The notes under the pieces are model-generated. The model was not told the origin of the DNA. It was given only the letters and a program-made list of their open reading frames with translations, and searched no databases. Source: Escherichia phage phiKT. From it: a stretch of DNA of 42,608 bases. Positions 1 through 42,608 of the stretch are shown here, one piece after another; positions within the stretch are counted from its first letter, which is position 1, and each line of letters opens with the position of its first letter. The DNA is taken from sequence record JN882298; one strand, written 5' to 3'. Position numbers and translations under genes: made by a program.

Positions 1-1
1 C

Positions 2-427
2 GCTGAAAAGTCACCATACGAAGACTCAGTATATGCTACATGTGCTCGCTATGGCCTTAAGCCCGGAGATAAGTTCAAGGTAATCAACGCAGACCTTTAC
101 AAGGGTTTATCCGTTGGTGATATTGTAACTCTGCGAGAGGACGATGGTTCACCTTGCCCGTACTTTATCCGTGAGGCTACAGGACGGCTGGTATGTATCT
201 GCTTAGCGCGCCTCGTACCAGTGGCGGCTAACCAATCCAATATACGGGCACCCACCGCAACCCTGTCCACAGTGGACCAATTCAAATCAGAGATTGACGC
301 GTTACGTGCCAAGGCTACACAGAAGCGCGACCAGATTGCTCAGCTCTCAGAAGAGATTGCCGGGATTAACATCGCTATCTACAACACACGCAAGAAACTC
401 AAAGCCAGCTTAGACGGGTACATCTGA
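2..427 (+). CDS. Early hypothetical protein, 5'-truncated at the window edge (C-terminal coiled-coil-like segment)
   Basis: Frame 2 is open from the first base to the stop at 425..427; it is in frame with the ORF that runs off the right edge (42283..42608) if the sequence is circular. Confidence 0.5.
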   Translation, partial: AEKSPYEDSVYATCARYGLKPGDKFKVINADLYKGLSVGDIVTLREDDGSPCPYFIREATGRLVCICLARLVPVAANQSNIRAPTATLSTVDQFKSEIDALRAKATQKRDQIAQLSEEIAGINIAIYNTRKKLKASLDGYI

Positions 428-445
428 TGCTCAAAGGTGACAAAC

Positions 446-757
446 ATGAAACCGAATCAAAAGAAAATCCTCACGTACCTGCTATGCTCAGTCGGCCTGT
501 TATGGGCGGTGGCGGGGGCAATGCAAGCGTATGCTTCGACCCATATGCAGCGGGAGACAGTGACGTTCAACAGTCTTTTCAAGTCGGATGGGATGACTAT
601 CAGTGAGTATTGTTCTGTGACATTGCAGGGCAATACACAGATTGTTGAAGCATCCTGTTACGGCATACTGAAACCTACAGTGACGGACTTACAACGCCGC
701 TACCCACTCGTGGCCTTCCACGTGATTATCAATGGCGAGTCACTGAACACTATTTGA
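446..757 (+). CDS. Small early protein with N-terminal signal peptide (predicted secreted/periplasmic)
   Basis: Track ORF 437..757; internal ATG at 446 preceded by AAGGTGA; basic n-region (KPNQKK), hydrophobic h-region (ILTYLLCSVGLLWAVAGA), AYA-S cleavage-like site. Confidence 0.55.
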   Translation: MKPNQKKILTYLLCSVGLLWAVAGAMQAYASTHMQRETVTFNSLFKSDGMTISEYCSVTLQGNTQIVEASCYGILKPTVTDLQRRYPLVAFHVIINGESLNTI

Positions 758-765
758 GGTGTATC

Positions 766-1056
766 ATGGAATTATCTGATGATGAACTGCGCCTGATTCG
801 TCGGGCGCTGGCGTTCGCAGTCCGCCACCTTCACACCTGTGTCGAGGAAGCACGGGATAATCACCGCGTAAAAGAGAAGCTCGACTGTCAGGTCGAGGCA
901 GCACGTTTAGCCACACTATCGGAGAAACTCCATGAGCAACTCATCAAACAACTCAAAGTTAAATCTAAAAACACTACACGAGGAACTGAGGGATGCGGAG
1001 CCAGATGCACTAATCTCTGTGCGGCAGGCGCGTGTCCTAATCGCCAGTCTGATTAA
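766..1056 (+). CDS. Early hypothetical protein (3' portion uncertain)
   Basis: Track ORF 754..1056; ATG at 766 with GAGG 5 nt upstream; C-terminal third is Cys/Gly-rich and overlaps the next gene by ~125 nt. Confidence 0.4.
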   Translation: MELSDDELRLIRRALAFAVRHLHTCVEEARDNHRVKEKLDCQVEAARLATLSEKLHEQLIKQLKVKSKNTTRGTEGCGARCTNLCAAGACPNRQSD

Positions 1057-1258
1057 CCTCCAGAATGTTGTGGTGTCATTGATGGACACCATGGACCATA
1101 ACACCAAAATCATGAACGACTCCCACGCAGCGACGAATGAGAATTTCATCGGGCTGTTAGGCATCTGTAAGGTGCTGGGCCGGGAGTTAAACGTCGAGAT
1201 TAACGGCATCAACGAGGCCACCACAGGCTCCCCATACAACAACAAAACGAGGCACTAA
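932..1258 (+). CDS. Early hypothetical protein
   Basis: ATG at 932 with GGAG 7 nt upstream; protein-like composition. Confidence 0.5.
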   Translation: MSNSSNNSKLNLKTLHEELRDAEPDALISVRQARVLIASLINLQNVVVSLMDTMDHNTKIMNDSHAATNENFIGLLGICKVLGRELNVEINGINEATTGSPYNNKTRH

Positions 1259-1259
1259 C

Positions 1260-1565
1260 ATGAGCGAACGTATATGCGTACCATATGCATGTAAAGGCAA
1301 TCCAGACGTACACACTATCGTAATTCCAGCAGGCTTTATCAGTCTGGAAGACCTCTTGTCCCATGTCGGCTTCCAGCTTGGTATGGGCGGCCAGTTGCTG
1401 GATGAGTTTAACGGCCTTCTGGCACAGGAATACACAGCAGGCAAGCGCGCGCTGGCCGAAGTCCTGAGCCGGGCTACTCATAGCGCGGCGTACACTCCCA
1501 ACATGGAGGATGCGCACCGTATCCTGATGGCTGAAGAATTGGGGTATGCAAATGACCGTGAGTAA
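1260..1565 (+). CDS. Early hypothetical protein
   Basis: ATG 2 nt after the preceding stop, GAGG RBS; 101 aa. Confidence 0.55.
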   Translation: MSERICVPYACKGNPDVHTIVIPAGFISLEDLLSHVGFQLGMGGQLLDEFNGLLAQEYTAGKRALAEVLSRATHSAAYTPNMEDAHRILMAEELGYANDRE

Positions 1566-1656
1566 AGCCATTGGCTGGCTGATAGCCTACGCAGTGTTTT
1601 CTATAGTCGCCAACGTCATCGGCGGCATCTCGTTAATCATGTTCTTGTTAAAGTGA
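1552..1656 (+). CDS. 34-aa hydrophobic micropeptide (single predicted transmembrane helix)
   Basis: ATG overlapping the end of the upstream gene; peptide MTVSKAIGWLIAYAVFSIVANVIGGISLIMFLLK; below the ORF-track size cut-off. Confidence 0.35.
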   Translation: MTVSKAIGWLIAYAVFSIVANVIGGISLIMFLLK

Positions 1657-1662
1657 GGCGAT

Positions 1663-1938
1663 ATGTCCGAGTTCCAGAAGAAATTCAAACAGGCGTTTTA
1701 CGCTAACTTCTCCCGCCGCCGGACCGATGTAGATGGCGTCATTTCCTACCGGACCTATTTTGGTACGTCCCTCCCTACCACGCGGTACGTAGAGACGCTG
1801 GTGGATGAGAAGAAGTCTGCGACGGAAGGCGTGGACACAGTGGCGATTGTTGATCAGATTCGTGTGCACCACTTCAACGAAATCATGGGATACATCGACA
1901 ACGAACTGCGCAAGGTTCTCAAATTGCAGGAGGGGTAA
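1663..1938 (+). CDS. Early hypothetical protein
   Basis: ATG with GAGG RBS; 91 aa; followed by a 166-bp intergenic region. Confidence 0.55.
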   Translation: MSEFQKKFKQAFYANFSRRRTDVDGVISYRTYFGTSLPTTRYVETLVDEKKSATEGVDTVAIVDQIRVHHFNEIMGYIDNELRKVLKLQEG

Positions 1939-2104
1939 TGAGATTCCTGTGTAAATTAGGGATTCATCGCTACCGAACTCGACCGGAGTGGCATACAGTT
2001 CCTGAAGTGTGTAATCATGTGCAGACTGGTCGGTGGGTTCGTGTATGCTTCCACATAGGTTACTGTACCCGCTGTAATAAACGGGAATTTTCGAGGGGTA
2101 TGTA

Positions 2105-2923
2105 ATGAACTACCGGGATTCCGATTGGTATTTGGCTATAAAAGACCACCCGGTCGGTACGCGGTTACGGATGGCACACGATGGCTGCTCCACAAGTGAG
2201 GCACTCATCGTTACAAAACAGGATTCCGGGGTAAGCGCGTATTGCTTCCGTTGCAAGTGGAACGGATTCGTTGGCGCGCCTCCTGAATCGTTGGCCCAAA
2301 AGTTAGAGCGTAAATCTCGTGAGAAGCTCGCCAGCAAGGTGATGAAGGACAGTAAGGCGTTACCATTGCCTAAGTGTGAAAACATCGCTGAATGGCCGCT
2401 GGAAGCGCGTATTTGGCTCTATAAAGCTGGACTTAATAACCATGACATATCTGAAGCTGGTATTTATTATCATGGAGGCAGTAATCGTGTGGTCATTCCT
2501 GTATTTGATGGTGACGCGCTGGTGTATTGGCAAGCCCGTGGATTTGACCCTGAAGCGCCTAAGTACCTCAATCCGTCGGTGGTGGACCGGACTGCTCTTG
2601 TCGCCAACTGGTACGGCTCTGAAAGATGCCTTGTTCTTACAGAGGACTGGCTATCAGGCTACCGGGTACATCGGGCCACAGGCTTCCAAGTATATGCCCT
2701 CCTTGGGACAACACTCACGGACGCAATCGCGGCCCAAATCGTCTACAACCGTGTACCAGTGGCCGTATGGCTCGACCCGGATTCGGCGGGCCAGACTGCG
2801 GCGCGGAAGATTATTGCTAAACTCAGTGCGCTGAACCACCCGGTTAAAAACATCGTCACTGAGCGTGACCCTAAACTTTACAGTGACGCAGAAATCCGGG
2901 AGGTGTTAGGTGAGTCTGGATAG
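2105..2923 (+). CDS. DNA primase (zinc-ribbon + TOPRIM-like)
   Basis: N-terminal Cys cluster (C..C..CFRC); TOPRIM-like acidic motifs (LTEDWLSGYRV, VWLDPDSAG); sits immediately upstream of the helicase as in phiKMV-type phages. Confidence 0.8.
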   Translation: MNYRDSDWYLAIKDHPVGTRLRMAHDGCSTSEALIVTKQDSGVSAYCFRCKWNGFVGAPPESLAQKLERKSREKLASKVMKDSKALPLPKCENIAEWPLEARIWLYKAGLNNHDISEAGIYYHGGSNRVVIPVFDGDALVYWQARGFDPEAPKYLNPSVVDRTALVANWYGSERCLVLTEDWLSGYRVHRATGFQVYALLGTTLTDAIAAQIVYNRVPVAVWLDPDSAGQTAARKIIAKLSALNHPVKNIVTERDPKLYSDAEIREVLGESG

Positions 2924-4193
2924 TGAATTTCTCCGTAGTATCCGACATCGCTCTAAGTTCAAAGAGCGCATAGGCACTACGCCGCTGTATCTCTTCGAAG
3001 AGAAAACGAGAGATATTGTTAAGCTAATGAGCCGTTACTTTCGACAGTACAAATCAGCGGAGGTTATAGAGAAAGATGACTTCATCACTTGGATTAATGA
3101 ACTGAAGGGTGAGAAGTTTACGGATGCAGATAAGATTCTCTTTGATGCACTCATGGAAGATTTTGAGTACGACCTGTCCGCCGCCGCCGAGCAATTCCTG
3201 ACGGAGCGGTTGCAGGAGTCCGATTTAGTCTACAAAACCGCCGACCTTATTGAGAAATGGTCGAACGGTGATGAGATTGAAATTATTGAGCAAATGAAAA
3301 TCGTCACCGACAAAGCGGCATTTGGCCGTGCTGACCGGGACGGTATTAAAGTAGTCACAGAGTCGATTGAGGAGATTCTGGAGCACGCCGGGAGCAAGTG
3401 GGGATTCGAGTGGTCATTGCCAATATTAGCTAAGGCCATGCGACCCGCACAGCCGGGAGACATGATTCTCATAGCTGCCCGACCGGACCAAGGGAAGACT
3501 ACATTCATCGGTAACATTGTCCGGCCTTGGCTGGCACAACTGGATGAAATATTTCCCGATGAAGAACGCTGCATTCTCTGGCTCAATAACGAGGGACCGG
3601 GTACTCGTATCAAGCTCCGAAATTACCAATCGGCCCTCGGCCTGACTATCCCAGAAGTGGACCAGATGGCTCATACTCGTGGGATGCTGGACGAGGAATA
3701 CAGGAAGGTGGTAGCCAATGCCGACCGCCTGATTATCCTCGACGTCCACGGCAAGAACACGGCGCAGATTGAACGCAAAATTACGGAATTGAAGCCCGGT
3801 GTTATAGTCTGGGACATGCTGGATAAGGTGAAGTATGTTACAGAGGACGCTTTTAGGAACACTCGCACAGACGAATATCTTGAAGGCTTGTACTCATGGG
3901 TACGCGAATCCGGTGTTATATATGACTGCGTTAACGTCGTATCAACACAGTTATCCGGTGATGCTGAAAATATGCAGTATCCGCACCTAGGAATGCTCAA
4001 GGACTCAAAGACAGGCAAGCAAGGTACGGCTGATGCCATCATTACGTTCGGGTCGGTTGACACTTATCCCCGTACACGATTCATCGGTCTTACTAAAAAT
4101 AAGCTCAATATGGGCCGCGCTACGAGTCGCCTAGGCGAAGTCATATTCGACGGTGCACGTGGCTTAATCACTATGCCAGAGGTAGAGAAATGA
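2910..4193 (+). CDS. DnaB-like replicative DNA helicase
   Basis: Walker A (AARPDQGKTTF) and RecA-fold motifs; GTG start with GGGAGG RBS; overlaps the primase stop. Confidence 0.85.
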   Translation: MSLDSEFLRSIRHRSKFKERIGTTPLYLFEEKTRDIVKLMSRYFRQYKSAEVIEKDDFITWINELKGEKFTDADKILFDALMEDFEYDLSAAAEQFLTERLQESDLVYKTADLIEKWSNGDEIEIIEQMKIVTDKAAFGRADRDGIKVVTESIEEILEHAGSKWGFEWSLPILAKAMRPAQPGDMILIAARPDQGKTTFIGNIVRPWLAQLDEIFPDEERCILWLNNEGPGTRIKLRNYQSALGLTIPEVDQMAHTRGMLDEEYRKVVANADRLIILDVHGKNTAQIERKITELKPGVIVWDMLDKVKYVTEDAFRNTRTDEYLEGLYSWVRESGVIYDCVNVVSTQLSGDAENMQYPHLGMLKDSKTGKQGTADAIITFGSVDTYPRTRFIGLTKNKLNMGRATSRLGEVIFDGARGLITMPEVEK

Positions 4194-4777
4194 TTGATAC
4201 AGTAGTTTTAACGGCATCCGGCCAATACGTGAATATCCTTGCGCCAACCGAGGATGAGATTGACATCCATGATATTGCTCATGCGTTGGCTAATATCAAT
4301 CGGTTCAACGGTCACACCGCTGTACCCTACACGGTAGCAGAGCACTCATTGCGCTGTTCAGCCTTGCTTAAGGCGTGGGGATACACTCCCTCATCTCAGT
4401 TGGCTGGCCTGCTGCATGATGCTACCGAGGCGTATATCGGCGACGTGGCTACCCCACTCAAACAACTGCTGCCAGAGTTCAGAGTCATTGAGAAGAATCT
4501 GGAAAAGGTTATTGAGAAGAAGTTCGACATTATCATTAATGACCGTCCAGAAGTCCATTACGCAGACCTCCAGCTACTGGCATCCGAACGCAAGTACCTG
4601 ATGCCGGAAACGCCTGAGTATGTTTGGGAGATTATCGACGGGATTGACCCGACGACCTACTCCACAGTGACCGGCAACAATCCTAAGTGGGGTGGTCGGA
4701 CGCATAAGGAACTGGTCGGCTGGTTCATTAAACGCTTTGAGCAACTTATCAACGAGGTACACAATGTTAAAAATTGA
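4190..4777 (+). CDS. HD-domain phosphohydrolase (5'-deoxynucleotidase-like)
   Basis: H...HD...D metal-binding pattern (AEHSLRC ... LLHDATEAYIGDV); ATGA overlap with the helicase stop. Confidence 0.7.
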   Translation: MIDTVVLTASGQYVNILAPTEDEIDIHDIAHALANINRFNGHTAVPYTVAEHSLRCSALLKAWGYTPSSQLAGLLHDATEAYIGDVATPLKQLLPEFRVIEKNLEKVIEKKFDIIINDRPEVHYADLQLLASERKYLMPETPEYVWEIIDGIDPTTYSTVTGNNPKWGGRTHKELVGWFIKRFEQLINEVHNVKN

Positions 4778-5057
4778 CCTGACTATCGGCGCATTTAGGA
4801 TAACCTCTGATGAACACAATTACATTCTGCACCAGTGCAAGCCTAAGACCAAGGGTAAGGACGTAGGAACTTTACATTGGGCGGTGGTCGGGTACTACAG
4901 CAGTCTGGAGCACGTCGCTGGTAATATCGCAAAGTGTGCCGCAGACGGCGTTACCGAAGGCTTCCCTATCTACCAACTCGACGACCTGAAGAAAGTAGAA
5001 CGGGCTATCTCAGAGGTAGGCACGGAACTGGTTAAGGCAATACAGGAGAAAATTTAA
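4764..5057 (+). CDS. Hypothetical protein
   Basis: Track ORF 4692..5057; internal ATG at 4764 with GAGGT RBS; TAATG overlap with the DNA polymerase start. Confidence 0.45.
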   Translation: MLKIDLTIGAFRITSDEHNYILHQCKPKTKGKDVGTLHWAVVGYYSSLEHVAGNIAKCAADGVTEGFPIYQLDDLKKVERAISEVGTELVKAIQEKI

Positions 5058-7450
5058 TGTCCTATGTAACGTTCGATTTGGAGACAACGGTCAAATCCTT
5101 GGCTAAACGCAAGGCCAGCCCGTTCCACCCGAACAATTTCATAGTGGCGATTGGTTGGAAACGACAAAACTGCTCTGTTCAGGGTAGTTACAGTAAAACG
5201 GGCGAGCACCATCCCAATTGGTTCGAAGGTCTTTTGGCAGGTACTAAATTACTTGTCGGCCAGAATATCAAATTTGACATTCTCTATGCTATAACCCGGT
5301 CCGAATCGGCATACGCCGCTTGGATGAAATGGGTAGAGGCCGGAGGAAATGTTTGGGATTGCCAGCTTGCCGAGTATTTACTGCGAGGTCAGGAACAATC
5401 AGCCCACATGTTGTCGATGGATGAGATGGTCGAGGAGTACGGCGGGAACACGAAGGTGGATGAAGTCAAAGCCATGTGGGAAGCAGGCTACGATACACCG
5501 GAGATTCCTGAAGACTTGCTGATGCGTTATCTCTGCGGTGAGACAAAGGATGATGGTACTCGCGTGTTCGGCGATATTGAGAACACCGAAGCAATCTTCC
5601 TCGGTCAATTGAAGAAGGCACGTAAGCGCGGCCACCTGAAGTCCATCATGCTTAACATGGGGAGCCTGTTGGCCTCCATAGAGATGGAAAAGAACGGTAT
5701 GGCCGTTGACCTGAAGCTGGGCTTAGAGCAAGCCGAGAAGCTGAAGGAAGCGTGCAACGAACTCCGCGAGAAAATGCAGCAGTACCTGCCAAGCGACCTC
5801 CCTTGCGAGTTTAACTGGGGTTCCGGGCACCACTTATCGGCCCTTATCTTCGGCGGCGCGATTAAGTACAAGCAGAAAGCCGAGATTCTGGATGACGAAG
5901 GCAACAACGTCTACCCGCAGATTAAGGCGGTTGGGTACGAAACAGTGACCGGGGACTTCGTTATACCGGGACACGGTATCTCAGAAGAACGTTTTCAGGA
6001 GATGGTCGAGGCCGGGAACATCGCCACGTACAAGGCTGGGAAGAAGAAGGGCCAATTCCGGTCCAAGCAGGTTAGCATTGATGACCTGTCCCGACCTAAG
6101 ACGAAGATTATGGAGTTCCGGTATAACATGCCGGGGTTCACGGAGCCGGACCCGAAGTGGGAGACGAAGCACGAAGGCGTTTATGCCACGAACGCAGACG
6201 TCATTGAGGAACTGGGAACGCGTGATGTACCGTTCCTGAAAGACCTCACCAAGCTCAACAAAATGGATAAAGACCTGACGACATACTATATCTGCGAAGA
6301 CCCTAAGAAAGAAGGTATGTTCAAAGGTATGTTGACGCTGGTCGGCGATGACGGCATTATCCACGGCAGTATTAACCACACCTCCACAGTGACCGGGCGA
6401 TTCTCTGCGAGCAACCCTAACCTCCAGAACATCCCCCGTGCGGACACTTCTGAAGTTAAGAAGCTGTTCATCTCGCGCTTCGGCGACGACGGCCAGATTA
6501 TTCAGTCTGACTTCTCGTCTCTGGAGATTTACGTTCAGGCATTACTCACAGGTGACAAGCAACTGCTGGCAGACCTGAAGAAAGGTCTGGACATGCACTG
6601 CGTTCGCGTCGCCAGTAAATTCGGGGTGTCTTATGAGGAAGCAGTCAAACGTTGTAAGAAGGATGTTAACGCGCCGGACTACAAGCTATGGAAGTCTCGC
6701 AGGACTGGATGTAAGGAATTTTCATTCCAACGAGCATACGGCGCTGGAGCGGCAGCAGTGGCGAACTCTACGGGGATGTCTATTGAAGACGTGCAGGACC
6801 TTATCAAGTTAGAGGACGAACGTTACCCGGAGATTGAACCATTCTATGCAAGAGTTACAGCAGCAATTAACGAAAGCCGAGTACCAACAAGTCTGTATGT
6901 ACATCATCCAGAGATACGGGGACTGTCTGTCTGCATCGGCAAAGGATTTTATAGAACGCCTGATGGGAAGAAATACACTTACCGAGAGTACCCTGCTCCG
7001 GCTGGTTTTATCAAACGCGGGGGTGCACACGCCTCCTTCTCGCCTCCTGAAATTAAGAACTACATTGTGCAGGGTACAGGTGGCGAGTGGGCGAAAGCTG
7101 CAATGTGGCTTGCAGTCCGCACATTCTATCGCTTCAACAACTTCGGAGGAAAGGCGCTCTTAGTCAACGTAGTCCACGATGCGGTGTATGTAGATGGCCA
7201 CAACGATGTACTCGTAGAGGCATGTGCGGCGCTGGAGGCATGTATGTTTGGTGCTAACGAACTCATGGAGTACCGCTTTGACTGGCAGGTAGATGCGCCA
7301 GTGCCTGCGGAAACAACATTCGGGGTAGCTATGTATTACGAGACTGGCGCGGATACCTTAGACGGCTTTAAGGACAAGGTTAAAGAGATGCGTATGTTAA
7401 ACAGAGAGTTATATTTAGGAGGCTATACCCCGTCATGGGAGAATGTATAG
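5057..7450 (+). CDS. DNA polymerase, family A, with 3'-5' exonuclease domain
   Basis: 797 aa; N-terminal exonuclease motif (FDLETT); Pol I-like palm/fingers signatures; conserved position in T7-like replication module. Confidence 0.9.
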   Translation: MSYVTFDLETTVKSLAKRKASPFHPNNFIVAIGWKRQNCSVQGSYSKTGEHHPNWFEGLLAGTKLLVGQNIKFDILYAITRSESAYAAWMKWVEAGGNVWDCQLAEYLLRGQEQSAHMLSMDEMVEEYGGNTKVDEVKAMWEAGYDTPEIPEDLLMRYLCGETKDDGTRVFGDIENTEAIFLGQLKKARKRGHLKSIMLNMGSLLASIEMEKNGMAVDLKLGLEQAEKLKEACNELREKMQQYLPSDLPCEFNWGSGHHLSALIFGGAIKYKQKAEILDDEGNNVYPQIKAVGYETVTGDFVIPGHGISEERFQEMVEAGNIATYKAGKKKGQFRSKQVSIDDLSRPKTKIMEFRYNMPGFTEPDPKWETKHEGVYATNADVIEELGTRDVPFLKDLTKLNKMDKDLTTYYICEDPKKEGMFKGMLTLVGDDGIIHGSINHTSTVTGRFSASNPNLQNIPRADTSEVKKLFISRFGDDGQIIQSDFSSLEIYVQALLTGDKQLLADLKKGLDMHCVRVASKFGVSYEEAVKRCKKDVNAPDYKLWKSRRTGCKEFSFQRAYGAGAAAVANSTGMSIEDVQDLIKLEDERYPEIEPFYARVTAAINESRVPTSLYVHHPEIRGLSVCIGKGFYRTPDGKKYTYREYPAPAGFIKRGGAHASFSPPEIKNYIVQGTGGEWAKAAMWLAVRTFYRFNNFGGKALLVNVVHDAVYVDGHNDVLVEACAALEACMFGANELMEYRFDWQVDAPVPAETTFGVAMYYETGADTLDGFKDKVKEMRMLNRELYLGGYTPSWENV

Positions 7451-7821
7451 AGCACACACAAGTGGGTGACCTGTTCGGATATGCAAACACCCGGCGCGGA
7501 GGACGTCCCATGAAGATGCACCGCGCCGTGTTCCTTGATGTGCATGGGTATCTGCCAGAAGTTGTCAGACATACGTGTGACAACCCGCGCTGTATAAATC
7601 CTGAACATCTGCTTGCAGGTACGCAGAAGGATAATATGAGGGACTGTGTTGAGCGCGGTCGGAGAACACCTCCACCGAGACACAACAAGCTATCACAGGA
7701 ACAAGTATTAGAAATACGACGTGGAACCACGCCAGCGAAAGACCTCGCCGAACGCTTCGGTGTGTCTAAAGTAACCATTTACAATGTACGCAAGTTAAAA
7801 AGAGGGTATTACCATGGCTAA
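7435..7821 (+). CDS. HNH endonuclease (homing-endonuclease-like)
   Basis: HNH motif region (HRAVFLDVHGYLP ... HTCDNPRCINPEHLLAGTQKDNMRD); overlaps the 3' end of the polymerase gene; alternative start at 7510 with GGAGG RBS. Confidence 0.75.
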   Translation: MGECIEHTQVGDLFGYANTRRGGRPMKMHRAVFLDVHGYLPEVVRHTCDNPRCINPEHLLAGTQKDNMRDCVERGRRTPPPRHNKLSQEQVLEIRRGTTPAKDLAERFGVSKVTIYNVRKLKRGYYHG

Positions 7822-8752
7822 GCAATTTTCAGTTTTGAAGAAGAAAGAACTGCTCGTAGACCAGACCAAAGCAAGCACTGGTGGTGACTATACGCCACCA
7901 GCGGAAGGTCTGGCCCGTGCCCGACTCGTCGCCTACGTCGAGGTCGGCAAGCACGAGAAGGTCAGTAAGCAATACGGCACCAAGGTCCAGAGCATGGTGC
8001 ATCTGACCTTCGAACTGTCCGGTCCGAAGTGGGAGCCGAAGAAGCTGGATGATGGTACTCTGATTCCGCAGCGTATCACCCTGAAAGAGAACCTGTCCAC
8101 TAACACCAAGGCGCGATTCTACAAGCTGTTCCTGAAGCTCCGCGATGGTCGTGAGGACATTACTCACTTCGCCGAAATGCTGGGTGAAGCCTGCCTCATC
8201 CGTATCAAGCACCGTGAGTACGAGGTGGATGCTGGCGGCAAGAAAGAGAAGCGCGTTGCGGTCGATGTGTACTCTCCAGACAGTGGCTGGTCAATCACCC
8301 CGCCGTACATCCTGAAAGATATTATGGATGAGAACGACGAACCGACTGGCGAGCAAGAGAAGAAGCACGTCACCGTCTCCGACCCGGTTAGTGACCTCCG
8401 CCTGTTCATCTGGGATTGCGCGGACAAAGAGCAATGGGACAGCCTGTACATCGAACCGGGTGACGGCGACCGCAGCAAGAACGTGTTCCAAGAACTGATT
8501 GTCAACGCGAAGAACTTTATCGGTTCCCCGGCTGAAGCAGCGGCACACGGCTCTGAATCTCTGGAGGCCATTCTGAAGGGTGGTAAGGGTGCCAGTGAGT
8601 CTGCCACTGACGATGATGATGATGACGGCTCAGAAGGCGCTGTAGAGGATAAGAGCAGCAAGAAAGCTACCTCTGTTGTGAAGAAGGTCGTTAAGAAGAC
8701 GGTAGAGGCTGAAAAGCCTGCTGACGAAGATGACTTAGGGGATATTGACTAA
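7814..8752 (+). CDS. Hypothetical protein with strongly acidic C-terminal tail (possible ssDNA-binding/recombination protein)
   Basis: 312 aa; C-terminus DDDDDDGSEG ... ADEDDLGDID resembles the acidic tails of phage SSB-type proteins; functional call is tentative. Confidence 0.5.
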   Translation: MAKQFSVLKKKELLVDQTKASTGGDYTPPAEGLARARLVAYVEVGKHEKVSKQYGTKVQSMVHLTFELSGPKWEPKKLDDGTLIPQRITLKENLSTNTKARFYKLFLKLRDGREDITHFAEMLGEACLIRIKHREYEVDAGGKKEKRVAVDVYSPDSGWSITPPYILKDIMDENDEPTGEQEKKHVTVSDPVSDLRLFIWDCADKEQWDSLYIEPGDGDRSKNVFQELIVNAKNFIGSPAEAAAHGSESLEAILKGGKGASESATDDDDDDGSEGAVEDKSSKKATSVVKKVVKKTVEAEKPADEDDLGDID

Positions 8753-9722
8753 CATGACAAAGTTCAAGCTGCCTAAAGACCTTGGTTCGATGGTGCAGCC
8801 TGAACCTGTTAGCATTGTTCCTGAAATGGTTAAGGGTCGCCGCTGCCACATCGACGGCGACTACTTAGCCTACTTCGCCGCTGGCGGTGAGAATATGCCT
8901 GTGAGCATATGCCGCCAAGTGGTTCGGGAACGCGCCGAGAAGTTCCGGGTGATGACAGGTTCGGAAAGCATTCTACTGCAACTATCCGATAACCGATGCA
9001 CGAAAGGCGACCGGGTGTTCATTAGTACCACCCAACCATACCAAGGCCAACGCCTGTCCGGCAAGAAGCCGGGTAACTGGCAGGCAACCCGCGAGTATAT
9101 CGACTCTGGTGCTCATGGCATTCCAATGAAGGTTTGGAAAACGCGAGAGGCCGATGACGGAGCGGCATACTGTGCCGAGACGCAGAGCGGAGGCTTAGAT
9201 GCCATTTGTACTAAAGATAAAGATTGGCGTATGTTTGCTGGCCTGCACTGTATCTGGGATACTTTCCAATTGGTGCAAGTCAACCCCGGAGACTTTCGCG
9301 TCGATGGTCCTGCTCCTGTTAAGGATAAAAACGGCAAGACCCCACTTCAAAAGTATTATGGTCATTTCTTCTTCTGGCAGCAGATGCTATACGGAGACAC
9401 GGCAGACCACATCCCCGGTATACACGGGATTGGCGAGGCCACTGCCGCCCAACTTCTGCTTGACTGTACTAATAACGCCGAAGCATTCGATGTTGTCGCT
9501 GATATTTACAGGAAAAAGAAACGGGAGGAGTGGTCTGATTATATGGTTGAGCAGGCTGCGCTTCTATGGATGCGAACTGACCGACACGCAGACCTGCTGG
9601 ATTTCCTCAAGATATTCCCGGAAGATGAGGAAATTATCATTGCTGCGGAGAAGATGAGGCAGCGTGTTCTCGAAGATAAGGCTACCTTAGAGAGCATACT
9701 CAAAGGTTACTCACATAAATAG
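8745..9722 (+). CDS. 5'-3' exonuclease (FEN/T7 gene 6-like)
   Basis: PIN/FEN-type acidic motifs (HIDGDYLAY ...); position after the polymerase as in T7-like phages. Confidence 0.8.
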   Translation: MTNMTKFKLPKDLGSMVQPEPVSIVPEMVKGRRCHIDGDYLAYFAAGGENMPVSICRQVVRERAEKFRVMTGSESILLQLSDNRCTKGDRVFISTTQPYQGQRLSGKKPGNWQATREYIDSGAHGIPMKVWKTREADDGAAYCAETQSGGLDAICTKDKDWRMFAGLHCIWDTFQLVQVNPGDFRVDGPAPVKDKNGKTPLQKYYGHFFFWQQMLYGDTADHIPGIHGIGEATAAQLLLDCTNNAEAFDVVADIYRKKKREEWSDYMVEQAALLWMRTDRHADLLDFLKIFPEDEEIIIAAEKMRQRVLEDKATLESILKGYSHK

Positions 9723-9732
9723 AGGGTATTCA

Positions 9733-10215
9733 GTGATGATGAAATTAACCCAATCCCTAATCCCTGTAGTAAGACGCAAGATGGCAGCAGAGCAAGGGAA
9801 CCGATGTCTTTTGTGCGAAGAGATTATGGAAGATAAGCAAATGGTTCTGGACCACGACCATGATACAGGCCACTGTCGCGGGGTTCTCCACAGAGGCTGT
9901 AATGCCATGCTCGGACATCTGGAAAACAACCGTGCCCGTCACCTGCTGAAAGACGACGACAAGTTCGCTACGTTCCTCGGGAACATCATGGCGTATATCA
10001 CCATGGACTGCTCGCACCAGCCACTGCACAGCACTCATAAGAACGCTGCGGAGAAGAAAGCCGCAGCATATGAGAAGTCCCGGAAGAAACTGGTAGCCTC
10101 CCGGATTGCCTCCAACCCAACCGCCGCCGACGCTATCAAAGCGAAGGAAAAGGCACTGCGTAAAGTACGTGCTGACCGTAACCGTCCTACTGTTAAAGGA
10201 ACAAATGATGCCTAA
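9733..10215 (+). CDS. Endonuclease VII-like Holliday junction resolvase
   Basis: Motif C-L-L-C ... DHDHDTGHCRGVLHRGCNAMLG matches the zinc-binding/HNH-like core of T4 endonuclease VII. Confidence 0.75.
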   Translation: MMMKLTQSLIPVVRRKMAAEQGNRCLLCEEIMEDKQMVLDHDHDTGHCRGVLHRGCNAMLGHLENNRARHLLKDDDKFATFLGNIMAYITMDCSHQPLHSTHKNAAEKKAAAYEKSRKKLVASRIASNPTAADAIKAKEKALRKVRADRNRPTVKGTNDA

Positions 10216-11182
10216 AACTAGCCTGATTGCACTATTCACCAAGGAACAACACCAATCAATCCTCGGTAAGCATCTGGATAACACTGCTGCTGCCAAGGCA
10301 TACAACGAACTGCTGGGCTGGAATAGCCCGGTGGTCTACCGCCAAGTTGTAGCGTACTGGCGCAAGATTTACATCGACCATGGTGGTAAGAAAGGCGAGG
10401 CTATTCGTGAAGAGAAACAAGCTGTTAAGCTGGTTCAGCCATCACCAAGTGACGATATTGGTAACACTGACGTCCCTGACGTGTGTCGCCGTATCCTTGT
10501 GGTTGGTGATTTACATGCTCCTTATACTCATCCCGACGCTATTGCTTTCCTTCGCCATGTCCGAGACAGTTATGTTCCTGACATGGTTGTTCAGGTAGGT
10601 GATGAGACGGACGGCCACGCAATCAGCTTCCACGACTCGGACCCGAATCTGGATAGCGCCGGGGTCGAATTAGAGAAAGCCAAACTTGTACTGGAGAAAC
10701 TACATGACTTGTTCCCTAACCTTCTCGTTTGCGATTCCAATCACGGAAGTCTGGTGTATCGCCGCGCTAAAGCTCACGGTCTTCCAGTACAGTTCATCAA
10801 GAAATACCGCGATATACTGTTCCCGGAGCACGGTGCTAAGAAGTGGAGTTGGGCGGATGCTTGGGTTCTTAATACCCCACTCGGCCCTGTACGGTTCCAG
10901 CATCAGGTATCTGGTGACTTCATGCTCAACGCAAGCCACGAACGAACGTCTCTCGTTCTGGGTCACGAACATGGTCGCTTTGAAGTGCAATACGCAGCTT
11001 CTTCCTCTGCGCTGTATTTCGGGGCTTATGCCGGGTGTCTGATTGACCGTAAGTCTCTGGCCTTTGCCTACGGTAAGTTGCACCGCAAGAAACCAATCCT
11101 CGGCGTGATGGTAATCACCGATGGTTGTCCGCAGTTAATCCCTATGCTGATGAACGAAGAAGGTCGTTGGGTCGGTCGCTAA
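10205..11182 (+). CDS. Calcineurin-like metallophosphoesterase
   Basis: Track ORF 10106..11182; ATG at 10205 with AAAGGAA RBS; motifs GDLHAPY, GDETDGH, DSNHG, GHEHG. Confidence 0.7.
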   Translation: MMPKTSLIALFTKEQHQSILGKHLDNTAAAKAYNELLGWNSPVVYRQVVAYWRKIYIDHGGKKGEAIREEKQAVKLVQPSPSDDIGNTDVPDVCRRILVVGDLHAPYTHPDAIAFLRHVRDSYVPDMVVQVGDETDGHAISFHDSDPNLDSAGVELEKAKLVLEKLHDLFPNLLVCDSNHGSLVYRRAKAHGLPVQFIKKYRDILFPEHGAKKWSWADAWVLNTPLGPVRFQHQVSGDFMLNASHERTSLVLGHEHGRFEVQYAASSSALYFGAYAGCLIDRKSLAFAYGKLHRKKPILGVMVITDGCPQLIPMLMNEEGRWVGR

Positions 11183-11222
11183 TTATACCGGGCAGGGATG
11201 CCCATTCAATTGAGGATAAGAT

Positions 11223-11942
11223 ATGTTAGTAATGCTCTCTGGCGCGATTGGCGCTGGCAAAGATACCTTCGGTGAGTTCCTGTACGACTCATTTGACAAG
11301 TTCGGCTACAACGTGGAAGTGGTGAAGTTTGCCGACCCCATTCGTGAAGCTGCATTTAAGCTCGGATTCAATCCAGATGACCGGGCAACCAAGGAAGTAC
11401 CTGCAATACGCCATTATAAACTCTCAGAACTTGATGAGGCCATTTTTACTACTCATACCTGCCTGACACCTTACGAGCGCCGAATGGTCGCTGTACGAGT
11501 TCACCAGAGATTAATTAACATCCGTAAGGAAAAGCACGATGGCATTTATAAACCTGTCGTCAGTACGCGGGAGTTTATGCAGGTGGTTGGCGGCACTGTC
11601 CGAGATGCAGATGTGGATTACTATATCAAACACATGTTATCCAATGTACCCGTTGGGCGAATTAACATCTGCACTGACTCTCGGTTCCTTAACGAGCAAA
11701 AAATCGGGGATTATTCAATCTACGTTGAGCGTCCAAACAACCCGCTGGCGGTTAATACTCTCGACGCCTCGGAAGCAGCACAAGCATCGCTCCGAGGGGC
11801 GGCGAAGAAAGTAATCCTGAACAACAGCACTCTGGATAATCTGGCAGAAATGGCAGACTATGTGGCTACAACACTAATTTCAAAAGGGTATTGTGATGAT
11901 GCAGTTAAAGAGTCAAGCGGAACTGGAATCCTTATCGAGTGA
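11223..11942 (+). CDS. P-loop kinase (dNMP/nucleotide kinase-like)
   Basis: Walker A (GAIGAGKDT) at the N-terminus; 239 aa; 3' end overlaps the RNAP start. Confidence 0.55.
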   Translation: MLVMLSGAIGAGKDTFGEFLYDSFDKFGYNVEVVKFADPIREAAFKLGFNPDDRATKEVPAIRHYKLSELDEAIFTTHTCLTPYERRMVAVRVHQRLINIRKEKHDGIYKPVVSTREFMQVVGGTVRDADVDYYIKHMLSNVPVGRINICTDSRFLNEQKIGDYSIYVERPNNPLAVNTLDASEAAQASLRGAAKKVILNNSTLDNLAEMADYVATTLISKGYCDDAVKESSGTGILIE

Positions 11943-14367
11943 ACGCGGCCTTGCCAAGCTGATGGCCGAGTGTGAGCAGGCTGAATCAGCGGGGCGTGCA
12001 TCCGGCGCGTTTTATGCCAAGCAGTTGTTAGAGCGTTTTGTTAACCGTATGGCCGAACGTATTGACCACGAGATGGCGAATCCGGGTGCTGGCCGCGCGA
12101 AAGCGCATAAGAAACTGGTCGCTGTGTTTGACTCAAAAGTCACTGCGTTTATTTCTGTATCAACCACATTGAATATGCTGATGGTCAACGAGCAGACACC
12201 GGGCACCAGCCTTAGTCGCGCCCTCGGCAATGCAATGTACAACGAACTGTTCTGCACCACGTTCGACGATGCCAACCCGGACCTGTTCCACACCATCTGC
12301 AAGGACTTGGATAAGCGCCAGAGCAAATCCAGCCGCCACCGCATGACTGTGCTGAAGAATCAGGCAGCGAAGAAGGGTATCGCGTGGGAGAACTGGACCG
12401 TCACCGAAATCCTTCAGGTTGGTGAGTGGTGTCTGGATAATCTGGTGTCAGTTGGCCTGTGCGAAACGCATACCGAGGTGTCTCGCGGTAAGGCGAAGAT
12501 GTACGTGGAACTGTCCGACGAGGCGCTGGGAATGATTGAGGATACCAAACGTCTGGTGTCCTTCTTCCGGCCCCAGCGCCTCCCGTTCGTAGAGAAGCCT
12601 CTGGACTGGACCGGGATTGTTGGTGGTGGCTACCATACTGCTCGTATGCAGAGTACGATGCCTCGTTGCATCAAAGCCAGCCCGACCCAGATGGATGTAC
12701 TCATAAAGCATCGTGACGACTACAAGGGTACGGTGGTGGCGTGCATTAACACTCTGCAATCGGTAGAGTGGCGTATCAACAAGCGTATTCTGGAAGTGCA
12801 GCAGCAGATGTTCCGTGGCTTTGAGCCGAAGAACAAGCCGGATGCGCTGGAGTGTCATAGCAAGGACGTTGAGGATTGGACAGAGGCAGATAAATCTCTA
12901 CACAGCCACTGGAAGAAGGAAATGGCTCGCTGGTACACAGAGCAGCGTGCAGAGCGTTATGCCGCTTCACGACATGCCTACACGTTGTCAGTGGCACGAG
13001 AGTTCGCTGACTACCCGCGTATCTGGTTCATGTACTTCGCTGACTGGCGGGGCCGTTACTACCCGGCCACCACAGGCATCTCGCCGCAGGGGACCGACAT
13101 CTCTAAATCCATGCTGGAGTTCGCCAATGGCAAGCCCATCTCTGACCCAATCGCAGAACAGTTCTTCTTCCTCCTTGGTTCAACTAAATTCGGATTCGAC
13201 AAAGGCTCTATATCCGAACGAGTTCAGTGGGTTCACGAGAATCACGAACTTATCATGGCGTGTGCCGACGAACCGCTACTTCATACTGATTTCTGGTACA
13301 GAGAGGCAGATAAGAAGACCCGTTACCAATTTCTGGCATGGTGTTTTGAATATGCTGAATACAAACGGTTCCCGGCTGGATTTGTATCACGACTTCCGGT
13401 ATCTCTTGATGGCACATGTAACGGCCTACAACACTATTCGGCGATGTTACGAGATTCGGTTGGTGCTAAAGCTACCAACTTGTTACCTGCTAACCGACCA
13501 AACGATATTTACGCGCAAGTCGCAGGCGTTGTCACCAACCTTCTTGAAAGCATGTCACCTGCTGACTTCCCGGCACTGACACGCGAATCTAAGCCTCTCA
13601 GCATCTATGAGGTGGATTTTTTCAGGAGGGGGTGGTTACACCACGGCATTAGCCGTAGCCTCGTTAAACGGTGCGTTATGACGTTACCTTACGGGTCCAA
13701 GAAGTTCAGCATGGGTCGCTTCATTAAGGGCGATTACATGCTGGATATTCACCCGGAAGAGTTCGACACCGACGACTACACCGACGCGGCGAACTTCCTT
13801 GGCGATATAGTCTGGAAGGCTATCGGGATGGTGGTAGAGAAGGCGGTCGGCGGCATGAGCTACTTTCAAGGCACCAGCCGAGCAATTACCCGCAAGAAAG
13901 ACGTTGAGGTCATCCAGTGGCCGAGCATGACCGGACTTCCAATTGTTCAGGATTATTGGAAGACAGAGTACGTACAGTTCCGCTCAGTACGTGGTGGTGG
14001 TGCTCGACTGAAGTGTCTGGTCGAAACGGACAAGATTGACAAGCTGGGACATGCCAACGGAATCGCACCCAACATTGTTCACAGTCTGGATGCAGCGCAC
14101 TTAACGTTCGTTACGCTGGCCGCAGCAAAGGCTGGCATTGACTCCTTCGCAATGATTCACGACGACTACGGAACCCACGCAGCCGACACAGCACTCCTGT
14201 TCAAGCTCATCCGTGAAGAGTTCGTCAAGATGTACGAGCAAGACCCTTTCACAATGATTGCTGAAGCTCTTGAAGCACAAGCAATATCCAAGTATGTTCC
14301 TGCCAGACCAGAGTTCGGCGACCTCGACTTACAGCAGGTCAATCACTCCGAATACTTCTTCCTGTAG
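11896..14367 (+). CDS. Single-subunit DNA-directed RNA polymerase (T7-like)
   Basis: Motifs DGTCNGLQHYSAM and HDDYGTH match T7 RNAP active-site motifs A/C; ~820 aa; followed by a terminator and a phage-promoter-like motif. Confidence 0.9.
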   Translation: MMQLKSQAELESLSSERGLAKLMAECEQAESAGRASGAFYAKQLLERFVNRMAERIDHEMANPGAGRAKAHKKLVAVFDSKVTAFISVSTTLNMLMVNEQTPGTSLSRALGNAMYNELFCTTFDDANPDLFHTICKDLDKRQSKSSRHRMTVLKNQAAKKGIAWENWTVTEILQVGEWCLDNLVSVGLCETHTEVSRGKAKMYVELSDEALGMIEDTKRLVSFFRPQRLPFVEKPLDWTGIVGGGYHTARMQSTMPRCIKASPTQMDVLIKHRDDYKGTVVACINTLQSVEWRINKRILEVQQQMFRGFEPKNKPDALECHSKDVEDWTEADKSLHSHWKKEMARWYTEQRAERYAASRHAYTLSVAREFADYPRIWFMYFADWRGRYYPATTGISPQGTDISKSMLEFANGKPISDPIAEQFFFLLGSTKFGFDKGSISERVQWVHENHELIMACADEPLLHTDFWYREADKKTRYQFLAWCFEYAEYKRFPAGFVSRLPVSLDGTCNGLQHYSAMLRDSVGAKATNLLPANRPNDIYAQVAGVVTNLLESMSPADFPALTRESKPLSIYEVDFFRRGWLHHGISRSLVKRCVMTLPYGSKKFSMGRFIKGDYMLDIHPEEFDTDDYTDAANFLGDIVWKAIGMVVEKAVGGMSYFQGTSRAITRKKDVEVIQWPSMTGLPIVQDYWKTEYVQFRSVRGGGARLKCLVETDKIDKLGHANGIAPNIVHSLDAAHLTFVTLAAAKAGIDSFAMIHDDYGTHAADTALLFKLIREEFVKMYEQDPFTMIAEALEAQAISKYVPARPEFGDLDLQQVNHSEYFFL

Positions 14368-14401
14368 TACCTCGGCCAAGGATGGCTACCCTCCCCCCTA
14401 T

Positions 14402-14420
14402 TTCGTCACCTACAATAGCA
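14402..14420. repeat. Exact 19-nt sequence ttcgtcacctacaatagca, copy 1 (intergenic, after RNAP)
   Basis: Identical 19-mer at 19222..19240 inside the scaffolding gene. Confidence 0.7.
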
Positions 14421-14453
14421 CACAATACCCTCAAACTGTTCGTTTTGAACACT

Positions 14454-14493
14454 AGCCTTGGCCTCTTTGGTCAGGGCTATTTTTTCTGTTTTT
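14454..14493 (+). terminator. Rho-independent terminator downstream of the RNAP gene
   Basis: ~10-bp stem (agccttggcc/ggtcagggct, one G-U and one mismatch) followed by a T-run (attttttctgttttt). Confidence 0.55.
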
Positions 14494-14533
14494 GGGTATT
14501 CGTTAAATATGGCTTGAAGCCTTGATATATGGG

Positions 14534-14560
14534 GTTTCCGCACATTATTTTAATAAGGGG
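14534..14560 (+). promoter_or_regulatory. Phage RNAP promoter-like motif, copy 1
   Basis: gtttccgcacattattttaataagggg; near-identical copy at 38018..38044; ends in a TATA-AGGG(AG) element like T7-type promoters. Confidence 0.5.
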
Positions 14561-14576
14561 TCTGGAGGGTGTTAAA

Positions 14577-14924
14577 ATGTTCCTTAAATTTTTACTTTGG
14601 TTAATTTCTAAGTTAAGCGAAAGCCAACTTAGTAAGGTAAGAGATTATTACCTGATTAGTGGTCCATACCGTAGTGAATTAGAAAGACTACATTCCCGGA
14701 TTAGTGAGTTAGAGGGTGCTCTTTCCTCCTCAGAGTCTGTACCAGAACCTGTTACAGAAATATTCAGTAGAATGAACTATGAGGTGTACGAATACTTTGA
14801 GCGTACAGTAAGTAATACTTCTGTAGCTAGTTCTACTACTGATTTAGAAGCTGGGTTTAAATTAGGTGTCCAGCATGTTCTCGCCAAGTTGAGGAATGGG
14901 TATGTCACACCGCGAAGTCTCTGA
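14577..14924 (+). CDS. Hypothetical protein, AT-rich accessory gene (N-terminal hydrophobic segment)
   Basis: Track ORF 14529..14924; ATG at 14577 with GGAGGGTG RBS; by eye much lower GC and different codon choice (tta, agt, aga) than neighbours. Confidence 0.5.
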   Translation: MFLKFLLWLISKLSESQLSKVRDYYLISGPYRSELERLHSRISELEGALSSSESVPEPVTEIFSRMNYEVYEYFERTVSNTSVASSTTDLEAGFKLGVQHVLAKLRNGYVTPRSL

Positions 14925-15330
14925 TTCTGATTGGGTAGCTAGTGTTCCTAAGTTGGTTGAGGCTATTTGCAACTCACCTAGCAGGATGATATGTGATATT
15001 GACGTAGAGGCTACTCTGGCCCATTTTATGGCCGTAGCCACTCGTGGCGGTGCGTATATTGTCAAGGAGAAGTATCTGGTCGTATTCGACCGCTACAAGC
15101 TCTGGTACGCACCTACCAAGGATATTATCGAAGAGAAGATTGTCCTGTGTATTTATCCAGAAAATCCCGGCTCAATGTTCGATGTTGTCCGATTTCTAAT
15201 TGAACAACGTGATTACCTTGAAGCGAATCACTTGGTCATAGGTGACTTCCTGCACACTAATCAGGAAAAGTATGGTCGAGTCCTAACTAAATTAGGGTTG
15301 ACCAAAATCAACTCAGTTTACGCATGTTAG
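14902..15330 (+). CDS. Hypothetical protein, second gene of the AT-rich accessory pair
   Basis: ATG at 14902 with GAGGAA RBS; 142 aa; no motif recognised. Confidence 0.5.
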   Translation: MSHREVSDSDWVASVPKLVEAICNSPSRMICDIDVEATLAHFMAVATRGGAYIVKEKYLVVFDRYKLWYAPTKDIIEEKIVLCIYPENPGSMFDVVRFLIEQRDYLEANHLVIGDFLHTNQEKYGRVLTKLGLTKINSVYAC

Positions 15331-15340
15331 GAGGTTCCCA

Positions 15341-15943
15341 ATGGGAGGCTTACTCGGAGGGGGCGATAACGGGAAGGCTCAAGCAAAAGCGACCCGTGAA
15401 GCTGCCGAACGTCAGGCACAGGCAACATTGCAGGCCGCACGGGAGCAGATAGCGGCTCAGAACCGTCAGGCGGCTGCACAGAATCAATGGTCCAGTCAGC
15501 AGGCCGCGCAACAGCGTGAGTTTGAGGCCCAGCTAAATAAGACCAATCAAGAATACCAATCAACCCTACAAGCACAACAGCTTGCTCAGCAGAAAGCACT
15601 CACTGAACAGACTAACGCCATTAACAAGGCGTATCAGGACAAGATGGCTAGTCTGCAACAGCAGGCCAACGAACAACAGCAGTTTGAGTACACCCAGCAG
15701 CTTCTACAGTCCGCCGCAGACGCACAGCGCCAGCAGGCACTGAAGGATGCGCAGGATGCTACTTGGATGCCGCAGGAACAGGTCGAGGTTACTCTGGCCC
15801 CGGATAGCTCCACATATCTGGACGAGCAACGTCGTAGACGTCCCGTGAGCAACCTATACAACGGTGCTGGTAACGTGAACACGGCTTCGGCGGATACATC
15901 GTCTGCAAGTGGCACAGGGCTTTCTAGTGGCTTGAGGATTTAA
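15341..15943 (+). CDS. Gln/Ala-rich putative virion protein
   Basis: Strong RBS (TAGGAGG); low-complexity Q/A-rich coiled-coil-like protein upstream of the portal. Confidence 0.5.
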   Translation: MGGLLGGGDNGKAQAKATREAAERQAQATLQAAREQIAAQNRQAAAQNQWSSQQAAQQREFEAQLNKTNQEYQSTLQAQQLAQQKALTEQTNAINKAYQDKMASLQQQANEQQQFEYTQQLLQSAADAQRQQALKDAQDATWMPQEQVEVTLAPDSSTYLDEQRRRRPVSNLYNGAGNVNTASADTSSASGTGLSSGLRI

Positions 15944-15944
15944 T

Positions 15945-16883
15945 ATGACCGATGATGAAGCTCGCCAACTTGCTCAATGGGGCGAGGATGAGATTGCCCG
16001 AATACTGGGCCTGAACAGAAACTCATATTTGTCGGCACAGGGACAGTCGGTGGCTGACTGGTCCAGCCGCTGGTCCTCCGGCCTGCAAGATATTGTGGGT
16101 TACTATGACCAAGGTAAGGCCAACTCCCTGTACGCATCACTTGGTGGAACTACATCGGATACATACCTCAAACAGTTGTCGATGCTGGCAGAGGAATCCA
16201 ACAAGCTCTACACCATGATTAATAACCCCAATGCAGTGCATTCCAAGCTCCGGGCAGAGGCCGGGAAGCAGGGCGGTGTAGCGCAGTTCTCTATCGGTAT
16301 GGGTTATCGTACTGAGGGCAACGGCGGTTACGTTTACGACCTGATGGGCAACAGATACAACGATATAACGATGAGTCTGCTGTACAAATCCCTGTATAGC
16401 ATGGTTGATAGCTTCAGCAATCAACAAGGTAAAATCGTTAACGAGTTGAATGCACAGCAGGGTCGTGAGCAGAACTATATCAGTCAGATTAGTGGTTTAT
16501 TGCAGCAGGGTACATTAGCAAAGACCAAGGCTGAGCAGGAAGCGCAGAAGAAGGCGCTTGAGCAGCAATATGCACAGCAACAGGCAGAACTGAACAAGCA
16601 GGCTGAAGAGAATGCACGTATCCTCAAGGAGAAGCAGGAAGCTCAGACCAAGATGTTCAACGAGTCCGCTAAGGTTACGGCGGAATCCAACGCAGCGACA
16701 TCCCAGCTTCAACAGGCCAAATCTGCTGCCACTCAGGTAGCCAGTGTAGGTACATCTCGCGGTGGTGAGGCAATATCCTCAACCAACGCAGCCGCTAAAT
16801 CAAAGACCAGACAAACCACGCGTACTGAACGCTGGCAGTCAACCCGCTCCCCAGCCGCTGGCGGTGGCGGCATCAACGTTTAA
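15945..16883 (+). CDS. Putative virion protein (coiled-coil C-terminal half)
   Basis: 312 aa; sits between the Q-rich protein and the portal; by my reading of the printed sequence the ATG falls at 15946, so the 5' coordinate may be off by 1. Confidence 0.5.
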   Translation: MTDDEARQLAQWGEDEIARILGLNRNSYLSAQGQSVADWSSRWSSGLQDIVGYYDQGKANSLYASLGGTTSDTYLKQLSMLAEESNKLYTMINNPNAVHSKLRAEAGKQGGVAQFSIGMGYRTEGNGGYVYDLMGNRYNDITMSLLYKSLYSMVDSFSNQQGKIVNELNAQQGREQNYISQISGLLQQGTLAKTKAEQEAQKKALEQQYAQQQAELNKQAEENARILKEKQEAQTKMFNESAKVTAESNAATSQLQQAKSAATQVASVGTSRGGEAISSTNAAAKSKTRQTTRTERWQSTRSPAAGGGGINV

Positions 16884-16894
16884 CAGGAGCTATC

Positions 16895-18448
16895 ATGACC
16901 AACGCAGACAACGCTGTACAATCAACCGTTACAGCGCCGTCTCGCTGGACTGAACTTGACGGGCAGAGACGTAGCCTAGTGCGTCGGTGGGAGTCATATT
17001 CCATCTACACCATCCCCTACATCTGCCCTGATGAGAACTACCAGCAGGACACGGATGAAATGACCCACGACTTCCAAGCAGTGGGCGCACAAGCCGTGAA
17101 CAGTCTCGCCAACAAAATCATGTTAGCTCTGTTCGCACCCTCCAGACCATTCTTCAAACTCGACCCTGATGATGACACCAAGGAAGAGTTGATGAAGGTT
17201 GGTATCGACCCAGACGCATTGAAAGATGTGTTCTCATCCTTGGAACTTCAGAGCGCAAAGCTGCTGGATACCAAGAATTTCCGCCCGGTAATGTTCGAAA
17301 TCATCAAGTCACTCATCGTCACTGGCAATAGCCTGATGGACTTGGGTAACGAAGTGGCCTATGTCCGGGTACGTGATTTCGTAGTGAAGCGCGACTATTA
17401 CGGTCGTCCCTGCGAAATCATGATTAAGACCTGCCTCAAGTTTGAGCAGTTGACCATCGACGTTCAGGAATCCTGCAAGCAGAAGAAGCCGCATGGATAC
17501 ACCCCGGACACGAAAGTGGACGTTTACCGTTGGTACAAAGTGGATGAGACGGGTAAACGTATTAAGATGACTTACTGGATAGATGACCTCTCTCTGGAAG
17601 ATGGCAAGTATCAAGGGGATTGGAAGAGGGAAGATTGTCCCGTCCGCCCACTGACTTGGTGTCTTACTGCGAATGCCGACTACGGAACTGGTCTGGTAGA
17701 GGAATACGCTGGCGACTTCGCCGCGCTATCCACGATGTCAACCTCTTTCGTGCAGGGTAGTGTTCTCGCTTCCGAGTTCCGCTGGCTCTCCAACCCGGCT
17801 GGTATGACCCAACCGGAAGATGTCCGCGACTCAAATAACGGTGCAGTAATTCCCGGCGTCGAAGGCGACCTGTCACTCATCTCTGCTGGTCAGGGTATGG
17901 GGCAGACTCTCCAGATGATGATGAACGGTATGGACATTTACACCCGACGTATCAGTCAAGGATTCTTGATGCTGTCCGGTGTTACCCGCGATGCAGAACG
18001 TGTGACCGCCGAAGAGATTCGGATGCAGGCCAACGAACTGGAAAACTCACTGGGTGGAGCGTATAGCCGACTGGCTATCGACATGCAGCTTCCAATTGCC
18101 AACTGGCTTCTGGATATGCAAGACCTGTCCATCAAAGGCGTCAAGATGAACGTATCCATCGTGACTGGCCTCAACGCACTATCCCGTAACGGCGACCTTG
18201 ATAATCTCAACGCTGCCGTAGGCAATATCACCGCAATGTACCAGATGCCCCCGTTGGCTATGCGACTGCTCAAAATGGATGCAGTCATCTCCGACATCAT
18301 GGCAGGCCACGGCCTGTTGGCAGCCCGGTACGTCAAAACTCAAGCTGAAGTTGCTCAAGAAGAACAGCAGGCTCAACAGCAGGCTCTTGCTCAACAAGGC
18401 GCGGCAAACGTGGTAGACCAAGCCACGATGCCTCAACAACCAATGTGA
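16895..18448 (+). CDS. Portal (head-tail connector) protein
   Basis: 517 aa; position immediately upstream of scaffold and capsid; size and order as T7 gp8. Confidence 0.8.
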   Translation: MTNADNAVQSTVTAPSRWTELDGQRRSLVRRWESYSIYTIPYICPDENYQQDTDEMTHDFQAVGAQAVNSLANKIMLALFAPSRPFFKLDPDDDTKEELMKVGIDPDALKDVFSSLELQSAKLLDTKNFRPVMFEIIKSLIVTGNSLMDLGNEVAYVRVRDFVVKRDYYGRPCEIMIKTCLKFEQLTIDVQESCKQKKPHGYTPDTKVDVYRWYKVDETGKRIKMTYWIDDLSLEDGKYQGDWKREDCPVRPLTWCLTANADYGTGLVEEYAGDFAALSTMSTSFVQGSVLASEFRWLSNPAGMTQPEDVRDSNNGAVIPGVEGDLSLISAGQGMGQTLQMMMNGMDIYTRRISQGFLMLSGVTRDAERVTAEEIRMQANELENSLGGAYSRLAIDMQLPIANWLLDMQDLSIKGVKMNVSIVTGLNALSRNGDLDNLNAAVGNITAMYQMPPLAMRLLKMDAVISDIMAGHGLLAARYVKTQAEVAQEEQQAQQQALAQQGAANVVDQATMPQQPM

Positions 18449-18457
18449 GGGTAATTC

Positions 18458-19378
18458 ATGACCGTATCAACTCCGTCAACTCCGGTACAACAAGCAGCAG
18501 CCCCGGCGGCTGCTCCGGCACCACAAGCTCCGGCACAGAGCGGCATCCCGTATGTTCCGCCTGCCCCTGTAGCTCCGGCTGCTCCGGTGGAAGCACCGCA
18601 AGCAACGCTTGACCCGAATCAATTCGCTAACCCGTCTCAGGCAGGCACCCCCGCCGCCCCGGTACAGCAGCCAGCACCGCAGTCTCAACCGCAGGCTCCC
18701 GTAGAGCCGCCAGCACAGCAGACGCCATCGCAGGCAGAATTAACGCTGACAGAGAAACCGTTGTACAAGCACGAGCCTACTGGCAACGCTGCTTATGATA
18801 TGGCTATGAATGCCTTCGCAGCCAAGGGATTCTCCCCGGACCACCCTGCATTCGTCCCGGCATCAAAAGGCGACTTCTCCGCACTGGAGGCGTTCGTCAA
18901 GGAGCAGGGCATAGACCCACAATATCTGGCCTTGGCCCAACAGGCTTACGTCCAGATTTCTGAGCACCACAACGCCACTCATGGCGAGACTATCAAGAAA
19001 GCACTGGAAGTCGCTGGTGGTCAGGAACGCTGGAACAAGGTGCAGGAATGGGTTCAGAACGTAGCCAGCCCGGAAGAGATTACTTACTACAAACAGCAAC
19101 TGGAAGCTGGCGGTATCGCAACCCTGAAAGCGGTTGAATATCTGTCCGGCCTGTACGGCCAGCACGCAGAGAACGCTCCGGCACAGCCTAGCGAATCGCC
19201 TGCTACCCCGTTCAATACCAATTCGTCACCTACAATAGCAACTAACGGTGCCCCGATTTCCCCGCAAGAATTTCGGGCAGAACTGTCTCGTCTCATTGAC
19301 AAGGTAGGGTACTCCGGTCTGGAAACCTCACCGGAATACAAAGCGTTGCAACAACGTCGTCAGGCGTGGCGCGGGTAA
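18458..19378 (+). CDS. Capsid scaffolding protein
   Basis: Between portal and major capsid; Pro/Ala/Gln-rich N-terminal third. Confidence 0.65.
   Translation: MTVSTPSTPVQQAAAPAAAPAPQAPAQSGIPYVPPAPVAPAAPVEAPQATLDPNQFANPSQAGTPAAPVQQPAPQSQPQAPVEPPAQQTPSQAELTLTEKPLYKHEPTGNAAYDMAMNAFAAKGFSPDHPAFVPASKGDFSALEAFVKEQGIDPQYLALAQQAYVQISEHHNATHGETIKKALEVAGGQERWNKVQEWVQNVASPEEITYYKQQLEAGGIATLKAVEYLSGLYGQHAENAPAQPSESPATPFNTNSSPTIATNGAPISPQEFRAELSRLIDKVGYSGLETSPEYKALQQRRQAWRG
19222..19240. repeat. Exact 19-nt sequence ttcgtcacctacaatagca, copy 2 (inside scaffolding gene)
   Basis: Matches 14402..14420 exactly. Confidence 0.7.
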
Positions 19379-19427
19379 CATACATCCCTCCCGTCCTGCC
19401 GTAATCTTTGCTTAGAAGGAAACATAA

Positions 19428-20411
19428 ATGGCCTTACCAACTTGGACTCCTACCCGTCCTAACCAACAGAACCAAGCAGGTGATGTGAATGCTCTCATCA
19501 TCGAAGAGTTCACGGGCATCGTTGAGCACACTATTAAGCGTAAGCAGGTGCTGGCCCCGTTTATCCCGATGCGTACCATTCGTGGTACTAACACCCTGAC
19601 CAACTATGCGGTCGGCAACACCACTCTCGGCACTGTAACCACTGGTACTGAACCAGCGGAAACTTCTGGCCCGGATGTCTCCCGCAACTTCTTGGTTGTG
19701 GATACTCACGTCTATGCACGTAACTCCATCGGTCTTCTGGAAACCTTCCAGAGCACCATCGACATCCGTCGTGAGATTGCAATTGAGCATGGCGAAACCA
19801 TGTCCAAGTTTACTGACCAAGCCTTCTTCATTCAGGCGGTCAAAGCGGCTCGTGCTGTTCAGAGTTCTTACTCTGGTGGTACTGCTAGTAAACCGGGTGG
19901 CTTCGGCGTGGGTAACGTCCAGACTCTGGCTGCGGCTGGTGACGAACTGGATGGCACCAAGCTGTACAAAGCAATCAGCAACCTGTTCGTGAAGATGGAA
20001 CAGCAGGACGTGCAGCCGAATATGGATGGCATGGTTCTGGCTCTGGTTCCGTCTGCGTTCTACGCGCTGCTGGATGCTGAGCAAATCATCAACGGTAACT
20101 ATGTTACTGCTGACGGCACCAGCGTATCTGGTATGGTCTTCAAAGCGTTCGGTGTGCCTGTTGTTAAATCCAACAACATCCCGACCACCAACATCACATC
20201 ACATCCTCTGGGTGCGAACTACACTGGCGACTTCACCAAAGTCGTAGGCGTGGTTCTGTCTCCGAAGGCTCTGATGGCTGGTGAGACTATCCCGCTCCAG
20301 AGCGACCTGTTCTACGACAAGCTGCGTAAGACTTGGTACGTGGACTCCGAGCGTGCATTCGGTGTAGCACCGAACCGCAACGAATACGCTGGCGTTATTC
20401 AGAAAGCGTAA
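19428..20411 (+). CDS. Major capsid protein
   Basis: 327 aa; high-expression codon usage; followed by a strong terminator, as for T7 gene 10. Confidence 0.85.
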   Translation: MALPTWTPTRPNQQNQAGDVNALIIEEFTGIVEHTIKRKQVLAPFIPMRTIRGTNTLTNYAVGNTTLGTVTTGTEPAETSGPDVSRNFLVVDTHVYARNSIGLLETFQSTIDIRREIAIEHGETMSKFTDQAFFIQAVKAARAVQSSYSGGTASKPGGFGVGNVQTLAAAGDELDGTKLYKAISNLFVKMEQQDVQPNMDGMVLALVPSAFYALLDAEQIINGNYVTADGTSVSGMVFKAFGVPVVKSNNIPTTNITSHPLGANYTGDFTKVVGVVLSPKALMAGETIPLQSDLFYDKLRKTWYVDSERAFGVAPNRNEYAGVIQKA

Positions 20412-20418
20412 TACAACT

Positions 20419-20446
20419 AGCCCTCACTTCGGTGGGGGCTATTTTT
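20419..20446 (+). terminator. Rho-independent terminator after the major capsid gene (T-phi-like)
   Basis: 9-bp stem agccctcac/gtgggggct with ttcg tetraloop followed by attttt. Confidence 0.75.
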
Positions 20447-20471
20447 CCTAAAGTATTCAGAGGAACTTTTC

Positions 20472-21086
20472 ATGGGTAATATCACGAAGTTGACTGTGGT
20501 CAACGAATGCCTGAAGACTATGGGAGAGGTTCCTCTGAATACCTTGGTTAACGAGGACCACCCGTACATTGCAGCGGCATTATCCACGCTTGATTTGGCC
20601 CTTATCCGAGAACTCTCCTTGCCGTGGTGGTTCAATACCGAGTATTGTACCCTGCACCCGGATAGCGTCACGAAGAAGATTGTCCTTCCCCAGAACTGTC
20701 TGGACATTGACCCGCGTTCCGGTACTGGGTATCTGGTAGCCCGTGGCCGATACCTATTTGACCGCATGAGGCAGAGCTATGAGTTCGATAAGCCGGAGGA
20801 AGTCCGGTATACATCGTTCATTGAGTTCGATGACCTGCCGATGCTGTTCAAGATGTACGTGATGTATTCTGCGGTACTGGACTTCTGTTCCAGCTTTGAT
20901 GCAGATGCACAACGCGTACAGGAAGTGAACATGAAATATGCAGCTTCCCGTGTAACCGTGAAGTCGGCAGACACCCGCAACAAGGACATCAACATGTTCC
21001 AGCAGGTGAGCACTTCTACCAAACTTAACCGTATTGCTTGGCCGGGTACAACCGCTGTCCGAGCACGTAACGCAATGAGACGATAA
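20472..21086 (+). CDS. Tail tubular protein A
   Basis: 204 aa; position and size as T7 gp11. Confidence 0.7.
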   Translation: MGNITKLTVVNECLKTMGEVPLNTLVNEDHPYIAAALSTLDLALIRELSLPWWFNTEYCTLHPDSVTKKIVLPQNCLDIDPRSGTGYLVARGRYLFDRMRQSYEFDKPEEVRYTSFIEFDDLPMLFKMYVMYSAVLDFCSSFDADAQRVQEVNMKYAASRVTVKSADTRNKDINMFQQVSTSTKLNRIAWPGTTAVRARNAMRR

Positions 21087-21089
21087 TCT

Positions 21090-23720
21090 ATGGCGCGTGT
21101 TGAAGGTTCTTACGAATCAGTAGTTCGGGGCGTCTCTCAGCAGGTGCCACACCAACGTTTCTCCGGTCAGCACACTGACCAAAAAAACTTACTTAGTGAC
21201 CCGGTAGAGGGTCTGGTACGGCGTAGAGGTACTCGTCGCATATCAGAGCATCTTGTTACCCCGTCACTGACTGCCTCCGCTATTGCAGAGATTCAAAAAT
21301 ATCGTACACACAAGTGGAACCCCGGTTCCGCTGGCGAACCACTACAGGTTGCATATAAGGCCAAGCCCGGTGTTATAGGGGATGGCCGTCTGCTGTACAT
21401 CATCAATCAGGTTACTCGGAACCGGGTTAACACTGCTGGTATAGATGCCGAGACTGATACGGTGTATCAGAAAGCACTCGCTAATGGTCTGTCCGCCATA
21501 ACCTCTGTGGGTCGTTACCTGTTCATGGCGGTAAACAATCATGTGGGCAGCGTGGCTGCGTCTCAGGATTACTTAGCAACAACCAACCGCAATAAGGTTG
21601 TAGCATGGGTCCGTGGTGGGGCATATGCCCGTACATATACTGTGACCTTATTGCTGGATGCTGGTGGTCAGTTGAAGTTCAGCTATACCACAATGTCCTC
21701 GTCGTACCCGACAGTGATTAACACCGCTGCGGCTGGTAATACCACCGACACGGATTATCAGAATAAGCTGTCCAAGATAGTCGCCGATTACAACTCGGCC
21801 ACTACCAAGTGGATTTCGGACGCAGCCAAGGACATCGACGCGGAGAATATTGCCAACCGCTTATTGAACGGTCCAGCCACATCCGGTAATACTGGTACTG
21901 GTACTGGTCTTATTGCAGCCAACGCTGCTGCCACGGGAATCAATAAAGTAACCAACCTGACGTATGCGCTGGTTAGCTCCACGCTGTATATTCAGGGCGA
22001 CAACATTCGTGAGATAGTTGTTGACGATGGTGGCGACACGACACTGATTCGTGGCGTTGGTAACGAGGTAACTAGCGCAGACTTGGTATCCACCCGACAC
22101 TTCTATGACAAGATTGTGAAGGTGCGTGCTAAGAAGTCCGACGACTCTGACGCATACTACCTGAAGGCAGAATCAAAGAACGACTCCAATGACCCCGGTG
22201 TAACTGACCGTGGGGAAGTGGTCTGGAAAGAGTGTGCTGGATATACTCAGACGTTGACCAACCATTTCCTGTTCGGCTACTACCACACTGATGGGGTCGT
22301 GTATGTTTCAAGCTCTCTTTCTAAGCTGTCTACTACGCTTTCAATCACTACCCCGGTTCTCCAACCGAACCTTGCTGGGGATGATTTCACCAACCCACCG
22401 CCTAACTTCGGCACCAAGCAAATCACCTATTTGGGTATGTTCCAAGACCGTCTTGTCGTGGGTAGCGGGGCAGTTGCTTCGTTCTCGCGGCCCGGAGATT
22501 ACCTTAATTTCTTTAGACAATCGGTGCTCACGCTTACTGACACTGACCCAATCGACATGTTCGCACTCGGAGCGGAGGATGATGTTCTCCGACACTCGGC
22601 GCTGTTCGATAAGTCGTTATTCATCTTTGGCGACAAGCGACAATACGTAGTCAACGGGCGTACCGTCCTGACTCCTACCAACCAGAACATGACCGTGGTA
22701 TCGCAATTCCCGAACACTACCGGGGCGCAGCCACAGGGTTCCGGCAACTTCATCTTCTATACGAAGCCCGGTGACACGAGTTCTCCAGTTATTACTCTCA
22801 ACCAGATGCAGTACGGGCAGATTGCAGACTCCACGGAGTCCTACGACCTGTCTCAACAATTGACTGACTTCTGTGCTGGGGTATGTGCTGAAATCGTTCC
22901 TGTGACCTCTCCAGCGGCTGTGCTAGTTCGTCCAGAGACATCGCAGAACTTGTACGTGTTCCGATACACCGATGAGGTGGGTACTGGTCGTCGTATGCAG
23001 GCTGCGTGGGACCGCTGGGAGTTCGACCCGGCATTCGGGACAATCATCTCTATGGCGACCTACGGCGATGAGATTCTGGCTATGGTTATGCGTAGGGCCG
23101 AGGATGGTTCGACGTACCTGTGCGTTGAGCAGTTATCGTTACGACCTGCAAAAAGCAACGAACCATATTTCGACTCATATCAGGTGGCCACTGGTGTAGG
23201 TTCCGGGATTACCGTATCCTCTCCGTACCTGTTAGCAAGTCCGAACTTACTTAATCGCTGTTATGTTGCGGTTGTTGGTGGTAGCCATGCTTTGACCGGG
23301 ACCACGTATGAGGATCGTGCAGAACTGACAGCCTCTCAAATTGCCGATGGGACTTTGGCGGCAGGTATCCCGTTCGAATCTTCCTGCATCCCAACCAACC
23401 CTTATCAACGTGACCAGAATGGGAACGCTATTCTACAGGGTAGGCTGGTGCTGTCTCAGGTTCAAATATCCATGCAGGATACTGGGGCTATGGACGTATA
23501 CGTGGCTGACGCTAACCGTGAGTGGTTATCGAAACACTTCAACGGGTTCCGCCTGTCCCGTACCGCATCTATGGTTGGTAGTCAACCTGTCGTGGACACC
23601 TCTATAACAGCATTGATTGGCCGAGAGGTCCGTGAATGCCGTTATCGCATTCAATCCGTTAAATTCCTGCCCATGGTGGTAACAGCCATCTCGTGGCAGG
23701 GTCAATCATTTAGGAGATAA
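21090..23720 (+). CDS. Tail tubular protein B
   Basis: 876 aa; position and size as T7 gp12. Confidence 0.75.
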   Translation: MARVEGSYESVVRGVSQQVPHQRFSGQHTDQKNLLSDPVEGLVRRRGTRRISEHLVTPSLTASAIAEIQKYRTHKWNPGSAGEPLQVAYKAKPGVIGDGRLLYIINQVTRNRVNTAGIDAETDTVYQKALANGLSAITSVGRYLFMAVNNHVGSVAASQDYLATTNRNKVVAWVRGGAYARTYTVTLLLDAGGQLKFSYTTMSSSYPTVINTAAAGNTTDTDYQNKLSKIVADYNSATTKWISDAAKDIDAENIANRLLNGPATSGNTGTGTGLIAANAAATGINKVTNLTYALVSSTLYIQGDNIREIVVDDGGDTTLIRGVGNEVTSADLVSTRHFYDKIVKVRAKKSDDSDAYYLKAESKNDSNDPGVTDRGEVVWKECAGYTQTLTNHFLFGYYHTDGVVYVSSSLSKLSTTLSITTPVLQPNLAGDDFTNPPPNFGTKQITYLGMFQDRLVVGSGAVASFSRPGDYLNFFRQSVLTLTDTDPIDMFALGAEDDVLRHSALFDKSLFIFGDKRQYVVNGRTVLTPTNQNMTVVSQFPNTTGAQPQGSGNFIFYTKPGDTSSPVITLNQMQYGQIADSTESYDLSQQLTDFCAGVCAEIVPVTSPAAVLVRPETSQNLYVFRYTDEVGTGRRMQAAWDRWEFDPAFGTIISMATYGDEILAMVMRRAEDGSTYLCVEQLSLRPAKSNEPYFDSYQVATGVGSGITVSSPYLLASPNLLNRCYVAVVGGSHALTGTTYEDRAELTASQIADGTLAAGIPFESSCIPTNPYQRDQNGNAILQGRLVLSQVQISMQDTGAMDVYVADANREWLSKHFNGFRLSRTASMVGSQPVVDTSITALIGREVRECRYRIQSVKFLPMVVTAISWQGQSFRR

Positions 23721-23722
23721 CT

Positions 23723-24550
23723 ATGGGGTCTTCTGGTGGCGGTGCCTTGGGCGGTGCTGCTGGCGGTGCTGCTGCCGGGTTCTCTGTAGGGGGTCCGGCT
23801 GGCGCTTGGGTTGGCGGCGCTCTCGGCCTTGTCTCTGGCCTGTTCTCCGGTAACAAAGAGAAAGCTCAGGCCCGGATAGCGAACGCACAGCAACAAGCTC
23901 AGTACATCGTTCAGAACGCACAGGCTCAGGCTCAGACAATGCTGAGTCAGAACTCTGCGGCTGCTCAAAACTTGGTGGCATCGGGCAATAACTTTCTGGC
24001 AGCAGCCAATGAAAGCGTTGCCCTGTACACCCAATCTCTAAACAACCAGCGGTCATATAAGGCTACTGGAGAAGCATACAATGCCCTTCAGGAGTCTATT
24101 GGTCGTTACAGTGACGATTACCTTCGTGGCACATTCCAACAGCGCCTACAGGCTTCTGAGATGTTGGGACGCACAACGGCAGAGTTCGCTGCTGCCGGGG
24201 TTGGTGGTTCCACATCGCAACTCGTTAACCGGACCATGCGTCTTCAGGCTGGTGTGGCAGAAGAAGAGATGCGTATCGGTAATCGCTCGGCTATGTGGGA
24301 CTTCGCTAAACAGCGAGGGGCGCTCACTGACCAAGCAGTCGATGGTGTGCAGATGCTCGTCCAGCGTGATATGACGGGTTACGACCCTTCGGCTGGGTTC
24401 TACTTCGGTAACACTACGATAGGGCCACAGGCTCCTGTCGGTACTCAGAACCTTAATAGCTGGAGCAATACACTCGGTTCCGTACTCGGTTCCGGTATGT
24501 CTGCATATAATACCGTCCAAGGTATGAGCGCATTAAGTAAACTCAAATAG
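23723..24550 (+). CDS. Internal virion protein A (Gly-rich N-terminus)
   Basis: 275 aa; first of three consecutive internal-core genes as in T7 (gp14-like position). Confidence 0.6.
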   Translation: MGSSGGGALGGAAGGAAAGFSVGGPAGAWVGGALGLVSGLFSGNKEKAQARIANAQQQAQYIVQNAQAQAQTMLSQNSAAAQNLVASGNNFLAAANESVALYTQSLNNQRSYKATGEAYNALQESIGRYSDDYLRGTFQQRLQASEMLGRTTAEFAAAGVGGSTSQLVNRTMRLQAGVAEEEMRIGNRSAMWDFAKQRGALTDQAVDGVQMLVQRDMTGYDPSAGFYFGNTTIGPQAPVGTQNLNSWSNTLGSVLGSGMSAYNTVQGMSALSKLK

Positions 24551-24559
24551 TGAGGCTAT

Positions 24560-26869
24560 ATGGCAGGGCCAGAAACTTATTCAGTGAATACGCAGCGGCA
24601 ACAGGCTGCTGTTGCGCCACAGGGTCAATCTCTGATTCGCTCTACTGGCGCTGCCACTCGTCCCGCTACCGCTGCTCAACAGGGCAGCATTTCTTATGTC
24701 GGGGCGCAAGTGGCAGAGGAATCCGCCGCGTCCCAATACTCCCGTGCACAGAGCGACAAGACGACGGACTGGCTGTTAAAGGCCGCTTCCGCCATCATCG
24801 AACCAAAGATGCAGGCTCTTCAGTCCCAACAGGTGATGAAGGGTATTCAGGAAGCGGCAGCAGGGAAGTCGATTGATGAGATTAAGGACGCACCTCCGTG
24901 GTACTCCGCAATCTTCGGCGATAGCGATTTGGTTACTGCTGCCCGTGCTTATCAGGCACAGGCTGCGGTATCTAAGTTCGTAACCCAAGTACAGCGTGAC
25001 ATTCCGACGATGAACAATATGTCGCCGGAAGAAGCGCGGAACTACATGACCACCAAGTGGCAGGAGTTCCAGACCGGGGACATGATTACGGATGCCGTAG
25101 CGAACCAACAGTTCCTTAATGCGGCACCGGGCTTGTTTGAGCAATACAACAAGCAGAACTACAAGAACTGGCAGGAAACTGCCAAGGTTGCACAGCAGCA
25201 GGCGTACAGTGCCATGTCCGCCAGCTACAACCAGAAAGCCATGAGCTATGCGACGGACGGGACCATCTCCAAAGATGATCTTCTGAAATCGCAGGTTGAG
25301 CTGATTAACGGTCTGTCCTCGGTTGATGGTCAGACTTTTGAGTCGTGGTCCAGCAACTTGGTATCCGCTGTGCAGGATGCTGTTAACAATGGCAACTTCC
25401 ATTCGGTGACGGCGATAACTTCCTCCGGCTTACTGGACAACTTACCCCCTGACCAACAGTCCGCTATAGGTTCCATGATTCGTGCTGGTGAAGCCAAATC
25501 CATTATGGATGTGAGAATCACTCCAGAATACTCATCTCAGATTGCGGACCTGCAATGGGAACTGCGTACCGGGCAACTCTCCCCGCAGGATGTATTTCAA
25601 CGCACTGCGGTAATTAACGCCTCGGCCAAGGCCAAGTACGGGTACACGATGCCTCTAATCGGACCGGATGAGGTTGAGAGTTGGATGGGGACGTCAATTG
25701 GATTGATGTCCAATGAGACTAACCAATCACGTACTCAGGCTATCTCCGACCAGAAACGTCTGGCTCAGAAGACTGCTGATGAGGCTGCGCGTCAGGATGC
25801 GGAACGCCGGGAACTAATGCTGGGTGGGACCCGCTTCTCTTCGGGTGGGCTTATTCCTCCGGGAGAATCTACCGACCCAGTTAAGAAAGCTGGTGCTGGT
25901 ATGTTCGACCGTATGGAGCAGGTTAACCCCGGTAGCGGATATACGTCCCTAGTGAACCTCTACGCCAACAATAATGGTCTGGTCATCCCTACCCTACAGG
26001 CTCGCTTTCAGAGTGGCCTACAGACTTCTGACAAGACCGAATGGACGCCGGAGTTTGATGAATCCACTACCAAGCCGTTTATGCAGATGATAGCACAACA
26101 CGGTGGTCATAATGCGGCTGTTCAGTATTTCGGTGCTGGCGGTTATAAGAAGATGACCAACTACCTTTCTGCCATGAATAATGGTGTTCCCCAGCCGCTG
26201 GCGTATCATGAAGCCTTTGTGGAACCGCAGCGTCTGGGAGATACCGCCAACCTGACTAAAGAGGAACAGAAACTCTTACGCAAAGCGCTAGGTATGGTGT
26301 GGTATAAGAGGAACGGTAGGAGCGATTCTGCCACTGCTACCATCATGCAGTCCGCCGCTGGACATTATGCTGACCTGAAGGCAAACTCTCGGTACACGGA
26401 TGACGGCGAGAGAGCAGAGACAGCACTCAATCTGGCCCTAAATGATGGCAACATTGCCTCGTATGGGCGCTGGGCGTGGGACCGGGATAAGTCTGCAAAA
26501 CCTCTGCACGAGCAGGTTGGGCTGAGCAGCGACCAGACCTACGGTGTACTGTCCACGCATCTGGAGCGTATGCCGCAGTTCAAGGGGACCAATCTGGATA
26601 ACGCCTCGTTCATTGAGCGGGTTGACTCGGATGGTAACTCCGCCCTGCTGGTATACGTCCCTACTGGAGATGGTAAGTTCCGTATTGGTAGCGTATCCGC
26701 TGCTGACATCCGGGAAACGGCTAAGAAGATTCGTGATGCAGAGCGTGAGCACCGTATTAAGGTACATATGGAACTCAACAACCCGCCTATGCGCCGGGGC
26801 ACTGGCGAAGGCTTAATTAATACTGGTGGCGGTACTGGACTATTCTCAGGCGGTACTGGACAACGTTAA
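24560..26869 (+). CDS. Internal virion protein B
   Basis: 769 aa; position as T7 gp15. Confidence 0.65.
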   Translation: MAGPETYSVNTQRQQAAVAPQGQSLIRSTGAATRPATAAQQGSISYVGAQVAEESAASQYSRAQSDKTTDWLLKAASAIIEPKMQALQSQQVMKGIQEAAAGKSIDEIKDAPPWYSAIFGDSDLVTAARAYQAQAAVSKFVTQVQRDIPTMNNMSPEEARNYMTTKWQEFQTGDMITDAVANQQFLNAAPGLFEQYNKQNYKNWQETAKVAQQQAYSAMSASYNQKAMSYATDGTISKDDLLKSQVELINGLSSVDGQTFESWSSNLVSAVQDAVNNGNFHSVTAITSSGLLDNLPPDQQSAIGSMIRAGEAKSIMDVRITPEYSSQIADLQWELRTGQLSPQDVFQRTAVINASAKAKYGYTMPLIGPDEVESWMGTSIGLMSNETNQSRTQAISDQKRLAQKTADEAARQDAERRELMLGGTRFSSGGLIPPGESTDPVKKAGAGMFDRMEQVNPGSGYTSLVNLYANNNGLVIPTLQARFQSGLQTSDKTEWTPEFDESTTKPFMQMIAQHGGHNAAVQYFGAGGYKKMTNYLSAMNNGVPQPLAYHEAFVEPQRLGDTANLTKEEQKLLRKALGMVWYKRNGRSDSATATIMQSAAGHYADLKANSRYTDDGERAETALNLALNDGNIASYGRWAWDRDKSAKPLHEQVGLSSDQTYGVLSTHLERMPQFKGTNLDNASFIERVDSDGNSALLVYVPTGDGKFRIGSVSAADIRETAKKIRDAEREHRIKVHMELNNPPMRRGTGEGLINTGGGTGLFSGGTGQR

Positions 26870-26888
26870 TAACACATAGGAACCTCCG

Positions 26889-29800
26889 ATGAACTATACA
26901 GAACTTCGTGGTAAAACCTCCGACGAAATCTTTGAGGCTGTTGCCAAAGACACGGGGGTTCCTACTCAACTGCTGAAGAACATGTGGCAGGTAGAATCTG
27001 GTGGTGGACAGAATATGAAGTCCCCCGCAGGTGCTGTCGGCCACATGCAAATTATGCCGCGCGAATTGGGCGTAATGCGTAAGACCTATGGTGAAGACCT
27101 CGACCCTATGAATTTGGCTGACTCGGTGTTTATGGCCGGGAAGATGCTCAAAGAAAACATGCAGCACTTTGGGAACATCCCCGATGCTGTATCCGCCTAC
27201 AACGGCGGGTGGACTAAATCCAAATGGAGTAACCCAGAGACTTCGGCATACACCCCGAAGGTTCTCGCCGGAACAGGAATTACTTTCGATGCACAAGGCA
27301 CCCCGCACGTCGAGCAACCCTACACAACGAGCCGTGCTCAGATTGATTCGGTTCGTCCTGAACCTGTTGTTCAAGCGAAAACCTACTTAAATTCTGTAGA
27401 GAAGAACGCTATTGAACAGCAGATGTACAATAAGCAGCTTCAGGGTACTGACACCAATGAAGTTGTTAATGAGGCTGTTCAATTAAGTTTTAACCCGGAG
27501 GCTGCATTCGGTCTGGCTGATAGCCTATCCACTACACCTCCGGCAACCTCCTATGACAGCGCCGACCAAGCCATCGCCCTTGATGTGCAGGCGTCAGTCA
27601 AAGAGGCCACCCGTATTGCGAACACTACTGCCGGAGATGCCTTCTCCGCAGGATTACAGCTATACACACTGTCAGGCACTGCTATGGAGGCGATGGCTAA
27701 TACCACCGCCGACATCATGGACAAGCGTCAGCAGGTGGACCGGGAGTGGATACGGAAGTACGAGGCAGAGCGTGAGCAGATGATTAAGGGTCTGTCTCCG
27801 TATGCTGTTACTCAACTGGACCAAGCCATTAACGCGCAGGAAGCGAAGGCCATTGTGGACCGTGATAAGCGTGACCAAGTGGCCCAACAGACCCTGAATG
27901 ATTCTGGTCATCCAATCCTCTGGGGCTTAGCCGCAGGTATTCTTGACCCGGCTGGCTGGGTTGTTGGTGGGGGTGTAGGCAAGGCATTTATGCTTGGTAA
28001 AAGCGTCAGCATGGCTGCTCGCATGGGTAAGTTGGCCGCAGGTAACGCCGCAGGTAACGTGGCCGTTACTGGTGCTATGGATTTGTTGGGTGGCCAGATT
28101 ACCCCTGACGACTATATCCATGCCGCTGCCTTTGGTTTGGCTACTGGTGCCGCTTTGGGAGCATTCTCTCGTGGCGACCGGGCGGCTATACAGCAGGCAG
28201 CAGCCGACATGCACGAAGCCGCAGCAGCACGTACCCAGACGTTCGTGGAACGCGCGGCGAAAGAGCACTACAAAATGTACGCTGGTGTGGACCCGTTCGA
28301 AGCCACTGACCCAAATGCAATCGTACAGCTTCATCGTGGGAACACTGACCCTAGTAATGGTCCGGTGTGGTGGACTACCGACCGGGCTAAGGCCGCTGGG
28401 GATGGGGATGTTGACAGTATCTGGGTACGGGCCTCCGATATACAAACTAAGGGGGTGGCTGGTCCTAACGGCCCTGATGAAGTGGTATTCCAGACTGACC
28501 CGCGTTCGTTTGCTGTAGGCGGACCGAGTGCTGAGGATTTGGCCCAGACAGCAGCTAAGATGTCCGAGCGTGAGGTTATGGATGTTGTTGACCAAGTGCT
28601 AACCCAACCTACTGCTGAATCCAAAGTATTCCAGCCACGGGACATTGACCCGGTAGAGACTGGTCGTATACAGCAGCAGTACAGTCTGGATAGTGTGGCC
28701 GATGAGCATCGCTTGTCATCCATCAACTCCCTGTACAAATCGGCTGAAGACTTCCTCGCTGCCAACAAGGATAAGCTCCGCCATATGGCCATTGCCAACC
28801 AAAAGCGTCGGACCATCTCCGATACCCTCGGCTGGCGGTCTGCTGGTAACGAACTTATTACCGATGACAACCCTCTGGCGAAGATTTTGGGCATGGTGGT
28901 AGCTGAGGATGCTGCGGGTGTTTCCGGTGTTCGTGGGGTTACTGTGGCGATTAAATCTCGCTTACTGAACAACCACGTTAACCTGAACATTGAGCGCGGT
29001 ATCCACGAGAACTACACCGCTTGGCTCAAGGATAAGGGCGTTGGTCGCGTTAAAGGTGCTTTAGAAACCTACACCACCGGGAAGAACATTACCGAGTTCT
29101 ATGCACAGGTTGCAGCAGAGATGCGTAACCGGGCCAATCCGATGTTCGTGTCTACTGCACCGCGTTCCGTACAGCGAGCAGCCAACGTATTGGAAGATGG
29201 GTTCCAGCGTATGGGTGACTTGCAGCGTAAGGCTAAGACTCTGGGGCACGAGTTCATACCAACCAGTTCCCGTGGCTACCTGCCGCAACAACTGAATGGT
29301 AAAGCATTCGCTGCCTTGTCCGGTGCTGAGAAGCGACAGGTACAGCAAGAGTTCATCCGTCAGGCTACCCGTGATTTTGGGTGGGATACAGAGTTCGCCT
29401 CTAAGAAGGTGGCCGAGTACATGAACCGTGCTGAGGATGCTGCTACGCCTGCTGGCCGGATGAATCCATCTGCTGGTAAAGACCTGATGGGTGTTCTGAT
29501 GGAAGAATTGGATAACCCTAATCTGGCTCCTGACCAGTACATGCAGATTCTTGAGCGTCTCCGTTCTGGTGCTGCAAAGCATACCAGCAAACGTCTTGAT
29601 TGGGATTTGAACGCGACTATCCGTATGGATAACGGTGACATGATTCCTCTGTCCTCCCTGTACAATAACGACGTCCTGTCGCTGTACAAAGGATACGCCA
29701 ACCGGGTGTCCGGTGACGTAGCATTCGCCCATGTAGGAATTTATGGCGACCGTGACATCCGTATGATTACCGAGGCACTACAAAGGAGCAAAGTTGGCGA

Positions 29801-31091
29801 CCCTACGAAAACCATCCCGGCTTGGCAGCAAATCGTCAACGAAGTTTACCAGCGCCCTACTGCCATTGACGCTGGTGGTAATCTCTCCACTTCTGCTCGT
29901 TTTATTCGTCAGTATACTGGCGTCCGTCTTCTTGGCGGCGTAGGCTTTGCGCAGATGGCAGAACTGTCTAACACCATCGCTCACTTGGGCGTAGGTACGT
30001 TTATGAAGTTCCTCCCATCCGTTCCGCGTCTACTGAAAGAGACAAAGATGCTCAAGGCTGGTCAGATACCAGAGAACAGTGTTATGTGGTCTGTAGACTC
30101 CATAGCAGGTTCTCCGTTAGGTGTAGAGCAGTTCCAGATGGTAATGCCACAGGTTATTGATGAGGGTCTGTCCATTGTTGACCAGCGTTCATTCAATACT
30201 GTGATGCGTGCTATGGGTGGTGCTCAGTTGCTGCACAACAAGTTCTCCTTCATGCGTGCTGTAACGGCGGTGGAGCAGCGTTTCGTTGGTGATGAAATCG
30301 TCAAAAAGGCTATGCGCTATATGCGTGATGGTACGGATGACGTGGCTTTACGTGAGATGGGTATCACACCAGAACTGGCGGCTAAGTTCCGTGCAGAGAT
30401 GGGGAACATTGCCGAGTTCACTGAGAGCGGTCACCTGAAGGCGTTGAACCTCTACCATATGAAGGATATGGATGCTGTGGCGGAGTTCATTACGGCGGTA
30501 CGTCGTGGGACCGGGCAAATCATTCAGGATACCTTCCCCGGCGAGACTGGTAAGTGGATGCGTTCTGAGATTGGTCAGTTGCTGATGCAGTTCCGTAAGT
30601 TCCCTTCCGTAGCCATTGAGAAGCAGTACATGCGTCAGTACGGTAAGTTTGGGTTCACCAAGGCTCTGGGTGGCACATTGGCTGCTATGGGTATTGGCAC
30701 CTTACTTTACTACGGTCGTGCTATGGTTGCTGCCTCCTTGCTCGGAGAGAGTGAGCGTGAGAAGTTCTTAGAAACCCGTCTGTCCCCAGCATCCGTAGCG
30801 GGAGGGGCGTTGATGTACGTATCCAACTTGGGTATGCTCAACGACTTCATGCAGCTTGGTAGTGGTGTCGGGAACATGCTGGACGACTCTATGGACTTAG
30901 GCTGGACCCACGGACGCGGTATCCCGGCACAAGGTATCGGTGGGGTAATCCCATCCCTTGGTACGCTGAGCGATACCTACAACCTGACTCAACAGCCTTC
31001 TGTGAACGGTGCGTTGAAACTACTCCCATTCACAAACTTACCTATGGTTCTTCCGGTAATCAATGCAATCAAGCATTCGGATGACGACTAA
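26889..31091 (+). CDS. Internal virion protein C with N-terminal lytic transglycosylase domain
   Basis: 1400 aa; N-terminal SLT-like motifs (WQVESGGG ... GAVGHMQIMP); position and size as T7 gp16. Confidence 0.8.
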   Translation: MNYTELRGKTSDEIFEAVAKDTGVPTQLLKNMWQVESGGGQNMKSPAGAVGHMQIMPRELGVMRKTYGEDLDPMNLADSVFMAGKMLKENMQHFGNIPDAVSAYNGGWTKSKWSNPETSAYTPKVLAGTGITFDAQGTPHVEQPYTTSRAQIDSVRPEPVVQAKTYLNSVEKNAIEQQMYNKQLQGTDTNEVVNEAVQLSFNPEAAFGLADSLSTTPPATSYDSADQAIALDVQASVKEATRIANTTAGDAFSAGLQLYTLSGTAMEAMANTTADIMDKRQQVDREWIRKYEAEREQMIKGLSPYAVTQLDQAINAQEAKAIVDRDKRDQVAQQTLNDSGHPILWGLAAGILDPAGWVVGGGVGKAFMLGKSVSMAARMGKLAAGNAAGNVAVTGAMDLLGGQITPDDYIHAAAFGLATGAALGAFSRGDRAAIQQAAADMHEAAAARTQTFVERAAKEHYKMYAGVDPFEATDPNAIVQLHRGNTDPSNGPVWWTTDRAKAAGDGDVDSIWVRASDIQTKGVAGPNGPDEVVFQTDPRSFAVGGPSAEDLAQTAAKMSEREVMDVVDQVLTQPTAESKVFQPRDIDPVETGRIQQQYSLDSVADEHRLSSINSLYKSAEDFLAANKDKLRHMAIANQKRRTISDTLGWRSAGNELITDDNPLAKILGMVVAEDAAGVSGVRGVTVAIKSRLLNNHVNLNIERGIHENYTAWLKDKGVGRVKGALETYTTGKNITEFYAQVAAEMRNRANPMFVSTAPRSVQRAANVLEDGFQRMGDLQRKAKTLGHEFIPTSSRGYLPQQLNGKAFAALSGAEKRQVQQEFIRQATRDFGWDTEFASKKVAEYMNRAEDAATPAGRMNPSAGKDLMGVLMEELDNPNLAPDQYMQILERLRSGAAKHTSKRLDWDLNATIRMDNGDMIPLSSLYNNDVLSLYKGYANRVSGDVAFAHVGIYGDRDIRMITEALQRSKVGDPTKTIPAWQQIVNEVYQRPTAIDAGGNLSTSARFIRQYTGVRLLGGVGFAQMAELSNTIAHLGVGTFMKFLPSVPRLLKETKMLKAGQIPENSVMWSVDSIAGSPLGVEQFQMVMPQVIDEGLSIVDQRSFNTVMRAMGGAQLLHNKFSFMRAVTAVEQRFVGDEIVKKAMRYMRDGTDDVALREMGITPELAAKFRAEMGNIAEFTESGHLKALNLYHMKDMDAVAEFITAVRRGTGQIIQDTFPGETGKWMRSEIGQLLMQFRKFPSVAIEKQYMRQYGKFGFTKALGGTLAAMGIGTLLYYGRAMVAASLLGESEREKFLETRLSPASVAGGALMYVSNLGMLNDFMQLGSGVGNMLDDSMDLGWTHGRGIPAQGIGGVIPSLGTLSDTYNLTQQPSVNGALKLLPFTNLPMVLPVINAIKHSDDD

Positions 31092-31093
31092 AT

Positions 31094-31122
31094 GGTGGGC
31101 TTCGGCCCACCTCTATTTTATT
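31094..31122 (+). terminator. Rho-independent terminator/attenuator before the tail fiber gene
   Basis: 7-bp stem ggtgggc/gcccacc with ttcg loop followed by tctattttatt. Confidence 0.6.
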
Positions 31123-31132
31123 GGAGATTTTG

Positions 31133-33916
31133 ATGGCTATTACGTTTTATGCTACCAACAACTTCACTGGTGATGGTACTACCGTAAACTGGAATATTAA
31201 CTTCGCAGACGGTTACATCGACACCACCGACGTGAAGGCGCGGTATCTGGATAATACCGGGAGCTACGTTGACATCGCTATTTCAAGCGTGGCAGGAAAC
31301 GTAGTAACCATTTCCCCGGCTGTGGCGGACGGTCAGGAGTTCCAAATCTATCGTGATACAGAGAAGCGGTTCCCGCTGGTGGACTTCTCTGACGGTGCAA
31401 TCCTCAACGAGACTAACCTTGACACGCTGGCTACCCAGGCTGTGATGGTATCCGCTGAGGCATTCGACCAATCTAACAACGGTGTACGTATTGCTGGTGA
31501 TTCCTTGACTATCGCGCAAGGTATCGACGCCAAGGCACAGCTGGCTCTGGACAACTCCGAGGCTGCTGTAGCTACAGCGAACGGTATCGACGGTAAAGCG
31601 CAGACGGCATTGAATACCGCCGCCGCCGCTGTCGCCACGGCTAATGCTGCCACATCTACTGCTGCTGGTGCTGTATCTACGGCCAACACCGCACTGTCTA
31701 CTGCCAACGATGCCGCCGATGACGCAGCTACCGCTGTCACTACCGCTAACGCCGCTGTGACTACGGCCAATGCTGCAACCACTACGGCCAACGCCGCTAG
31801 TGCTGCCGCCTCTGCTGCAACGACTACTGCGAACAATGCTGCAAACGACGCTGCTACTGCTGTGTCTACTGCGAATACGGCCTTGTCTACTGCGAACACC
31901 GCATCTACCAACGCCTCTACCGCTGTGTCCACGGCTAACGCCGCTAAGGCTACTGCTGAGGGTATCGAGGCTAAAGCGGATTCTGCTTTGGCAGCTTCTG
32001 CTAACGCTGTGACCACAGCTAACGCAGCTGAGGCTACGGCTAATGCTATCGACGGTAAGGCTACGGACGCACTAAACACTGCTGATGCCGCTGAGGCTAC
32101 GGCTAATACTGCCGCTGCTACTGCGAGTTCGGCTGCTGCTGACGCCAGTACCGCTTTGAGCACAGTTACTGCTGCTGACACAAAGGCACAGACTGCTCTG
32201 GATAATATCGCGTCTCTGGATGCGGCCACCATGAAGAAAGCAGCTAACCTGTCTGATATTGCGGATAAGGCGGCTGCATGGCTTAACGTCCGTCCAATTG
32301 GCTCCACGCCATTGGCAGGCGACCCGGTAGGTGACTACGATGCTGTTACTAAGCGTTGGGTAGAGAACCTGATTAACACAGGTACTGTTGGTCCGACCAT
32401 GAATGGTGTGATGAACTACGGCGTTGGTGATTTTCATCTTCGTGATAGTCGCGCATACATTCAGCCGTATGAGGTTGTATCCGACGGTCAATTACTGAAC
32501 CGCGCTGATTGGCCTGAACTTTGGTCTTATGCGCAAATGTTGTCGCCCATCACCGATGCAGACTGGCTTGCTGACCCGCAAAAGCGCGGCAAGTATTCAC
32601 TAGGTAACGGCGCAACAACATTCCGCGTACCGGACCGCAACGGGGTTCAGGCAGGTTCAATAGCTGCATTGTTTGGCCGTGGTGATGGCGGGGTGTCATC
32701 TAGTGATGGGACAATTCTTGACAGTGCTGCACCAAACATTACAGGCTCATTTGGCCGATTGGTTTACGCGTCAACAGGCACTATTTATGAAGGAAACACA
32801 GGGACAGGTGCCTTCTCTGCTTTCTCACCACAAGCAAAATATAAAAAGATGTCAGACCTATCTTCAATTGATGCTCAGGCAGCGGAATATCCTTCTGGGT
32901 ATGAATTCTTCGCATCAAATTCAAGCCCGGTCTATGGTAGAGGTTCAACAGAAGTCCGACCCAAAGCATTCACTGGTGTTTGGGTGATTCGCGCATCTGG
33001 TGGATTTGTTGCTGCGAATACCCTGTGGAGTGTTATTAATGGCGATGCTACTAAACCCGCTAACAACACAAGTGTTAACGGTGGAGAGATTCAGTCTGAA
33101 TACCGTATTGGTACTCAGGTTGAAGGTAAAACATCTCTGCGATTTGTCGGTACTATCGGTCAGGCTTATGCTGCGCGCCTGAACGTATCAAATAACTCAA
33201 ATACTAATGCCTTTATCTACGATTTCGATGAGTATGGTCGGGTTAACTTCGGCAAACCGGGTGGTGTGATCAAATCTGGTGATATTACTCTGGATATGGC
33301 ATCCAACGGCGATTTCTACGTTACCACAACCCGTTTACGTGTAGAACACCCTACCTCTGGTGGTCAGACTATGGGGATATCCACTCAAGGTGGGGCCAAC
33401 CGTGGTGCTGATCAGGGGTGGTTTGAGCACTGGGGTAACTCCTATGGCGGTGGTTCTGACAAATCTCGTGCAACTGTTGTTGAACTTAAGATTGGTACTG
33501 GTTATGCGTGGTACAGTCAGAAACTAGCGAGTGGCGTATATGAAACCAGATTTGCAAGTGCAATCTATGCAACTGCATTCACTCAAAACTCTGATGAACG
33601 TATCAAGGAAAACATCGAGCGTATTAGCGATCCGTTGGAAAAGATGAAGCAAATTAAAGGTGTTTCATGGAATTTTAAAACGGTTGGTAATGCAAAAGGT
33701 TACGGCTTTATCGCACAGGATGTGGAAAGGGTACTCCCTGAAGCTGTAAGTGTCGGAGGTGGTGAACTGGAACTGACTGACGGTACTAAGGTATCCGATG
33801 TTAAATCGGTAAACACCAGCGGTGTGGCTGCTGCACTCCACCACGAAGCTATCCTAGCTTTGATGGATAAGGTTGAGGCTCTGGAAGCACGCATTGCAGA
33901 ACTAACTTCTCAGTAA
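31133..33916 (+). CDS. Tail fiber protein (T7 gp17-like anchor, Ala/Thr heptad stalk, collar-type receptor-binding region, C-terminal intramolecular chaperone)
   Basis: Track ORF 31121..33916; ATG at 31133 with GGAG RBS; N-terminus (QIYRDTEKRFPLVDFSDGAILNE) resembles the T7 gp17 anchor; tail-collar-like motif (GNGATTFRVPDRNG); last 108 aa (SDERIKENIERISD...) resemble the S74 chaperone domain. Confidence 0.8.
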   Translation: MAITFYATNNFTGDGTTVNWNINFADGYIDTTDVKARYLDNTGSYVDIAISSVAGNVVTISPAVADGQEFQIYRDTEKRFPLVDFSDGAILNETNLDTLATQAVMVSAEAFDQSNNGVRIAGDSLTIAQGIDAKAQLALDNSEAAVATANGIDGKAQTALNTAAAAVATANAATSTAAGAVSTANTALSTANDAADDAATAVTTANAAVTTANAATTTANAASAAASAATTTANNAANDAATAVSTANTALSTANTASTNASTAVSTANAAKATAEGIEAKADSALAASANAVTTANAAEATANAIDGKATDALNTADAAEATANTAAATASSAAADASTALSTVTAADTKAQTALDNIASLDAATMKKAANLSDIADKAAAWLNVRPIGSTPLAGDPVGDYDAVTKRWVENLINTGTVGPTMNGVMNYGVGDFHLRDSRAYIQPYEVVSDGQLLNRADWPELWSYAQMLSPITDADWLADPQKRGKYSLGNGATTFRVPDRNGVQAGSIAALFGRGDGGVSSSDGTILDSAAPNITGSFGRLVYASTGTIYEGNTGTGAFSAFSPQAKYKKMSDLSSIDAQAAEYPSGYEFFASNSSPVYGRGSTEVRPKAFTGVWVIRASGGFVAANTLWSVINGDATKPANNTSVNGGEIQSEYRIGTQVEGKTSLRFVGTIGQAYAARLNVSNNSNTNAFIYDFDEYGRVNFGKPGGVIKSGDITLDMASNGDFYVTTTRLRVEHPTSGGQTMGISTQGGANRGADQGWFEHWGNSYGGGSDKSRATVVELKIGTGYAWYSQKLASGVYETRFASAIYATAFTQNSDERIKENIERISDPLEKMKQIKGVSWNFKTVGNAKGYGFIAQDVERVLPEAVSVGGGELELTDGTKVSDVKSVNTSGVAAALHHEAILALMDKVEALEARIAELTSQ
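31510..32280 (+). repeat. Heptad-coded Ala/Thr repeat tract inside the tail fiber gene
   Basis: Protein shows more than 13 consecutive heptads of the form [ST]TAN.A. plus longer repeated units (ATANGIDGKAQTALNTA-like), from imperfect 21-bp DNA repeats. Confidence 0.7.
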
Positions 33917-33925
33917 GGAGAGCAG

Positions 33926-34297
33926 ATGTCCGACTTCGAAGAAGAGGATGTCACACAGGAAGAGAACGGGTCTTCGGACCTGTTCAAACCCTTAGAGACT
34001 ATCCCCGGCGCTACCGCCAACCGGGACCAGATGGCAGAGCTACACCAGCTTATCTGCATCGCCCTGTCCGCACGTATCCGGGCAGGTATCTGGTCCTCCG
34101 GCGATATTGCCGCAGCTACAAAGTTCCTGAAGGACAACAACGTCACTGCCGATGTTGGCGACAACAAGGCACTCCAGAAACTCCGCGATGAGATGGAGAC
34201 TAAGCAGAAGGCACGTCGTGAAGAACGGACGTATCTCTCTGAGCAGGAACTCGTCAAACTCGCAACGGAAGAACTGAATAACGAGATATGGCACTAA
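33926..34297 (+). CDS. Terminase small subunit
   Basis: 123 aa acidic protein immediately upstream of, and overlapping, the terminase large subunit. Confidence 0.55.
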   Translation: MSDFEEEDVTQEENGSSDLFKPLETIPGATANRDQMAELHQLICIALSARIRAGIWSSGDIAAATKFLKDNNVTADVGDNKALQKLRDEMETKQKARREERTYLSEQELVKLATEELNNEIWH

Positions 34298-36093
34298 GAG
34301 AATCAGCAGAAAGAGAAGAACAACGGCTACTTGAACTCGCAGCACTGCGGGACATGTACCCCACGTTCCTACCGTTTCTGATTGATTTCATGGTGATGCT
34401 CGGATTCTTCGTCACACCGGTACAGAAGCTCATTGCTCAATTCCTTGAGTACGGGCCTCTGTATCGGATGGTGCAGGCCCAGCGTGGTCAGGCGAAGACT
34501 ACCATCACAGCCGCATATGCAATCTGGCGACTTATCCACGATACCAACCTTGCCGTGTTGATCGTCTCGGCAGGGGGCAAGCAGGCGAACGAGATTTCAA
34601 CTCTCATCGTCCGCTCGTTCAAAACGTGGGATAGGCTGGCCTGCATGTGTCCTGACGCCTCTATGGGCGACCGTGAGTCAGTCGAAGCATTCGACGTTCA
34701 CTACAACTTAAAGAGGCTGAATAAATCTCCATCCGTGGCCTGTACTGGTATCACGGGTAACTTGCAGGGTAAACGTGCGGGTCTGCTTATCGCGGACGAC
34801 GTTGAGTCCCAGAAGAACTCCCTGACTGCGGTCATGCGTGAGAACCTCCTGAACCTGACTCGTGACTTTACCTCAATATGCTCCACCGGGGATATTATCT
34901 ACCTCGGTACACCACAGACTACAGAATCAATTTATAACACCTTGCCGGGGCGTGGCTTTACTGTCCGCATCTGGCCGGGACGTTTCCCTAACGCAGAACA
35001 GGTGGAAGCCTACGGCGACCAGCTATGCCCTGTCTTTAGGATGAAGATTGCTTCACGCCCTGACCTGACTACAGGCTACGGGCCGGATGGGCTTCAGGGT
35101 GCTCCGGTTGACCCGGTAATCCTTGGTGAAGCCTTCCTGAACAAGAAAGAGATTGACCAAGGGACTGCATACTTCCAGTTGCAGCACATGCTTCAGACGC
35201 GCCTGATGGATGCTATGCGCAAGCCATTACACGCAGAGAAGCTGATTGTGGCCCAACTGCCGAAGCGGGACGGTCTGTTCCCTATCACCATTACGCGAGA
35301 AATCTCTGTACAAGCCTACATGCGCCGAAACGTCCTGAGCAAGCCTCTGGTATTCGGTGTGCCCGGTAGCGTGTCTAAGGACGTCGCTACGCTTCAGGGC
35401 GTATGCTTCTACATCGACCCCGCTGGTGGTGGTAAGAACGCGGATGAAACTGCATTCGCTTGTACCGGGTTCCTGAACTCCAATATCTTCTTGCTGGATT
35501 GGGGCGGCTTACCGGGCGGATATGCCCCGGATGTTATGACCGCTCTCGCCCAACGTGTGTTTGAAGTGCGGCCCAATGTTGTCAAAATCGAAAAGAACTT
35601 CGGTTACGGCGTTCCGCGAAGTATGGTTGCCGTACCTCTGGGCCATTTTGATAAAGCTGGTGTTAACCGTCCCGGCGTAGAGGACGATATGGTACACGGC
35701 CAGAAGGAGAAGCGAATCATTGATACGCTTGAGCCTGTAATGGGTCGTGGCTCGCTCATTGTTGACGAGCGTCTCATCAAGGAAGACGAAGACCAGACCA
35801 TGCGGTACAGCGCACAAATGCGTGTGACGTACTCCGGGTTCCTACAGATGGTTAATATCTCCTACGACAAAGATGCGTTGGTGCATGATGACCGACTGGA
35901 TGCTTTGGAAGGAGCGGTTCGTCATTGGCAGGATTGGCTGGCCAAGAACCAAGAGAAGGCCATTCAGGCTCAACGGAAACGTGAGTTCGAAGAGTGGCAG
36001 AAAGACCCGATGATGAAGAAGCGTTGTCAGTCCGTGAAGGAATACAATGCTGGTCGTCGTGGTAAAACCATGTTTGATAAGAGAAAACGCTAA
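34288..36093 (+). CDS. Terminase large subunit
   Basis: 601 aa; ATPase P-loop-like segment (QRGQAKTT) and C-terminal nuclease-type acidic motifs; position as T7 gp19. Confidence 0.85.
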   Translation: MALRESAEREEQRLLELAALRDMYPTFLPFLIDFMVMLGFFVTPVQKLIAQFLEYGPLYRMVQAQRGQAKTTITAAYAIWRLIHDTNLAVLIVSAGGKQANEISTLIVRSFKTWDRLACMCPDASMGDRESVEAFDVHYNLKRLNKSPSVACTGITGNLQGKRAGLLIADDVESQKNSLTAVMRENLLNLTRDFTSICSTGDIIYLGTPQTTESIYNTLPGRGFTVRIWPGRFPNAEQVEAYGDQLCPVFRMKIASRPDLTTGYGPDGLQGAPVDPVILGEAFLNKKEIDQGTAYFQLQHMLQTRLMDAMRKPLHAEKLIVAQLPKRDGLFPITITREISVQAYMRRNVLSKPLVFGVPGSVSKDVATLQGVCFYIDPAGGGKNADETAFACTGFLNSNIFLLDWGGLPGGYAPDVMTALAQRVFEVRPNVVKIEKNFGYGVPRSMVAVPLGHFDKAGVNRPGVEDDMVHGQKEKRIIDTLEPVMGRGSLIVDERLIKEDEDQTMRYSAQMRVTYSGFLQMVNISYDKDALVHDDRLDALEGAVRHWQDWLAKNQEKAIQAQRKREFEEWQKDPMMKKRCQSVKEYNAGRRGKTMFDKRKR

Positions 36094-36329
36094 TGACTAT
36101 TGCTGCACAACTCCCAGACCCGAAGCTCGACGTTAAGGGCGACCGACTGCGTTTCCTGTTGGCCGCTTGTATCAGCGAGTGTAATATCCAAGCAGACAAC
36201 GGTGCGTATGATAAAGGCACCAGCTTCAAAGCCCTGCTTACTGCCGCTGCTGCACTCGTGAAGGTAGCTCCGGTAGAACCTGAAGACCCGGAAGACCCTG
36301 AAGACCCTGAAGACCCTGAAAACCCGTAA
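36093..36329 (+). CDS. Small hypothetical protein with C-terminal PEDPEDPEDPEDPENP repeat
   Basis: TAATG overlap with the terminase stop; C-terminus encoded by five tandem 9-bp units. Confidence 0.4.
   Translation: MTIAAQLPDPKLDVKGDRLRFLLAACISECNIQADNGAYDKGTSFKALLTAAAALVKVAPVEPEDPEDPEDPEDPENP
36283..36327. repeat. 5 x 9-bp tandem repeat (gaagaccc[g/t])
   Basis: Tandem units read directly in the sequence; encodes the (PED)n tail of the 36093..36329 ORF. Confidence 0.85.
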
Positions 36330-36372
36330 GAATAATACAATTGGCCAAGGACGGCTATTGAGGAACCTATTT

Positions 36373-36660
36373 ATGCGTATCGACGATATCTGCTCACCCG
36401 GTTTTGTACCTAACTCCCACCGTCTTCGTCAGGAGACTGTCCGGGCCATTGCTTTCTGTGAAACCATAGGAAGCGCTGAGAAGGCCGTAGAGCTACAGAA
36501 ATACTTTCGTGAGGCTATCGAATACCTTGACCGAGAAATTGTCTCCAGCGGCTTGCCAGAGAGCGAGAAGCCTATTGTGGATGCTGATGCTGTGTCACCA
36601 TTCGATGAGGAAGAAGTTGTGGCCGAGCCGAAACCTAAAGCCAAAGGAGGCAAGAAGTGA
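36373..36660 (+). CDS. Hypothetical acidic protein upstream of the endolysin
   Basis: Track ORF 36358..36660; ATG at 36373 with GAGGAA RBS; no transmembrane segment seen. Confidence 0.45.
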   Translation: MRIDDICSPGFVPNSHRLRQETVRAIAFCETIGSAEKAVELQKYFREAIEYLDREIVSSGLPESEKPIVDADAVSPFDEEEVVAEPKPKAKGGKK

Positions 36661-37109
36661 ATCTGACCGCAGCGGAGAAGTTAGTTCGACATTTTGAAGG
36701 TCTGAAGTTAGAAGCGTACCTGTGCCCTGCTGGTAAGTGGACTATCGGGTACGGACAGACCAAGGGTATTAAGGAAGGTATGGTGTGGACCAAGGCTCAG
36801 GCCGAAGCAGATATGTCTGCCACTGTCCGACGCTTTGCCGAAGAAGTACGTCAACTGGTCCGCAAGGATACGACCGACGCTGAACTAAGCGCATTCACTT
36901 CTCTGGCCTATAACATCGGTACTCCAAACTTTAAGACGTCCTCTGCTCTGCGTTGGCATAATGCCCGTGAGTCCGCGTCCAAGGTGTGCGCTGGTATCCG
37001 TATGTGGAACAAGGCCACCGTCAATGGTAAGAAGATTATCCTGAAGGGTCTGGTACGTCGCCGAGAGGCTGAATGCTCCGTATACACAACTGGAGACTTT
37101 AATGAGTAA
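36657..37109 (+). CDS. Endolysin, phage lysozyme (GH24 T4-lysozyme-like muramidase)
   Basis: N-terminus MNLTAAEKLVRHFEGLKLEAYLCPAGKWTIGYGQT aligns with the T4 lysozyme catalytic Glu/Asp/Thr region; GTG start overlapping the upstream stop. Confidence 0.85.
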   Translation: MNLTAAEKLVRHFEGLKLEAYLCPAGKWTIGYGQTKGIKEGMVWTKAQAEADMSATVRRFAEEVRQLVRKDTTDAELSAFTSLAYNIGTPNFKTSSALRWHNARESASKVCAGIRMWNKATVNGKKIILKGLVRRREAECSVYTTGDFNE

Positions 37110-37272
37110 ATTCAAGAAATATCTGGGTGCCGCATGGGATTTCACCAAGGAACATGGTGTGACTATCCTGCGTGGTGTGGCTGTCCTCCTTGTAGGTCGT
37201 AAGGTTGGTCGCGTTGCCAACCAGTCCGCCGATGTACTTGATACGGTCATCAAAGGGACTAAGAAGAATTAA
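37102..37272 (+). CDS. 56-aa small membrane protein (possible holin/antiholin-type lysis accessory)
   Basis: ATG overlapping the endolysin end; one hydrophobic segment (GVTILRGVAVLLVG); below the ORF-track cut-off. Confidence 0.35.
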   Translation: MSKFKKYLGAAWDFTKEHGVTILRGVAVLLVGRKVGRVANQSADVLDTVIKGTKKN

Positions 37273-37281
37273 AGGATAGCC

Positions 37282-37665
37282 ATGTTCGAAGGCACCGGGA
37301 ACTACGGTTCCCTTGTGACCACCCTCCTTACGGGAGCAGTGGCGGCTCAAACCTCTTATCAGGTATCCCGTATAGTCACACATGATTCTCTGTTATTAGT
37401 TGGCATCCTCTGCGTCATCGGTATCGTGGTAGGTCTGGGCCATGCTCTCTCAAGCAAGTCCCCTCTCCCATTCCGTCGTATCGTAGGCAAGGTGCTTATG
37501 TCTACTGGCGTGGCCGTTACAGCCGCTGCCGTCTATTACTTCAAACCAAGTACCGACCCGTTAGTCGTCATTGCCATTGGCGCTGGGTTAAGCGTCATGG
37601 GTTCTGGCTGGCTGGAAGAGTTCGTCCGGAACAGAACAGGAACCAAGAAGGATGATGGTAGTTAA
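37282..37665 (+). CDS. Holin-like multi-pass membrane protein
   Basis: 127 aa with about three hydrophobic segments and a charged C-terminal tail; adjacent to the endolysin. Confidence 0.5.
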   Translation: MFEGTGNYGSLVTTLLTGAVAAQTSYQVSRIVTHDSLLLVGILCVIGIVVGLGHALSSKSPLPFRRIVGKVLMSTGVAVTAAAVYYFKPSTDPLVVIAIGAGLSVMGSGWLEEFVRNRTGTKKDDGS

Positions 37666-37720
37666 AAGCTCTCAGAAGCTCTACAACGCTCTCAAGGACG
37701 AGAGCAATACGATGTTACCA

Positions 37721-37795
37721 CCTGACCCTGATTAGATGCCTGATGACTTCATTAGCACGTTTTAAGTTGATTCCTGATTAGATGATTAGCTAGTC
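37721..37795. repeat. Direct repeats of cctgattagatg and related attag units
   Basis: cctgattagatg at ~37727..37738 and ~37773..37784, with additional attag copies between. Confidence 0.6.
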
Positions 37796-37810
37796 CACAG
37801 AGGGCAGTCC

Positions 37811-37854
37811 TAAAATTTGATATAATTTTGTGAGGGGGCAGTCCAACACAAATG
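37811..37854. repeat. Direct repeat (a)gggcagtcc flanking an AT-rich palindrome
   Basis: agggcagtcc at ~37811..37820 and gggcagtcc at ~37846..37854 flank taaaatttgatataatttt. Confidence 0.5.
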
Positions 37855-37886
37855 AGGTCGCGTTTCCCCCGTAGGCCCGGCCTTCT

Positions 37887-37958
37887 GGATGGCTGAATGG
37901 CTGGATGGATGGATGGCTGGACGGCTAGACGTTTAGACGGCTAAATGGCCAAATGACC
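37887..37958. repeat. Tandem array of nine imperfect 8-bp units (consensus ggatggct)
   Basis: ggatggct gaatggct ggatggat ggatggct ggacggct agacgttt agacggct aaatggcc aaatgacc read in strict 8-nt register. Confidence 0.8.
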
Positions 37959-38017
37959 GTAAAAAAGGGCCGTGTGCACTGATAGGGTCAATCGGGCTGT
38001 AGGTCGCGCCAACCGGA

Positions 38018-38044
38018 GTTTCCGCACATTACTTTATAAGGGAG
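38018..38044 (+). promoter_or_regulatory. Phage RNAP promoter-like motif, copy 2
   Basis: gtttccgcacattactttataagggag; matches 14534..14560 except for one substitution and one indel. Confidence 0.5.
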
Positions 38045-38134
38045 CTTGTAAGGTGTCTGGCGGCGATCCGTCTGACGACGGGAGAAGGGAAGAGACGTGG
38101 GGTATCTATCTTTTTGTGATTAGTGTTAGTTGTG

Positions 38135-38165
38135 TATCTATCTATCTATGTATGTATGTATATCC
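38135..38165. repeat. Tetranucleotide microsatellite (tatc)3(tatg)3
   Basis: tatctatctatctatgtatgtatgtata read directly. Confidence 0.8.
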
Positions 38166-38209
38166 GGCTATCCTTTATCTGCGCTGCGACGGGCCAGCTA
38201 TCGCTTTCC

Positions 38210-38239
38210 TTGTCTTCGCTACGATAAGGAAGCTATAAT
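38210..38239 (+). promoter_or_regulatory. Sigma70-type promoter candidate driving the 38279 mini-operon
   Basis: -35 TTGTCT, 18-nt spacer, -10 TATAAT (perfect); ~40 nt upstream of a strong-RBS ATG. Confidence 0.5.
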
Positions 38240-38278
38240 AGGGATTGTATTATTGCTCTTTAATAATGAGGTGAGATT

Positions 38279-38482
38279 ATGGCTATACGTAATTGGATGG
38301 CGGTTATGGCTATTGTGGATAGTGTGGGGATTGAAGCGGCGTTAGCCTTGCCATACGTTCCGCCGGATTCTAACACTATGCCGGGCCGTGCCGAACGTTA
38401 TGCAATTGAGTACAACATACAACGGGGGAAGTATGGCGAGACCATGCCGGAAGTATCGACGTCGTGCACTCATCGGGATTGA
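38279..38482 (+). CDS. Hypothetical small protein (first gene of the left-end mini-operon)
   Basis: GAGGTGA RBS before the ATG; 67 aa; atypical codon usage; overlaps the next ORF. Confidence 0.35.
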   Translation: MAIRNWMAVMAIVDSVGIEAALALPYVPPDSNTMPGRAERYAIEYNIQRGKYGETMPEVSTSCTHRD

Positions 38483-38873
38483 TGTATCGGGGTATCATCC
38501 GCCGGCTGTAGTCCGGGACTGGTTAAGGGATACTTTAAGGGATGACTCCAAGGGACTAGCCGATCAGCTTATTTGTAAACCGTGGGCTGTATGGTTAGTG
38601 TGGGCGCATGATGAAATCACTAGTAAGCGGGTTCGTCTTCTCTGCTGTGTAGGGGAGCGACAAGCGCTATACATAATGGATTATGCGGCCCGGCTTGATG
38701 GGTATCTGTGCCGACTGTATCAATCCGACGGTGACGTGATTGATATTAGTCATCTGTCCGAGTGTCAATCGGTGCATAACTGGACCGGATACTGGCGACA
38801 CGTCAACGGCGAAAGTAAGCCGATGACGATTAGTGACGATGGATTGAGAAAGCTGCGGGAGCTGATAGCATGA
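38433..38873 (+). CDS. Hypothetical protein (second gene of the left-end mini-operon)
   Basis: Track ORF 38388..38873; ATG at 38433 after a GGGGG stretch; stop is followed directly by a terminator hairpin; atypical codon usage (cgg, agt, tta, ata). Confidence 0.4.
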   Translation: MARPCRKYRRRALIGIDVSGYHPPAVVRDWLRDTLRDDSKGLADQLICKPWAVWLVWAHDEITSKRVRLLCCVGERQALYIMDYAARLDGYLCRLYQSDGDVIDISHLSECQSVHNWTGYWRHVNGESKPMTISDDGLRKLRELIA

Positions 38874-38877
38874 CGAT

Positions 38878-38914
38878 AAGGGGCCGGGAGTGTATCCTTG
38901 CCCCTTTCTTTTTT
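38878..38914 (+). terminator. Rho-independent terminator after the 38433..38873 ORF
   Basis: Stem aaggggc(cggga)/(tcctt)gcccctt followed by tcttttttg. Confidence 0.6.
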
Positions 38915-39079
38915 GTCCTGGACAAACCGCTACATTCTGGATGTATGTTGTACGCATAATCTCTTGCGTTCTCCTGATCGGGCTTATGCACTCATGGGTA
39001 TACGTTGGCTTGTCTTACGTGTGATTAGGTGTCTGGTGAGAACGTGGGAGATTATTTTCGATTATTTTTAAATATTCGC

Positions 39080-39108
39080 TTGCACTATCCGAAAACGTCG
39101 CGTATAAC
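39080..39108 (+). promoter_or_regulatory. Sigma70-type early promoter candidate
   Basis: -35 TTGCAC, 17-nt spacer, -10 TATAAC; AT-rich UP-like element upstream (ttttcgattatttttaaatatt). Confidence 0.5.
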
Positions 39109-39368
39109 TATCTACATCAGGACGGGCAAGGCAATACGGACTGAAGGAGGAGGCGCAACGGAAGGCGCGACACGGCGGGAGTGATACAAGGACGCGCCAA
39201 GGGGGAACGGATAGGAACTGCGAAGCCTGCCGGATACCCGCTAAGGAAAGCAACGTTTGCCGGAGTATGCAGACACGGCAAACAAATAAAAGTAGTTCGG
39301 GAGGCAAGGATAGCCCACGTAGTGGCTGCCGATAGCGTATGAAGTATCGGATAACCGAACGAAAGCGA

Positions 39369-39397
39369 TTGACACGTTAAGCAATATGCCGTAATTT
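39369..39397 (+). promoter_or_regulatory. Second sigma70-type early promoter candidate (weaker -10)
   Basis: -35 TTGACA (perfect), 17-nt spacer, -10 TAATTT. Confidence 0.3.
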
Positions 39398-39755
39398 AGA
39401 TAACAAGCAGTACAGCAACATTACAGCAAACTAGAATAGTTTGAGTCGCATTGAGTGCGGATAGCTGACCTGACAGCGATATGATTCAGGGGGGCCGGAG
39501 GTTAGATAGGACGTCGCCAATAAGCCTGATAAACAAAACACTGTTTATCTAATGCTACTCATTGAGCGGCATTATATAAGCAACAAGCGCGGGGGAGTCC
39601 TACCAGCACAACGCGCTTTATAAATCAAGGCCACACGACGTCGTAAAATGACGGGAAAGGTCAGGAGTGTAGGCGCGGCGGTCGCCCGTGTAGTATCAAA
39701 GATACAGCGACCAACTAAACCAAATCACTTAAACGCAACGTAAACGAGGCGCACA

Positions 39756-40250
39756 ATGAAAGTATTAATTTCTGCATTCCGTAAAGAAAACGACCTGCTG
39801 ACTCATATCAACAATCACGCAGAACTGTACGACCGCATTGCAGCGTTGGGCCTGACACCACAGCCCGTCGATGGCGTGTGGAAAGGTGTCAGCGAATTTT
39901 CTTACATGGTACACGGTGTAACCGCAGCGATGGTAAAAGCGTTTTATGCAATGGCCCGCGACTACAATCAGGAGGCTATCTTGCTTGTTGCTGATGATAA
40001 CCGTGCCGCAGTAGTACCGACCGATGGCCCGGCAATGGCCCCGATGATTGACGTCGGCGACTGGAGGGAAGTCAGTAAAGAGATCGCCATACAGTTCGAC
40101 GGGTACACCAAGACACGCGACGGCCGCTATTTTGTCGCAGCCACTCGTGAGCAGTTTGGCCTCGCCACTCGTCGGCTGTTAGCCACACAGCCGGGCGTGA
40201 TCGCAGCTAACGAGTATGCCGCACGTGTAAACGCAGTGGGAGGATTATAA
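39756..40250 (+). CDS. First early protein of the main early operon, function unknown
   Basis: GAGG RBS; 164 aa; first ORF after ~650 nt of leader. Confidence 0.6.
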   Translation: MKVLISAFRKENDLLTHINNHAELYDRIAALGLTPQPVDGVWKGVSEFSYMVHGVTAAMVKAFYAMARDYNQEAILLVADDNRAAVVPTDGPAMAPMIDVGDWREVSKEIAIQFDGYTKTRDGRYFVAATREQFGLATRRLLATQPGVIAANEYAARVNAVGGL

Positions 40251-40251
40251 A

Positions 40252-40500
40252 ATGCGCAAACTTAGTGAAATTGTACATCATACCCACGTATTCTATAACA
40301 GCAAGGGTTATCTGTGGATAACCCTGAAGGAAGTGCGACCTGACGGGCGTCGTCGTGTGGTAGTACGTAAAATGAACAGCAAATACTTCAGTAATTGGTC
40401 ATTGGATACAGTACGCATTAATAACGAGACTTTTCAGATTGACTCACAGATTGACCTACAACCAACGGCAAGCCATTCCGCACCATATTTCTCCAACTGA
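40252..40500 (+). CDS. Early hypothetical protein (basic)
   Basis: GGGAGGA RBS; ATG one nt after the upstream stop; 82 aa. Confidence 0.5.
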   Translation: MRKLSEIVHHTHVFYNSKGYLWITLKEVRPDGRRRVVVRKMNSKYFSNWSLDTVRINNETFQIDSQIDLQPTASHSAPYFSN

Positions 40501-40515
40501 ATCCGGGCCTATGCC
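40497..40515. repeat. 19-nt motif ctgaatccgggcctatgcc, copy 1 (followed by a hairpin)
   Basis: Identical 19-mer recurs at 40881..40899; both copies lie at or just after a stop codon. Confidence 0.7.
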
Positions 40516-40622
40516 GCGCACTCATGGGCGGCAAATGCCTTGTCTTATAGTGTACCAGTGGATACCTACACAGTGGCGTAGGTATCAGCAGATACATTAA
40601 TCAAAAACACAGAGGTAACACC

Positions 40623-40865
40623 ATGCAAACTATTATCACCAAATACCACGGCGCTACCAGCACACGCGGGGGCCGTATCGTTGCCAAATACTGGAACGGT
40701 AAAAAAACGGTATCATACGACCACAGCCTGAATGCAGACGCTAACCATAAGGCCGCAGCCGATGCACTCATCGCCGACCTGAAGGCGCGTACAGGCAGCG
40801 ACTGGTCCATCATTGCAGCTGGTTGCCTACCAGACCACACGGGGTACGCGTTTATCATCGAGTAA
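40623..40865 (+). CDS. Early hypothetical protein
   Basis: GAGGT RBS; 80 aa. Confidence 0.5.
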   Translation: MQTIITKYHGATSTRGGRIVAKYWNGKKTVSYDHSLNADANHKAAADALIADLKARTGSDWSIIAAGCLPDHTGYAFIIE

Positions 40866-40880
40866 GATTTACACAGTCAC

Positions 40881-40899
40881 CTGAATCCGGGCCTATGCC
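40881..40899. repeat. 19-nt motif ctgaatccgggcctatgcc, copy 2
   Basis: Exact match to 40497..40515. Confidence 0.7.
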
Positions 40900-40936
40900 A
40901 CGTTGATTCGTGGGAAACACAGCAGACAGGTACATT

Positions 40937-41170
40937 ATGATGGCATATAAAACTCAGGTCCGCGCCTGCACGAATTTAACCACAGGCCGCGAAAGTTTTT
41001 ATCAACGGCATGTTAACGGCTTTGGTAATCCCTATTGGGAGAAAATAGGCCGGGCATGGTATTTGGAGTTAATGGCGAAAGCTGACCGCAGGAATACCAT
41101 CGTTGAGCGCCACGACGCTAACAGCCGTAGCGTGGACCGCGAACTATTTTTTAAGGTGTCACCAGTATGA
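40937..41170 (+). CDS. Early hypothetical protein
   Basis: Track ORF 40910..41170; internal ATG at 40937 with AGGT 5 nt upstream. Confidence 0.45.
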   Translation: MMAYKTQVRACTNLTTGRESFYQRHVNGFGNPYWEKIGRAWYLELMAKADRRNTIVERHDANSRSVDRELFFKVSPV

Positions 41171-41280
41171 ATACAATCACGTCCGGCCTTGCACTCATCG
41201 GCGCGATTATCGGCGTCGCTGTGTTCAACGCCTTGCCAATGATTATTGGCGTGGCGGTCCTCAGTTGGTGGCTGTCATAA
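41167..41280 (+). CDS. 37-aa hydrophobic micropeptide (single predicted transmembrane helix)
   Basis: ATGA overlap with the upstream stop; MNTITSGLALIGAIIGVAVFNALPMIIGVAVLSWWLS. Confidence 0.35.
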   Translation: MNTITSGLALIGAIIGVAVFNALPMIIGVAVLSWWLS

Positions 41281-41345
41281 TCCGCGCACTCATAGCCACA
41301 CTGTGCGTTTCCCAATCGCATAAATCATTTTTGAGATACACACAT

Positions 41346-41525
41346 ATGAATATCAAAGAATCCGTAGCCACAGAACGCGCCGCCGCCATACAGTACGCGC
41401 ACGATAACCTATCACCGGATGCCTACTGGCTGTTCTGCGACCGCCTTCGAGAAACAGAAGACCTATCACCGGATAATATCCGCGCCATTATTGTCGCAGT
41501 AGCGCAGGAGGTGTCTAATGTTTGA
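41346..41525 (+). CDS. Early hypothetical small protein
   Basis: In-frame ATG within track ORF 41103..41525, after the micropeptide; weak RBS. Confidence 0.3.
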   Translation: MNIKESVATERAAAIQYAHDNLSPDAYWLFCDRLRETEDLSPDNIRAIIVAVAQEVSNV

Positions 41526-41763
41526 AGCAGCGAACGATGATCATTACAACGAGAAAACAGCGGTGGCAGAGGCACAGAAGCGCCAGCGGGATATAAATAT
41601 GGCCTACTATACACGCGTGCCGCCGTTTTACGTGTTCCAGTGTGGTACGGACGGAAACCAGTTTGGTTACGTCACCAAGTACGGCTATTGTGACGTTGGT
41701 TTTAATAGCTTCGCAGATGCCACAGAGGCGGCGGAGGAGTACACACAGAGGGTAGAGCTATGA
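41518..41763 (+). CDS. Early hypothetical protein
   Basis: Strong RBS (AGGAGG); 81 aa. Confidence 0.5.
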   Translation: MFEAANDDHYNEKTAVAEAQKRQRDINMAYYTRVPPFYVFQCGTDGNQFGYVTKYGYCDVGFNSFADATEAAEEYTQRVEL

Positions 41764-41948
41764 CACAACCAGTATACAACGTGTATCGGGGTACGGGCGT
41801 ATGCGTCCGGATGACATACCGGGCTGTTCCGGGGGCCACAGTGTCCCAATACCTCACTGACTCCGGTTGGCAGGATAGTTTAGTGACTGAACGCACTATT
41901 CGCGCCAGCCTCCCACTCGTGGCTAAAAACGTGAGGTTCAAGGCATGA
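41760..41948 (+). CDS. Early hypothetical protein
   Basis: ATGA overlap with the upstream gene; GAGGG RBS; 62 aa. Confidence 0.4.
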   Translation: MTQPVYNVYRGTGVCVRMTYRAVPGATVSQYLTDSGWQDSLVTERTIRASLPLVAKNVRFKA

Positions 41949-42280
41949 AAATCATTAATCCGTTACATCTCATCCAGTTCGTGGTGGTTTACTTGTACAC
42001 GTGGTACGCACTACGCAGTGCGCCGCGTGTAGAAGGCTTTAATGTCGGCTGGAGTAGTCCGCACGATGACTTTCAGGTGTACTATAACGCGCAGGTCAAC
42101 GTGTTAGGCGTAATCACACCAGCGCAGGACACTACATGGCAACCAGTCGGCTGGCGTGCGTGGTTCAACCTTGTCCGGGCATATGATGACCTGCTCGAAC
42201 AGACCACAGCGGCGTTCATTGAAGCGTATCTCCCAGACTTCGCAGATGACATCAACGAATCAGACACAGAAGGCAAATAA
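41945..42280 (+). CDS. Early hypothetical protein (hydrophobic N-terminus, acidic C-terminus)
   Basis: ATGA overlap with the upstream gene; 111 aa. Confidence 0.5.
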   Translation: MKIINPLHLIQFVVVYLYTWYALRSAPRVEGFNVGWSSPHDDFQVYYNAQVNVLGVITPAQDTTWQPVGWRAWFNLVRAYDDLLEQTTAAFIEAYLPDFADDINESDTEGK

Positions 42281-42282
42281 TT

Positions 42283-42608
42283 ATGACAAGCATCAATCCG
42301 GTAGACCTGACCACTTTAGGCGCACGAGTAACCGACCCGGCACAGTTGACCGAAGGCCGCTGGTATGCGGTACGCGTTAACTGTAGAGGCTATATCCCAC
42401 TGGTACACGCCAAATACTTGGGTAGGAAAGGTCGGTATTCACATGCGTTTGAGGTGTGCGATGAGGATCATCTCGCGTTAAAGCGTTCTCTGGGCCTCGC
42501 CAAGCGCATCCACCGCGACAACGGTAGTATCCACTCGGGGAAGATTGATGGCGGCGGTATCTGCGAGATATTCAAGTTTAAGCAGGTGGTGGATGGTCCC
42601 GTAAGCAC
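42283..42608 (+). CDS. Early hypothetical protein, 3'-truncated at the window edge
   Basis: ATG at 42283, open to the last base; frame is continuous with 2..427 if the sequence is circular. Confidence 0.45.
   Translation, partial: MTSINPVDLTTLGARVTDPAQLTEGRWYAVRVNCRGYIPLVHAKYLGRKGRYSHAFEVCDEDHLALKRSLGLAKRIHRDNGSIHSGKIDGGGICEIFKFKQVVDGPVS

What the first reader, a model, noticed from the sequence alone, without database searches (positions are those of the whole stretch)
31133..33916. Modular tail fiber: conserved anchor, heptad Ala/Thr stalk, compositionally distinct receptor-binding region, self-cleaving chaperone
The N-terminus resembles the T7 gp17 tail-attachment domain. A ~250-aa tract (31510..32280) follows with more than 13 consecutive [ST]TAN.A. 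heptads encoded by imperfect 21-bp repeats, which is prone to recombination or slippage and could vary stalk length. The central region (about 32400..33580) has visibly lower GC and different codon usage and carries a tail-collar-like motif, consistent with a swapped receptor-binding module. The last 108 aa (33590..33913) resemble the intramolecular chaperone domain that is auto-cleaved at a conserved Ser after folding.
Basis: partly seen in the sequence, partly recalled or inferred. Interest (0 to 1): 0.55.

Follow-up and report, generated by a model that had tools for sequence, protein, structure and literature searches.

The report
Phage phiKT modular tail fibre gene
This is the already described tail fibre gene of coliphage phiKT: a T7-type anchor, a long alanine-rich coiled-coil shaft, a receptor-binding part exchanged with T5-like phages, and a self-cleaving folding chaperone. 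It is a clear but ordinary case of modular phage fibre evolution.

Summary
The window is the complete genome of Escherichia phage phiKT, and the finding is its annotated 927-aa tail fibre (31133..33916). Residues 1-132 match the T7 fibre N-terminal domain. Residues 125-383 form 37 heptads in unbroken register with a Leu/Val-Ala core. From about codon 506 to the stop, third-position GC drops to 0.36 against about 0.58 in other genes. Residues 820-927 are a Peptidase_S74 chaperone with an invariant Ser820/Lys825 pair.

Three details need correcting:
- The literal [ST]TAN.A. motif occurs 10 times, never more than three in a row.
- The collar-like motif lies in a conserved scaffold shared with the sister phage PGT2, not in the swapped part.
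- The low-GC tract starts near 32650 and includes the chaperone.

New detail found here:
- In nine relatives the stalk differs only by whole heptads (155-274 residues).
- Codons 501-625 are a recent exchange patch with T5-like DT57C ltfA.
- Two hypervariable regions and the chaperone reassort independently among homologues.

Published work already reports the link to DT57C LtfA and the O22-type O-antigen receptor. Verdict: already known, low interest.

The parts
31122..31125 (+). GGAG ribosome-binding site, 7 nt upstream of the ATG start
   Evidence: Read directly from the sequence. The 927-aa product from ATG 31133 equals the database protein P0001.
31133..33916 (+). Tail fibre gene of phage phiKT (927 aa plus stop)
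   Evidence: ORF listed. It is 100% identical to 'tail fiber protein [Escherichia phage phiKT]' on a 42608-bp contig. It hits PHROG tail fibre families with E down to 2e-264. It lies between the internal virion protein gene and the terminase genes, as in PGT2.
31133..31504 (+). N-terminal tail-attachment domain (aa 1-124), T7 gp17 type
   Evidence: PF03906 matches aa 1-132, E=3e-12, above the gathering score. It is 93-100% identical to PGT2 and nearly identical in more than 10 metagenomic relatives.
31505..32281 (+). Alanine-rich coiled-coil stalk: 37 heptads in unbroken register (aa 125-383), about 38 nm if alpha-helical
   Evidence: Heptad statistics are and degenerate direct repeats spaced in multiples of 21 nt. 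PF11839 Alanine_zipper matches below threshold, E=0.008. Length differs among relatives in whole heptads.
32234..32329 (+). Conserved junction KKAANLSDIADKAAAWLNVRPIGSTPLAGDPV (aa 368-399), where C-terminal modules are exchanged
   Evidence: Relatives P0121 and P0122 share the anchor and stalk (91% identity) but diverge within or just after this motif into unrelated C-terminal modules. The motif is present in 9 relatives.
32327..32686 (+). Conserved scaffold A (aa 399-518), which contains the collar-like motif GNGATTFRVPDRNG
   Evidence: Identity to phiKT averages 75-95% per 15-residue block over 68 homologues. [quoted passage not shown] Collar PF07484 matches below threshold here and in 27 of 40 homologues.
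32633..33007 (+). Recent exchange patch with T5-like phage DT57C ltfA (codons 501-625)
   Evidence: Nucleotide identity is 82-95% and third-position identity 80-95%, against 35-75% third-position identity in the flanks and no similarity after codon 640. Megablast gives 83.8% over gene nt 1113-1919. The GC3 change point falls after codon 506.
32732..32911 (+). Hypervariable region 1 (aa 534-593), inferred determinant of O22-type O-antigen specificity
   Evidence: Mean identity to 68 homologues is 8-38%. The 30-residue windows spanning aa 511-600 are 87%, 87% and 67% identical to DT57C LtfA but about 25% to PGT2, DT571/2 LtfA and LtfB. Golomidova 2016 mapped DT57C LtfA specificity to a sub-fragment that is 82% identical to the phiKT fibre.
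32912..33046 (+). Conserved scaffold B (aa 594-638)
   Evidence: Identity to phiKT averages 58-88% across homologues and is 80-100% in PGT2, DT57C and DT571/2 proteins.
33182..33586 (+). Hypervariable region 2, the distal part (aa 684-818), of unknown role
   Evidence: Mean identity to homologues is 11-24% with many gaps. The best relatives are kuravirus IMEP8 (40-63%) and proteins on contigs of about 68 kb. It is not shared with DT57C LtfA (17-37%). The AF2 model shows beta-strands at low to moderate confidence.
33590..33913 (+). Intramolecular chaperone / Peptidase_S74 domain (aa 820-927); Ser820 codon at 33590-33592, Lys825 codon at 33605-33607

Best explanation
The gene encodes the tail fibre of the T7-related podovirus phiKT. 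It is presumably a homotrimer built from five exchangeable parts.

1. Residues 1-124 dock the fibre on the tail, as in T7 gp17.
2. Residues 125-383 form a long alanine-zipper coiled coil of 37 heptads (about 38 nm). Its length changes in evolution only by whole heptads, through misaligned recombination or slippage between degenerate 21-nt repeats.
3. A conserved junction (aa 368-399) and a conserved beta-rich scaffold (aa 399-518 and 594-638) are shared with the lateral fibres of T5-like, kuravirus-like and other coliphages. They supply the homology for cassette exchange.
4. Within this scaffold sits a 60-aa hypervariable insert (aa 534-593). It arrived in a recent patch, low in GC, shared with the T5-like phage DT57C ltfA. 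It most likely sets the specificity for the O22-type O-antigen of E. coli 4s, phiKT's obligatory primary receptor. A second hypervariable distal region (aa 684-818) follows.
5. The C-terminal 107-108 residues are an intramolecular chaperone. It trimerises, templates folding of the preceding beta-structure, and then cuts itself off with a Ser820/Lys825 dyad, so virions should carry an 84-kDa rather than a 95-kDa chain.

Shown here: domain identities, heptad register, mosaic breakpoints, composition shift and conservation of the dyad. Taken from the literature: the O-antigen receptor, mapping of specificity in DT57C LtfA, and cleavage in a homologue. Inferred: trimer state, the role of hypervariable region 1 in phiKT, and cleavage in phiKT itself.
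For: - Identity as the phiKT fibre. Gene context.
- Anchor and chaperone above Pfam cut-offs.
- Heptads.
- Whole-heptad length variation: anchor-to-junction distances of 260, 274, 260, 260, 267, 162, 169, 155 and 169 residues, all equal to 1 mod 7. PGT2 has 14 extra residues, and the indel is flanked by CTACGGCTAA repeats 21 nt apart.
- Mosaic map.
- Conserved and hypervariable blocks across 68 homologues. Independent reassortment of the two hypervariable regions and the chaperone.
- Composition: GC3 0.361 against 0.583 +/- 0.039, change point after codon 506. Donor-like GC3 of 0.33 in DT57C ltfA and 0.29 in the IMEP8 fibre.
- Dyad invariant. Chaperone fold.
- EP335 gp13 is 46% identical over 544 aa and is cleaved at Ser621/Asp622 by LC-MS (PMC8217332). 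T5 pb1 has the Ser1264/Lys1269 pair (PMC4690869).
- phiKT strictly needs the O-antigen (PMC6393563). The DT57C LtfA recognition site is 82% identical to the phiKT fibre (PMC4728585). The receptor-binding domains of phiKT and PGT2 are reported as related to T5-like lateral fibres and apparently non-enzymatic (PMC5773715 and PMC10743462).
Against: - No experiment on the phiKT fibre itself was available for cleavage, oligomer state or the binding site.
- phiKT still infects Hf4s-seroconverted lysogens while DT57C does not. So a similar hypervariable region 1 does not give identical recognition, and another region may contribute.
- In T5 pb1 the binding site is at the distal tip, unmasked by chaperone removal. 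That would point to hypervariable region 2 instead.
- The AF2 monomer models of the scaffold are only moderately confident (pLDDT 65-67), and fold searches of that part gave nothing significant.
- The exact scissile bond is ambiguous: before Ser by the T5 structure, after Ser by the EP335 mass spectrometry.
Confidence: 0.85

Rival explanations
1. The receptor-binding site is the distal region just before the chaperone (hypervariable region 2, aa 684-818), as in T5 pb1. Hypervariable region 1 would then be structural or bind something else.
For: In T5 pb1 the binding site is at the tip and is unmasked after chaperone cleavage. Hypervariable region 2 is the longest and most variable block. phiKT and DT57C respond differently to Hf4s seroconversion and differ completely in this region.
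Against: phiKT and DT57C LtfA both recognise the O22-type O-antigen. They share hypervariable region 1 (the aa 511-600 windows are 87%, 87% and 67% identical) but not hypervariable region 2 (17-37%). In DT57C the specificity-switching fragment is narrower than the whole divergent C-terminus and is the part similar to phiKT.
Confidence: 0.2
2. The compositional shift reflects amino-acid content or local selection on the fibre, not horizontal acquisition.
For: Fibre proteins have unusual amino-acid composition. The Ala-rich stalk raises GC at codon position 2 to 0.66.
Against: The shift is at synonymous third positions: GC3 0.36, below every same-size window of the other genes. It starts where similarity to the sister phage PGT2 ends and where 80-95% third-position identity to DT57C begins. 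Likely donors have GC3 of 0.29-0.33.
Confidence: 0.04
3. The C-terminal half is an enzymatic tailspike (O-antigen depolymerase or deacetylase) rather than a purely binding fibre.
For: Many podoviruses that need the O-antigen carry enzymatic spikes. S74 chaperones were first described on endosialidases. One database homologue is named 'endo-N-acetylneuraminidase' and another 'tailspike'.
Against: No enzyme family was hit in Pfam, NCBIfam or the PDB. No beta-helix or hydrolase fold was recovered. The Letarov review states that these receptor-binding domains apparently lack enzymatic activity. phiKT infection is insensitive to O-acetylation.
Confidence: 0.05

Closest known systems
Tail fibre of Escherichia phage phiKT (NC_019520) and of its sister phage PGT2 (Ermolevavirus, Autographiviridae)
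   Same: The window protein is 100% identical to the phiKT fibre. PGT2 shares codons 1 to about 520 at 90-100% amino-acid identity, in the same gene context.
   Different: There is no difference from phiKT. PGT2 has two more heptads in the stalk and an unrelated sequence from about codon 520 on, apart from scaffold B. The two phages have different hosts.
LtfA lateral tail fibre protein of T5-like phage DT57C (Golomidova et al. 2016; PDB 8HQZ chain d)
   Same: Same junction, scaffold and hypervariable region 1: E=1e-182, 83.8% nt identity over 807 nt, and 82-95% over codons 501-625. Same O22-type O-antigen host, E. coli 4s. Same C-terminal S74 chaperone type.
   Different: LtfA has a T5 pb1-type N-terminus that inserts into the LtfC ring of a siphovirus tail, and it carries a second fibre, LtfB. 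Its distal region and chaperone are divergent, 17-37% identical. DT57C recognition is blocked by Hf4s seroconversion and phiKT's is not. Only the N-terminus of LtfA is resolved in 8HQZ.
T7 gp17 tail fibre
   Same: N-terminal attachment domain PF03906, followed by a helical shaft. Same position in the late gene module, between the internal virion proteins and the terminase.
EP335 gp13 (kuravirus-like podovirus) tail fibre
   Same: 46% identical over the whole C-terminal 544 aa, E=1e-129. An O-antigen-binding, non-enzymatic fibre. Its chaperone is removed by autoproteolysis at the aligned Ser, shown by LC-MS. Its central part was reported by HHpred to resemble the T4 gp12 tip.
   Different: Different N-terminus: it attaches through a partner fibre, gp12, in a branched arrangement. 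It has different hypervariable regions and different serotypes, O157 and O26.
Intramolecular chaperone domains of the K1F endosialidase, T5 pb1, GA-1 gp12 and the MyRF ICA domain (Peptidase S74)
   Same: Pfam match, a Ser-Lys pair five residues apart, C-terminal position and fold.
   Different: The domain preceding the chaperone is not a recognisable endosialidase stalk or pb1 tip. Cleavage has not been shown for phiKT.

Membership tests
T7 gp17-type tail fibre (Pfam PF03906 N-terminal domain) | N-terminal domain matches the family model above its curated cut-off | tested here: met
   46.9 bits against a cut-off of 25.2, E=3e-12, aa 1-132.
T7 gp17-type tail fibre (Pfam PF03906 N-terminal domain) | Gene lies in the late structural module of a T7-like genome, after the internal virion proteins and before the terminase | tested here: met
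   A 1400-aa internal virion protein gene lies upstream, and a small ORF plus the large terminase gene lie downstream. The genome is classified in Autographiviridae through PGT2.
T7 gp17-type tail fibre (Pfam PF03906 N-terminal domain) | C-terminal tip domain of the gp17 type (PDB 4A0T) | tested here: not met
T7 gp17-type tail fibre (Pfam PF03906 N-terminal domain) | Homotrimer, six copies attached at the adaptor-nozzle interface | not testable with these tools
   This needs virion cryo-EM or biochemistry.
Peptidase S74 / intramolecular chaperone of tail fibres and spikes | Match to PF13884 above the cut-off, at the extreme C-terminus | tested here: met
   60.1 bits against a cut-off of 22, aa 820-872 of 927.
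Peptidase S74 / intramolecular chaperone of tail fibres and spikes | Catalytic Ser and Lys five residues apart (K1F Ser911/Lys916; T5 Ser1264/Lys1269) | tested here: met
   Ser820 and Lys825 lie in SDERIK and are invariant in 69 aligned sequences. The T5 pair is described.
Peptidase S74 / intramolecular chaperone of tail fibres and spikes | Chaperone fold | tested here: met
Peptidase S74 / intramolecular chaperone of tail fibres and spikes | Autoproteolytic release after folding | not testable with these tools
   Shown by LC-MS for the 46%-identical EP335 gp13 at the aligned Ser. Not shown for phiKT.
DT57C LtfA-type O-antigen-binding fibre module | Conserved junction and scaffold blocks flanking a hypervariable insert | tested here: met
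   Residues 399-518 and 594-638 are conserved, and aa 534-593 is hypervariable across 68 homologues. Residues 391-480 are 93-100% identical to LtfA and 90-100% identical to LtfB.
DT57C LtfA-type O-antigen-binding fibre module | Hypervariable insert of the O22-specific (DT57C LtfA) allele | tested here: met
   The 30-residue windows spanning aa 511-600 are 87%, 87% and 67% identical, with third codon positions 80-95% identical.
DT57C LtfA-type O-antigen-binding fibre module | Binds the O22-type O-antigen of E. coli 4s | not testable with these tools
   The literature reports that phiKT uses this O-antigen as its receptor. Binding by the isolated fibre has not been reported in the papers read.
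Phage tail collar domain (Pfam PF07484, T4 gp12 type) | Match to the family model above its cut-off | tested here: not met
   16.5 bits against a cut-off of 24, covering only profile positions 38-54, aa 487-504. Matches are below threshold in 27 of 40 homologues, best E=3.8e-4.
Phage tail collar domain (Pfam PF07484, T4 gp12 type) | Fold or profile similarity to the T4 gp12 tip | tested here: inconclusive
Alanine-zipper trimeric coiled coil (Lpp type, PF11839) | Heptad repeat with small or aliphatic core residues and no helix breakers | tested here: met
   37 heptads with a=Leu/Val in 17 of 37 and d=Ala in 31 of 37, no proline. The Pfam match is below threshold, 16.9 bits against 23.1. Many relatives carry a precomputed PF11839 hit.
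Alanine-zipper trimeric coiled coil (Lpp type, PF11839) | Parallel trimer | not testable with these tools
   No multimer modelling or experiment was available.

The most novel reading that the evidence does not exclude
The fibre may carry two independent binding surfaces: a lateral one formed by hypervariable region 1 inside the collar-like scaffold, and a distal one formed by hypervariable region 2 and exposed after chaperone removal. That would make a single podovirus fibre bispecific. It could explain why phiKT tolerates the Hf4s O-antigen seroconversion that blocks DT57C despite a near-identical hypervariable region 1. In addition, the heptad number of the stalk may be tuned to the thickness of the O-antigen layer that a non-enzymatic podovirus has to bridge.
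Probability: 0.15. Interest if true: 0.45.

Novelty: already known. Interest (0 to 1): 0.2.

Why it matters
The gene is a clean worked example of how host range moves between unrelated phage types in one gut ecosystem. A 375-nt patch carrying the probable specificity loop is shared almost synonymously between a T7-like podovirus and a T5-like siphovirus isolated from the same horse. Conserved blocks flank it and allow exchange.

The block map (anchor, heptad stalk, junction, scaffold, two hypervariable regions, chaperone) gives practical cut points for engineering fibres. However, the central facts were already published by the Letarov group: the fibre's identity, its relation to DT57C LtfA, its O22 O-antigen receptor and the S74 chaperone type. 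Chaperone cleavage was shown for EP335 gp13. So the finding adds detail, not a new kind of system.

Tried and rejected
- Foldseek of the 544-aa C-terminal model against the PDB gave no hit with E<1e-3. The best was the T4 gp34 C-terminus at 5e-3.
- hhalign of the homologue profile against T4 gp12 was negative.
- NCBIfam gave no useful hit, although NCBI names some homologues 'pyocin knob domain-containing S74 family peptidase'.
- The PDB match to DT57C LtfA (8HQZ) cannot serve as a structural template, because only the LtfA N-terminus is modelled there.
- I looked for a second case linking hypervariable region 1 to specificity, comparing PGT2 with the O81-specific LtfB. Only 30-50% identity was found, so there is no support either way.
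- The phiKT record NC_019520 is absent from the phage collection. Identity was established through the protein database instead.
- The 319-aa antisense ORF 31348..32307 was rejected as a gene. It is the reverse reading of the GCN-rich repeat tract.
- No sigma-70 promoter-like or terminator-like excess was found inside the gene.
Full report
**Identity of the window and the gene.** The region holds one long + strand ORF, 31121..33916. A GGAG box at 31122-31125 precedes ATG 31133, which gives a 927-aa product. This product is 100% identical to 'tail fiber protein [Escherichia phage phiKT]', recorded on a contig of 42608 bp, the length of the window. The window is therefore the phiKT genome. phiKT's own record is not in the phage collection. 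The nearest record there is phage PGT2 (Ermolevavirus, Autographiviridae), about 95% identical over most of the late region. In PGT2 the homologous gene lies between an internal virion protein with an endolysin domain and the terminase genes.

**Check of the four observations.**

1. Anchor. PF03906 (T7 tail fibre N-terminal domain) matches aa 1-132 above its curated cut-off, E=3e-12.

2. Heptads.
   - Residues 125-383 (nt 31505-32281) form 37 heptads in one unbroken register.
   - Leu/Val occupies position a (17 of 37), Ala position d (31 of 37), Ala position g (29 of 37) and Asn position e (14 of 37).
   - All 14 'TAN' triplets share one register, and the tract has no proline.
   - Period-7 power exceeds all 2000 shuffles for three residue classes.
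   - The literal motif [ST]TAN.A. occurs 10 times and never more than three in a row, so 'more than 13 consecutive' is overstated.
   - The DNA repeats are degenerate. Copies are 60-80% identical, the longest exact repeat is 18 nt, and nearly all repeated 12-mers are spaced in multiples of 21 nt.

3. Composition.
   - The shift is real at synonymous sites. GC3 is 0.361 for 32693-33913, against 0.583 +/- 0.039 (minimum 0.521) for same-size windows of the other genes.
   - The best change point is after codon 506, with LLR 10.5, beyond all 2000 permutations.
   - The low-GC tract therefore begins near 32650, not 32400, and it includes the chaperone.

4. Chaperone.
   - PF13884 matches aa 820-872, E=2.5e-16.
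   - Ser820 and Lys825 are invariant in 69 aligned sequences.

**Mosaic structure.** Protein and codon-level comparisons give the following map.

| Codons | Closest relative and identity |
|---|---|
| 1 to ~420 | 97-100% nt identical to PGT2 in most 20-codon windows (83-88% around codons 101-140, 85-92% in 281-380). Similarity then decays and is lost after about codon 520. |
| 391-480 | Nearly identical in protein in PGT2 and in LtfA and LtfB of the T5-like phages DT57C and DT571/2, but with only 25-75% third-position identity to the T5-like genes and 55-90% to PGT2. This indicates an old, conserved scaffold. |
| 501-625 | 82-95% nt identical to DT57C ltfA, with 80-95% third-position identity. 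This indicates a recent exchange patch. |
| after ~640 | No similarity to DT57C. The best relatives are a kuravirus fibre (IMEP8, 40-73% protein identity) and proteins on contigs of about 68 kb. |
| last 27 | 90% nt identical to DT571/2 ltfA. |

Across 68 homologues, the conserved blocks are aa 399-518 and 594-638. The hypervariable blocks are aa 534-593 (hypervariable region 1) and aa 684-818 (hypervariable region 2). The two hypervariable regions and the chaperone type combine independently in different homologues. Candidate donors have GC3 of 0.29-0.33, which fits the low GC3 of the phiKT segment.

**The stalk as a length-variable module.** A search with aa 1-384 found many fibres with a near-identical anchor, an Ala-rich stalk and diverse C-terminal modules. 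In nine relatives that keep the junction motif KK[AS]ANLSD, the distance from an anchor motif to the junction is 260, 274, 260, 260, 267, 162, 169, 155 or 169 residues. Every value equals 1 mod 7, so the stalks differ by 0, +1, +2, -13, -14 or -15 heptads. The five independent differences would all be multiples of 7 by chance with probability of about 6e-5. PGT2 has exactly 14 more residues than phiKT. At the DNA level this 42-nt difference lies between CTACGGCTAA repeats spaced 21 nt apart. That is the signature expected of slippage or misaligned recombination. At about 0.15 nm per residue for a coiled coil (established value), 259 residues give about 38 nm.

**Junction and exchange.** Relatives P0121 and P0122 are 91% identical to phiKT through the anchor and stalk. 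They diverge within or just after KKAANLSDIADKAAAWLNVRPIGSTPLAGDPV into unrelated, shorter receptor modules. The extreme C-terminus (HHEAILALMDKVEALEARIAELTSQ) is again identical in several of them. The receptor cassette is thus bracketed by conserved sequence on both sides (inference).

**The collar-like claim.** The motif GNGATTFRVPDRNG lies in conserved scaffold A, which is shared with PGT2, not in the swapped part.
- Pfam Collar matches only below threshold, 16.5 bits against a cut-off of 24 over 18 residues.
- The same sub-threshold hit recurs in 27 of 40 homologues.
- A profile comparison with T4 gp12 was negative.
- Published HHpred on the 46%-identical EP335 gp13 did report similarity of the equivalent segment to the T4 gp12 tip.

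I rate this resemblance plausible but not demonstrated here.

**Function, from the literature.**
- phiKT strictly depends on the O22-type O-antigen of E. coli 4s. It is indifferent to its O-acetylation, and resistant mutants are rough.
- In DT57C, host specificity was switched by recombination within ltfA. The transferred determinant was narrower than the divergent C-terminus and is 82% identical to the phiKT fibre.
- Taken with the map above, this points to hypervariable region 1 as the O22 determinant. This step is inference.
- A caveat is that Hf4s seroconversion blocks DT57C but not phiKT. Recognition is therefore not identical, and the unrelated hypervariable region 2 may contribute.
- In T5 pb1 the binding site is at the tip and is unmasked by chaperone removal.
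- The review by Letarov and colleagues states that these receptor-binding domains apparently lack enzymatic activity. No enzyme family or fold was detected here.

**Chaperone mechanism.** By analogy with K1F, T5 pb1 (Ser1264/Lys1269) and EP335 gp13, the C-terminal domain trimerises, assists folding of the preceding beta-structure, and then cuts itself off. EP335 gp13 loses 11.8 kDa by cleavage at Ser621/Asp622, which aligns with phiKT Ser820/Asp821. The predicted masses are 95.4 kDa for the precursor, 83.8 kDa for the mature chain and 11.6 kDa for the released fragment. Cleavage has not been shown for phiKT itself.

**Verdict.** The gene, its modular nature, its link to T5-like lateral fibres and its receptor are all already published. 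The added value here is the precise block map, the whole-heptad length series and the synonymous-site evidence for a recent patch. Novelty: already known. Interest: low.

Noticed in passing
window 31094-31120: A strong hairpin, GGTGGGC-TTCG-GCCCACC, followed by a T-rich run, sits in the 41-nt gap between the stop of the internal virion protein gene (31091) and the fibre gene's ribosome-binding site. Its folding energy is -16.9 kcal/mol, z=-3.2 against shuffles. It looks like a terminator or an RNA-stabilising or processing element just upstream of the fibre gene.
   Followed up: partly
window 31348-32307, minus strand: A 319-aa antisense ORF runs through the stalk region. It is the reverse reading of the GCN-rich heptad codons (Ala/Val/Ser-rich) and is almost certainly not a gene.
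   Followed up: partly
window 14529-15330 and 40252-40500: Other ORFs have clearly lower GC than the genome mean of 0.516. ORF 14529-14924 has GC 0.39 and GC3 0.33, ORF 14896-15330 has GC 0.44, and ORF 40252-40500 has GC 0.43. These may be further horizontally acquired islands.
   Followed up: no
window 33833-33913: The last 27 codons of the fibre gene are 90% nt identical to the end of DT571/2 ltfA, with 80% third-position identity, although the rest of the chaperone is only 52-62% nt identical (second megablast piece). This small conserved 3' block could serve as the downstream crossover site for cassette exchange.
   Followed up: partly
proteins P0002 and P0010 (contigs of about 68 kb): Fibres on contigs of about 68 kb carry a hypervariable region 1 that is 77-78% identical to that of phiKT. 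Their hypervariable region 2 differs (50% and 11% identity) and so does their chaperone type. The O22-type insert thus also circulates in a third, larger phage type.
   Followed up: partly
window 1-42608: The window is the whole phiKT genome as deposited. The first 20-50 nt do not recur at the other end, so the record holds no second copy of the terminal repeat that the authors describe for this group, 260 bp in PGT2.
   Followed up: partly
window 33926-34297: A 123-aa acidic protein is encoded 10 nt after the fibre stop and overlaps the start of the large terminase gene. It is annotated only as hypothetical in PGT2 and phiKT. By position it could be the small terminase subunit. This was not tested.
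   Followed up: no

Follow-up and report, generated by a model that had tools for sequence, protein, structure and literature searches.

[quoted passage not shown] The window, which is the whole stretch of 42,608 nucleotides analysed here, is the genome of Escherichia phage phiKT, a member of the genus Ermolevavirus (Autographiviridae), and its nearest match in the phage collection is PGT2 of the same genus, at 96.6% identity. About 13-15% of the phages with Gram-negative hosts lack spanins, and phiKT gp28 is, to our knowledge, the first replacement for them to have been demonstrated. It is a cationic antimicrobial peptide, made by the phage itself, whose action disrupts the outer membrane from inside.

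The disruptin was discovered on the phiKT genome itself and is already known from the literature (2019 preprint; J Bacteriol 2022), UniProt, and Pfam. The main finding adds nothing new to this, and the context added here consists of the narrow clade of the family and its synteny with the spanin pair of related phages. Holt et al. (10.1101/515445) found no lipobox in any phiKT ORF, and concluded from the lack of a lipoprotein gene that the phage has no spanin. When cloned behind the lambda late promoter, genes 27-28-29 produce lysis that is saltatory and complete, and phiKT infection ends in explosive lysis even at millimolar Mg2+ (10.1101/515445). All the descriptors in that study fit the window: gp27 has 150 aa and the residues E14-C23-T29, gp28 has 56 aa, 15 charged residues, a net charge of +7, and an E17 codon, and gp29 has 127 aa and a mass of 13.2 kDa. 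A first-pass annotation of this DNA had drawn the lysis module wider, at 36093-37665, with five + strand ORFs. All five are present at their coordinates, and the module holds for 36657..37665; the (PED)n-tailed and 95-aa ORFs at its left end lie outside the cloned construct that lyses cells.

Gene 27 (36657..37109, +) encodes a soluble GH24 (T4-lysozyme-type) endolysin of 150 aa. The protein matches PF00959 Phage_lysozyme (E 6.4e-36; 123.9 bits, cut-off 22.3), phrog_7 endolysin (4.6e-44), and endolysins and lysozymes in PDB (down to 1.7e-22), while its NCBIfam matches to a lysozyme family are sub-threshold only. The translation contains the catalytic triad E14-x8-C23-x5-T29, which fits the GH24 pattern E-x8-D/C-x5-T and is stated for phiKT gp27 by Holt et al. 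(10.1101/515445). The N-terminus, MNLTAAEKLVRHFEG, is hydrophilic, and nowhere in the protein does the 19-residue Kyte-Doolittle window (KD19) exceed 0.23. A SAR (signal-anchor-release) or signal-bearing endolysin is ruled out by this value, in line with the earlier description of a GH24 lysozyme without signal or SAR segment. The GTG start of gene 27 overlaps the stop of the 95-aa ORF (GTGA), and an AGGAGG lies 7 nt upstream.

Gene 29 (37282..37665, +) encodes a 127-aa, 13.2-kDa protein with the features of a PF04550 holin. It matches PF04550 Phage_holin_3_2 at 37.9 bits (cut-off 25) and phrog_175 holin at E 4.3e-27, and its counterpart in PGT2 is annotated as a holin. Strongly hydrophobic segments occupy residues 36-58, 71-87, and 93-111, a weakly hydrophobic N-terminal segment occupies residues 4-29, and the C-terminus is charged: RNRTGTKKDDGS. 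Holt et al. describe the protein with four predicted TMDs (10.1101/515445). The family match, multiple TMDs, charged C-terminus, and neighbouring lysis genes place gp29 among the PF04550 holins, with hole formation as the predicted function, and bear out the multi-pass, holin-like protein recognised earlier. A tblastn search of phage records with the holin finds PGT2 only.

Gene 28 (37102..37272, +) lies between these two genes, and its first 8 nt are shared with the end of gene 27. Its product is gp28, the founding disruptin, as judged from the accession, the UniProt name, and the matching descriptors of 10.1101/515445: the translation is exactly equal to AEZ65111.1, YP_007006611.1, and UniProt H6VUC3 'Disruptin gp28'. 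It matches phrog_35982 at 1.7e-42, and two of its homologues (P0001 and P0002) carry PF26810 Phage_disruptin as a precomputed match. The protein has 56 aa, a mass of 6.1 kDa, a pI of 10.3, a net charge of +7, and no Cys. No stretch free of charged residues exceeds 8 residues, and the KD19 peaks at 1.24, against a usual transmembrane threshold of ~1.6. The C-terminal half is amphipathic, with muH(18) up to 0.68 at residues 33-50, and the AF2 model is a single long helix over residues 3-55 (pLDDT 80.6). Gp28 is thus a cationic amphipathic peptide and not a transmembrane protein. It is small, cationic, and predicted to be helical and amphipathic, it has no signal peptide, TMD, or lipobox, and its gene sits between those of an endolysin and a holin in a phage without a credible lipoprotein ORF. 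These are the features of a disruptin.

The published phenotypes assign outer membrane disruption to this peptide. Deletion of gene 28, or its E17X allele, abolishes lysis and leaves spherical cells, and the gene complements a lambda Rz-am Rz1-am double amber (10.1101/515445). Gp28-His partitions with membranes and withstands KCl and urea washes, and the synthetic peptide has MIC and MBC values similar to those of LL-37 (10.1101/515445). The suggestion that spanins are missing or replaced, with an otherwise unassigned protein doing the job, agrees with these results, as gp28 is needed for outer membrane disruption and stands in for lambda Rz/Rz1. The lipobox search, the lambda complementation, and the divalent-cation lysis tests proposed alongside it correspond to work already published (10.1101/515445).

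In the reading favoured here, lysis runs in three steps. The multi-pass gp29 builds up in the inner membrane, triggers, and makes holes. Gp27, which is cytoplasmic and signal-less, leaves through the gp29 holes and degrades the peptidoglycan. Gp28 is synthesised in the cytosol without an export signal, binds and crosses the inner membrane, and accumulates mainly in the outer membrane. There it probably strips LPS of divalent cations in the manner of LL-37-type peptides; LPS cation displacement is also the model of Holt et al. for membrane weakening (10.1101/515445). The outer membrane weakened by gp28 would then give way after loss of the cell wall.

Two small acidic ORFs lie between the terminase gene and gene 27. 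In terL, the window shows an apparent out-of-frame stretch of 13 codons within 35600..35660. The first acidic ORF (36093..36329, +; 78 aa) has a net charge of -9 and a C-terminal (PED)n tail, VEPEDPEDPEDPEDPENP, whose coding sequence at 36275..36325 consists of 5.7 tandem copies of a 9-bp unit. The ATG of this ORF overlaps the terminase stop (TAATG). Residues 1-54 are nearly invariant in PGT2 and in two metagenomic relatives (L002 and L003), whereas the tail is variable, with two repeat units fewer in PGT2 and none in L002 and L003. The second ORF (36373..36660, +) has 95 aa from an ATG or 100 aa from an upstream TTG, a net charge of -5, and a tail that is predicted to be disordered and acidic and that ends in KPKAKGGKK. 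Its AF2 model, made without an alignment, is a helical hairpin with a disordered tail, at low confidence (pLDDT 61.7). It is 98-99% identical in PGT2 and L002, and seven of its eight substitutions relative to PGT2 fall at third codon positions. The 95-aa ORF has no match in Pfam or NCBIfam, an NCBIfam search with the small ORFs gives nothing, and tblastn of the two acidic ORFs against phage records finds PGT2 only. Both match phrog_13588 weakly (the 78-aa ORF at 5e-5). Paralogy of the two was rejected, with no BLASTP match and an hhalign probability of 0.06%.

The possibility that one or both acidic ORFs belong to the lysis system, as an outer membrane disruptor or as a regulator or chaperone of the disruptin, is very unlikely. 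The two are directly upstream of the lysis genes and apparently translationally coupled to their neighbours through the terminase stop/ATG and 95-aa stop/endolysin GTG overlaps. Both are conserved throughout the clade and negatively charged (net -9 and -5), opposite in sign to gp28 (+7), and the published work (10.1101/515445) leaves room for a factor that keeps gp28 harmless before holin triggering. In contrast, genes 27-28-29 suffice for full lysis, and gene 28 by itself makes up for the spanin defect of lambda mutants (10.1101/515445). This indicates that neither acidic ORF is required for outer membrane disruption. Both lack a signal peptide, a TMD, and a lipobox, and match no lysis family. 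Small post-terminase ORFs are also found in spanin-encoding relatives (Percy gp51 and Lullwater gp46), and the position is therefore not specific to disruptin phages.

Anionic pro-pieces accompany eukaryotic cationic peptides. By analogy, the 78-aa protein, with its variable (PED)n copy number, and the 95-aa protein might conceivably, at a long stretch, act in trans to neutralise or time the +7 disruptin. If true, this would explain how the membrane-active gp28 stays subordinate to the holin clock.

Another reading holds that gp28 is an integral single-pass membrane protein, either an antiholin or holin accessory or an 'OmpW family transmembrane protein', and not an outer membrane disruptor. 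The latter name is the GenBank product name, the central stretch VTILRGVAVLLVG is hydrophobic, and gene 28 adjoins the holin gene. Even so, this reading is hardly credible. The uncharged run of 8 and the best KD19 of 1.24 fall short of a transmembrane segment, the hydrophobic stretch is interrupted and flanked by Arg24 and Arg33/Lys34, and there is no Pfam OmpW match. The null phenotype is spherical cells and not a timing defect (10.1101/515445), which indicates that the peptidoglycan is degraded while the outer membrane stays intact. Gp28 also works with the unrelated holin and endolysin of lambda (10.1101/515445). The single-pass or antiholin reading is already refuted by these published phenotypes. 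The 56-aa product had been listed as a single-helix membrane protein, of which the one long helix stands in the AF2 model and the membrane span does not.

The remaining alternative to the disruptin is a spanin. A search for a lipobox ORF in 36000..37700 finds none in any + frame, and scanning all six frames of the 42.6-kb genome for a lipobox yields no credible lipoprotein. Four weak candidates are left after the filters. Three of the four are antisense to structural genes, while all phiKT genes are on the + strand. The only + strand candidate is a GTG ORF at 38053..38238 (...IYLFVISVS|C) with an acidic n-region, which lies in non-coding DNA of low complexity and runs across the physical end of the genome at ~38103. 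An ORF at 19852, out of frame in the capsid gene, has Arg residues between its hydrophobic stretch and the Cys. As a positive control, the same scanner recovers the o-spanins of the Caulobacter phages Percy and Lullwater. The i-spanin layout, an N-terminal TMD followed by a periplasmic coiled coil of ~100-150 aa, is found in none of the five ORFs: the 78-aa and 95-aa ORFs have maximum KD19 values of 1.37 and 0.68 and no TMD, gp28 has only 56 aa without a TMD, and gp29 is multi-pass. Two candidate systems are rejected on these grounds, the two-component Rz/Rz1 type for want of a lipobox o-spanin and an i-spanin layout, and the unimolecular T1 gp11 type (N-terminal lipobox and C-terminal TMD) for want of a lipobox ORF. 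The earlier statement that the module lacks an Rz/Rz1-type pair is confirmed and extends to the rest of the genome. The chance that a conventional spanin is present but hidden, by out-of-frame embedding, a rare start codon, or a location elsewhere in the genome, is close to nil: the permissive scan does give a few lipobox-like strings (38053..38238 and the ORF at 19852), but the candidates are antisense, non-coding, or Arg-interrupted, none lies in 36000..37700, the scanner detects the true o-spanins of Percy and Lullwater, no ORF has a lipobox according to 10.1101/515445, and losing just gene 28 is enough to produce the spanin-null phenotype.

The disruptin family is confined to one narrow clade, whose members fall into just one cluster at 50% identity within 1.84 billion representative proteins. 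Gp28 differs from PGT2 gp45 at two residues, S2N and K6Q, and its metagenomic relatives are 73-96% identical. A word-indexed search with gp28 gives two clusters, and an HMM scan with a 21-sequence disruptin profile against 1.84e9 representative proteins returns nothing beyond this clade except two chance matches, both repetitive and multi-stretch. A tblastn search with gp28 against 50,697 phage records finds PGT2 only. Scans for tRNA, Rfam families, and terminators found nothing.

Outside the genus, the phages closest in terminase encode an endolysin, an i-spanin, and an o-spanin just before the right terminal repeat. Gp28 and the holin occupy the syntenic position of this spanin pair in related Autographiviridae. 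Percy and Lullwater, the Caulobacter phages of this family, have terminases ~55% identical to that of phiKT and a GH24 endolysin homologous to gp27 (29% identical, E 3e-13). As in phiKT, their lysis cassette is immediately before the right terminal repeat. They differ in that their endolysin gene is followed by those of an i-spanin and a lipobox o-spanin, and that a small holin is encoded upstream of terS. In phiKT the endolysin gene is followed by gene 28 and a PF04550 holin gene, and the interval from the tail fibre gene to terS contains no holin gene.

Compared with the lambda Rz/Rz1 and T1 gp11 spanins, gp28 acts at the same lysis step, outer membrane disruption after peptidoglycan degradation. 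Unlike them, it has no lipobox, TM anchor, periplasm-spanning complex, or embedded gene architecture. The action proposed for spanins is fusion of the inner with the outer membrane, whereas for the disruptin it is weakening of the outer membrane in the way of a cationic peptide (10.1101/515445). The human cathelicidin LL-37, like other cationic alpha-helical antimicrobial peptides, resembles gp28 in being small, helical, amphipathic, and strongly cationic (+6 for LL-37 against +7), and the two have comparable MIC and MBC values when added externally (10.1101/515445). There is no sequence relationship between them, and the peak muH over 18 residues is lower in gp28 (0.68) than in LL-37 (0.89). 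LL-37 has 37 aa, whereas gp28 has 56 aa, is not cut from a precursor, and acts from inside the cell that produces it.

Five tightly packed ORFs lie downstream of the large terminase gene (terL, 34288..36093) on the + strand, which carries all long ORFs of the window. ORF78 (36093..36329, 78 aa) has an ATG that overlaps the terminase stop, and it is followed by ORF95 (36373..36660, 95 aa). The endolysin gene for gp27 (36657..37109, 150 aa) has a GTG start that overlaps the ORF95 stop, with AGGAGG 7 nt upstream. The gene for gp28 (37102..37272, 56 aa) overlaps it by 8 nt, and the gene for gp29 (37282..37665, 127 aa) comes last. The five-ORF lysis region of the first-pass annotation is thus borne out by the ORFs and by lysozyme and holin family matches. 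The closest phage is Escherichia phage PGT2 (Ermolevavirus, Autographiviridae), with 96.6% identity over the region; no other record in the phage collection comes close. The great majority of substitutions between the two in the endolysin, holin and ORF95 affect the third base of a codon. Metagenomic relatives keep the order terS, terL, small ORF, 94-aa ORF, endolysin, disruptin, holin. In two of these (L002:6551-6748, L003:5996-6193), a 65-aa ORF overlaps the holin gene at its 3' end; the product has a hydrophobic C-terminus and lacks a lipobox. The window counterpart of this ORF (37652..37735) has only 27 aa.

The absence of a recognisable Rz/Rz1-type spanin pair, noticed earlier from the lysis module, holds across the genome. 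The whole genome was extended circularly and scanned in six frames for a permissive lipobox after an uncharged hydrophobic stretch with a basic n-region, allowing ATG, GTG and TTG starts. Run on Caulobacter phages Percy and Lullwater as positive controls, this scanner detects their o-spanins; in phiKT it leaves four candidates. Three are antisense to structural genes. The n-region of the fourth (38053..38238) is acidic, and this candidate sits in low-complexity non-coding DNA and spans the physical genome end; all four were rejected. A more permissive scan of the + strand yields no plausible candidate anywhere and no convincing one in 36000..37700, the interval proposed for a lipobox search. 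The published analysis likewise reports no phiKT ORF with a lipobox (10.1101/515445). In L002 and L003, a short out-of-frame ORF in the tail fibre gene (L002:2251-2349, L003:1696-1794) has a lipobox-like MDIRRVINRVTQVVVLLG directly before C, with a mature part of only ~14 aa. Judged by sequence, this motif is probably due to chance, since the ORF is absent from the window and PGT2.

By exact-sequence look-up, the 56-aa product is AEZ65111.1, YP_007006611.1 and UniProt H6VUC3, "Disruptin gp28" of phiKT. This solution has been described in print, carries its name in UniProt and has a Pfam model, PF26810 (Phage_disruptin), which is assigned to relatives. The GenBank name, "hypothetical OmpW family transmembrane protein", lacks support, as gp28 has no transmembrane segment and matches neither OmpW nor any other family in the local Pfam library. 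The protein has a mass of 6.1 kDa and a pI of 10.3. Uncharged runs reach 8 residues at most, and the maximal 19-residue Kyte-Doolittle score (KD19) is 1.24, so a transmembrane segment is lacking. Strong amphipathicity marks the C-terminal half, whose hydrophobic moment over 18 residues is 0.68, compared with 0.89 in LL-37. AF2, run with 21 homologues, predicts a single continuous helix over residues 3-55 (pLDDT 80.6). The 21 distinct homologues are 73-96% identical, and residues 14-43 are almost invariant. A profile search of 1.84 billion representative proteins finds one 50%-identity cluster, and PGT2 is the sole tblastn match among 50,697 phage records. By these searches, the disruptin family is still confined to the phiKT clade.

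The neighbouring products are an endolysin and a holin. A GH24 phage lysozyme is evident in gp27 (PF00959, E 6e-36; also phrog_7), which matches PDB endolysins (best E 2e-22) and has the catalytic triad E14-x8-C23-x5-T29. No hydrophobic N-terminus is found in gp27 (maximal KD19 0.23), in agreement with the earlier description of a lysozyme without a signal or SAR segment. The holin gp29 matches PF04550 above the gathering score, as well as phrog_175, and contains four hydrophobic segments, three strong and one weak. Of the two membrane proteins first proposed here, gp29 stands as a transmembrane protein, and the 56-aa protein does not.

Holt et al. (bioRxiv 10.1101/515445; journal version J Bacteriol 204:e00214-21, as cited in PMC12819732) picked phiKT as an exemplar of the ~13-15% of Gram-negative phages that are spaninless. 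All their descriptors match the window proteins, namely gp27 (150 aa, E14-C23-T29), gp28 (56 aa, 15 charged residues, net +7, Glu at position 17), and gp29 (127 aa, 13.2 kDa). Infection gives explosive lysis, millimolar Mg2+ notwithstanding, and lysis from the cloned 27-28-29 cluster is saltatory. When gene 28 is deleted or carries a nonsense mutation (E17X), lysis is lost and spherical cells remain; the gene also complements a lambda Rz-am Rz1-am lysogen. Outer-membrane rupture by the phiKT cassette needs gp28, which can also substitute for the lambda spanins. It associates with membranes and acts like a cationic antimicrobial peptide; gp28-His is membrane-bound, chiefly in the outer membrane, and is not removed by washing with KCl or urea, and the MIC/MBC values of synthetic gp28 resemble those of LL-37 (10.1101/515445).

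ORF78 and ORF95 lie outside the cloned construct that gives full lysis (10.1101/515445) and are therefore not to be counted as lysis genes; the module first drawn keeps the endolysin, gp28 and holin. Both are conserved within the clade and acidic (net charge -9 and -5), and no TMD, signal sequence or lipobox is found in either. Each weakly matches phrog_13588, and no similarity is detectable between them. A 9-bp tandem repeat (36275..36325, 5.7 copies) encodes the (PED)4 at the C-terminal end of the ORF78 product. This tail is not stable: the PGT2 version is two units shorter, with its stop codon shifted by two codons, and the counterpart in the distant relatives L002 and L003 ends in AIAVEPLP with no PED repeat. 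It is conceivable, though unlikely, that ORF78 and ORF95 modulate the cationic disruptin.

The 260-bp direct terminal repeat of PGT2 corresponds to ~37842..38103 of the window, which places the lysis cassette ~180 bp from the right physical end and indicates that the record is circularly permuted and retains a single, collapsed copy of the repeat. Inside it, 37878..37957 is an array of 8-bp units (TGGATGGC / TAGACGGC), ~80% similar to non-coding arrays of the jumbo phages PBECO4, 121Q, vB_Ec-M-J, GAP32 and CBB. In several of these records, ~700-900 nt separate the array from the record start, and the vB_Ec-M-J and CBB arrays fall within a repeat annotated as terminal or redundant. The array may represent a common repeat with a role at genome ends or in packaging, or simple sequence that arose convergently. 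Compared with PGT2, a metagenomic relative and Percy, terL lacks 2 nt and then 1 nt within 35611..35650. These deletions put 13 codons out of frame, and VPRSMVAVPLGHF replaces the conserved AFREVWLPYLWAIY. The probable cause is an error in the sequencing of phiKT, the alternative being a compensated frameshift.

In the model of Holt et al., gp28 would cross the inner membrane and then bind LPS, displacing some stabilising divalent cations and reducing the load-bearing strength of the outer membrane. Endolysin released by the holin would strip the peptidoglycan, and the weakened outer membrane would fail. Dose is the authors' suggestion for why gp28 does not collapse the PMF or trigger the holin early (10.1101/515445). 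The present analysis contributes the sequence identity of gp28, the lack of lipoprotein genes, the predicted amphipathic cationic helix, and the syntenic replacement.

Outside the genus, Percy and Lullwater have the nearest terminases, at ~55% identity. The right ends of these phages comprise terL, small ORFs, a GH24 endolysin, i-spanin, o-spanin and the terminal repeat, with a small holin upstream of terS. In Lullwater, an 82-aa lipobox ORF (L007:8948-9196; LKLTRIGLTSLFLATFLTA directly before C, TTG start) begins within the Rz-like gene, so the second annotated "Rz-like spanin" CDS (9047..9196) may be a 5'-truncated o-spanin. No holin gene is found between the tail fibre gene and terS of phiKT. 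The first-pass annotation proposed that spanins are missing or replaced, or that an unassigned protein does their job; the published function of gp28 and the lack of lipoprotein genes support this reading. The endolysins gp27 and that of Percy are homologous. In phiKT, gp28 and the PF04550 holin fill the slot of the Percy/Lullwater spanin pair, which supports replacement of the spanins in phiKT rather than their mere absence.

Follow-up and report, generated by a model that had tools for sequence, protein, structure and literature searches.

The gene-free stretch at positions 37666–38278 of the coliphage phiKT (Ermolevavirus, Autographiviridae) is very probably the concatemer junction of a T7-type phage, with its direct terminal repeat (TR) collapsed to a single copy. 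All coordinates given here refer to the window, that is, to the whole 42,608-nt stretch of phiKT DNA that was analyzed, and they coincide with the numbering of NC_019520.1 (bioRxiv 10.1101/515445). All the long ORFs of this genome are on the + strand, and the stretch extends from the stop codon of the holin gene (37665) to the ATG of the first early ORF (38279). Such a location, between the end of the late genes and the start of the early genes in a genome whose genes are all on one strand, is that of the junction in T7 and T3 (Studiervirinae; TRs of 160 bp and 231 bp, respectively). The features of the stretch and of its borders are, from left to right:

37282–37665, + strand: holin gene (phiKT gene 29; PHROG 175 holin, E = 4e-27), the last late gene and left limit of the gap.
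37670–37711, + strand: conserved post-gene block with the hairpin GCTCTC-AAGGAC-GAGAGC (37688–37705) and no U-run, from comparison of relatives.
37727–37789, + strand: ATTAG-type short repeats of the right-end unique region, dispensable and variable.
37799–37841, + strand: left-junction signature, GAGGGCAGTCC, AT-box TAAAATTTGATATAATTTTG (37811–37830) and GTGAGGGGGCAG, from comparison with SP6, phiKMV and T7.
37842–38103, + strand: predicted direct terminal repeat, a single collapsed copy of 262 bp, colinear with PGT2 1–260 (= PGT2 42427–42686).
37863–37882, + strand: C-rich box TTTCCCCCGTAGGCCCGGCC, 22–23 nt inside the left end, conserved in relatives.
37886–37957, + strand: array of nine in-phase 8-bp units (TRRAYGGC), a polymorphic cassette within the TR, from a sequence scan.
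37986–38045, + strand: conserved block GGTCAATCGGGCTGTAGGTCGCGCCAACC, then the promoter-like motif GGAGTTTCCGCACATTACTTTATAAGGGAGC (38015–38045), from sequence comparison.
38104–38115, + strand: ATCTATCTTTTT, directly right of the repeat, invariant in 16 of the 16 junctions that span the site, with both flanks diverging.
38135–38161, + strand: microsatellite (TATC)3(TATG)3 of the left-end unique leader, hypervariable.
38167–38242, + strand: conserved leader block and sigma-70-type early promoter (TTGTCT, 18 nt, TATAAT; 38210–38239), with 10 of 12 consensus positions.
38279–38482, + strand: first early ORF (67 aa), 84% identical to PGT2 g00001, right limit of the gap.

The initial annotation had listed a series of repeat elements in this region, all of which were found in their places. 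Exact direct repeats of at least 10 nt cover 90 nt of the stretch, as against 3.2 ± 7.8 nt (maximum 44) in 1000 dinucleotide shuffles, and its lag-8 (54/72) and lag-4 (22/24) scores are the highest among all the 613-nt windows of the genome and were reached by none of the shuffles. The repeat density of the stretch thus exceeds chance. It is also non-coding by all the tests run: two ORFs inside the gap (37972–38238 and 38130–38345) have no PHROG match, the gene-free region has no Rfam match, and the corresponding region of the PGT2 record carries no gene annotation. With no PHROG or Rfam matches, an explanation of the stretch by coding sequence or by an RNA gene was rejected, as was a host origin of the repeat or of the array (0 matches among 5,426 complete E. 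coli genomes). The first early ORF on its right border belongs to no PHROG family, and the exact sequence of its protein was not found on record.

The position of the TR is predicted by homology with the Ermolevavirus PGT2 (NC_047890), which is 97% identical to the window across the 3.7 kb ending at the junction. The 260-bp direct terminal repeat of the PGT2 record maps to window 37842–38103, and the two elements are the same, colinear throughout, with the same boundaries and promoter-like motif and with an array of nine units that differs by one substitution; the PGT2 leader to the right of the repeat is different, with TATCT(T)n in three copies and also (TATC)5. The PGT2 ends are themselves based on conserved sequence and RFLP data, rather than on run-off sequencing; the PGT2 paper (PMC5773715) relates the ends of both PGT2 and phiKT to the same conserved sequences and to RFLP data. 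The virion DNA is therefore predicted to begin at T37842 (TCCAACAC...) and to end at T38103 (...GTGGGGT), with an uncertainty of ~4 nt at the latter. The segment first flagged as the genome terminus, the 605 bp from 37666 to 38270, does contain the TR; but it is only 262 bp of that segment, and both the 12-mer repeat and the microsatellite are outside it.

Seventeen relatives were recovered in addition to PGT2, and 16 genomes allowed a measurement of the TR length, with inferred values from 185 to 290 bp. The boundaries of the repeat are near-invariant among these phages; its interior and its flanks vary. One contig, from the relative L080, reads ...CTACGTTTGAG and then passes directly into the Illumina adapter AGATCGGAAGAGCGTCGTG, 4 nt before the predicted right end. 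No adapter-capped or exactly terminating contig was found when these were sought at the left end; the L109 contig begins inside the repeat and that of L110 spans the junction. A 17-mer spanning the left cut (GCAGTCCAACACAAATG) gave only chance matches in a metagenome scan (33 of 33, all in unrelated context), and among viral contigs it was found only in PGT2 and one relative. The PGT2 repeat, the shared boundary elements and the L080 adapter lend support, by homology, to the original suggestion that the physical ends and packaging signals are located here.

The second part of that suggestion, according to which the window represents a full but permuted genome, was borne out. The deposited phiKT sequence is a circular permutation in which the TR has been collapsed to a single copy: one uninterrupted ORF, homologous to PGT2 gp11, runs across the join from the end of the window to its start, and a search for a second copy of the TR region found just one within the window. 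Short-read assemblies often collapse terminal repeats and place them in the middle of a contig. The PGT2 record, on the other hand, is presented end-to-end with both repeats, whereas in phiKT the single copy is unannotated. Given the order of tail, 262-bp repeat and leader, the virion DNA should read 37842...42608 and then 1...38103, a molecule of ~42,870 bp that carries the TR at each end.

The left boundary is made up of GGCAGTCC, AT-box TTTGATAT and GTGAGGGGGCAG/TCCAAC (the slash marks the edge of the repeat), with TTCCCCCGTAGGCCC following at +23. The direct repeat AGrGGGCAGTCC (37799–37810 and 37833–37844) flanks the AT-rich imperfect palindrome of the AT-box, and this combination of a direct repeat and an AT palindrome, already noticed in the initial annotation, is the conserved left junction. 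Its core, GCGAGGGG(N3-4)/TCCAAC, hardly varies among 14 Ermolevavirus-like junctions; that of L102 is an exception with no AT-box. Recorded phage ends have a similar architecture: CAAAATTTTGATATAGGCGTGTGTCAGC/TCTC in SP6, GGGTCCAATTTTGATATCGTCGTGTGAGAACCC/TCCC in phiKMV and, in T7, GGGTCC, an AT-rich stretch and TGAGTGACTA/TCTC. The AT-box and the spacing of phiKT recur in SP6 and phiKMV; the C-rich box recurs in T7 and phiKMV. As in T7 and T3, an AT-rich stretch and a TGAG-like element precede the repeat, which opens with TC, and a C-rich box (TTCCCCCrTAGG) lies ~23 nt inside the left end. The sequence 37799–37841 is therefore a candidate for the terminase recognition and cleavage region, on the right-end side of the cut. 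When the left junction was folded as DNA it was no better than shuffles (z = +0.6). In contrast to T7, the predictions give phiKT no stable hairpin close to its left end or at its C-rich box.

The closest left junction is that of the Pseudomonas phage phiKMV (Krylovirinae), which has GGGTCC, AATTTTGATAT, a TGAG element and a cut before TCC. AT-box and C-rich box are spaced by 50 nt in phiKMV and by 51 nt in phiKT, and the 15-nt TTCCCCCGTAGGCCC is identical in the two phages at nearly equal offsets (24 and 23, respectively); T7 has TTCCCCCATAGGGGG at offset 24. The RNA polymerase gene of phiKMV also has the late position seen in phiKT. There are also differences: the phiKMV TR (414 bp) is longer, the 8-bp array is absent and the right boundary, GGCTAG/CCTTGCC, has no ATCT-type signal.

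At the right boundary of phiKT the sequence is GGGT/ATCTATCTTTTT, in which ATCTATC is followed by T5. The corresponding sequence in T7 and T3 is CCCT/ATCTGTT, with the ATCTGTT heptamer at exactly this position, and in SP6 the heptamer spans the boundary. By its position, ATCTATCTTTTT is a candidate class II-like pause or termination signal, a candidate determinant of the right cleavage, or both. The phiKT and T7 heptamers differ at 2 of 7 positions, and class II termination by the T7 polymerase is reportedly abolished by any base change in the heptamer. There are no ATCTGTT sequences on the phiKT + strand, an absence that is not significant because the expectation is only ~2.8, and ATCTATC is not depleted in the genome.

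The genome encodes both a terminase of T7 type and a single-subunit RNA polymerase, again as in T7 and T3:

11893–14367, + strand: single-subunit RNA polymerase gene (PF00940, E = 2.8e-88; PF14700).
14531–14572, + strand: second copy of the promoter-like motif, preceded by the RNA polymerase gene and by a terminator-like hairpin that has a T-run.
33926–34297, + strand: small terminase gene, T7-type (PF11123 DNA_Packaging_2, E = 3.6e-17).
34288–36093, + strand: large terminase gene, T7-type (PF22530 Terminase-T7 RNaseH-like, E = 2.6e-27).

The large terminase has homologues in 2687 phage records, and the two phiKT subunits are expected, by analogy, to cut at the junction. A T7-type terminase and fixed, conserved boundary sequences are not those of a headful (pac) mechanism. 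The polymerase gene of phiKT ends the DNA-metabolism block, whereas that of T7 is among the early genes.

The motif GGAGTTTCCGCACATTACTTTATAAGGGAGC is probably a promoter for the phage RNA polymerase, directed rightward and with a presumed start near G38040. The 22-nt core of the motif recurs exactly once in the genome, at 14534 (0 expected by chance), ~30 nt upstream of the first late ORF (ATG at 14578), and PGT2 keeps the motif at both sites; the phiKT polymerase presumably reads both. The motif within the TR is kept by most of the relatives and has three further sequence variants among them, and all the complete relatives have variant A; in the repeats of L092 and L094 no recognizable promoter-like motif was found. 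For variants B, C and D (the types of L082, L098 and L006) no contig links the TR site to the late-gene site, where covariation was sought, and a scan with variant C gave chance matches in coding DNA. The initial annotation had pointed to the promoters phiOL and phiOR next to the terminal repeats of T7. A promoter-like motif is indeed present, but it is inside the repeat, ~64 nt upstream of the ATCT signal, and not beside it like phiOL and phiOR; neither 37666–37841 nor 38104–38278 contains a copy, so that T7-style flanking promoters (phiOL to the right, phiOR to the left) are not seen in phiKT. Both types of junction nonetheless combine short-repeat arrays and a phage promoter with host early promoters downstream. 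In phiKT the putative host sigma-70 early promoter is that at 38210–38239, which, like the leader block around it, is conserved in relatives.

These elements suggest how the junction may function. A right-end unique tail (37666–37841) would comprise the hairpin block, the ATTAG repeats and the left-junction signature (GGCAGTCC, AT-box, GTGAGGGGGCAG); it would be followed by the TR (37842–38103, 262 bp) and by a left-end leader (38104–38278) with ATCTATCTTTTT, the hypervariable microsatellite and the host-type early promoter. By analogy with T7, replication would produce head-to-tail concatemers with a single repeat between genome units, the T7-type terminase would recognize the junction and cut at ...GCAG/TCCAAC and near ...GGGT/ATCT, and DNA synthesis would duplicate the repeat to give two copies per packaged genome. 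The phage RNA polymerase probably initiates inside the repeat near 38040 and would meet ATCTATCTTTTT ~64 nt downstream, at the position of the T7 pause signal, thereby marking the right boundary. From the same promoter the early region would also be transcribed again, and replication may be primed.

Several components of the junction are much more variable than its boundaries. In the right-end tail, a 12-mer (CCTGATTAGATG) is present in two copies (37727–37738 and 37773–37784); the ATTAG repeats to which it belongs occur in the relatives L078, L079, L082 and L084, and unrelated sequence takes their place in L080, L088, L092, L098 and L102. The microsatellite is replaced by (TATC)6 in L079, (CT)13 in L088, (CTAT)5 in L098 and a CT-rich sequence in L006. 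The comparison of repeat copy number that had been called for at the outset was made on these relatives: the boundaries are kept, but the 8-bp array is variable, with 8 units in L088, 9 in L110, 11 in L101, 12 in L100 and 9 in PGT2, as in phiKT, and in 10 of the 16 scorable relatives, some of them with near-identical flanks, it is missing and replaced by unrelated, non-repetitive sequence. The array therefore cannot be an essential packaging signal; more generally, array, ATTAG repeats and microsatellite tolerate replacement and are not core packaging signals. The hairpin block is near-identical in most of the relatives shown, where it follows either the holin gene or an extra 148-aa ORF (L098 and L099 are without it). 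It is a candidate signal for the 3′ ends of late transcripts, for their processing or for their weak termination; the post-holin tail folds as RNA no better than its shuffles (z = -0.1), and for this reason we can only infer such a role.

The array is the only run of at least four TRRAYGGC-type units on either strand of the window, and it is not an assembly artefact, a possibility that was rejected because PGT2, which was sequenced independently, has all nine units and differs in them by one substitution. T7 has dispersed CCTAAAG heptamers inside and beside its TR, whereas phiKT has strict tandem 8-mers inside the TR and ATTAG repeats to its left, so that the phiKT array and the T7 SRL/SRR are analogous at most. 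A relation of the units to Chi sites (GCTGGATGG against GCTGGTGG) was rejected because they have an extra base and because the jumbo-phage units are less Chi-like. Arrays resembling that of phiKT are found in the Rak2-like jumbo myoviruses (Asteriusvirus, Mimasvirus and relatives), which are unrelated to phiKT and have another packaging apparatus. Their direct TRs (21–22 kb) carry, in a non-coding leader near the left end, a single array of 9–13 heterogeneous 8-bp units (CTRRAYGG), including an irregular GACGTTTrGAyGGCTAAAyGG. It too is within the TR and in the same orientation to the left end, at 700–890 nt from the start of the record as compared to 45 nt in phiKT, and it is the only part that the two kinds of junction share. 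The arrays are ~80% identical (~77–83% over 65–79 nt), and a stretch of 22 nt is exactly the same in phage CBB; the CBB paper does not mention the array, the function of which is undescribed.

We are evenly divided as to whether the array and the microsatellites are without function, simple products of replication slippage in junction spacers that are free to vary, the jumbo-phage likeness then being a convergence of low-complexity sequence. The variation among close relatives in array presence and copy number (8–12) and in TR length agrees with this, as does a microsatellite motif that differs in nearly every relative. So does the occurrence of perfect (GGCTGGAT)n and (GGCTGAAT)n runs in unrelated viral contigs; such microsatellites were all that a viral-contig scan with three consecutive array units produced, and it was uninformative. 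The array units, however, differ among themselves and do not form a perfect slippage run; the irregular element GACGTTTRGAYGGCTAAAYGG stands at the end of six of the six Ermolevavirus-type arrays and occurs in those of two jumbo-phage genera in the same orientation to the left end; and among 50,697 phage records searched, 38 of the 38 non-PGT2 matches listed (60 records in total) are jumbo phages of at least 319 kb. A more speculative interpretation, to which we give a rather low probability, is that the array is a horizontally exchanged, terminus-proximal protein-binding cassette common to the TRs of some Ermolevavirus and Rak2-like phages.

It is improbable, if somewhat less foreign to the data than the alternative discussed last, that the region serves mainly as a replication origin, with the array as iterons, an AT-rich unwinding element and a phage promoter that primes synthesis. 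Short repeats in tandem do occur here together with an AT-rich box and a promoter-like motif, and the two functions are compatible, as the T7 phiOL promoter doubles as a secondary origin. But an origin that depends on the array is unlikely, because so many relatives, including some with near-identical flanks, lack it; the AT-box is at a fixed distance from the cut in SP6 and phiKMV, and thus it fits a packaging signal better; and no initiator gene is evident beside the region. That the stretch might only control transcription, as an ordinary intergenic region with a late terminator and early promoters, the ends being elsewhere or packaging being headful, has in its favor the conserved hairpin after the last late gene and the good sigma-70 promoter before the first early gene, but it is hardly credible: the terminase is T7-type, both boundary signatures match recorded ends of T7, T3, SP6 or phiKMV, the PGT2 repeat maps here in agreement with the RFLP data, and the L080 contig is adapter-capped at the predicted right end.

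If the stretch is the concatemer junction, as we believe, the phiKT reference should be made to start at window 37842 and be given a second copy of the 262-bp repeat. The repeat as such is ordinary for the family, and its counterpart had already been reported in the sister phage PGT2. Its borders would provide portable signatures for Ermolevavirus-like assemblies in which the repeat has collapsed: the AT-box, GCGAGGGG(N3-4)/TCCAAC and then TTCCCCCRTAGG at the left end, and T/ATCTATCTTTTT at the right end. An ATCT-type signal at the right edge of the TR is common to T7, T3, SP6 and Ermolevavirus, and the promoter-like motif 64 nt upstream of it would make phiKT a compact template for relating polymerase pausing to the packaging cut outside T7. 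The sole unexpected item is the polymorphic array with its likeness to the TRs of jumbo phages, and it is a modest lead. Were the array an exchanged cassette, it would act in some step common to linear genomes with TRs, for example in shielding or handling the leading end as it enters or in recognizing ends for packaging; selection would then act on it as an accessory trait, which some of the near-identical phiKT-like phages have and others lack.

The region 37666-38270 of phiKT is very probably a standard T7-like concatemer junction. It lies in a gene-free stretch that begins at the stop codon of the last late gene, the holin gene (37282-37665, PHROG 175), and ends at the first early ATG at 38279; no credible gene was found between these limits, where the two internal ORFs had no PHROG match and an Rfam search returned nothing, and the corresponding stretch of the sister phage PGT2 has no annotation in its record. 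All five elements listed in the initial annotation were found in the sequence:

37727 and 37773, two copies of the 12-mer CCTGATTAGATG
37799 and 37833, two copies of AGrGGGCAGTCC, either side of an AT-rich box (37811-37830)
37886-37957, nine 8-bp units, in phase
38015-38045, promoter-like motif
38135-38161, microsatellite (TATC)3(TATG)3

The density of repeats is far above chance: exact direct repeats of at least 10 nt cover 90 nt of the stretch, versus 3.2 ± 7.8 nt in 1000 dinucleotide shuffles. For both lag-8 and lag-4 periodicity it has the highest score in the genome, and the nine-unit array is the sole such run on either strand of the window. Elsewhere, coding tandem repeats occur at 31596-32187 (21- and 42-nt periods, in a 931-aa, Ala/Thr/Asn-rich tail-fibre-like ORF) and at 36263-36332 (9-nt period, about six times, PEDPEDPED-like, in a 78-aa ORF after the terminase gene).

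PGT2 (Ermolevavirus, Autographiviridae) is the only close database relative, with 97% identity across 3.7 kb ending in the region; the lysis-cassette coordinates agree with the phiKT NC_019520.1 numbering in bioRxiv 10.1101/515445, which identifies the window with phiKT in its deposited form. One ORF, homologous to PGT2 gp11, continues from the end of the window into its start, and no second copy of any part of the region exists elsewhere in the window. Hence the window is, as the initial annotation had proposed, a permuted genome; it is circularly permuted, with every segment present once. Compared with PGT2 gp11, this homologue (42283-42608 plus 1-430) carries 81 additional residues, inserted in frame. 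T7-type terminase genes are present for both the small (PF11123) and the large subunit (PF22530, with homologues in 2687 phage records), together with a gene for a single-subunit RNA polymerase (PF00940). The genome also contains the E. coli Chi octamer GCTGGTGG seven times, a count that none of 100 shuffles attained (1.7 ± 1.2 expected); six copies are on the + strand (1797, 19013, 21660, 29871, 31375, 35422) and one on the - strand (7895), and Chi in the + orientation acts against RecBCD coming in from the right genome end.

In the PGT2 record, which runs from one end of the genome to the other, the first and the last 260 bp are identical, and this direct terminal repeat (TR) maps onto window 37842-38103 (262 bp). 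Since the placement of the ends in the PGT2 paper was partly its authors' inference, we tested the boundaries independently by stacking both junctions against those of T7, T3, SP6 and phiKMV, the reference ends being the ends of their records (boundary marked by a slash):

Left, T7: GGGTCC-TTTAAAATATACCATAAAAATC-TGAGTGACTA/TCTCACAG...TTCCCCCATAGGGGG
Left, SP6: CAAAATTTTGATATAGGCGTGTGTCAGC/TCTCTCGG
Left, phiKMV: GGGTCC-AATTTTGATATCGTCGTG-TGAGAACCC/TCCCGACT...TTCCCCCGTAGGCCC
Left, window: GGCAGTCC-TAAAATTTGATATAATTTTG-TGAGGGGGCAG/TCCAACAC...TTCCCCCGTAGGCCC
Right, T7 and T3: GTGTCCCT/ATCTGTT
Right, SP6: GGGCTA/TCTGTT
Right, window: GTGGGGT/ATCTATCTTTTT

The AT-rich box and the C-rich box inside the left end of the TR are 50 nt apart in phiKMV and 51 nt apart in phiKT; at the right junction, phiKMV has no ATCT-type element, unlike T7, T3, SP6 and phiKT. 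What the initial annotation described as a direct repeat around an AT-rich palindrome is therefore, from the stack with T7, SP6 and phiKMV, the left-junction signature, which several subfamilies have in common. Within the AT-rich box, 37818-37826 holds a perfect extended -10 element (TGATATAAT) directed into the TR; many relatives retain a TATAAT-like hexamer there, though not all of them the TGn part. The T7 concatemer junction has been reported as an extended-TGn promoter for the E. coli polymerase (2026 preprint 10.64898/2026.02.12.705533).

By way of homologues of the holin and of the first early protein, 17 further phiKT-like junction loci were recovered from public assemblies, and one more from IMG/VR. 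Fourteen stacked junctions show conservation of the left core GCGAGGGG(N3-4)/TCCAAC and of the C-rich box. Sixteen junctions extend across the 12-mer ATCTATCTTTTT, and it is the same in every one of them, amid diverging flanks; the inferred TR length is 185-290 bp. One relative, L102, has an HNH-endonuclease-like insertion beside the junction and lacks the AT-rich box, which is therefore not absolutely required. The inserted ORF (588-1010; ENA ERZ27336792, NODE_184) lies between holin and TR, in place of the box and the ATTAG repeats, and looks like an insertion of the homing-endonuclease type right beside the packaging cut site. Most phiKT-like relatives (L078-L097; e.g., L078 3371-3817) also have an extra 148-aa ORF of no assigned function that follows the holin gene, with an overlap at its end, and which phiKT and PGT2 lack; a conserved hairpin block comes after whichever gene is last.

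A single observation bears on the physical end. The relative contig L080 (Logan, SRR17497126) ends in GAGAGCTACGTTTGAG followed by AGATCGGAAGAGCGTCGTG, an Illumina adapter, where its closest homologue reads CTACGCTTGAGCGGT/ATCT; the adapter cap thus marks a DNA end, abundant enough to assemble, that is 4 nt away from the right end as predicted. Either trimming of an overhang when the library was made, or a boundary 4 nt to the left of the predicted one, could account for the offset. In another relative, L090 (ENA ERZ27235415 k119_653), the TR interior is joined, after GGTGTCTGG, to the reverse complement of the sequence that starts contig L082; this could mean a chimeric assembly or a molecule that was rearranged.

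Three other elements vary among relatives. Comparison of copy number between isolates, suggested at the outset, showed that the 8-bp array varies from 8 to 12 units (phiKT, PGT2 and L110, 9; L088, 8; L101, 11; L100, 12) or is absent. The ten relatives that lack it include L080, whose flanks are near-identical to those of the array-bearing L088, and have non-repetitive sequence in its position (some 80 bp long in the nearest relatives). The ATTAG repeats, including the duplicated 12-mer, are swapped for unrelated sequence in several relatives, and the microsatellite right of the TR varies in almost every one ((TATC)n, (TATG)n, (CT)n, (CTAT)n). These three elements were prominent in the initial annotation, but because they occupy replaceable segments, they cannot be the essential packaging signals; the initial reading of the region as the terminus was right in substance.

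The 42.6-kb sequence contains exactly two copies of the motif GTTTCCGCACATTAyTTTAwwA, versus 0 expected, and both are conserved in PGT2. One precedes the first late ORF by about 30 nt and comes after both the RNA polymerase gene and a terminator-like hairpin that has a T-run; the other is inside the TR. The TR has the same motif in most relatives, with three further variants in others and no such motif in two. The 3' part of the motif (TATAAGGGAG) resembles TATAGGGAGA, with which the T7 promoter ends, and on copy number, position and this resemblance we regard it as a putative promoter. At 14456-14497, between the polymerase gene and the late motif, the strong hairpin with its T-run (GCCTTGGCCTCTTTGGTCAGGGCTATTTTTTCTGTTTTT) cleanly separates middle from late transcription units.

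A sensitive search of 50,697 phage records with the region matched PGT2 and 58 others. Among the matches listed, all 38 non-PGT2 records are jumbo phages of at least 319 kb, including the Rak2-like PBECO4, 121Q, GAP32 and CBB, and in each of these the matching part is the 8-bp array, over 65-79 nt at 77-83% identity. The array lies 706-889 nt from the record start in at least eight records with a match near the start, and inside the TR in both jumbo records with an annotated TR (n=2). Like phiKT at 37886-37957, the Rak2-like myoviruses have a single array, some 0.7-0.9 kb from the left end of TRs of 21-22 kb (819-890 in vB_Ec-M-J, the only one in its first 24 kb; about 700-800 in CBB, whose paper does not mention it). 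The units form one family (CTRRAYGG), and the irregular element GACGTTTrGAyGGCTAAAyGG, which terminates all six Ermolevavirus-type arrays, also occurs, in the same orientation, in arrays of two jumbo-phage genera. Rak2-like hosts comprise Escherichia, Salmonella, Pectobacterium, Cronobacter, Serratia, Erwinia, Xanthomonas and Aeromonas; nothing similar was found in 5,426 complete E. coli genomes. The array may be shared by horizontal exchange of a small cassette, or the likeness may be a convergence of low-complexity DNA.

What the analysis shows is the anatomy, the pattern of conservation and the presence of T7-type enzymes; by analogy with T7, concatemers would carry one TR per junction, terminase would cut at both of its edges, and the TR would be doubled by DNA synthesis, as stated in general terms in PMC10438801. 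A polymerase starting near 38040 would meet ATCTATCTTTTT after about 64 nt. Pausing at the T7 ATCTGTT signal has been linked to concatemer processing, and the strict conservation of the phiKT 12-mer fits a pause signal, a cleavage determinant, or both. As the T7 polymerase requires the exact ATCTGTT heptamer, it is a hypothesis, at even odds or slightly below, that the phiKT enzyme recognises ATCTATC. The PGT2 authors had already placed the junction for the genus; to this we add the exact coordinates of the TR and its conserved boundary signatures, a promoter-like motif within it, upstream of an invariant ATCT-type signal, and a polymorphic array with its likeness to those of jumbo phages.

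Follow-up and report, generated by a model that had tools for sequence, protein, structure and literature searches.

A predicted kissing-loop RNA in the early leader of Escherichia phage phiKT and its relatives

An early leader free of open reading frames

We analysed a stretch of 42,608 nucleotides from Escherichia phage phiKT (JN882298), hereafter the window. Positions 38915-39755 form the early leader of this phiKT/PGT2-like podophage and precede a gene 0.3-type S-adenosylmethionine (SAM) lyase gene (Table 1). The leader is transcribed by host RNA polymerase from predicted promoters, and it is built of exchangeable units, each consisting of a predicted sigma70 promoter and a structured RNA. 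It lies 1.07-1.9 kb from the left end of the genome (PGT2 base 1 aligns with window position 37842), and the terminal repeat of PGT2 is 260 bp (PMC5773715). As in the T7 group, the leader lies at the left end, no more than 1-2 kb past the terminal repeat, contains no protein-coding gene and is followed by anti-restriction gene 0.3, here a SAM lyase (Pfam PF23780, E = 2e-24) starting at 39756. The window's lyase shared 96% identity with PGT2 gp05 and 25-27% with the T3/BA14-type enzyme; when it was the query in a search for related loci, PGT2 was the sole return.

Similar to the window, the early leaders of T7 and T3 (the A1-A3 array before gene 0.3) are ORF-free, lie near the left end of the genome, carry several TTGACA-type sigma70 promoters (predicted ones in the window), are mildly purine-rich and U-poor, and lead straight to a gene for anti-restriction, which is ocr in T7 and a SAM lyase in both T3 and the window. 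Among T7-like phages, leaders of this kind, ORF-free and with host promoters, are commonplace. A sequence-only reading of this DNA had called the leader long for a compact phage; its untranslated RNA is 640 nt, and the length is usual in the group (427 nt in T7, 422 nt in T3, 547 nt in BA14).

The same reading had found no credible ORF between the upstream terminator and the lyase gene, and our data agree. The longest ORFs in 38915-39755 were 51-79 aa with 0 PHROG hits, and the plus-strand frames of 39115-39755 held 8-19 stops apiece. Between the window and PGT2, 39361-39538 differed by 29 substitutions spread evenly over the codon positions (10/10/9) and by two 1-nt indels; between the window and Minorna, 39146-39285 also carried two 1-nt indels. 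A hidden small protein was ruled out by the nine leader ORFs without a PHROG or Pfam hit, the frame-breaking indels and the even codon-position substitutions. The terminator of the upstream mini-operon was real, with both a fold (−18.4 kcal/mol, z = −3.56, 0 of 200 shuffles as good) and a U run.

Table 1. Features of the phiKT early leader, in window positions
Feature	Position	Strand	Details
Intrinsic terminator of upstream small transcription unit	38878-38914	+	Hairpin 38878-38906, then U run
Promoter P1 (predicted)	39060-39108	+	AT-rich 39060-39079; −35 TTGCAC 39080-39085; 17-nt spacer; −10 TATAAC 39103-39108
Transcript of first cassette (predicted)	39115-39368	+	67% purine, 16 GGA, 11% T
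Module A, GGA-rich	39146-39198	+	Only in window, PGT2 and Minorna; contains GCGC-AACGGAAG-GCGC and GAUACAAGGACG
Kissing-loop leader RNA (predicted)	39199-39285	+	Four helices P1-P4 and a 5-bp loop-loop helix
Helix P1	39201-39203 with 39237-39239	+	
Helix P2	39208-39210 and 39212-39215 with 39226-39232	+	Loop 39216-39225
Helix P3	39240-39242 with 39249-39251	+	Loop AAGGAA 39243-39248 (GCU-AAGGAA-AGC)
Helix P4	39255-39262 with 39276-39283	+	Loop 39263-39275
Loop-loop (kissing) helix	39218-39222 with 39268-39272	+	CUGCG with UGCAG
Second short A-N-GGA-loop hairpin	39303-39315	+	GGC-AAGGAUA-GCC
Hairpin H5	39329-39350	+	CCGAUA-GCGUAUGAAG-UAUCGG; loop conserved, stem variable
Promoter P2 (predicted)	39369-39397	+	TTGACA (39369-39374)-17-TAATTT (39392-39397), T7 A2/A3 type
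Leader-2 hairpin	39427-39443	+	CAAAC-UAGAAUA-GUUUG
8-bp palindrome as RNA hairpin	39528-39549	+	6-nt loop; homology with PGT2 stops here
Shine-Dalgarno GAGG (39746-39749) and first main early gene	39746-40250	+	S-adenosylmethionine lyase, 164 aa, gene 0.3-type anti-restriction

Both sigma70-like sites that had been read at 39080-39108 and 39369-39397 were present there. Neither passed a consensus promoter scan (4 sites compared to 4.4 in shuffles), and by consensus alone promoters P1 and P2 are not above chance. Promoter P1 failed because its −10 box lacks the final T, and it is therefore the weaker call; its transcript is predicted to start near 39115. Its AT-rich upstream stretch and −35 box are common to PGT2, where the −10 box is TATAGT. 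Promoter P2 has counterparts by alignment in PGT2 (TTGACA-17-TAACCT) and Minorna (TTGACA-17-TAACTT) and is of the same type as the annotated BA14 host promoters and T7 A2/A3. T7-group leaders have at least two strong TTGACA-17-TAnnnT promoters on the early strand; predicted P2 fits this form and predicted P1 (TTGCAC/TATAAC) deviates from it.

The reported palindrome, gataaaca (39528-39535)-n6-tgtttatc (39542-39549), was exact. As RNA it folded at −8.7 kcal/mol compared to −1.5 ± 1.4 in shuffles (0 of 200 as good, z = −5.09). PGT2 has a hairpin at the same position with an altered stem and loop (AACAAAC-GAAAG-GUUUGUU), and the palindrome thus behaves as a conserved RNA hairpin. The sequence-only reading had offered the palindrome as a DNA operator for a protein, or the leader as carrying an RNase III processing site. 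In favor of these readings, the repeat is perfect and folds far better than shuffles, the T3 leader has an annotated RNase III site, and similar sequence occurs in T7-like leaders. The retention of pairing in PGT2 despite the changed arm and loop sequence argues against a sequence-specific operator, and no RNase III site was identified: R0.3-like sequence was absent from 38915-39755, and RNase III needs a longer stem than these 8 A/U-rich bp. We consider either reading highly improbable. T7, T3, BA14 and other leaders contain a perfect boxA, GCTCTTTAACAA, and in T7-group leaders the interval from the last promoter to gene 0.3 holds boxA as well as the RNase III site R0.3 (annotated as such in T3); no boxA within two mismatches was found in 38915-39755. 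There were no terminator-like sites on the plus strand of 39115-39755.

A predicted 87-nt kissing-loop RNA in a GGA-rich tract

Comparison of related leaders suggests that the core of the purine tract is an 87-nt pseudoknotted RNA (39199-39285), hereafter the element. In the predicted fold, two long hairpins (P1-P2 and P4) are locked by the 5-bp loop-loop helix, and the 3-bp P3 between them displays an A-N-GGA loop; about 8 unpaired nt lie ahead of helix P1. When the leader was folded, 39199-39285 reproduced P1-P4 from the single sequence (−29 kcal/mol, z = −3.1).

Across 17 distinct sequences, 97.1% of pair cells were paired and 11 of the 26 pairs had changed on both sides. Alignments slid out of register fell to 26-44% paired, and 0 of 500 shuffles reached the covariation score, a test in which, as the tool itself notes, unstructured sequences may also outscore all shuffles if they are related. 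The structure result was the same on MAFFT alignments that had not been fitted to the model. The kissing helix was 100% paired and covaried (CUGCG/UGCAG, CCGCG/UGCGG, CCGAG/UUCGG). P4 of the BA14-type members differs in sequence and its loop is otherwise unrelated, yet the stem, the complementarity to the members' own P2 loop and with it the kissing helix are kept. We counted no fewer than seven separate compensatory events: two in P1, two or three in the kissing helix and the others in P2 and P3; P4 adds further ones. Covariance model R1, built for this kissing-loop family, scored the window at 103.9 bits (E = 7e-24), and the window sequence formed 26 of the 26 model pairs.

Two parts of the RNA did not vary in kind. 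The P3 loop read A-N-GGA in all six loop variants, and the 10-mer GGAUAGGAAC, at 39209-39218 in the window, was invariant. The G-U pairs of the RNA exist on the plus strand only, which makes a function of the minus strand or of duplex DNA unlikely. Overall, the suggestion of a structured leader or small RNA held in that the leader is predicted to be transcribed, is structured and non-coding, and contains a conserved 87-nt RNA; it did not hold in that the key element is not the palindrome.

The purine-rich tract reported around the element (39118-39310) was 69.4% purine, the maximum of all 190-nt windows (mean 52.3%, s.d. 4.1), and it also had the window's maximum GGA count (15 per 230 nt compared to a mean of 3.75). 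GGA was the commonest trinucleotide of the predicted first-cassette transcript (16 occurrences, where a first-order Markov model predicts 8.4; P = 0.006). This amounts to 6.3 GGA per 100 nt (16 in 254 nt), similar to CsrB (6.0; 22 in 369 nt) and above the window background (1.6); it is 5-9 times denser than the leaders of T7, T3 and BA14 (0.7-1.2). GGA positions were predicted to be unpaired more often than other positions (0.67 compared to 0.47). None of the 26 substitutions between the window and Minorna fell on the 42 GGA positions (P = 0.011), a test confounded by the GGA-dense first 100 nt, which are nearly identical in both phages; for the diverged part alone we estimate P ~ 0.06. Only 5 of the tract's 16 GGAs lie in simple short-hairpin loops, compared to 14 of 22 in CsrB, and this fraction equals the window background (0.33-0.37) and does not exceed that of shuffles (P = 0.11).

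Short hairpins with A-N-GGA loops in the tract are P3 and those at 39153-39169 and 39303-39315. The first of the flanking pair lies in module A, where covariation is uninformative because the module is near-identical in its three carriers. The second has a Minorna counterpart with a GGG...CCC stem and the loop AGGGAAAG. Further downstream, the H5 loop is retained on different stems in Minorna (CCGGUG/CACCGG) and PGT2 (GGUAAUG/CAUUACC). Its motif, GNGUAUGMAG, occurs in the whole window only in the H5 loop and the P4 loop; a search by eye for a pairing partner of the H5 loop found none. The leader-2 hairpin is CAGCC...GGUUG in PGT2, a compensatory change.

Placement and distribution of the element

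In the window the element is on the early strand of an ORF-free leader, downstream of a predicted sigma70 early promoter. The 15 other members that we examined all have a predicted sigma70 promoter (TTGACA-17/18-TAnnnT) directly upstream, and in 13 of the 16 members, the window included, another promoter follows 14-87 nt downstream. The element starts 8-85 nt after the predicted start of the early promoter in every member. The distance in the window, ~84 nt from the predicted P1 start, is the family's longest because module A and 30 extra nt come first. In the T7-like members the element sits inside exactly the A1-A3-type promoter array; in contrast to the element, the cis-acting signal boxA lies downstream of all promoters in T7-like leaders.

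The element is a mobile cassette common to T7-like and phiKMV-like phages of enterobacteria. BA14 and L086 carry an insertion of ~145 nt (element and promoter) that is missing from L079 and L080 (IMG/VR contigs), despite SAM lyases that are 99-100% identical between the two pairs. BA14, 285P and P483 with the cassette, and their close relatives L079 and L080 without it, are natural pairs. The 87-nt RNA was 83-88% identical between phages whose adjoining SAM lyases are only 25-27% identical. The cassette breakpoints fall inside promoters, and the element precedes SAM lyase, ocr and other genes. We found the BA14-type cassette in 45 GenBank records from phages of Escherichia, Shigella, Yersinia, Citrobacter, Serratia, Klebsiella and Hafnia, and the window-type cassette also in PGT2, Minorna, P1338, Carena and nasanit. 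In total, ~50 phage records in GenBank, spanning four or more named taxa, contain the element. T7 and T3 lack it (best E = 0.26).

Searches beyond these phages returned little. No match to the element's motif came from a scan of 185,579 bacterial and archaeal genomes, nor did the tract match any of 5,426 E. coli genomes by BLAST, ruling out a copy or mimic of host sequence. In metagenome data, the first pattern scan gave chance matches save one true, Minorna-like contig, and a scan of viral contigs with the pattern GGAGTATGCNGACACG gave chance matches only. Rfam had no match at gathering thresholds (whole window), at E ≤ 10 (38850-39800) or at E ≤ 1 (four homologous loci), and ARAGORN found no tRNA or tmRNA. 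A SAM-lyase riboswitch was ruled out: no Rfam SAM class matched, a promoter lies between element and gene, and the element also precedes ocr. We found no report of the 87-nt RNA in the literature searched, a comparison that covered the phage structured-RNA catalogue apart from its supplements (PMC10690425).

Possible roles of the element

Phage HK022 offers one comparison. The put RNA of HK022 resembles the element in position and shape, and is made by host RNA polymerase with no phage protein needed (PMC9378689). putL and putR, both phage RNAs, measure ~70-90 nt, form two long stem-loops and are transcribed from just past an early promoter; the element is 87 nt, has long stems P1-P2 and P4, and begins within the distance of a predicted start given above. 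The element differs from put in having kissing loops and an extra GGA hairpin, in showing no covariance-model similarity, in usually lying upstream of further promoters, and in being accessory rather than universal in its phage group. Homology to put was ruled out with model R1 (filters off, HK022 24000-40751, best E = 0.63). Candidate non-coding RNAs derived from 5' untranslated regions of virulent phages, detected by ONT-cappable-seq and Grad-seq, are genus-conserved and come from transcript 5' ends (PMC10914365, PMC8545117). Those candidates are from Pseudomonas phages and are defined by RNA ends, whereas the element is defined by covariation and known from sequence alone; unlike them, it crosses genera and subfamilies. 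The packaging RNA of phi29 acts in DNA packaging, and its function needs Watson-Crick pairing between two hairpin loops. The element shares loop-loop pairing, which could occur within one molecule or between molecules, but belongs to another phage group, has no sequence relation, and its early expression from host promoters does not suggest packaging. We know of no RNA from the early leaders of T7 and its relatives with an assigned function.

Several readings of the element have to be weighed. The nascent folded RNA might act in cis, staying with host RNA polymerase or trapping Rho and so conferring resistance to pausing or termination, like put or Rho-antagonising leaders. Genome entry of T7 is driven by transcription, and by analogy such action would secure both early gene expression across a long untranslated leader and transcription-driven genome entry. 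The put-like size with two long stem-loops and the constant place shortly after a predicted early sigma70 promoter start are consistent with this, as are the 640 nt of untranslated RNA, a natural Rho target, and the lack of a boxA of the window leader's own. C minus G ranged from −0.24 to +0.08 throughout the leader, G exceeding or about equalling C, and Rho avoidance therefore seems to matter. However, the strong downstream promoter in 13 of 16 members means that many early transcripts would lack the element, and its position upstream of further promoters argues against a put-like modification of RNA polymerase, which acts via the beta' zinc-binding domain and lets the enzyme read through terminators. 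T7-like members already have boxA after all promoters, close relatives manage without the element, the early region of HK022 gave model R1 no match (best E = 0.6), and the invariant A-N-GGA loop and GGA-rich flanks would be left unexplained. We regard cis action as unlikely. A passive role, in which structure and a G-rich, U-poor composition shield the 5' end from RNase E, repel Rho or space promoters, and the cassette spreads by bringing one more strong promoter, accounts for other observations: the leaders of T7, T3 and BA14 are likewise poor in U and rich in purines (57-58%), a predicted strong promoter belongs to the cassette or adjoins it in every case, breakpoints lie inside promoters, and nowhere in the leader does C minus G exceed 0.08. 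For stabilisation a hairpin would suffice, though, with no need of a covarying loop-loop helix, an invariant A-N-GGA loop or an invariant 10-mer; the GGA density exceeds that of other T7-group leaders 5-9 times, and the unpaired nt before helix P1 leave the 5' end unsealed. These points make a passive role rather improbable.

It is quite improbable that nothing beyond the promoters is functional, with similarity due to recent horizontal transfer and structure a by-product. The members are 80-100% identical and thus represent few independent lineages, and the shuffle caveat given above applies to them. Against this stand the compensatory events, the retention of stem and of complementarity to the P2 loop in a BA14-type P4 of different sequence, and the drop in pairing in the slid controls. 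An anti-defence decoy with a target other than CsrA, produced first from the incoming genome and mimicking or blocking an RNA ligand of host immunity (for example of an RNA-binding nuclease, a reverse-transcriptase system or a toxin-antitoxin RNA), would fit an accessory, horizontally mobile element that close relatives lack, that lies in the early region immediately upstream of the anti-restriction genes SAM lyase or ocr, needs no translation, has a compact specific fold and, by the genome scan and the E. coli BLAST, occurs in lytic phages only. We found no similarity to a known antitoxin, CRISPR repeat, tRNA or retron RNA (Rfam, ARAGORN), a mimic of a host RNA should resemble bacterial sequence and none does, and no target can be named. 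We hold this version, too, to be rather improbable.

Our leading guess, which we put forward tentatively, is that the element is a self-contained early decoy RNA, probably binding CsrA. It would act in trans and would be produced within minutes of infection, ahead of all phage proteins. Host RNases may free it from the leader, in T7-like members with the help of the downstream R0.3 RNase III site. The RNA would then serve as a decoy for a GGA-recognising host RNA-binding protein, most likely CsrA, and the GGA-rich modules that flank it in the window, PGT2 and Minorna would lift the number of sites to CsrB density. Removal of CsrA could free GGA-containing ribosome-binding sites of phage mRNAs or disturb host control.

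We counted the fold, placement, cassette mobility, distribution, A-N-GGA loop and GGA density for the CsrA decoy. The RsmE-bound form of hcnA has a 3-bp stem with an ACGGAU hexaloop, and GAUACAAGGACG (39183-39194) agrees at 10 of 12 positions with the CsrA SELEX consensus, RUACARGGAUGU. Compared to the Csr/Rsm sponges (CsrB, CsrC, RsmZ), which bind multiple dimers of CsrA and lift its repression, the tract equals CsrB in GGA density and in purine content (67 compared to 64%), its GGAs are predicted to be preferentially unpaired, and it has short A-N-GGA hairpins. It differs in having no sequence or model similarity, no terminator, a pseudoknotted core, and predicted early phage promoters in a lytic phage; a CsrB-like regular hairpin array (stem-AGGAU-stem) was tested for and is absent from the tract. 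Other results also count against CsrA. No CsrB, CsrC, RsmX, RsmY or RsmZ model matched (E ≤ 10 in the window, E ≤ 1 at four homologous loci), few of the GGAs lie in simple short-hairpin loops, and P4 is followed neither by a terminator nor by another defined 3' end. Members of the BA14 type contain just 3 GGAs and lack GGA-rich flanks. A simple sponge would need neither so tight a kissing-loop fold nor the invariant GGAUAGGAAC. The authors of PMC7553319 suggest pleiotropic effects, and therefore the benefit to a phage of removing CsrA is not obvious.

T7 and its relatives rank among the most thoroughly studied viruses, and almost all of their genome records leave the early leader unannotated. 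Our data suggest that part of it is a discrete, covariation-supported pseudoknotted RNA, which makes it a testable candidate for a role in host takeover or counter-defence. In the phage engineering setting, reused T7-type early promoters and leaders would carry the element unnoticed. If the CsrA idea is true, this would be, to our knowledge, the first CsrA sponge in a lytic phage; should it fail, the fold would still define a new RNA family whose partner is retrievable. Put more broadly, and with considerable doubt, a mobile RNA gene of lytic T7-like and phiKMV-like phages, without a protein product, may be the first thing made from the entering genome and, through its kissing-loop fold, disable a host protein, either as a CsrA sponge or by blocking an immunity factor. 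Such an element would parallel the adjoining anti-restriction genes, which encode proteins, while consisting of RNA only.

Leader layout and composition

The leader (38915-39755) is, as such, ordinary for its phage group. In T7-like phages it is standard for gene 0.3 to be preceded by a leader that lacks ORFs and carries several host promoters; in T7, A1-A3 lie at 498, 626 and 750 and gene 0.3 at 925, and T3 and BA14 share this arrangement. Because the T7, T3 and BA14 leaders are 422-547 nt long, U-poor and 57-58% purine, the length, gene absence and mild purine bias of the window leader are unremarkable, and the unusual length claimed by the sequence-only reading did not hold. Its view that the leader is ORF-free did: no ORF there is longer than 79 aa or matches PHROG. 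Substitutions relative to phage PGT2 were even across codon positions (10/10/9), and 1-nt indels were present.

We observed that the proposed purine tract (39118-39310) is the most purine-rich 190-nt interval of the 42.6 kb (69.4%; mean 52.3%, sd 4.1), and that the maximum in GGA count coincides with it. The two promoter-like sites lie where they had been placed, but neither passes a consensus scan, which gave no excess of sites over shuffles; their support is homology. Promoter P2 aligned to TTGACA-17-TAACCT in PGT2 and TTGACA-17-TAACTT in Minorna, and resembles annotated host promoters of BA14 and T7. Promoter P1 has its −35 and an AT-rich upstream stretch in common with PGT2. The upstream terminator, with its U run, is convincing. 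The palindrome was exact and folded much better than shuffles (z −5.1). The second leader half also folded above shuffles (z −2.5), and at least two of its hairpins (the palindrome and the leader-2 hairpin) are kept by compensatory change relative to PGT2.

In the transcribed leader, C minus G stays between −0.24 and +0.08 throughout, so that G roughly equals or exceeds C; from general knowledge of Rho, this would be unfavourable for Rho loading on untranslated RNA. A perfect rrn-type boxA, GCTCTTTAACAA, lies downstream of all host promoters in T7 (813), T3 (781), BA14 (L072 939), Carena, 285P and several viral contigs, which suggests that early transcripts of the T7 group may undergo Nus-factor antitermination. 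In T3, where the R0.3 RNase III site is annotated, boxA precedes it by ~40 nt, and T7-like leaders hold sequence similar to T3 R0.3 downstream of boxA. In T7, cleavage at an R0.3-type site frees leader RNAs as separate molecules. The window has a boxA-like sequence 16 nt past the −10 of a promoter-like site (38210-38239) and just 5′ of the ribosome-binding site of ORF 38279.

The window is closely related to PGT2 (genus Ermolevavirus, Autographiviridae), with 94.7% identity over 93% of the first 20 kb; near the leader, identity is 91%. Position 37842 corresponds to PGT2 base 1, which makes the window a circular permutation of the phage genome and puts the physical left end, including the terminal repeat, at about that position, 1.07-1.9 kb from the leader. 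Given this permutation, the window begins midway through the early/DNA-metabolism region. In their genome note, the PGT2 authors name phiKT as a sister phage and give the terminal repeat as 260 bp; the note is silent on the leader region (PMC5773715). The gene after the leader encodes an S-adenosylmethionine (SAM) lyase, the same kind of anti-restriction gene as T3 gene 0.3. For the upstream small unit, PGT2 annotation has one 67-aa gene only, gp01 (L001 453-656), at the position of the window 67-aa ORF; neither upstream ORF matched PHROG, and the 161-aa ORF had no Pfam match.

Features of the leader and its surroundings (window coordinates)
Feature	Coordinates	Strand	Detail
BoxA-like sequence	38255-38266	+	GCTCTTTAATAA
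Upstream small unit, two overlapping candidate ORFs	38279-38482; 38388-38873		67 aa; 161 aa
Upstream terminator	38878-38906		
Promoter P1	39080-39108		−10 TATAAC
Kissing-loop RNA	39199-39285	+	87 nt
Helix P1	39201-03 with 39237-39	+	4x4 internal loop between P1 and P2
Helix P2	39208-15 with 39226-32	+	one bulged A; 10-nt loop
Helix P3	39240-42 with 39249-51	+	loop AAGGAA
Helix P4	39255-62 with 39276-83	+	13-nt loop
Loop-loop helix	39218-22 with 39268-72	+	CUGCG with UGCAG; connects P2 loop to P4 loop
Hairpin H5	39329-39350 (Minorna L002 1199-1220; PGT2 L001 1400-1423)	+	10-nt loop GCGUAUGAAG
Promoter P2	39369-39397		
Leader-2 hairpin	39427-39443	+	CAAAC-UAGAAUA-GUUUG; PGT2 counterpart CAGCC...GGUUG
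Palindrome	39528-35/39542-49		
SAM lyase gene	39756-40250	+	PF23780, E 2e-24

Fold and strand of the kissing-loop RNA

The suggestion of a structured non-coding leader was borne out by a conserved RNA fold within the purine tract, supported by covariation. We analysed 17 distinct sequences in total. Loop-loop pairing was kept at 5/5 positions in 17/17 sequences (slid controls, 12-45%). Over the whole structure, 97.1% of cells were paired (slid controls, 26-44%) and 11/26 pairs had changed on both sides; no shuffle matched the covariation score. With members 80-100% identical and from few lineages, all these statistics are indicative rather than formal. The loop-loop helix reads CCGCG/UGCGG in Minorna and CCGAG/UUCGG in the BA14 type, whose P4 loop is otherwise unrelated in sequence and still complementary to the P2 loop. 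At least seven separate compensatory events fall outside P4: P1 accounts for two, P2 and P3 for one each, and the kissing helix for two or three. MAFFT alignments not fitted to the covariance model gave the same structural picture, and single-sequence folding recovered P1-P4 in the window and BA14. P2, P4 and the kissing helix contain G-U pairs that would be A-C mismatches on the opposite strand; the functional strand is therefore that of the early transcript. The leader finding is real.

Hairpin H5 combines an identical loop with a different stem in each of three phages (the window, Minorna and PGT2), always ~20 nt 5′ of a TTGACA promoter. This loop is similar to the P4 loop, and the motif GNGUAUGMAG is confined to these two places in the window. 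We found no pairing partner for the H5 loop.

Distribution, placement and exchange of the cassette

BLAST found 264 nt of the tract at 87-88% identity in phage Minorna (Drulisvirus, a different subfamily) and a ~90-nt core at 83-88% identity in P1338, Carena and nasanit (Berlinvirus); all lie in unannotated leader DNA, and the early gene 3′ of them encodes ocr, a SAM lyase or a hypothetical protein. A diverged version was found in BA14, 285P, P694 and others, and eleven further loci came from covariance model R1 and a motif scan of IMG/VR viral contigs. The BA14-type cassette occurs in 45 GenBank records (BLAST; hosts Escherichia, Shigella, Yersinia, Citrobacter, Serratia, Klebsiella and Hafnia), in which the cassette site is unannotated or holds spurious small ORFs. 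Scanning 185,579 bacterial and archaeal genomes for the motif returned nothing, nor did a BLAST search of 5,426 E. coli genomes with the tract; Rfam gave no match even at E<=10, and the element is absent from T7, T3 and several T7-like contigs. The best sub-threshold R1 match outside the family, in the T7 A2 leader (L143 614-720; 10 bits, E 0.26), is a positional counterpart of the element and is probably noise.

A TTGACA-17/18-TAnnnT promoter lies directly 5′ of the element in 15/15 other members examined. From predicted start to RNA, the distance is about 8 nt in the BA14 and Carena types, 23 nt in P1338, and 65 nt in PGT2 and Minorna, in which the GGA-rich module A precedes the element. A further such promoter lies 14-87 nt past P4 in 13/16 members examined, including the window. 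In BA14 and contig L086, the element and the following promoter form a ~145-nt insertion that contigs L079 and L080 lack despite SAM lyases 99-100% identical. Between the window and Carena/BA14, SAM lyase identity is only 25-27% while the RNA is conserved, so the RNA moved independently of the neighbouring genes.

Window-PGT2 homology stops at 39084, between the −35 and −10 of promoter P1. The shared blocks are 37842-39084, 39146-39285, 39361-39538 and 39730 onward, separated by unrelated sequence or extra small genes. Breakpoints between relatives fall inside promoters, in the −35/−10 interval or just past the −10 (window 39084/39085, L072 about 722, L079), which makes the leader a mosaic of promoter and RNA-module units exchanged at promoter homology. 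The alignments suggest that similar early promoters may serve as recombination sites for leader-module exchange. The PGT2 leader also holds three small ORFs, gp02-gp04, which are missing from the window. Each edge of the gp03-gp04 insert has a copy of a 30-nt ribosome-binding-site segment (PGT2 L001 2097-2126 and 2657-2686; window 39730-39759), a duplication that looks like a recombination footprint.

Candidate roles of the element

The P3 loop varies among members (AAGGAA, ACGGAU, AGGGAA, AAGGAUGAG, AAGGAUAA, AACGGAUAA), and its only constant part is A-N-GGA. CsrA/RsmE-type proteins presumably bind RNA in this form, with the A-N-GGA loop on a 3-bp stem (RsmE-hcnA structure, CsrA SELEX consensus). 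Further GGA-rich sequence (modules A and C) surrounds the element in the window, PGT2 and Minorna. Of all trinucleotides in the tract, GGA is the most frequent (16 observed versus 8.4 expected, P = 0.006), and folding predicts a higher unpaired fraction for GGA positions (0.67) than for others (0.47). None of 26 window-Minorna substitutions falls in a GGA (P = 0.011), a result weakened by the near identity of the GGA-dense first 100 nt.

We tentatively read the element as a self-contained early decoy RNA with CsrA as its likeliest target; such an RNA would be released, would act in trans and would bind CsrA as its putative partner. The first cassette transcript (39115-39368; 6.3 GGA per 100 nt, 67% purine) is at about the level of E. 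coli CsrB (6.0, 64%); the second leader half (39404-39755) has 1.7 and 59%, and the T7, T3 and BA14 leaders have 0.7-1.2 GGA per 100 nt. Against a CsrA sponge, only 5/16 tract GGAs lie in simple short-hairpin loops, equal to the window background, whereas CsrB has most of its GGAs there (14/22). Members of the BA14 type carry three GGAs and lack GGA-rich flanks, no terminator follows the element, and Csr/Rsm models gave no match. The authors of PMC7553319 ascribe reported effects to likely pleiotropic or surface effects, which offers no positive grounds for supposing that less CsrA would suit a phage.

Put-like or anti-Rho action in cis is rather unlikely: the element usually lies 5′ of the last promoter, and many transcripts lack it. 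Unlike the element, boxA in T7-like leaders is 3′ of all promoters, thus on every transcript, and clearly cis-acting; the placement of the element therefore suits an add-on RNA gene more than an element controlling the downstream genes. An anti-defence decoy with another target is improbable, as is a passive stabiliser, spacer or promoter carrier, and lack of any function is more improbable still. The earlier proposals of the palindrome as an operator, or of a leader with an RNase III site, are highly improbable; no RNase III-type site was found in the leader. Whatever its role, the element is a well-supported structured RNA family, undescribed in Rfam and in the papers searched, and cassette-borne among enterobacterial Autographiviridae.

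Follow-up and report, generated by a model that had tools for sequence, protein, structure and literature searches.

An early gene block of Escherichia phage phiKT combines a predicted S-adenosylmethionine lyase, a clade-conserved core and variable cassettes

The class I region of phages T7 and T3 (genes 0.3-1.3) lies near the left genome end behind tandem sigma-70-type promoters, has an anti-restriction gene in first position and consists of numerous small, overlapping genes, some of which are separated by hairpins. In LUZ19 and phiKMV, the early ORFan regions are long series of small clade-specific genes before the primase/helicase. This is the same architecture as in the block of coliphage phiKT described here, although the host differs and we found no sequence similarity between the phiKMV-like regions and the phiKT block. 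In T3, gene 0.3 encodes the founding S-adenosylmethionine (SAM) lyase (structures 7OCK and 8BB1; Pfam PF23780) and comes first behind the host-type early promoters. SAM lyase counters type I restriction-modification and BREX (PMC7877911; bioRxiv 10.1101/2023.02.27.530186). The SAM-binding residues are a Gly, a cation-pi Tyr, a Glu (T3 E68/Svi3-3 E69) and a Gln (T3 Q94/Svi3-3 Q104) followed by an acidic residue (PMC7877911; bioRxiv 10.1101/2023.02.27.530186). T3 SAMase also contacts MetK through T4 and N9 in its N-terminal tail and through Q103, T104 and H105 in the beta4-beta5 loop (bioRxiv 10.1101/2023.02.27.530186).

Escherichia phage phiKT (Autographiviridae, Ermolevavirus) has a phiKMV-like gene order, and the window, that is, the whole 42,608-nt stretch that we analyzed (JN882298), is its complete genome in circularly permuted form. 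Because the gene order is phiKMV-like and not T7-like, the T7 class I boundaries are not directly transferable. An IMG/VR search returned PGT2 and Minorna as sole relatives, PGT2 being the nearest (93-95% nucleotide identity), and the block genes were compared with PGT2 and six metagenomic relatives (L-numbered contigs, e.g., L004, L005, L006, L013, L015 and L016). All features described below are on the plus strand. Between 39756 and 2105, a stretch that crosses the window junction, there are 17 ORFs with ATG starts. The initial annotation counted about 17 genes as well but closed the block at 1938, which drops a 55-aa gene and leaves 16. The tight packing and frequent overlap that it described are borne out. 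Coding density is 94%, well over that of shuffled sequence: ORFs of at least 55 aa span 4693 of 4958 nt versus 2148 +/- 522 nt in Markov shuffles (maximum 3693; n = 500). Of the gene junctions, seven are overlaps (125 nt in one case, 1-14 nt in the other six) and nine are gaps of 1-122 nt. The proper ribosome-binding sites claimed for the block hold for most ORFs, before which a motif scan found a Shine-Dalgarno-like motif, but not for a 34-aa ORF, which is preceded only by a GGGG run. Orthologues are nearly all intact in the seven related phage sequences, with pN/pS mostly 0.05-0.45, and purifying selection acts on nearly all block genes.

Some block genes occur in all relatives and others differ between them. 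From this gene content we delineate a clade-conserved core (peptides of 37 and 34 aa, proteins of 81, 62, 111, 103, 96, 108, 101 and 91 aa, and an SH3-like/coiled-coil protein) and a set of swappable cassettes (genes of 82, 80, 77, 59 and 55 aa). Database searches, proposed in the initial annotation as a way to refute its reading, gave a known family for the first gene, the SAM lyase, and no function-bearing match for 15 of the 17 genes (Pfam and PHROGs; NCBIfam and PADLOC for the first ten genes; PDB for six). Among the first ten proteins, neither NCBIfam nor the PADLOC defence-system models gave a match, and PDB sequence searches with six block proteins gave nothing significant. The Ocr model (PF08684) matched no block protein, although it picks up Ocr in both P1338 and a Kayfunavirus, and a tRNA scan and Rfam returned nothing. 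The label "ORFan" is misplaced for the 82-aa and 80-aa families, with 117 and 55 phage records, respectively; the other genes beyond the SAM lyase are clade-restricted. Unlike the T7/T3 class I region, the block has no kinase, ligase or Ocr homologue in Pfam, and beyond the SAM lyase its genes match none of the T7/T3 early-gene families there. Primase and helicase (2105-4193) follow directly. Also unlike T7/T3, the phage RNA polymerase gene (11893-14367) lies outside the block, ~12 kb downstream and, as in phiKMV, beyond the replication genes, and a class I/II boundary therefore cannot be drawn.

The early region begins not at 39756, as initially annotated, but at 38279, beside the inferred left genome end at ~37842. 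The PGT2 terminal repeat maps at 37842-38103 of phiKT, and the block starts ~1.9 kb from this end. A sigma-70-type promoter-like site (TTGTCT-18-TATAAT, 38210-38239; 10/12 consensus matches) precedes the first two early genes, both upstream of the block and both with no match in Pfam. The first encodes a 67-aa orthologue of PGT2 gp01 (38279-38482; 76-84% identity in five relatives) and the second a 146-aa protein (38433-38873; pN/pS 0.15-0.17) that is unannotated in PGT2 and called in L005, L013, L015 and L016. A terminator-like hairpin followed by a U-run lies 3' of the 146-aa gene (38876-38916; -19.3 kcal/mol, z = -3.8) and is kept in five relatives. A simple terminator/promoter scan of the region had missed it. 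Two further promoters are predicted closer to the block: P_A (TTGCAC-17-TATAAC, 39080-39108), whose hexamers and preceding AT-rich, UP-like tract are kept in 5/5 aligned leaders, and P_B (TTGACA-17-TAATTT, 39369-39397), kept in five relatives. The promoter hexamers and the ribosome-binding region persist even in relatives with a swapped first gene. These calls are consensus matches, and promoter-like sites across the wider region were no more numerous than in shuffles. A repeated CTTGTCTT motif was considered as a promoter element and rejected, its frequency being no higher than chance.

Between the two promoters lies a structured noncoding leader element of ~95 nt (39196-39292) with no Rfam match. 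It is common to phiKT and unrelated coliphages, in which it precedes Ocr or SAM lyase genes, and it is the sole item in the block region that phiKT has in common with the phiKMV-like coliphage Minorna (Drulisvirus). It may represent a cis-acting RNA of a new, mobile type, carried along with Ocr or SAM lyase anti-restriction operons from one unrelated coliphage to another.

We consider it likely that the block is an early, pre-replicative operon comprising a SAM lyase followed by the clade core and cassettes. The early-class reading fits because of the left-end position, the two sigma-70-type promoters kept in five relatives and the location upstream of primase/helicase and RNA polymerase. In this scheme, host RNA polymerase would start at P_A and P_B, and transcription would proceed rightward through the 17 packed genes and on into that for primase. 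The SAM lyase would cleave SAM and so starve SAM-dependent defences (type I restriction-modification, BREX), the cassettes might be modules for counter-defence or host range, and the membrane peptides might target either the inner membrane or membrane proteins. The initial annotation placed the block in an early class of host-takeover and anti-defence proteins. Its early position and the SAM lyase agree with this, but sequence comparison points to anti-defence for that one gene only, and our results give no sign of host takeover or anti-defence for the other ~15. As a hunting ground for inhibitors, the region is a reasonable place to look, but it is an ordinary early accessory region and not a new kind of system; a predominance of genes with no known function is normal for such phages, and the present understanding of phage early regions is unchanged.

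The initial annotation recognized no motif in any block gene. The first, at 39756-40250 (164 aa; pN/pS 0.06-0.13), does match a family, the Pfam S-AdoMet_lyase PF23780, with 86.5 bits (cutoff 28; E = 2e-24), phiKT residues 3-128 aligning with profile positions 1-132 of 133. We found 155 representative homologues, and a profile of 83 homologues matches T3 SAMase (7OCK/8BB1) with E = 2.6e-13 over T3 residues 12-149. A single-sequence search for solved structures gave no match, and the pairwise similarity to T3 SAMase was not significant. Residues G40, W42, E47 and Q72 align with T3 G55, Y57, E68 and Q94. Across the 83 family members, G40 and E47 are each conserved in 82 and Q72 in all 83; the W42 position is Tyr in 57 and Trp in 23, and the E73 position is Glu in 61 and Asp in 17. 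The Gly, aromatic, Glu and Gln-Glu ligand residues of T3 gene 0.3 are kept in phiKT, and Trp for the cation-pi Tyr appears to be a conservative departure. By homology, the enzyme should cleave SAM to methylthioadenosine and homoserine lactone.

The databases name this product otherwise: RefSeq calls it a SAM-dependent methyltransferase, and GenBank a tail tape measure protein. Both names are attached to the exact 164-aa protein and, like the phrog_2226 label, speak for such a role, but both are almost certainly wrong. RefSeq gives the same "methyltransferase" name to the founding SAM lyase, the product of T3 gene 0.3, and the name is therefore a propagated error. No methyltransferase family is matched in Pfam (E <= 0.1) or NCBIfam, a tape measure role is impossible for a 164-aa early protein, and the family profile aligns to the solved T3 SAMase, including the catalytic Glu and Gln. 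The SAM lyase assignment puts right the public records of both phiKT and PGT2 and predicts that the two phages evade type I restriction and BREX.

The phiKT SAM lyase differs from T3 SAMase in its 35-aa C-terminal extension, in Trp for Tyr, and in lacking the N-terminal tail and the MetK loop. Its start aligns with T3 residue 13, beyond the MetK-contacting tail, and the loop residues Q103/T104/H105 align with D80, D81 and N82. Because the MetK-binding residues are absent, the phiKT enzyme probably acts by SAM cleavage alone, and MetK inhibition, the second mechanism of T3, would not apply. The gene is missing from relative L016 and is therefore itself an accessory gene.

The core begins downstream with a 37-aa peptide (41167-41280), followed by an 81-aa acidic protein (41518-41763; pN/pS 0.10-0.23 in seven relatives) and a 62-aa basic protein (41760-41948) that is unannotated in PGT2 and has orthologues in relatives. 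The next product, of 111 aa (41945-42280), is hydrophobic at its N-terminus, rich in Trp in the middle and acidic at its tail, and it is nearly invariant in the clade. It is identical on contigs with pS of ~0.35 and retains 71-72% identity in L015 and L016. Because a word-indexed homologue search gave one 90% cluster only (mean column identity 98%), an alignment for fold prediction was not possible. The initial annotation had suggested structure prediction and fold search for each ORF; for this protein the AlphaFold2 model from the single sequence was unusable (pLDDT 44.6). The following gene, of 250 aa, runs over the window ends as a single unit (42283-42608 and 1-427), which the initial annotation had not recognized; its homologues are colinear across the junction. 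Its 3' part (1-427) carries an SH3-like cassette and a C-terminal coiled coil, as judged from a homologue model and fold matches. An AlphaFold2 model of P0194, the closest homologue of the same architecture (pLDDT 78.8), gave tandem SH3/KOW/Tudor-like matches, all generic, along with uncharacterized phage proteins. The 250-aa product is thus modelled as two SH3-like barrels and a coiled coil, and the second barrel is present in 0-3 copies among relatives.

A 103-aa protein (446-757) follows, with a signal-peptide-like N-terminal segment (..AGAMQAYA/S..) and two allelic types in the clade (36-39% versus 70-95% identity among relatives). Orthologue comparison supports a 96-aa helical protein (766-1056) whose Cys-rich tail overlaps the next gene by 125 nt. 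In this overlap the evidence favors the frame of the latter, which encodes a 108-aa protein (932-1258; pN/pS ~0.2) that is unannotated in PGT2 and called in L004, L006, L013 and L015. The core ends with two clade-restricted proteins flanking a 34-aa peptide (1552-1656): an acidic one of 101 aa (1260-1565), supported by orthologue comparison, and a strongly constrained one of 91 aa (1663-1938; 95-97% identity, pN/pS 0.05-0.13).

The 37-aa and 34-aa single-helix peptides predicted in the initial annotation are both encoded at the coordinates given there. The former has zero charged residues and GxxxG-type motifs, and no relatives outside the clade were found in the phage collection; the latter would have 36 aa with a start at 1546. 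About 15 genes, these two among them, seem absent from the public phiKT record, and the 34-aa ORF is also absent from that of PGT2. Together with the weak ribosome-binding site of the 34-aa ORF and its pN/pS of 0.15-0.48, which is based on only 6-9 substitutions per comparison, this could mean that the two ORFs are untranslated and conserved through an RNA-level or spacing constraint between flanking genes. Several pieces of evidence make this reading very unlikely: (i) Both ORFs are intact wherever relatives cover their position (37-aa, 7/7 at 86-97% identity; 34-aa, 4/4 at 85-94%). (ii) Variable sites by codon position number 6/1/11 in the 37-aa ORF (pN/pS 0.05-0.22), and no second position varies in the 34-aa ORF. 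(iii) All replacements are conservative hydrophobic swaps (I/V/L/M/F or G/A/S/T) that preserve the transmembrane helix. (iv) The ATG of the 37-aa ORF is retained despite wholly different upstream sequence between relatives. (v) Such hydrophobic ORFs are scarce: the six frames of the window contain 171 ORFs of 30-45 aa, only 3 with a GRAVY of at least 1.5, and the two peptides account for two of the three.

The clade-core genes beside the primase could equally serve replication. One alternative to a largely counter-defence block is that the core (the 81-, 62-, 111-, 250-, 103-, 108-, 101- and 91-aa genes and the two peptides) functions in DNA replication or host shut-off, with only the cassettes and the SAM lyase in counter-defence. 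Core genes are found in every relative and are strongly constrained, for example the 111-aa gene and the 91-aa gene directly before the primase, while counter-defence genes are usually variable, as the phiKT cassettes are; moreover, phiKMV-like genomes have no border between early and replication genes. On the other hand, the core genes match no replication or nucleotide-metabolism family, and membrane or secreted proteins account for three of them, which is unusual among replication factors. We regard this alternative as possible but rather unlikely.

Membrane or secreted phage proteins of this type are exemplified by T4 Imm, T4 Sp and HK97 gp15. The two peptides and the 103-aa protein, with their predicted single-pass or secreted topology and early position, could act in superinfection exclusion or in the control of membrane physiology and lysis timing instead of intracellular anti-defence, and two divergent 103-aa alleles might be expected of a protein facing a variable envelope. 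We consider this unlikely, as no homology to exclusion proteins was found and lysis has a late cassette of its own, at 36657-37665 (bioRxiv 10.1101/515445). That cassette encodes gp28 disruptin (~37102-37272), a 56-aa cationic lysis peptide long labelled hypothetical (bioRxiv 10.1101/515445). Disruptin resembles the micropeptides as a small membrane-acting phiKT peptide, but it is late, cationic and amphipathic, whereas they are early, almost uncharged and fully hydrophobic single helices. Within the early operon that we favor, the 111-aa protein may combine with both peptides into a new kind of conserved, membrane-directed module, which could, for example, inhibit defence effectors of the inner membrane or the membrane machinery of the host. 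We regard both this module and the leader element as a new mobile RNA as unlikely.

With core and cassettes separated, inhibitor screens can draw on a short ranked list that comprises the 82-aa and 80-aa families, the 111-aa protein, the modular SH3-like protein and the two peptides. The 82-aa basic protein (40252-40500; phrog_10124) belongs to a family widespread in T7-like coliphages, and in a Kayfunavirus a homologue is encoded immediately before Ocr. By this guilt by association, an anti-defence role is weakly suggested. The neighboring Kayfunavirus "antirestriction protein" was considered as a SAM lyase and rejected, since it is Ocr. A pair of 25-nt direct repeats (40494-40518 and 40878-40902; 92% identity) brackets the cassette of the 80-aa accessory gene (40623-40865; phrog_3199), which is not in PGT2 and whose phage records are all labelled hypothetical. 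PGT2 homology breaks off within this interval, at 40533, and an irregular intergenic hairpin at 40548-40599 (-20.5 kcal/mol, z = -3.4) may be a site of RNA processing. Also not in PGT2 is a 77-aa basic accessory gene (40937-41170; 60-61% identity in L005 and L015, weak phrog_5293 match). The gene for a 59-aa acidic protein (41346-41525) is thinly supported because it is present in only one relative, PGT2. At the far end of the block, a 55-aa Cys/His-rich basic protein (1938-2105) had a sub-threshold match to DUF1660 (PF07874; 15.3 bits, cutoff 21.4, E = 0.03) over its N-terminal 28 residues only. Its gene is an insertion relative to PGT2, and the identical protein occurs in L013.

The early-gene run extends along the plus strand from 39756, across the joined window ends, to 2105, and contains 17 ATG-start ORFs at a coding density of 94%. 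Seven junctions between them are overlaps (six of 1–14 nt, one of 125 nt) and nine are gaps of 1–122 nt. Of the 4958 nt, 4693 lie within plus-strand ORFs of 55 aa or longer, compared with 2148 ± 522 nt in 500 first-order Markov shuffles, among which the maximum was 3693. Thus, the dense, overlapping block of small genes described in the initial annotation, which ended it at 1938, is real. The proper ribosome-binding sites ascribed to these genes were found for most of the 17, as Shine-Dalgarno-like motifs, but not for the 34-aa ORF, for which the scan gave no such motif and a GGGG run is the sole feature upstream.

For comparison we used Escherichia phage PGT2 and six metagenomic relatives, retrieved via two block proteins. 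The block ORFs are intact wherever a homologue is detectable and lies wholly within the sequenced locus, with the sole exception of the 111-aa gene in one metagenomic locus (L015). Substitutions among these relatives are mainly synonymous, with pN/pS values of 0.05–0.45 for most genes. A 125-nt overlap joins the 96-aa and 108-aa genes; both frames are open in all relatives, and substitutions within the overlap are mostly synonymous in the 108-aa frame. Comparative support is thin for the 59-aa gene, which is carried by phiKT and PGT2 only, with seven substitutions. The public phiKT record seems to annotate just two of the 17 genes (164 and 82 aa). Of the other 15 exact proteins, 12 are absent from a collection of 15 billion proteins, and three occur there, from metagenome assemblies only.

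The first gene (164 aa, 39756–40250) had been described as lacking a recognisable motif, which does not hold: by Pfam and profile matches, its product belongs to the S-adenosylmethionine (SAM) lyase family. It matches Pfam PF23780 over the whole domain at 86.5 bits (cutoff 28). An exhaustive search returned 155 representative homologues, and a profile of 83 of them matches the solved T3 SAMase structures (7OCK, 8BB1) with E = 2.6e-13. Gly40, Trp42, Glu47 and Gln72-Glu73 align with T3 Gly55, Tyr57, Glu68 and Gln94. These sites, established as ligand-binding and catalytic in the T3 and Svi3-3 enzymes (PMC7877911; bioRxiv 10.1101/2023.02.27.530186), are near-invariant in the family, with Trp in place of Tyr in 23 of the 83 members. 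In the phiKT protein, the MetK-contacting residues of T3 are missing or altered, so the part of the T3 mechanism that works through MetK inhibition probably does not extend to it. Two database names for this gene, "tail tape measure protein" and "SAM-dependent methyltransferase", are errors; T3 gene 0.3 bears the same methyltransferase label in RefSeq.

The term ORFan also fails for the 82-aa gene (40252–40500, phrog_10124), with relatives in 117 phage records, mainly T7-like coliphages, and for the 80-aa gene (phrog_3199), with relatives in 55 records from very different phages, every one labelled hypothetical. In a Kayfunavirus, the relative of the 82-aa gene lies directly upstream of the anti-restriction gene Ocr. 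The 55-aa Cys/His-rich gene has only a sub-threshold match to DUF1660. For the remaining genes, searches of Pfam and PHROGs (all 17 genes), NCBIfam and PADLOC (the first ten) and the PDB (six) gave no match that points to a function. Within the phage collection, the 101-aa and 91-aa proteins occur in PGT2 only. The 111-aa protein forms one 90% cluster in a word-indexed homologue search, with 98% mean column identity; the identical protein occurs on contigs that are ~35% diverged at synonymous sites, these contigs having been chosen by protein identity, and it is 71–72% identical in two more distant relatives. The signal-peptide-bearing 103-aa protein (446–757, plus strand) exists as two alleles at the same position, 70–95% versus 36–39% identical in close relatives.

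Wherever a relative's locus covers them, the 37-aa and 34-aa peptides, the 250-aa protein and the 81-, 62-, 111-, 103-, 96-, 108-, 101- and 91-aa genes are always present. Presence varies for the SAM lyase and the 82-, 80-, 77-, 59- and 55-aa genes, which are replaced by DUF7267, DUF7249, DUF8033, a T3 gene 1.05-like protein or HNH endonucleases. A 25-nt direct repeat (40494–40518 and 40878–40902) flanks the 80-aa gene. As regards position and class, the earlier reading of the block as an early anti-defence region stands; among individual genes it is supported for one only, and the rest is a normal early region specific to the clade of phiKT and these relatives.

Both micropeptides proposed initially are at 41167–41280 (37 aa) and 1552–1656 (34 aa, or 36 aa if the start is at 1546). 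The former has no charged residues and contains small-xxx-small motifs, and the latter has a single Lys at either end. Only three of the 171 six-frame ORFs of 30–45 aa in the window are comparably hydrophobic, and both micropeptides are among the three. The 37-aa gene is found in seven of seven relatives covering the site (86–97% identity) and the 34-aa gene in four of four (85–94%). Variable sites by codon position number 6/1/11 and 7/0/5, respectively, and all replacements are swaps within I/V/L/M/F or G/A/S/T. The ATG of the 37-aa ORF is retained despite unrelated upstream sequence among relatives. Taken together, these comparisons provide good evidence that both peptides are likely coding; no homologues beyond the clade were found in the phage collection.

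The 250-aa ORF (42283..427) has homologues that are colinear across the window ends. In its product, an N-terminal domain is followed by a ~80-aa cassette and then by a C-terminal coiled coil. The number of cassettes differs among relatives, being zero (PGT2), one, two or three, and the cassettes fall into three or more sequence types. The closest homologue that shares this architecture was modelled with AlphaFold2 (pLDDT 78.8); the model has two small β-barrels and a long helix. Its fold matches are weak and generic, to tandem KOW/Tudor/Agenet/SH3-like domains and uncharacterised phage proteins. The model suggests a binding protein, with no target indicated by the fold.

We infer the transcription signals of the block from sequence. 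Two predicted sigma-70-type promoters (39080–39108 and 39369–39397) lie in the SAM lyase leader and are conserved in five relatives. Conservation extends to the ribosome-binding region of the first gene, including in relatives where another gene has taken its place. An irregular hairpin at 40548–40599 (z = −3.4) may serve as a processing site. Farther upstream, a promoter-like site (38210–38239) precedes two small genes (38279–38482 and 38433–38873), and a conserved hairpin followed by a U-run (38876–38916) closes this pair. The second of the two, a 146-aa Cys/Trp-rich plus-strand gene, is 84–90% identical among relatives (pN/pS ~0.16), has no family match and lacks annotation in the PGT2 record; together with the 67-aa gene that overlaps it, it makes up a mini-unit of its own, ending at the terminator-like hairpin.

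A noncoding element at 39196–39292 (plus strand) lies within an insertion of ~190 nt (~39146–39340). It is 83–92% identical in unrelated coliphages, namely Minorna (Drulisvirus), vB_EcoS_P1338, and Carena and nasanit (Berlinvirus), in each case on the same strand and 230–460 nt upstream of a first early gene, whose product is Ocr or a SAM lyase, except in Minorna, where it is a hypothetical protein. Its consensus folds into hairpins with compensatory changes in 5 of 23 pairs and 99% of cells paired; slid controls gave 0–1 compensatory pairs. The element, which has no match in Rfam or E. coli genomes, may be a mobile structured leader RNA.

PGT2 (Autographiviridae, Ermolevavirus; 93–95% nucleotide identity) is the sole close relative in the phage collection, and its record opens with a 260-bp terminal repeat (PMC5773715). 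Both ends of that record map onto 37842–38103, and thus the window is a circular permutation; we infer a physical left genome end at ~37842, with the window's own ends inside the early region. The single-subunit RNA polymerase gene (11893–14367) lies downstream of the primase (2105–2923), helicase (2910–4193) and DNA polymerase genes, i.e., the gene order is phiKMV-like rather than that of T7. The primase and helicase genes overlap directly. In PGT2 (6645–9132) an HNH endonuclease gene separates them, and the metagenomic locus L013 carries several HNH genes across its early and replication regions, whereas phiKT has none at 2105–4193.

A 42-nt direct repeat (76% identical, plus strand) is a candidate promoter for the phage polymerase. 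One copy, at 14531–14572, comes just past the RNA polymerase gene and before the genes that follow it (14529 onward); the other, at 38015–38056, falls within the inferred terminal repeat. The lysis cassette (36657–37665, plus strand) comprises endolysin, the 56-aa gene 28 product (~37102–37272) and holin. The gene 28 product is a cationic outer-membrane "disruptin" (bioRxiv 10.1101/515445); the window copy has no Pfam match at E ≤ 0.001, although relatives do carry PF26810 (Phage_disruptin). In-frame repeat units with a 21-nt period occur at 31598–32131 (plus strand) in ORF 31121–33916, the counterpart of the PGT2 tail fibre gene, and 9-nt GAAGACCCT-like units at 36263–36325 (plus strand) are in frame in a late ORF downstream of the counterpart of the PGT2 large terminase.

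Follow-up and report, generated by a model that had tools for sequence, protein, structure and literature searches.

The 19-nucleotide repeat of the Escherichia phage phiKT early region is the 5′ arm of a conserved two-helix RNA element

In the early region of Escherichia phage phiKT, a phiKMV-like coliphage, one 19-nt sequence recurs at the ends of two genes, which raises the question of what this repeat is and what it does there. We analyzed sequence record JN882298 over its whole length of 42,608 nt (the window), which represents a permuted Ermolevavirus genome with approximately 93% identity to phage PGT2; the left end of PGT2 corresponds to window position 37842. The early operon is presumably transcribed by the host RNA polymerase. 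The phage RNA polymerase gene (11893–14367) follows the whole set of early and middle genes, at approximately 17 kb from the left end, and the early leader carries a canonical rrn-type boxA (38255–38266), an exact 12-mer that is also present in T7 and Melnykvirinae loci.

The repeat and the two-helix elements of the early region

The sequence CTGAATCCGGGCCTATGCC occurs in exactly two copies in the whole window, both on the + strand (40497–40515 and 40881–40899), with a chance expectation of 0.01 matches. No further site with up to three mismatches is present in the window, and the true repeat length is 25 nt with two mismatches. The original prediction, which had reported two copies at or just after early-gene stops, each followed by a short hairpin, was borne out on all three points. 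Copy 1 contains the TGA (40498–40500) of the open reading frame (ORF) at 40252–40500, and copy 2 starts 15 nt past the TAA (40863–40865) of the ORF at 40623–40865. The hairpins are TGCCGC-N10-GCGGCA at 40512–40533 and CCACG-N6-CGTGG at 40898–40913. On their own, such small hairpins carry no significance, as a scan of the window for stems of 5 bp or more returned 1065 hairpins, roughly one every 40 nt. Searching the genome generically for hairpin loops that recur gave too much noise to be of use.

The 19-mer forms the 5′ arm of a folded, conserved two-helix RNA element, and such elements lie between early genes of phiKT. The lower stem, of 4–9 bp, takes in the upstream stop codon and is followed by an internal loop of approximately 4 × 4 nt (GGCC on the 5′ side) and an upper stem of approximately 10 bp with a small loop. 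The 19-mer arm supplies one strand of the lower stem, continues through the internal loop, and reaches into the upper stem. In PGT2, the lower stem arises by pairing of the CTGA of the 19-mer with a TCAG farther downstream.

At copy 1, the intercistronic two-helix element B (40490–40553, + strand) has its original 3′ lower arm replaced, and its lower stem is just 4 bp. Its fold has an energy of −20.6 kcal/mol. The apex hairpin on the + strand, based on sequence and fold, encloses GCACTCATGG between TGCCGC and GCGGCA, and this loop carries one copy of the word GCACTCAT. A second complete two-helix element is present on the + strand at 40541–40606, just upstream of the ORF 40623–40865. It folds at −20.5 kcal/mol (z −3.29), with 0 of 200 shuffles as good, and GCACTCAT is absent from its apex. 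At copy 2, element C (40879–40931, + strand) is a remodelled duplicate with the lower stem ACCTG/CAGGT and the apex CCACG-TTGATT-CGTGG. Pairwise alignment matches it end to end with PGT2 element B, including homologous 3′ arms, and its centroid fold shows two stems with large internal loops. Folding around the two copies, which had been suggested as a check, gave a divided answer, with z −1.68 for element B and a value no better than shuffled sequence (z −0.40) for element C.

Two further + strand elements resemble element B. Element A (38974–39030) is a diverged copy composed of CTGATCGGGCTTAT, GCACTCATGG, and GCTTGTCTTA that aligns with B; its PGT2 counterpart folds at −18.8 kcal/mol, the phiKT copy has z +0.24, and element A is eroded in phiKT. 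Element D (41279–41295), recognized by sequence comparison, reads AATCCGCGCACTCATAG and looks like the 5′ arm of B minus the 11 nt GGCCTATGCCG between two CCG triplets; the family structure was not found in it, and its fold has z −1.1 to −1.3. Compared with shuffles, z was −3.2 to −4.1 for the folds of PGT2 element B, the phiR8-01 and KP34 elements, the element at 40541–40606, and the whole gap 40497–40610.

A covarying family and its likeness to known elements

Three covariance models were used. R1 is the model of the T7 sites, the R2 seed includes PGT2 element B, and R3 was built from Melnykvirinae phages only. R3, which contains no Ermolevavirus training sequence, recovers PGT2 element B (23.5 bits, E 6e-4), and R2 gives 13 matches at E < 1e-3. 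In the window, element B is matched by R2 (25.8 bits, E 1.5e-4 to 4e-6, with the PGT2 copy in the seed) and not by R3, the element at 40541–40606 is matched by R3 (19.1 bits, E 0.011), and elements A, C, and D are not found by R2 or R3. The architecture is common to PGT2, phiR8-01, Kc318, and four Cronosvirus-like contigs from IMG/VR. Two stems separated by an internal loop occur in PGT2 element B, in the window at 40541–40606, and in the Melnykvirinae and Drulisvirus copies. The suggestion that the motif be sought in related phages thus held for the two-helix architecture, which extends to Melnykvirinae relatives, and not for the exact 19-mer, which in IMG/VR matches PGT2 itself and no more Ermolevavirus genomes. 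A metagenome scan for the 19-mer returned two unrelated chance matches, one within an apparent transporter gene, and Rfam contained no family matching the region 37800–42608 at E ≤ 5.

Each family copy is placed directly 3′ of a stop codon and 5′ of the next ribosome-binding site, and all elements are on the sense strand, between stop and next start codon. Both helices covary across the 13 members. In the alignment, which was fitted to the model, paired cells amount to 89% versus 30%–46% with the partners slid, both sides have changed in 10 of 17 pairs, and the covariation score is 0.508 versus 0.170 in shuffles, reached by 0 of 500. The stems are variable, and the apex word is invariant in 13 of 13 members. 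Since RNase III does not need an invariant apex, this feature points to sequence-specific recognition.

The Drulisvirus motif of KP34, AGCCTATAGCGTCCTACGGGGCGCTATGTGAA (Eriksson 2015; Lu 2019), occurs twice per genome, each time directly after an early-gene stop. Its two-helix geometry is the same, its lower stems (AATTAC/GTAATT, GTAGCA/TGCAAC, and GGTA/TACC) covary, and it shares the 5′ part GCCTAT as in GGGCCTATGCC; its apex, however, is a UACG/UAUG tetraloop and not the GCACTC word. R2 and R3 give no match to the KP34 motif. The covariance models fail to join the two families; what links them is their geometry, their context, and the GCCTAT that they share.

The T7 sites R0.3–R1.3 consist of an 8-bp lower stem, a 4 × 5 internal loop, and a 10-bp upper stem, and they are intercistronic like the window elements. 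Their positions, which we take to be 890, 1468, 3138, 5887, and 6448 after Dunn and Studier, are supported by folds at these five coordinates; RNase III features are absent from the T7 RefSeq record. Element B and the element at 40541–40606 resemble these sites in geometry and share their intercistronic placement, and the base of the upper stem, AAG/CUU, is common to both groups. The lower stem is 4–9 bp in this family versus 8 bp in T7, and the internal loop is 4 × 4 versus 4 × 5; in both groups, a small apical loop closes an upper stem of approximately 10 bp. In Cronosvirus, GCUUUAUCA stands where T7 has CCUUUAU^GAU, and the 3′ loop reads CUUUAUCA in the Cronosvirus copies and CUUUAUGA in T7. 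Moreover, the apex is invariant in this family and variable in T7, and the window copies, unlike the T7 sites, are partly degenerate. R1, built from the five RNase III sites R0.3–R1.3, detects no window element at E ≤ 10 with or without filters. It aligns over the full length with the KP34 motifs and phiR8-01 at a non-significant 9–12 bits, and finds other sites in KP34 (E 0.003–0.02) and Slant (E 0.007). As KP34, Slant, and the Cronosvirus contigs carry separate T7-like sites, the family described here may represent another class that serves another purpose.

A strand-exclusive word and its probable role in site-specific nicking

The original prediction had taken a GCACTCATRG element as kin of the 19-mer signal. 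It is present at 38988, 40518, 41191, and 41286, slightly displaced from the positions first given, and the site at 41191 reads GCACTCATCG. Rather than a relative of the 19-mer, however, it proved to be a different, strand-exclusive, and over-represented word that also occurs inside genes. In the whole window, GCACTCAT has 10 copies on the + strand and none on the − strand, a bias that the original prediction had not noticed, and no copy is farther than 15 kb from the left genome end. This is approximately 13-fold more than the third-order Markov expectation of 0.78. Synonymous-codon shuffles gave 0.76 ± 0.86 copies, with a maximum of 4 in 300, which rules out an artefact of Ala-Leu-Ile codons as the source of the coding copies. 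Besides the copies at 38988, 40518 (the apex loop of element B), and 41286, the word occurs at 38466–38473, at 40764–40771 inside the ORF 40623–40865, at 41191–41198 inside a 37-codon membrane ORF (41167–41280), at 2201–2208 in the primase gene, at 3147–3154 in the helicase gene, at 4342–4349 in a reading frame that differs from that of the other coding copies, and at 10031–10038, the last copy before the RNA polymerase gene. This gene comes after the first 15 kb, to which the word is limited.

A related word, CTGCACTYGCAG, occurs in Kc318 six times on the + strand and not on the − strand, with 0.14 copies expected. In the Klebsiella phage fHe-Kpn01, which belongs to a genus other than that of phiKT, a nick at nt 7873 within CTGCA|CCTGCAGATGCAA was identified by one PhageTerm peak and confirmed by S1 digestion (PMC7291057). 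The Melnykvirinae word CTGCACTYGCAG matches this nicked site, CTGCACCTGCAG, at 10–11 of 12 positions. The phiKT word, (T)GCACTCATNG, has in common with the Melnykvirinae word only the 5′ seven bases, TGCACTC, and the final G. Comparable nick-associated sequences are TACT/RTGMC in phage tf, with 14 copies on the top strand only (PMC3517423; also PMC11780129), CGACN5CCTA/CTCCGG in phiKMV, the site at 7873 in fHe-Kpn01, and those of T5. Like the phiKT word, nick words are short, many-fold over-represented, confined to one strand, clustered in one region of the genome, and found in coding and non-coding sequence (PMC3517423, PMC11780129). Since the related CTGCACTYGCAG nearly equals the fHe-Kpn01 nick sequence, GCACTCAT(N)G is most likely the word recognized by a site-specific nicking system of the kind known from phiKMV, tf, and T5.

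The position of the word at hairpin tips suggests two bolder readings. In one, the hairpins act as DNA, as extrudable inverted repeats that would offer GCACTCAT in single-stranded form to a nickase and so produce "major" nicks, the RNA fold being incidental. The invariance of the apex word in every family member while the stems covary speaks for this, as do the coincidence of the related word with the mapped fHe-Kpn01 nick (PMC7291057) and the small palindromes that the words of Melnykvirinae and Drulisvirus form by themselves. However, 7 of the 10 word copies are in genes and have no extended stems, and the Drulisvirus elements and the element at 40541–40606 share the two-helix geometry with no nick-like word at the apex. 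Moreover, the elements are always on the sense strand, exactly between stop codon and next ribosome-binding site, a placement that suggests an RNA role. We regard a purely DNA-based function as unlikely. In the other reading, the phiKT/PGT2 group would possess an unreported nicking system with the recognition word GCA|CTCATNG, which occurs solely on the + strand of the first 15 kb and would be deliberately displayed at the hairpin tips of the early operon, so that a single sequence would work in the DNA as a nick site and in the RNA as an element for processing or stability. This dual role is conceivable but rather improbable.

Proposed processing, recombination and alternative roles

The best overall explanation is that the elements form an RNase III-type RNA family and that the word is separate and nickase-like; we hold it tentatively, at a little less than an even chance. 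The sequences demonstrate the family with its covariation and placement, the junction left by recombination, and the statistics of the word, whereas RNase III cleavage and nicking are inferred. The irregular helices, approximately 16–20 bp in the polycistronic early mRNA, would be cleaved by an RNase specific for double strands; the host RNase III, which acts in T7, is the most likely candidate. Alternatively, they may block 3′ exonucleases. Either way, the transcript would be split into messages, of which the upstream ones would each keep a protective 3′ hairpin. The original prediction of RNase III-like processing signals thus stands in part. The larger two-helix elements fit the T7 geometry and intercistronic placement and belong to a family with two covarying helices, whereas the 5–6 bp hairpins originally described are alone too short as RNase III substrates, and R1 gives no match to the window elements.

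Three other roles in early expression were weighed against RNA processing. Repeat searches led to the prediction that the KP34 motif (Eriksson 2015, PMC4411677) and the Ahp1 word (PMC5014404) are promoters for the phage RNA polymerase. The occurrence of every copy on the + strand and the presence of GCACTC within the Kc318 late promoter GGCACTCCTATAGCAAC agree with such a function. However, purified KP34 RNA polymerase made no transcript from a DNA fragment that contained this KP34 motif (PMC6834552). Just 8–10 nt around the word are conserved, with flanks that covary as stems; a conserved stretch of approximately 17–23 nt, as in a promoter for a single-subunit RNA polymerase, was not found, and the two copies of the 19-mer are both in the early region. 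Better promoter candidates are GTTTCCGCACATTAYTTTA, located at 14531–14572 after the RNA polymerase gene and at 38015–38056 near the left end, and, in Kc318, GGCACYCCTATAGCAAC, which follows the RNA polymerase gene and precedes the capsid gene. Phage promoters are a very improbable explanation. As for sigma-70 promoters, the spacing and hexamers around the motifs are unfit and the scan sites are no more frequent than in shuffles; resemblances to sigma-54 and EcoKI sites were dropped after inspection by eye. Attenuation, the other half of the original prediction, is unlikely because no U-tract follows either hairpin. The hairpins do follow stop codons, and a consensus scan weakly flags 40526–40540, yet four terminator-like sites were found versus 4.1 expected in shuffles, and genuine T-run terminators occur elsewhere in the window (38880–38915 and 14453–14490). 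We give intrinsic terminators or attenuators of early transcription hardly any credence. Somewhat less remote, though still improbable, is the binding of a dedicated phage or host RNA-binding factor to the apex, which would act as a nut/put-like antitermination site or translational operator and help the host enzyme to transcribe as far as the distant gene for the phage RNA polymerase. The conserved apex on covarying stems and the approximately 17 kb to that gene are consistent with this; however, an rrn-type boxA is already present in the early leader, the same word is frequent inside genes, and no candidate binding protein was found. A boxA-like reading of the 3′ flank CUUUAACA was rejected because this flank is base-paired within the upper stem and a genuine boxA is located elsewhere.

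The elements also mark a recombination junction. BLAST against PGT2 and alignment delimit a 630-nt segment (40534–41163) that contains two ORFs, the element at 40541–40606, and element C, and in place of which PGT2 has 41 nt. The homology between phiKT and PGT2 breaks at 40533/40534, directly after hairpin 1; the two 19-mers flank a gene cassette inside the segment, and the new 3′ arm of element B resembles that of element A. Element B is a family member in which recombination has exchanged the 3′ arm, the complete element at 40541–40606 probably came in with the inserted cassette, and element C is the remodelled duplicate. Arbiol et al. reportedly described in 2010 promoter-early stem-loops (PeSLs) of T4-type phages, repeated regulatory sequences that border small early ORFs and are crossover points for cassette shuffling. 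The bracketing of the ORF 40623–40865 by the 19-mers and the PGT2 breakpoint at a hairpin recall what is said of PeSLs, with the differences that the phiKT repeat contains no promoter and that the phage family and sequences are others. The repeats might even be mainly recombination scars or linkers for early-gene cassette exchange, with little present function in phiKT. The bracketed cassette in a segment absent from PGT2, the junction abutting hairpin 1, the A-type 3′ arm of B, the deletion-like D, and the eroded A all fit, as does the occurrence of homologues of the flanked ORFs in unrelated phage groups, for example, K1F gp0.2 and 9g-like phages. Against this, both helices have undergone compensatory changes throughout the family, which show that the fold is under selection, element C keeps its two stems through paired changes, and the elements are identical between phiKT and PGT2 while the flanks are approximately 93% identical. 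Scars with little function are a rather unlikely account. As the arms are conserved, RNA processing elements would also serve as crossover points for the shuffling of early genes.

Collectively, these elements bear on motifs of the family that have been published or annotated as phage promoters in KP34-like phages and Ahp1, one of which was refuted with no alternative offered. T7-style intercistronic RNA elements and a strand-exclusive word matching a mapped nick provide two testable functions. If the RNA reading is true, phiKMV-like enterobacterial phages would process or stabilise their early mRNA as T7 does, through a distinct class of sites. The function of site-specific phage nicks is still unknown (PMC11780129), and should the word mark nicks, they could be studied in an E. 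coli phage; were the dual sequence real, it would link these long-unexplained nicks to early gene expression or genome entry. Finally, the elements illustrate how conserved structures at gene boundaries serve as crossover points for early, likely anti-defence, genes.

The 19-mer copies and their gene boundaries

Based on sequence alignment, the window is very probably the phiKT genome in permuted form. Escherichia phage PGT2 (Ermolevavirus, Autographiviridae) shows 93–95% identity to the early region and the first 20 kb, no other phage at this identity was returned by the sequence searches, and the PGT2 paper names phiKT as its single close relative. Position 37842 aligns with PGT2 position 1, the left physical end; thus, the early region comprises 37842–42608 and continues from position 1. 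Every gene is encoded on the + strand, and the RNA polymerase gene (11893–14367) comes after those for DNA metabolism, the order known from phiKMV-like phages. Just within the left genome end (37886–37933) are tandem 8-nt repeats (TGGATGGC and variants), which PGT2 has as well. In-frame coding repeats occur at 31598–32131 (21/42 nt, Ala/Thr-rich, tail-fibre-region gene) and 36263–36325 (9 nt, GAAGACCCT).

As originally predicted, the 19-mer CTGAATCCGGGCCTATGCC occurs exactly twice in the window, starting at 40497 and 40881, with 0.01 matches expected by chance and no further site with ≤3 mismatches. The predicted placement at or just after early-gene stops also held, since the TGA of ORF 40252–40500 falls within copy 1 and copy 2 begins 15 nt past the TAA of ORF 40623–40865. 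A short hairpin does follow each copy, yet this genome has a hairpin of comparable size roughly every 40 nt, so these carry little weight alone. The four related GCACTCATRG-like sites were recovered by sequence search at 38988, 40518, 41191, and 41286.

Copy 1 and its hairpin are present in PGT2, with 41 of 42 aligned nucleotides identical, and the breakpoint between the two genomes lies immediately 3' of this hairpin: window 40534–41163, containing two ORFs and copy 2, is missing from PGT2 and replaced by 41 nt. Element C (40879–40931, with copy 2 as its 5' arm) can be aligned with the PGT2 element from end to end, 3' flank included (phiKT AACACAGCAGACAGG vs PGT2 ACACACGCAGTCAG). The replacement 3' flank of copy 1 (GCCTTGTCTTA) is similar to that of element A (38974–39030), a third, diverged copy. 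A fourth fragment, element D (41279–41295), resembles the 5' arm minus 11 nt. Collectively, the breakpoint, the flank homologies, and this fragment indicate that the repeats are homologous gene-boundary segments that have recombined among themselves. The first early genes (39756–40500) encode an S-adenosylmethionine lyase (Pfam PF23780, E 2e-24) and a K1F gp0.2 homologue, and homologues of ORF 40623–40865, flanked by the 19-mers, occur in unrelated phages including the 9g-like group. Such a gene content fits mobile, likely anti-defence early genes.

A two-helix element family and the T7 RNase III sites

Screening the early regions of related phages for internal repeats yielded elements of the same kind in Yersinia phage phiR8-01 (2484–2547 and 3370–3433), Kosakonia phage Kc318 (2215–2283 and 3250–3313), and KP34 and Minorna (motif AGCCTATAGCGTCCTACGGGGCGCTATGTGAA). 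Folded in 64-nt windows, they share one architecture throughout: a lower stem that takes in the upstream stop codon, a 4x4 internal loop with GGCC or AGCC on its 5' side, an upper stem of ~10 bp, and a tetraloop. The CTGA within the 19-mer is base-paired to a downstream TCAG in PGT2, making the 19-mer the 5' arm of the element. Fold z-scores were −3.2 for PGT2 element B, −3.9 for phiR8-01, and −4.1 for KP34. Folding around the window copies also gave the two-helix fold, but with z-scores of only −1.7 (element B, 40490–40553) and −0.4 (C); element B is without its original 3' arm.

A covariance model seeded with six Melnykvirinae copies and PGT2 B (R2) found 13 members at E < 1e-3, among them window 40490–40553 (25.8 bits). 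In the R2 alignment, 89% of cells are paired vs 30–46% with slid partners, 10 of 17 pairs changed on both sides, and the covariation score was reached by none of 500 shuffles, although these counts are biased towards structure because the alignment was fitted to the model. Seeded with Melnykvirinae copies only, model R3 recovered PGT2 B independently (E 6e-4), and its top match in the window was 40541–40606 (E 0.011) rather than element B. Lying closely upstream of the inserted ORF, this match folds into the full two-helix element (−20.5 kcal/mol, z −3.3), and the gap 40497–40610 (z −4.1) holds two adjacent elements.

The five early T7 RNase III sites, when folded, show a lower stem of ~8 bp, a 4x5 internal loop, a 10-bp upper stem, and a small loop, and are intergenic like the family elements; Cronosvirus copies carry GCUUUAUCA where T7 has CCUUUAU^GAU. 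The covariance model built from the T7 sites (R1) did not detect the window elements and gave only non-significant alignments (9–12 bits) with the KP34 motifs and one phiR8-01 copy. More T7-like R1 matches lie elsewhere: KP34 2260–2323, in the gap between two AGCCTAT motifs, Slant 2267–2328, locus L023 7257–7321, and Cronosvirus contigs. In phiKMV-like phages, these matches fall between early genes (E 0.003–0.02), and a limited literature search found no report of RNase III sites there. Since R1 fails on the window elements despite the shared geometry and position, the modelling places the likeness in shape and placement, not in membership of the T7 sequence/structure model. The predicted observation is confirmed, and its RNase III-like reading is partly supported.

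The GCACTC-type word and other early signals

The word GCACTCAT has 10 copies on the + strand and 0 on the − strand of the window, all ≤15 kb from the left end and before the RNA polymerase gene. The expected number of copies is 0.76 ± 0.86 from 300 synonymous-codon shuffles (at most 4 in any one) and 0.78 from a third-order Markov model; the enrichment is therefore real, and the shuffles rule out a codon effect for the coding copies. Similarly, Kc318 has CTGCACTYGCAG six times on + and never on − (0.14 expected), in differing reading frames. Published nick-associated words have the same signature: phage tf has 14 copies of TACT/RTGMC, all on the top strand (PMC3517423), and 61 Pseudomonas phages are enriched in a related word that is clustered and mostly on the coding strand (PMC11780129). 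In Klebsiella phage fHe-Kpn01, a PhageTerm peak at nt 7873 marks a nick supported by S1 nuclease digestion (PMC7291057). The sequence there, CTGCA|CCTGCAGATGCAA, matches the Melnykvirinae word at 10–11 of 12 positions, and recurs in KP34 at 7412, with a variant at 22838; the phiKT word (T)GCACTCATNG and the Melnykvirinae word have TGCACTC in common. Because of this signature, the fHe-Kpn01 match, and the shared TGCACTC, GCACTCAT is a candidate nickase sequence, and we rate the chance that it would serve as a nickase recognition sequence at about one half.

At the apex of all Melnykvirinae and Ermolevavirus elements the word does not vary, which is the main argument for supposing that the hairpin presents it to a nickase at the DNA level, or that an RNA-binding factor recognizes the apex. 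Drulisvirus elements and window 40541–40606 have the fold but lack the word, and the majority of word copies lack the fold; the word and the hairpin elements are therefore two distinct signals.

A phage-promoter role was proposed for the KP34 motif (PMC4411677), purified KP34 RNA polymerase gave no transcript from a fragment with it (PMC6834552), and TGCACTCGCAG sites are predicted phage promoters in Ahp1 (PMC5014404). Better candidates than these motifs are GTTTCCGCACATTAYTTTA and, in Kc318, GGCACYCCTATAGCAAC, which follows the RNA polymerase gene and precedes the capsid gene. Two copies of GTTTCCGCACATTAYTTTA..AAGGG (76% identity over 42 nt) lie at 14531–14572, after the RNA polymerase gene and a terminator-like T-run hairpin (14453–14490) and directly before the first late gene, and at 38015–38056, ~175 nt from the left genome end. 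Because these positions are equivalent to those of the KP34 and LUZ19 promoters, GTTTCCGCACATTAYTTTA is likely the phiKT RNA polymerase promoter. Kc318 also carries GGCAC[T/C]CCTATAGCAACTAAACG at 19400–19440 and 22860–22890 (after the RNA polymerase gene/before the capsid gene), a candidate T7-like Melnykvirinae promoter distinct from the published Ahp1 sites.

Window 38210–38266 contains a sigma-70-like promoter, TTGTCT-18-TATAAT (10/12 matches), followed by GCTCTTTAATAA, which differs at one position from the E. coli rrn boxA core. At the equivalent early-leader site, T7 (nt 813), phiR8-01, Kc318, and four IMG/VR relatives carry the exact 12-mer GCTCTTTAACAA, and PGT2 carries GCTCTTTAAGAA. 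This boxA-like sequence after a promoter, with a 12-mer common to these leaders, suggests that early transcription is under Nus-factor antitermination. An intrinsic-terminator-like hairpin (38880–38915, AAGGGGC...GCCCCTT, then TTTCTTTTTT) follows ORF 38388–38873, with the left-end promoter/boxA on one side and the main early promoters on the other; its long loop explains why the consensus scan did not flag it. Further along the early leader, 39146–39409 (264 nt, non-coding, purine-rich, no Rfam match) shares 88% identity with a stretch of Escherichia phage Minorna (Drulisvirus) that carries no annotation, and elsewhere there is next to no DNA identity between the two genomes; 39146–39409 could represent a cluster of promoters or a leader RNA with structure.

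We tentatively read, at slightly less than an even chance, the 19-mer and its hairpins as a truncated copy and a remodelled copy of a structured RNA element lying between cistrons, with GCACTCAT as a distinct, probably nick-associated word. The element would most likely be a site at which early mRNA is processed or stabilised, and may double as a crossover point for gene cassettes.
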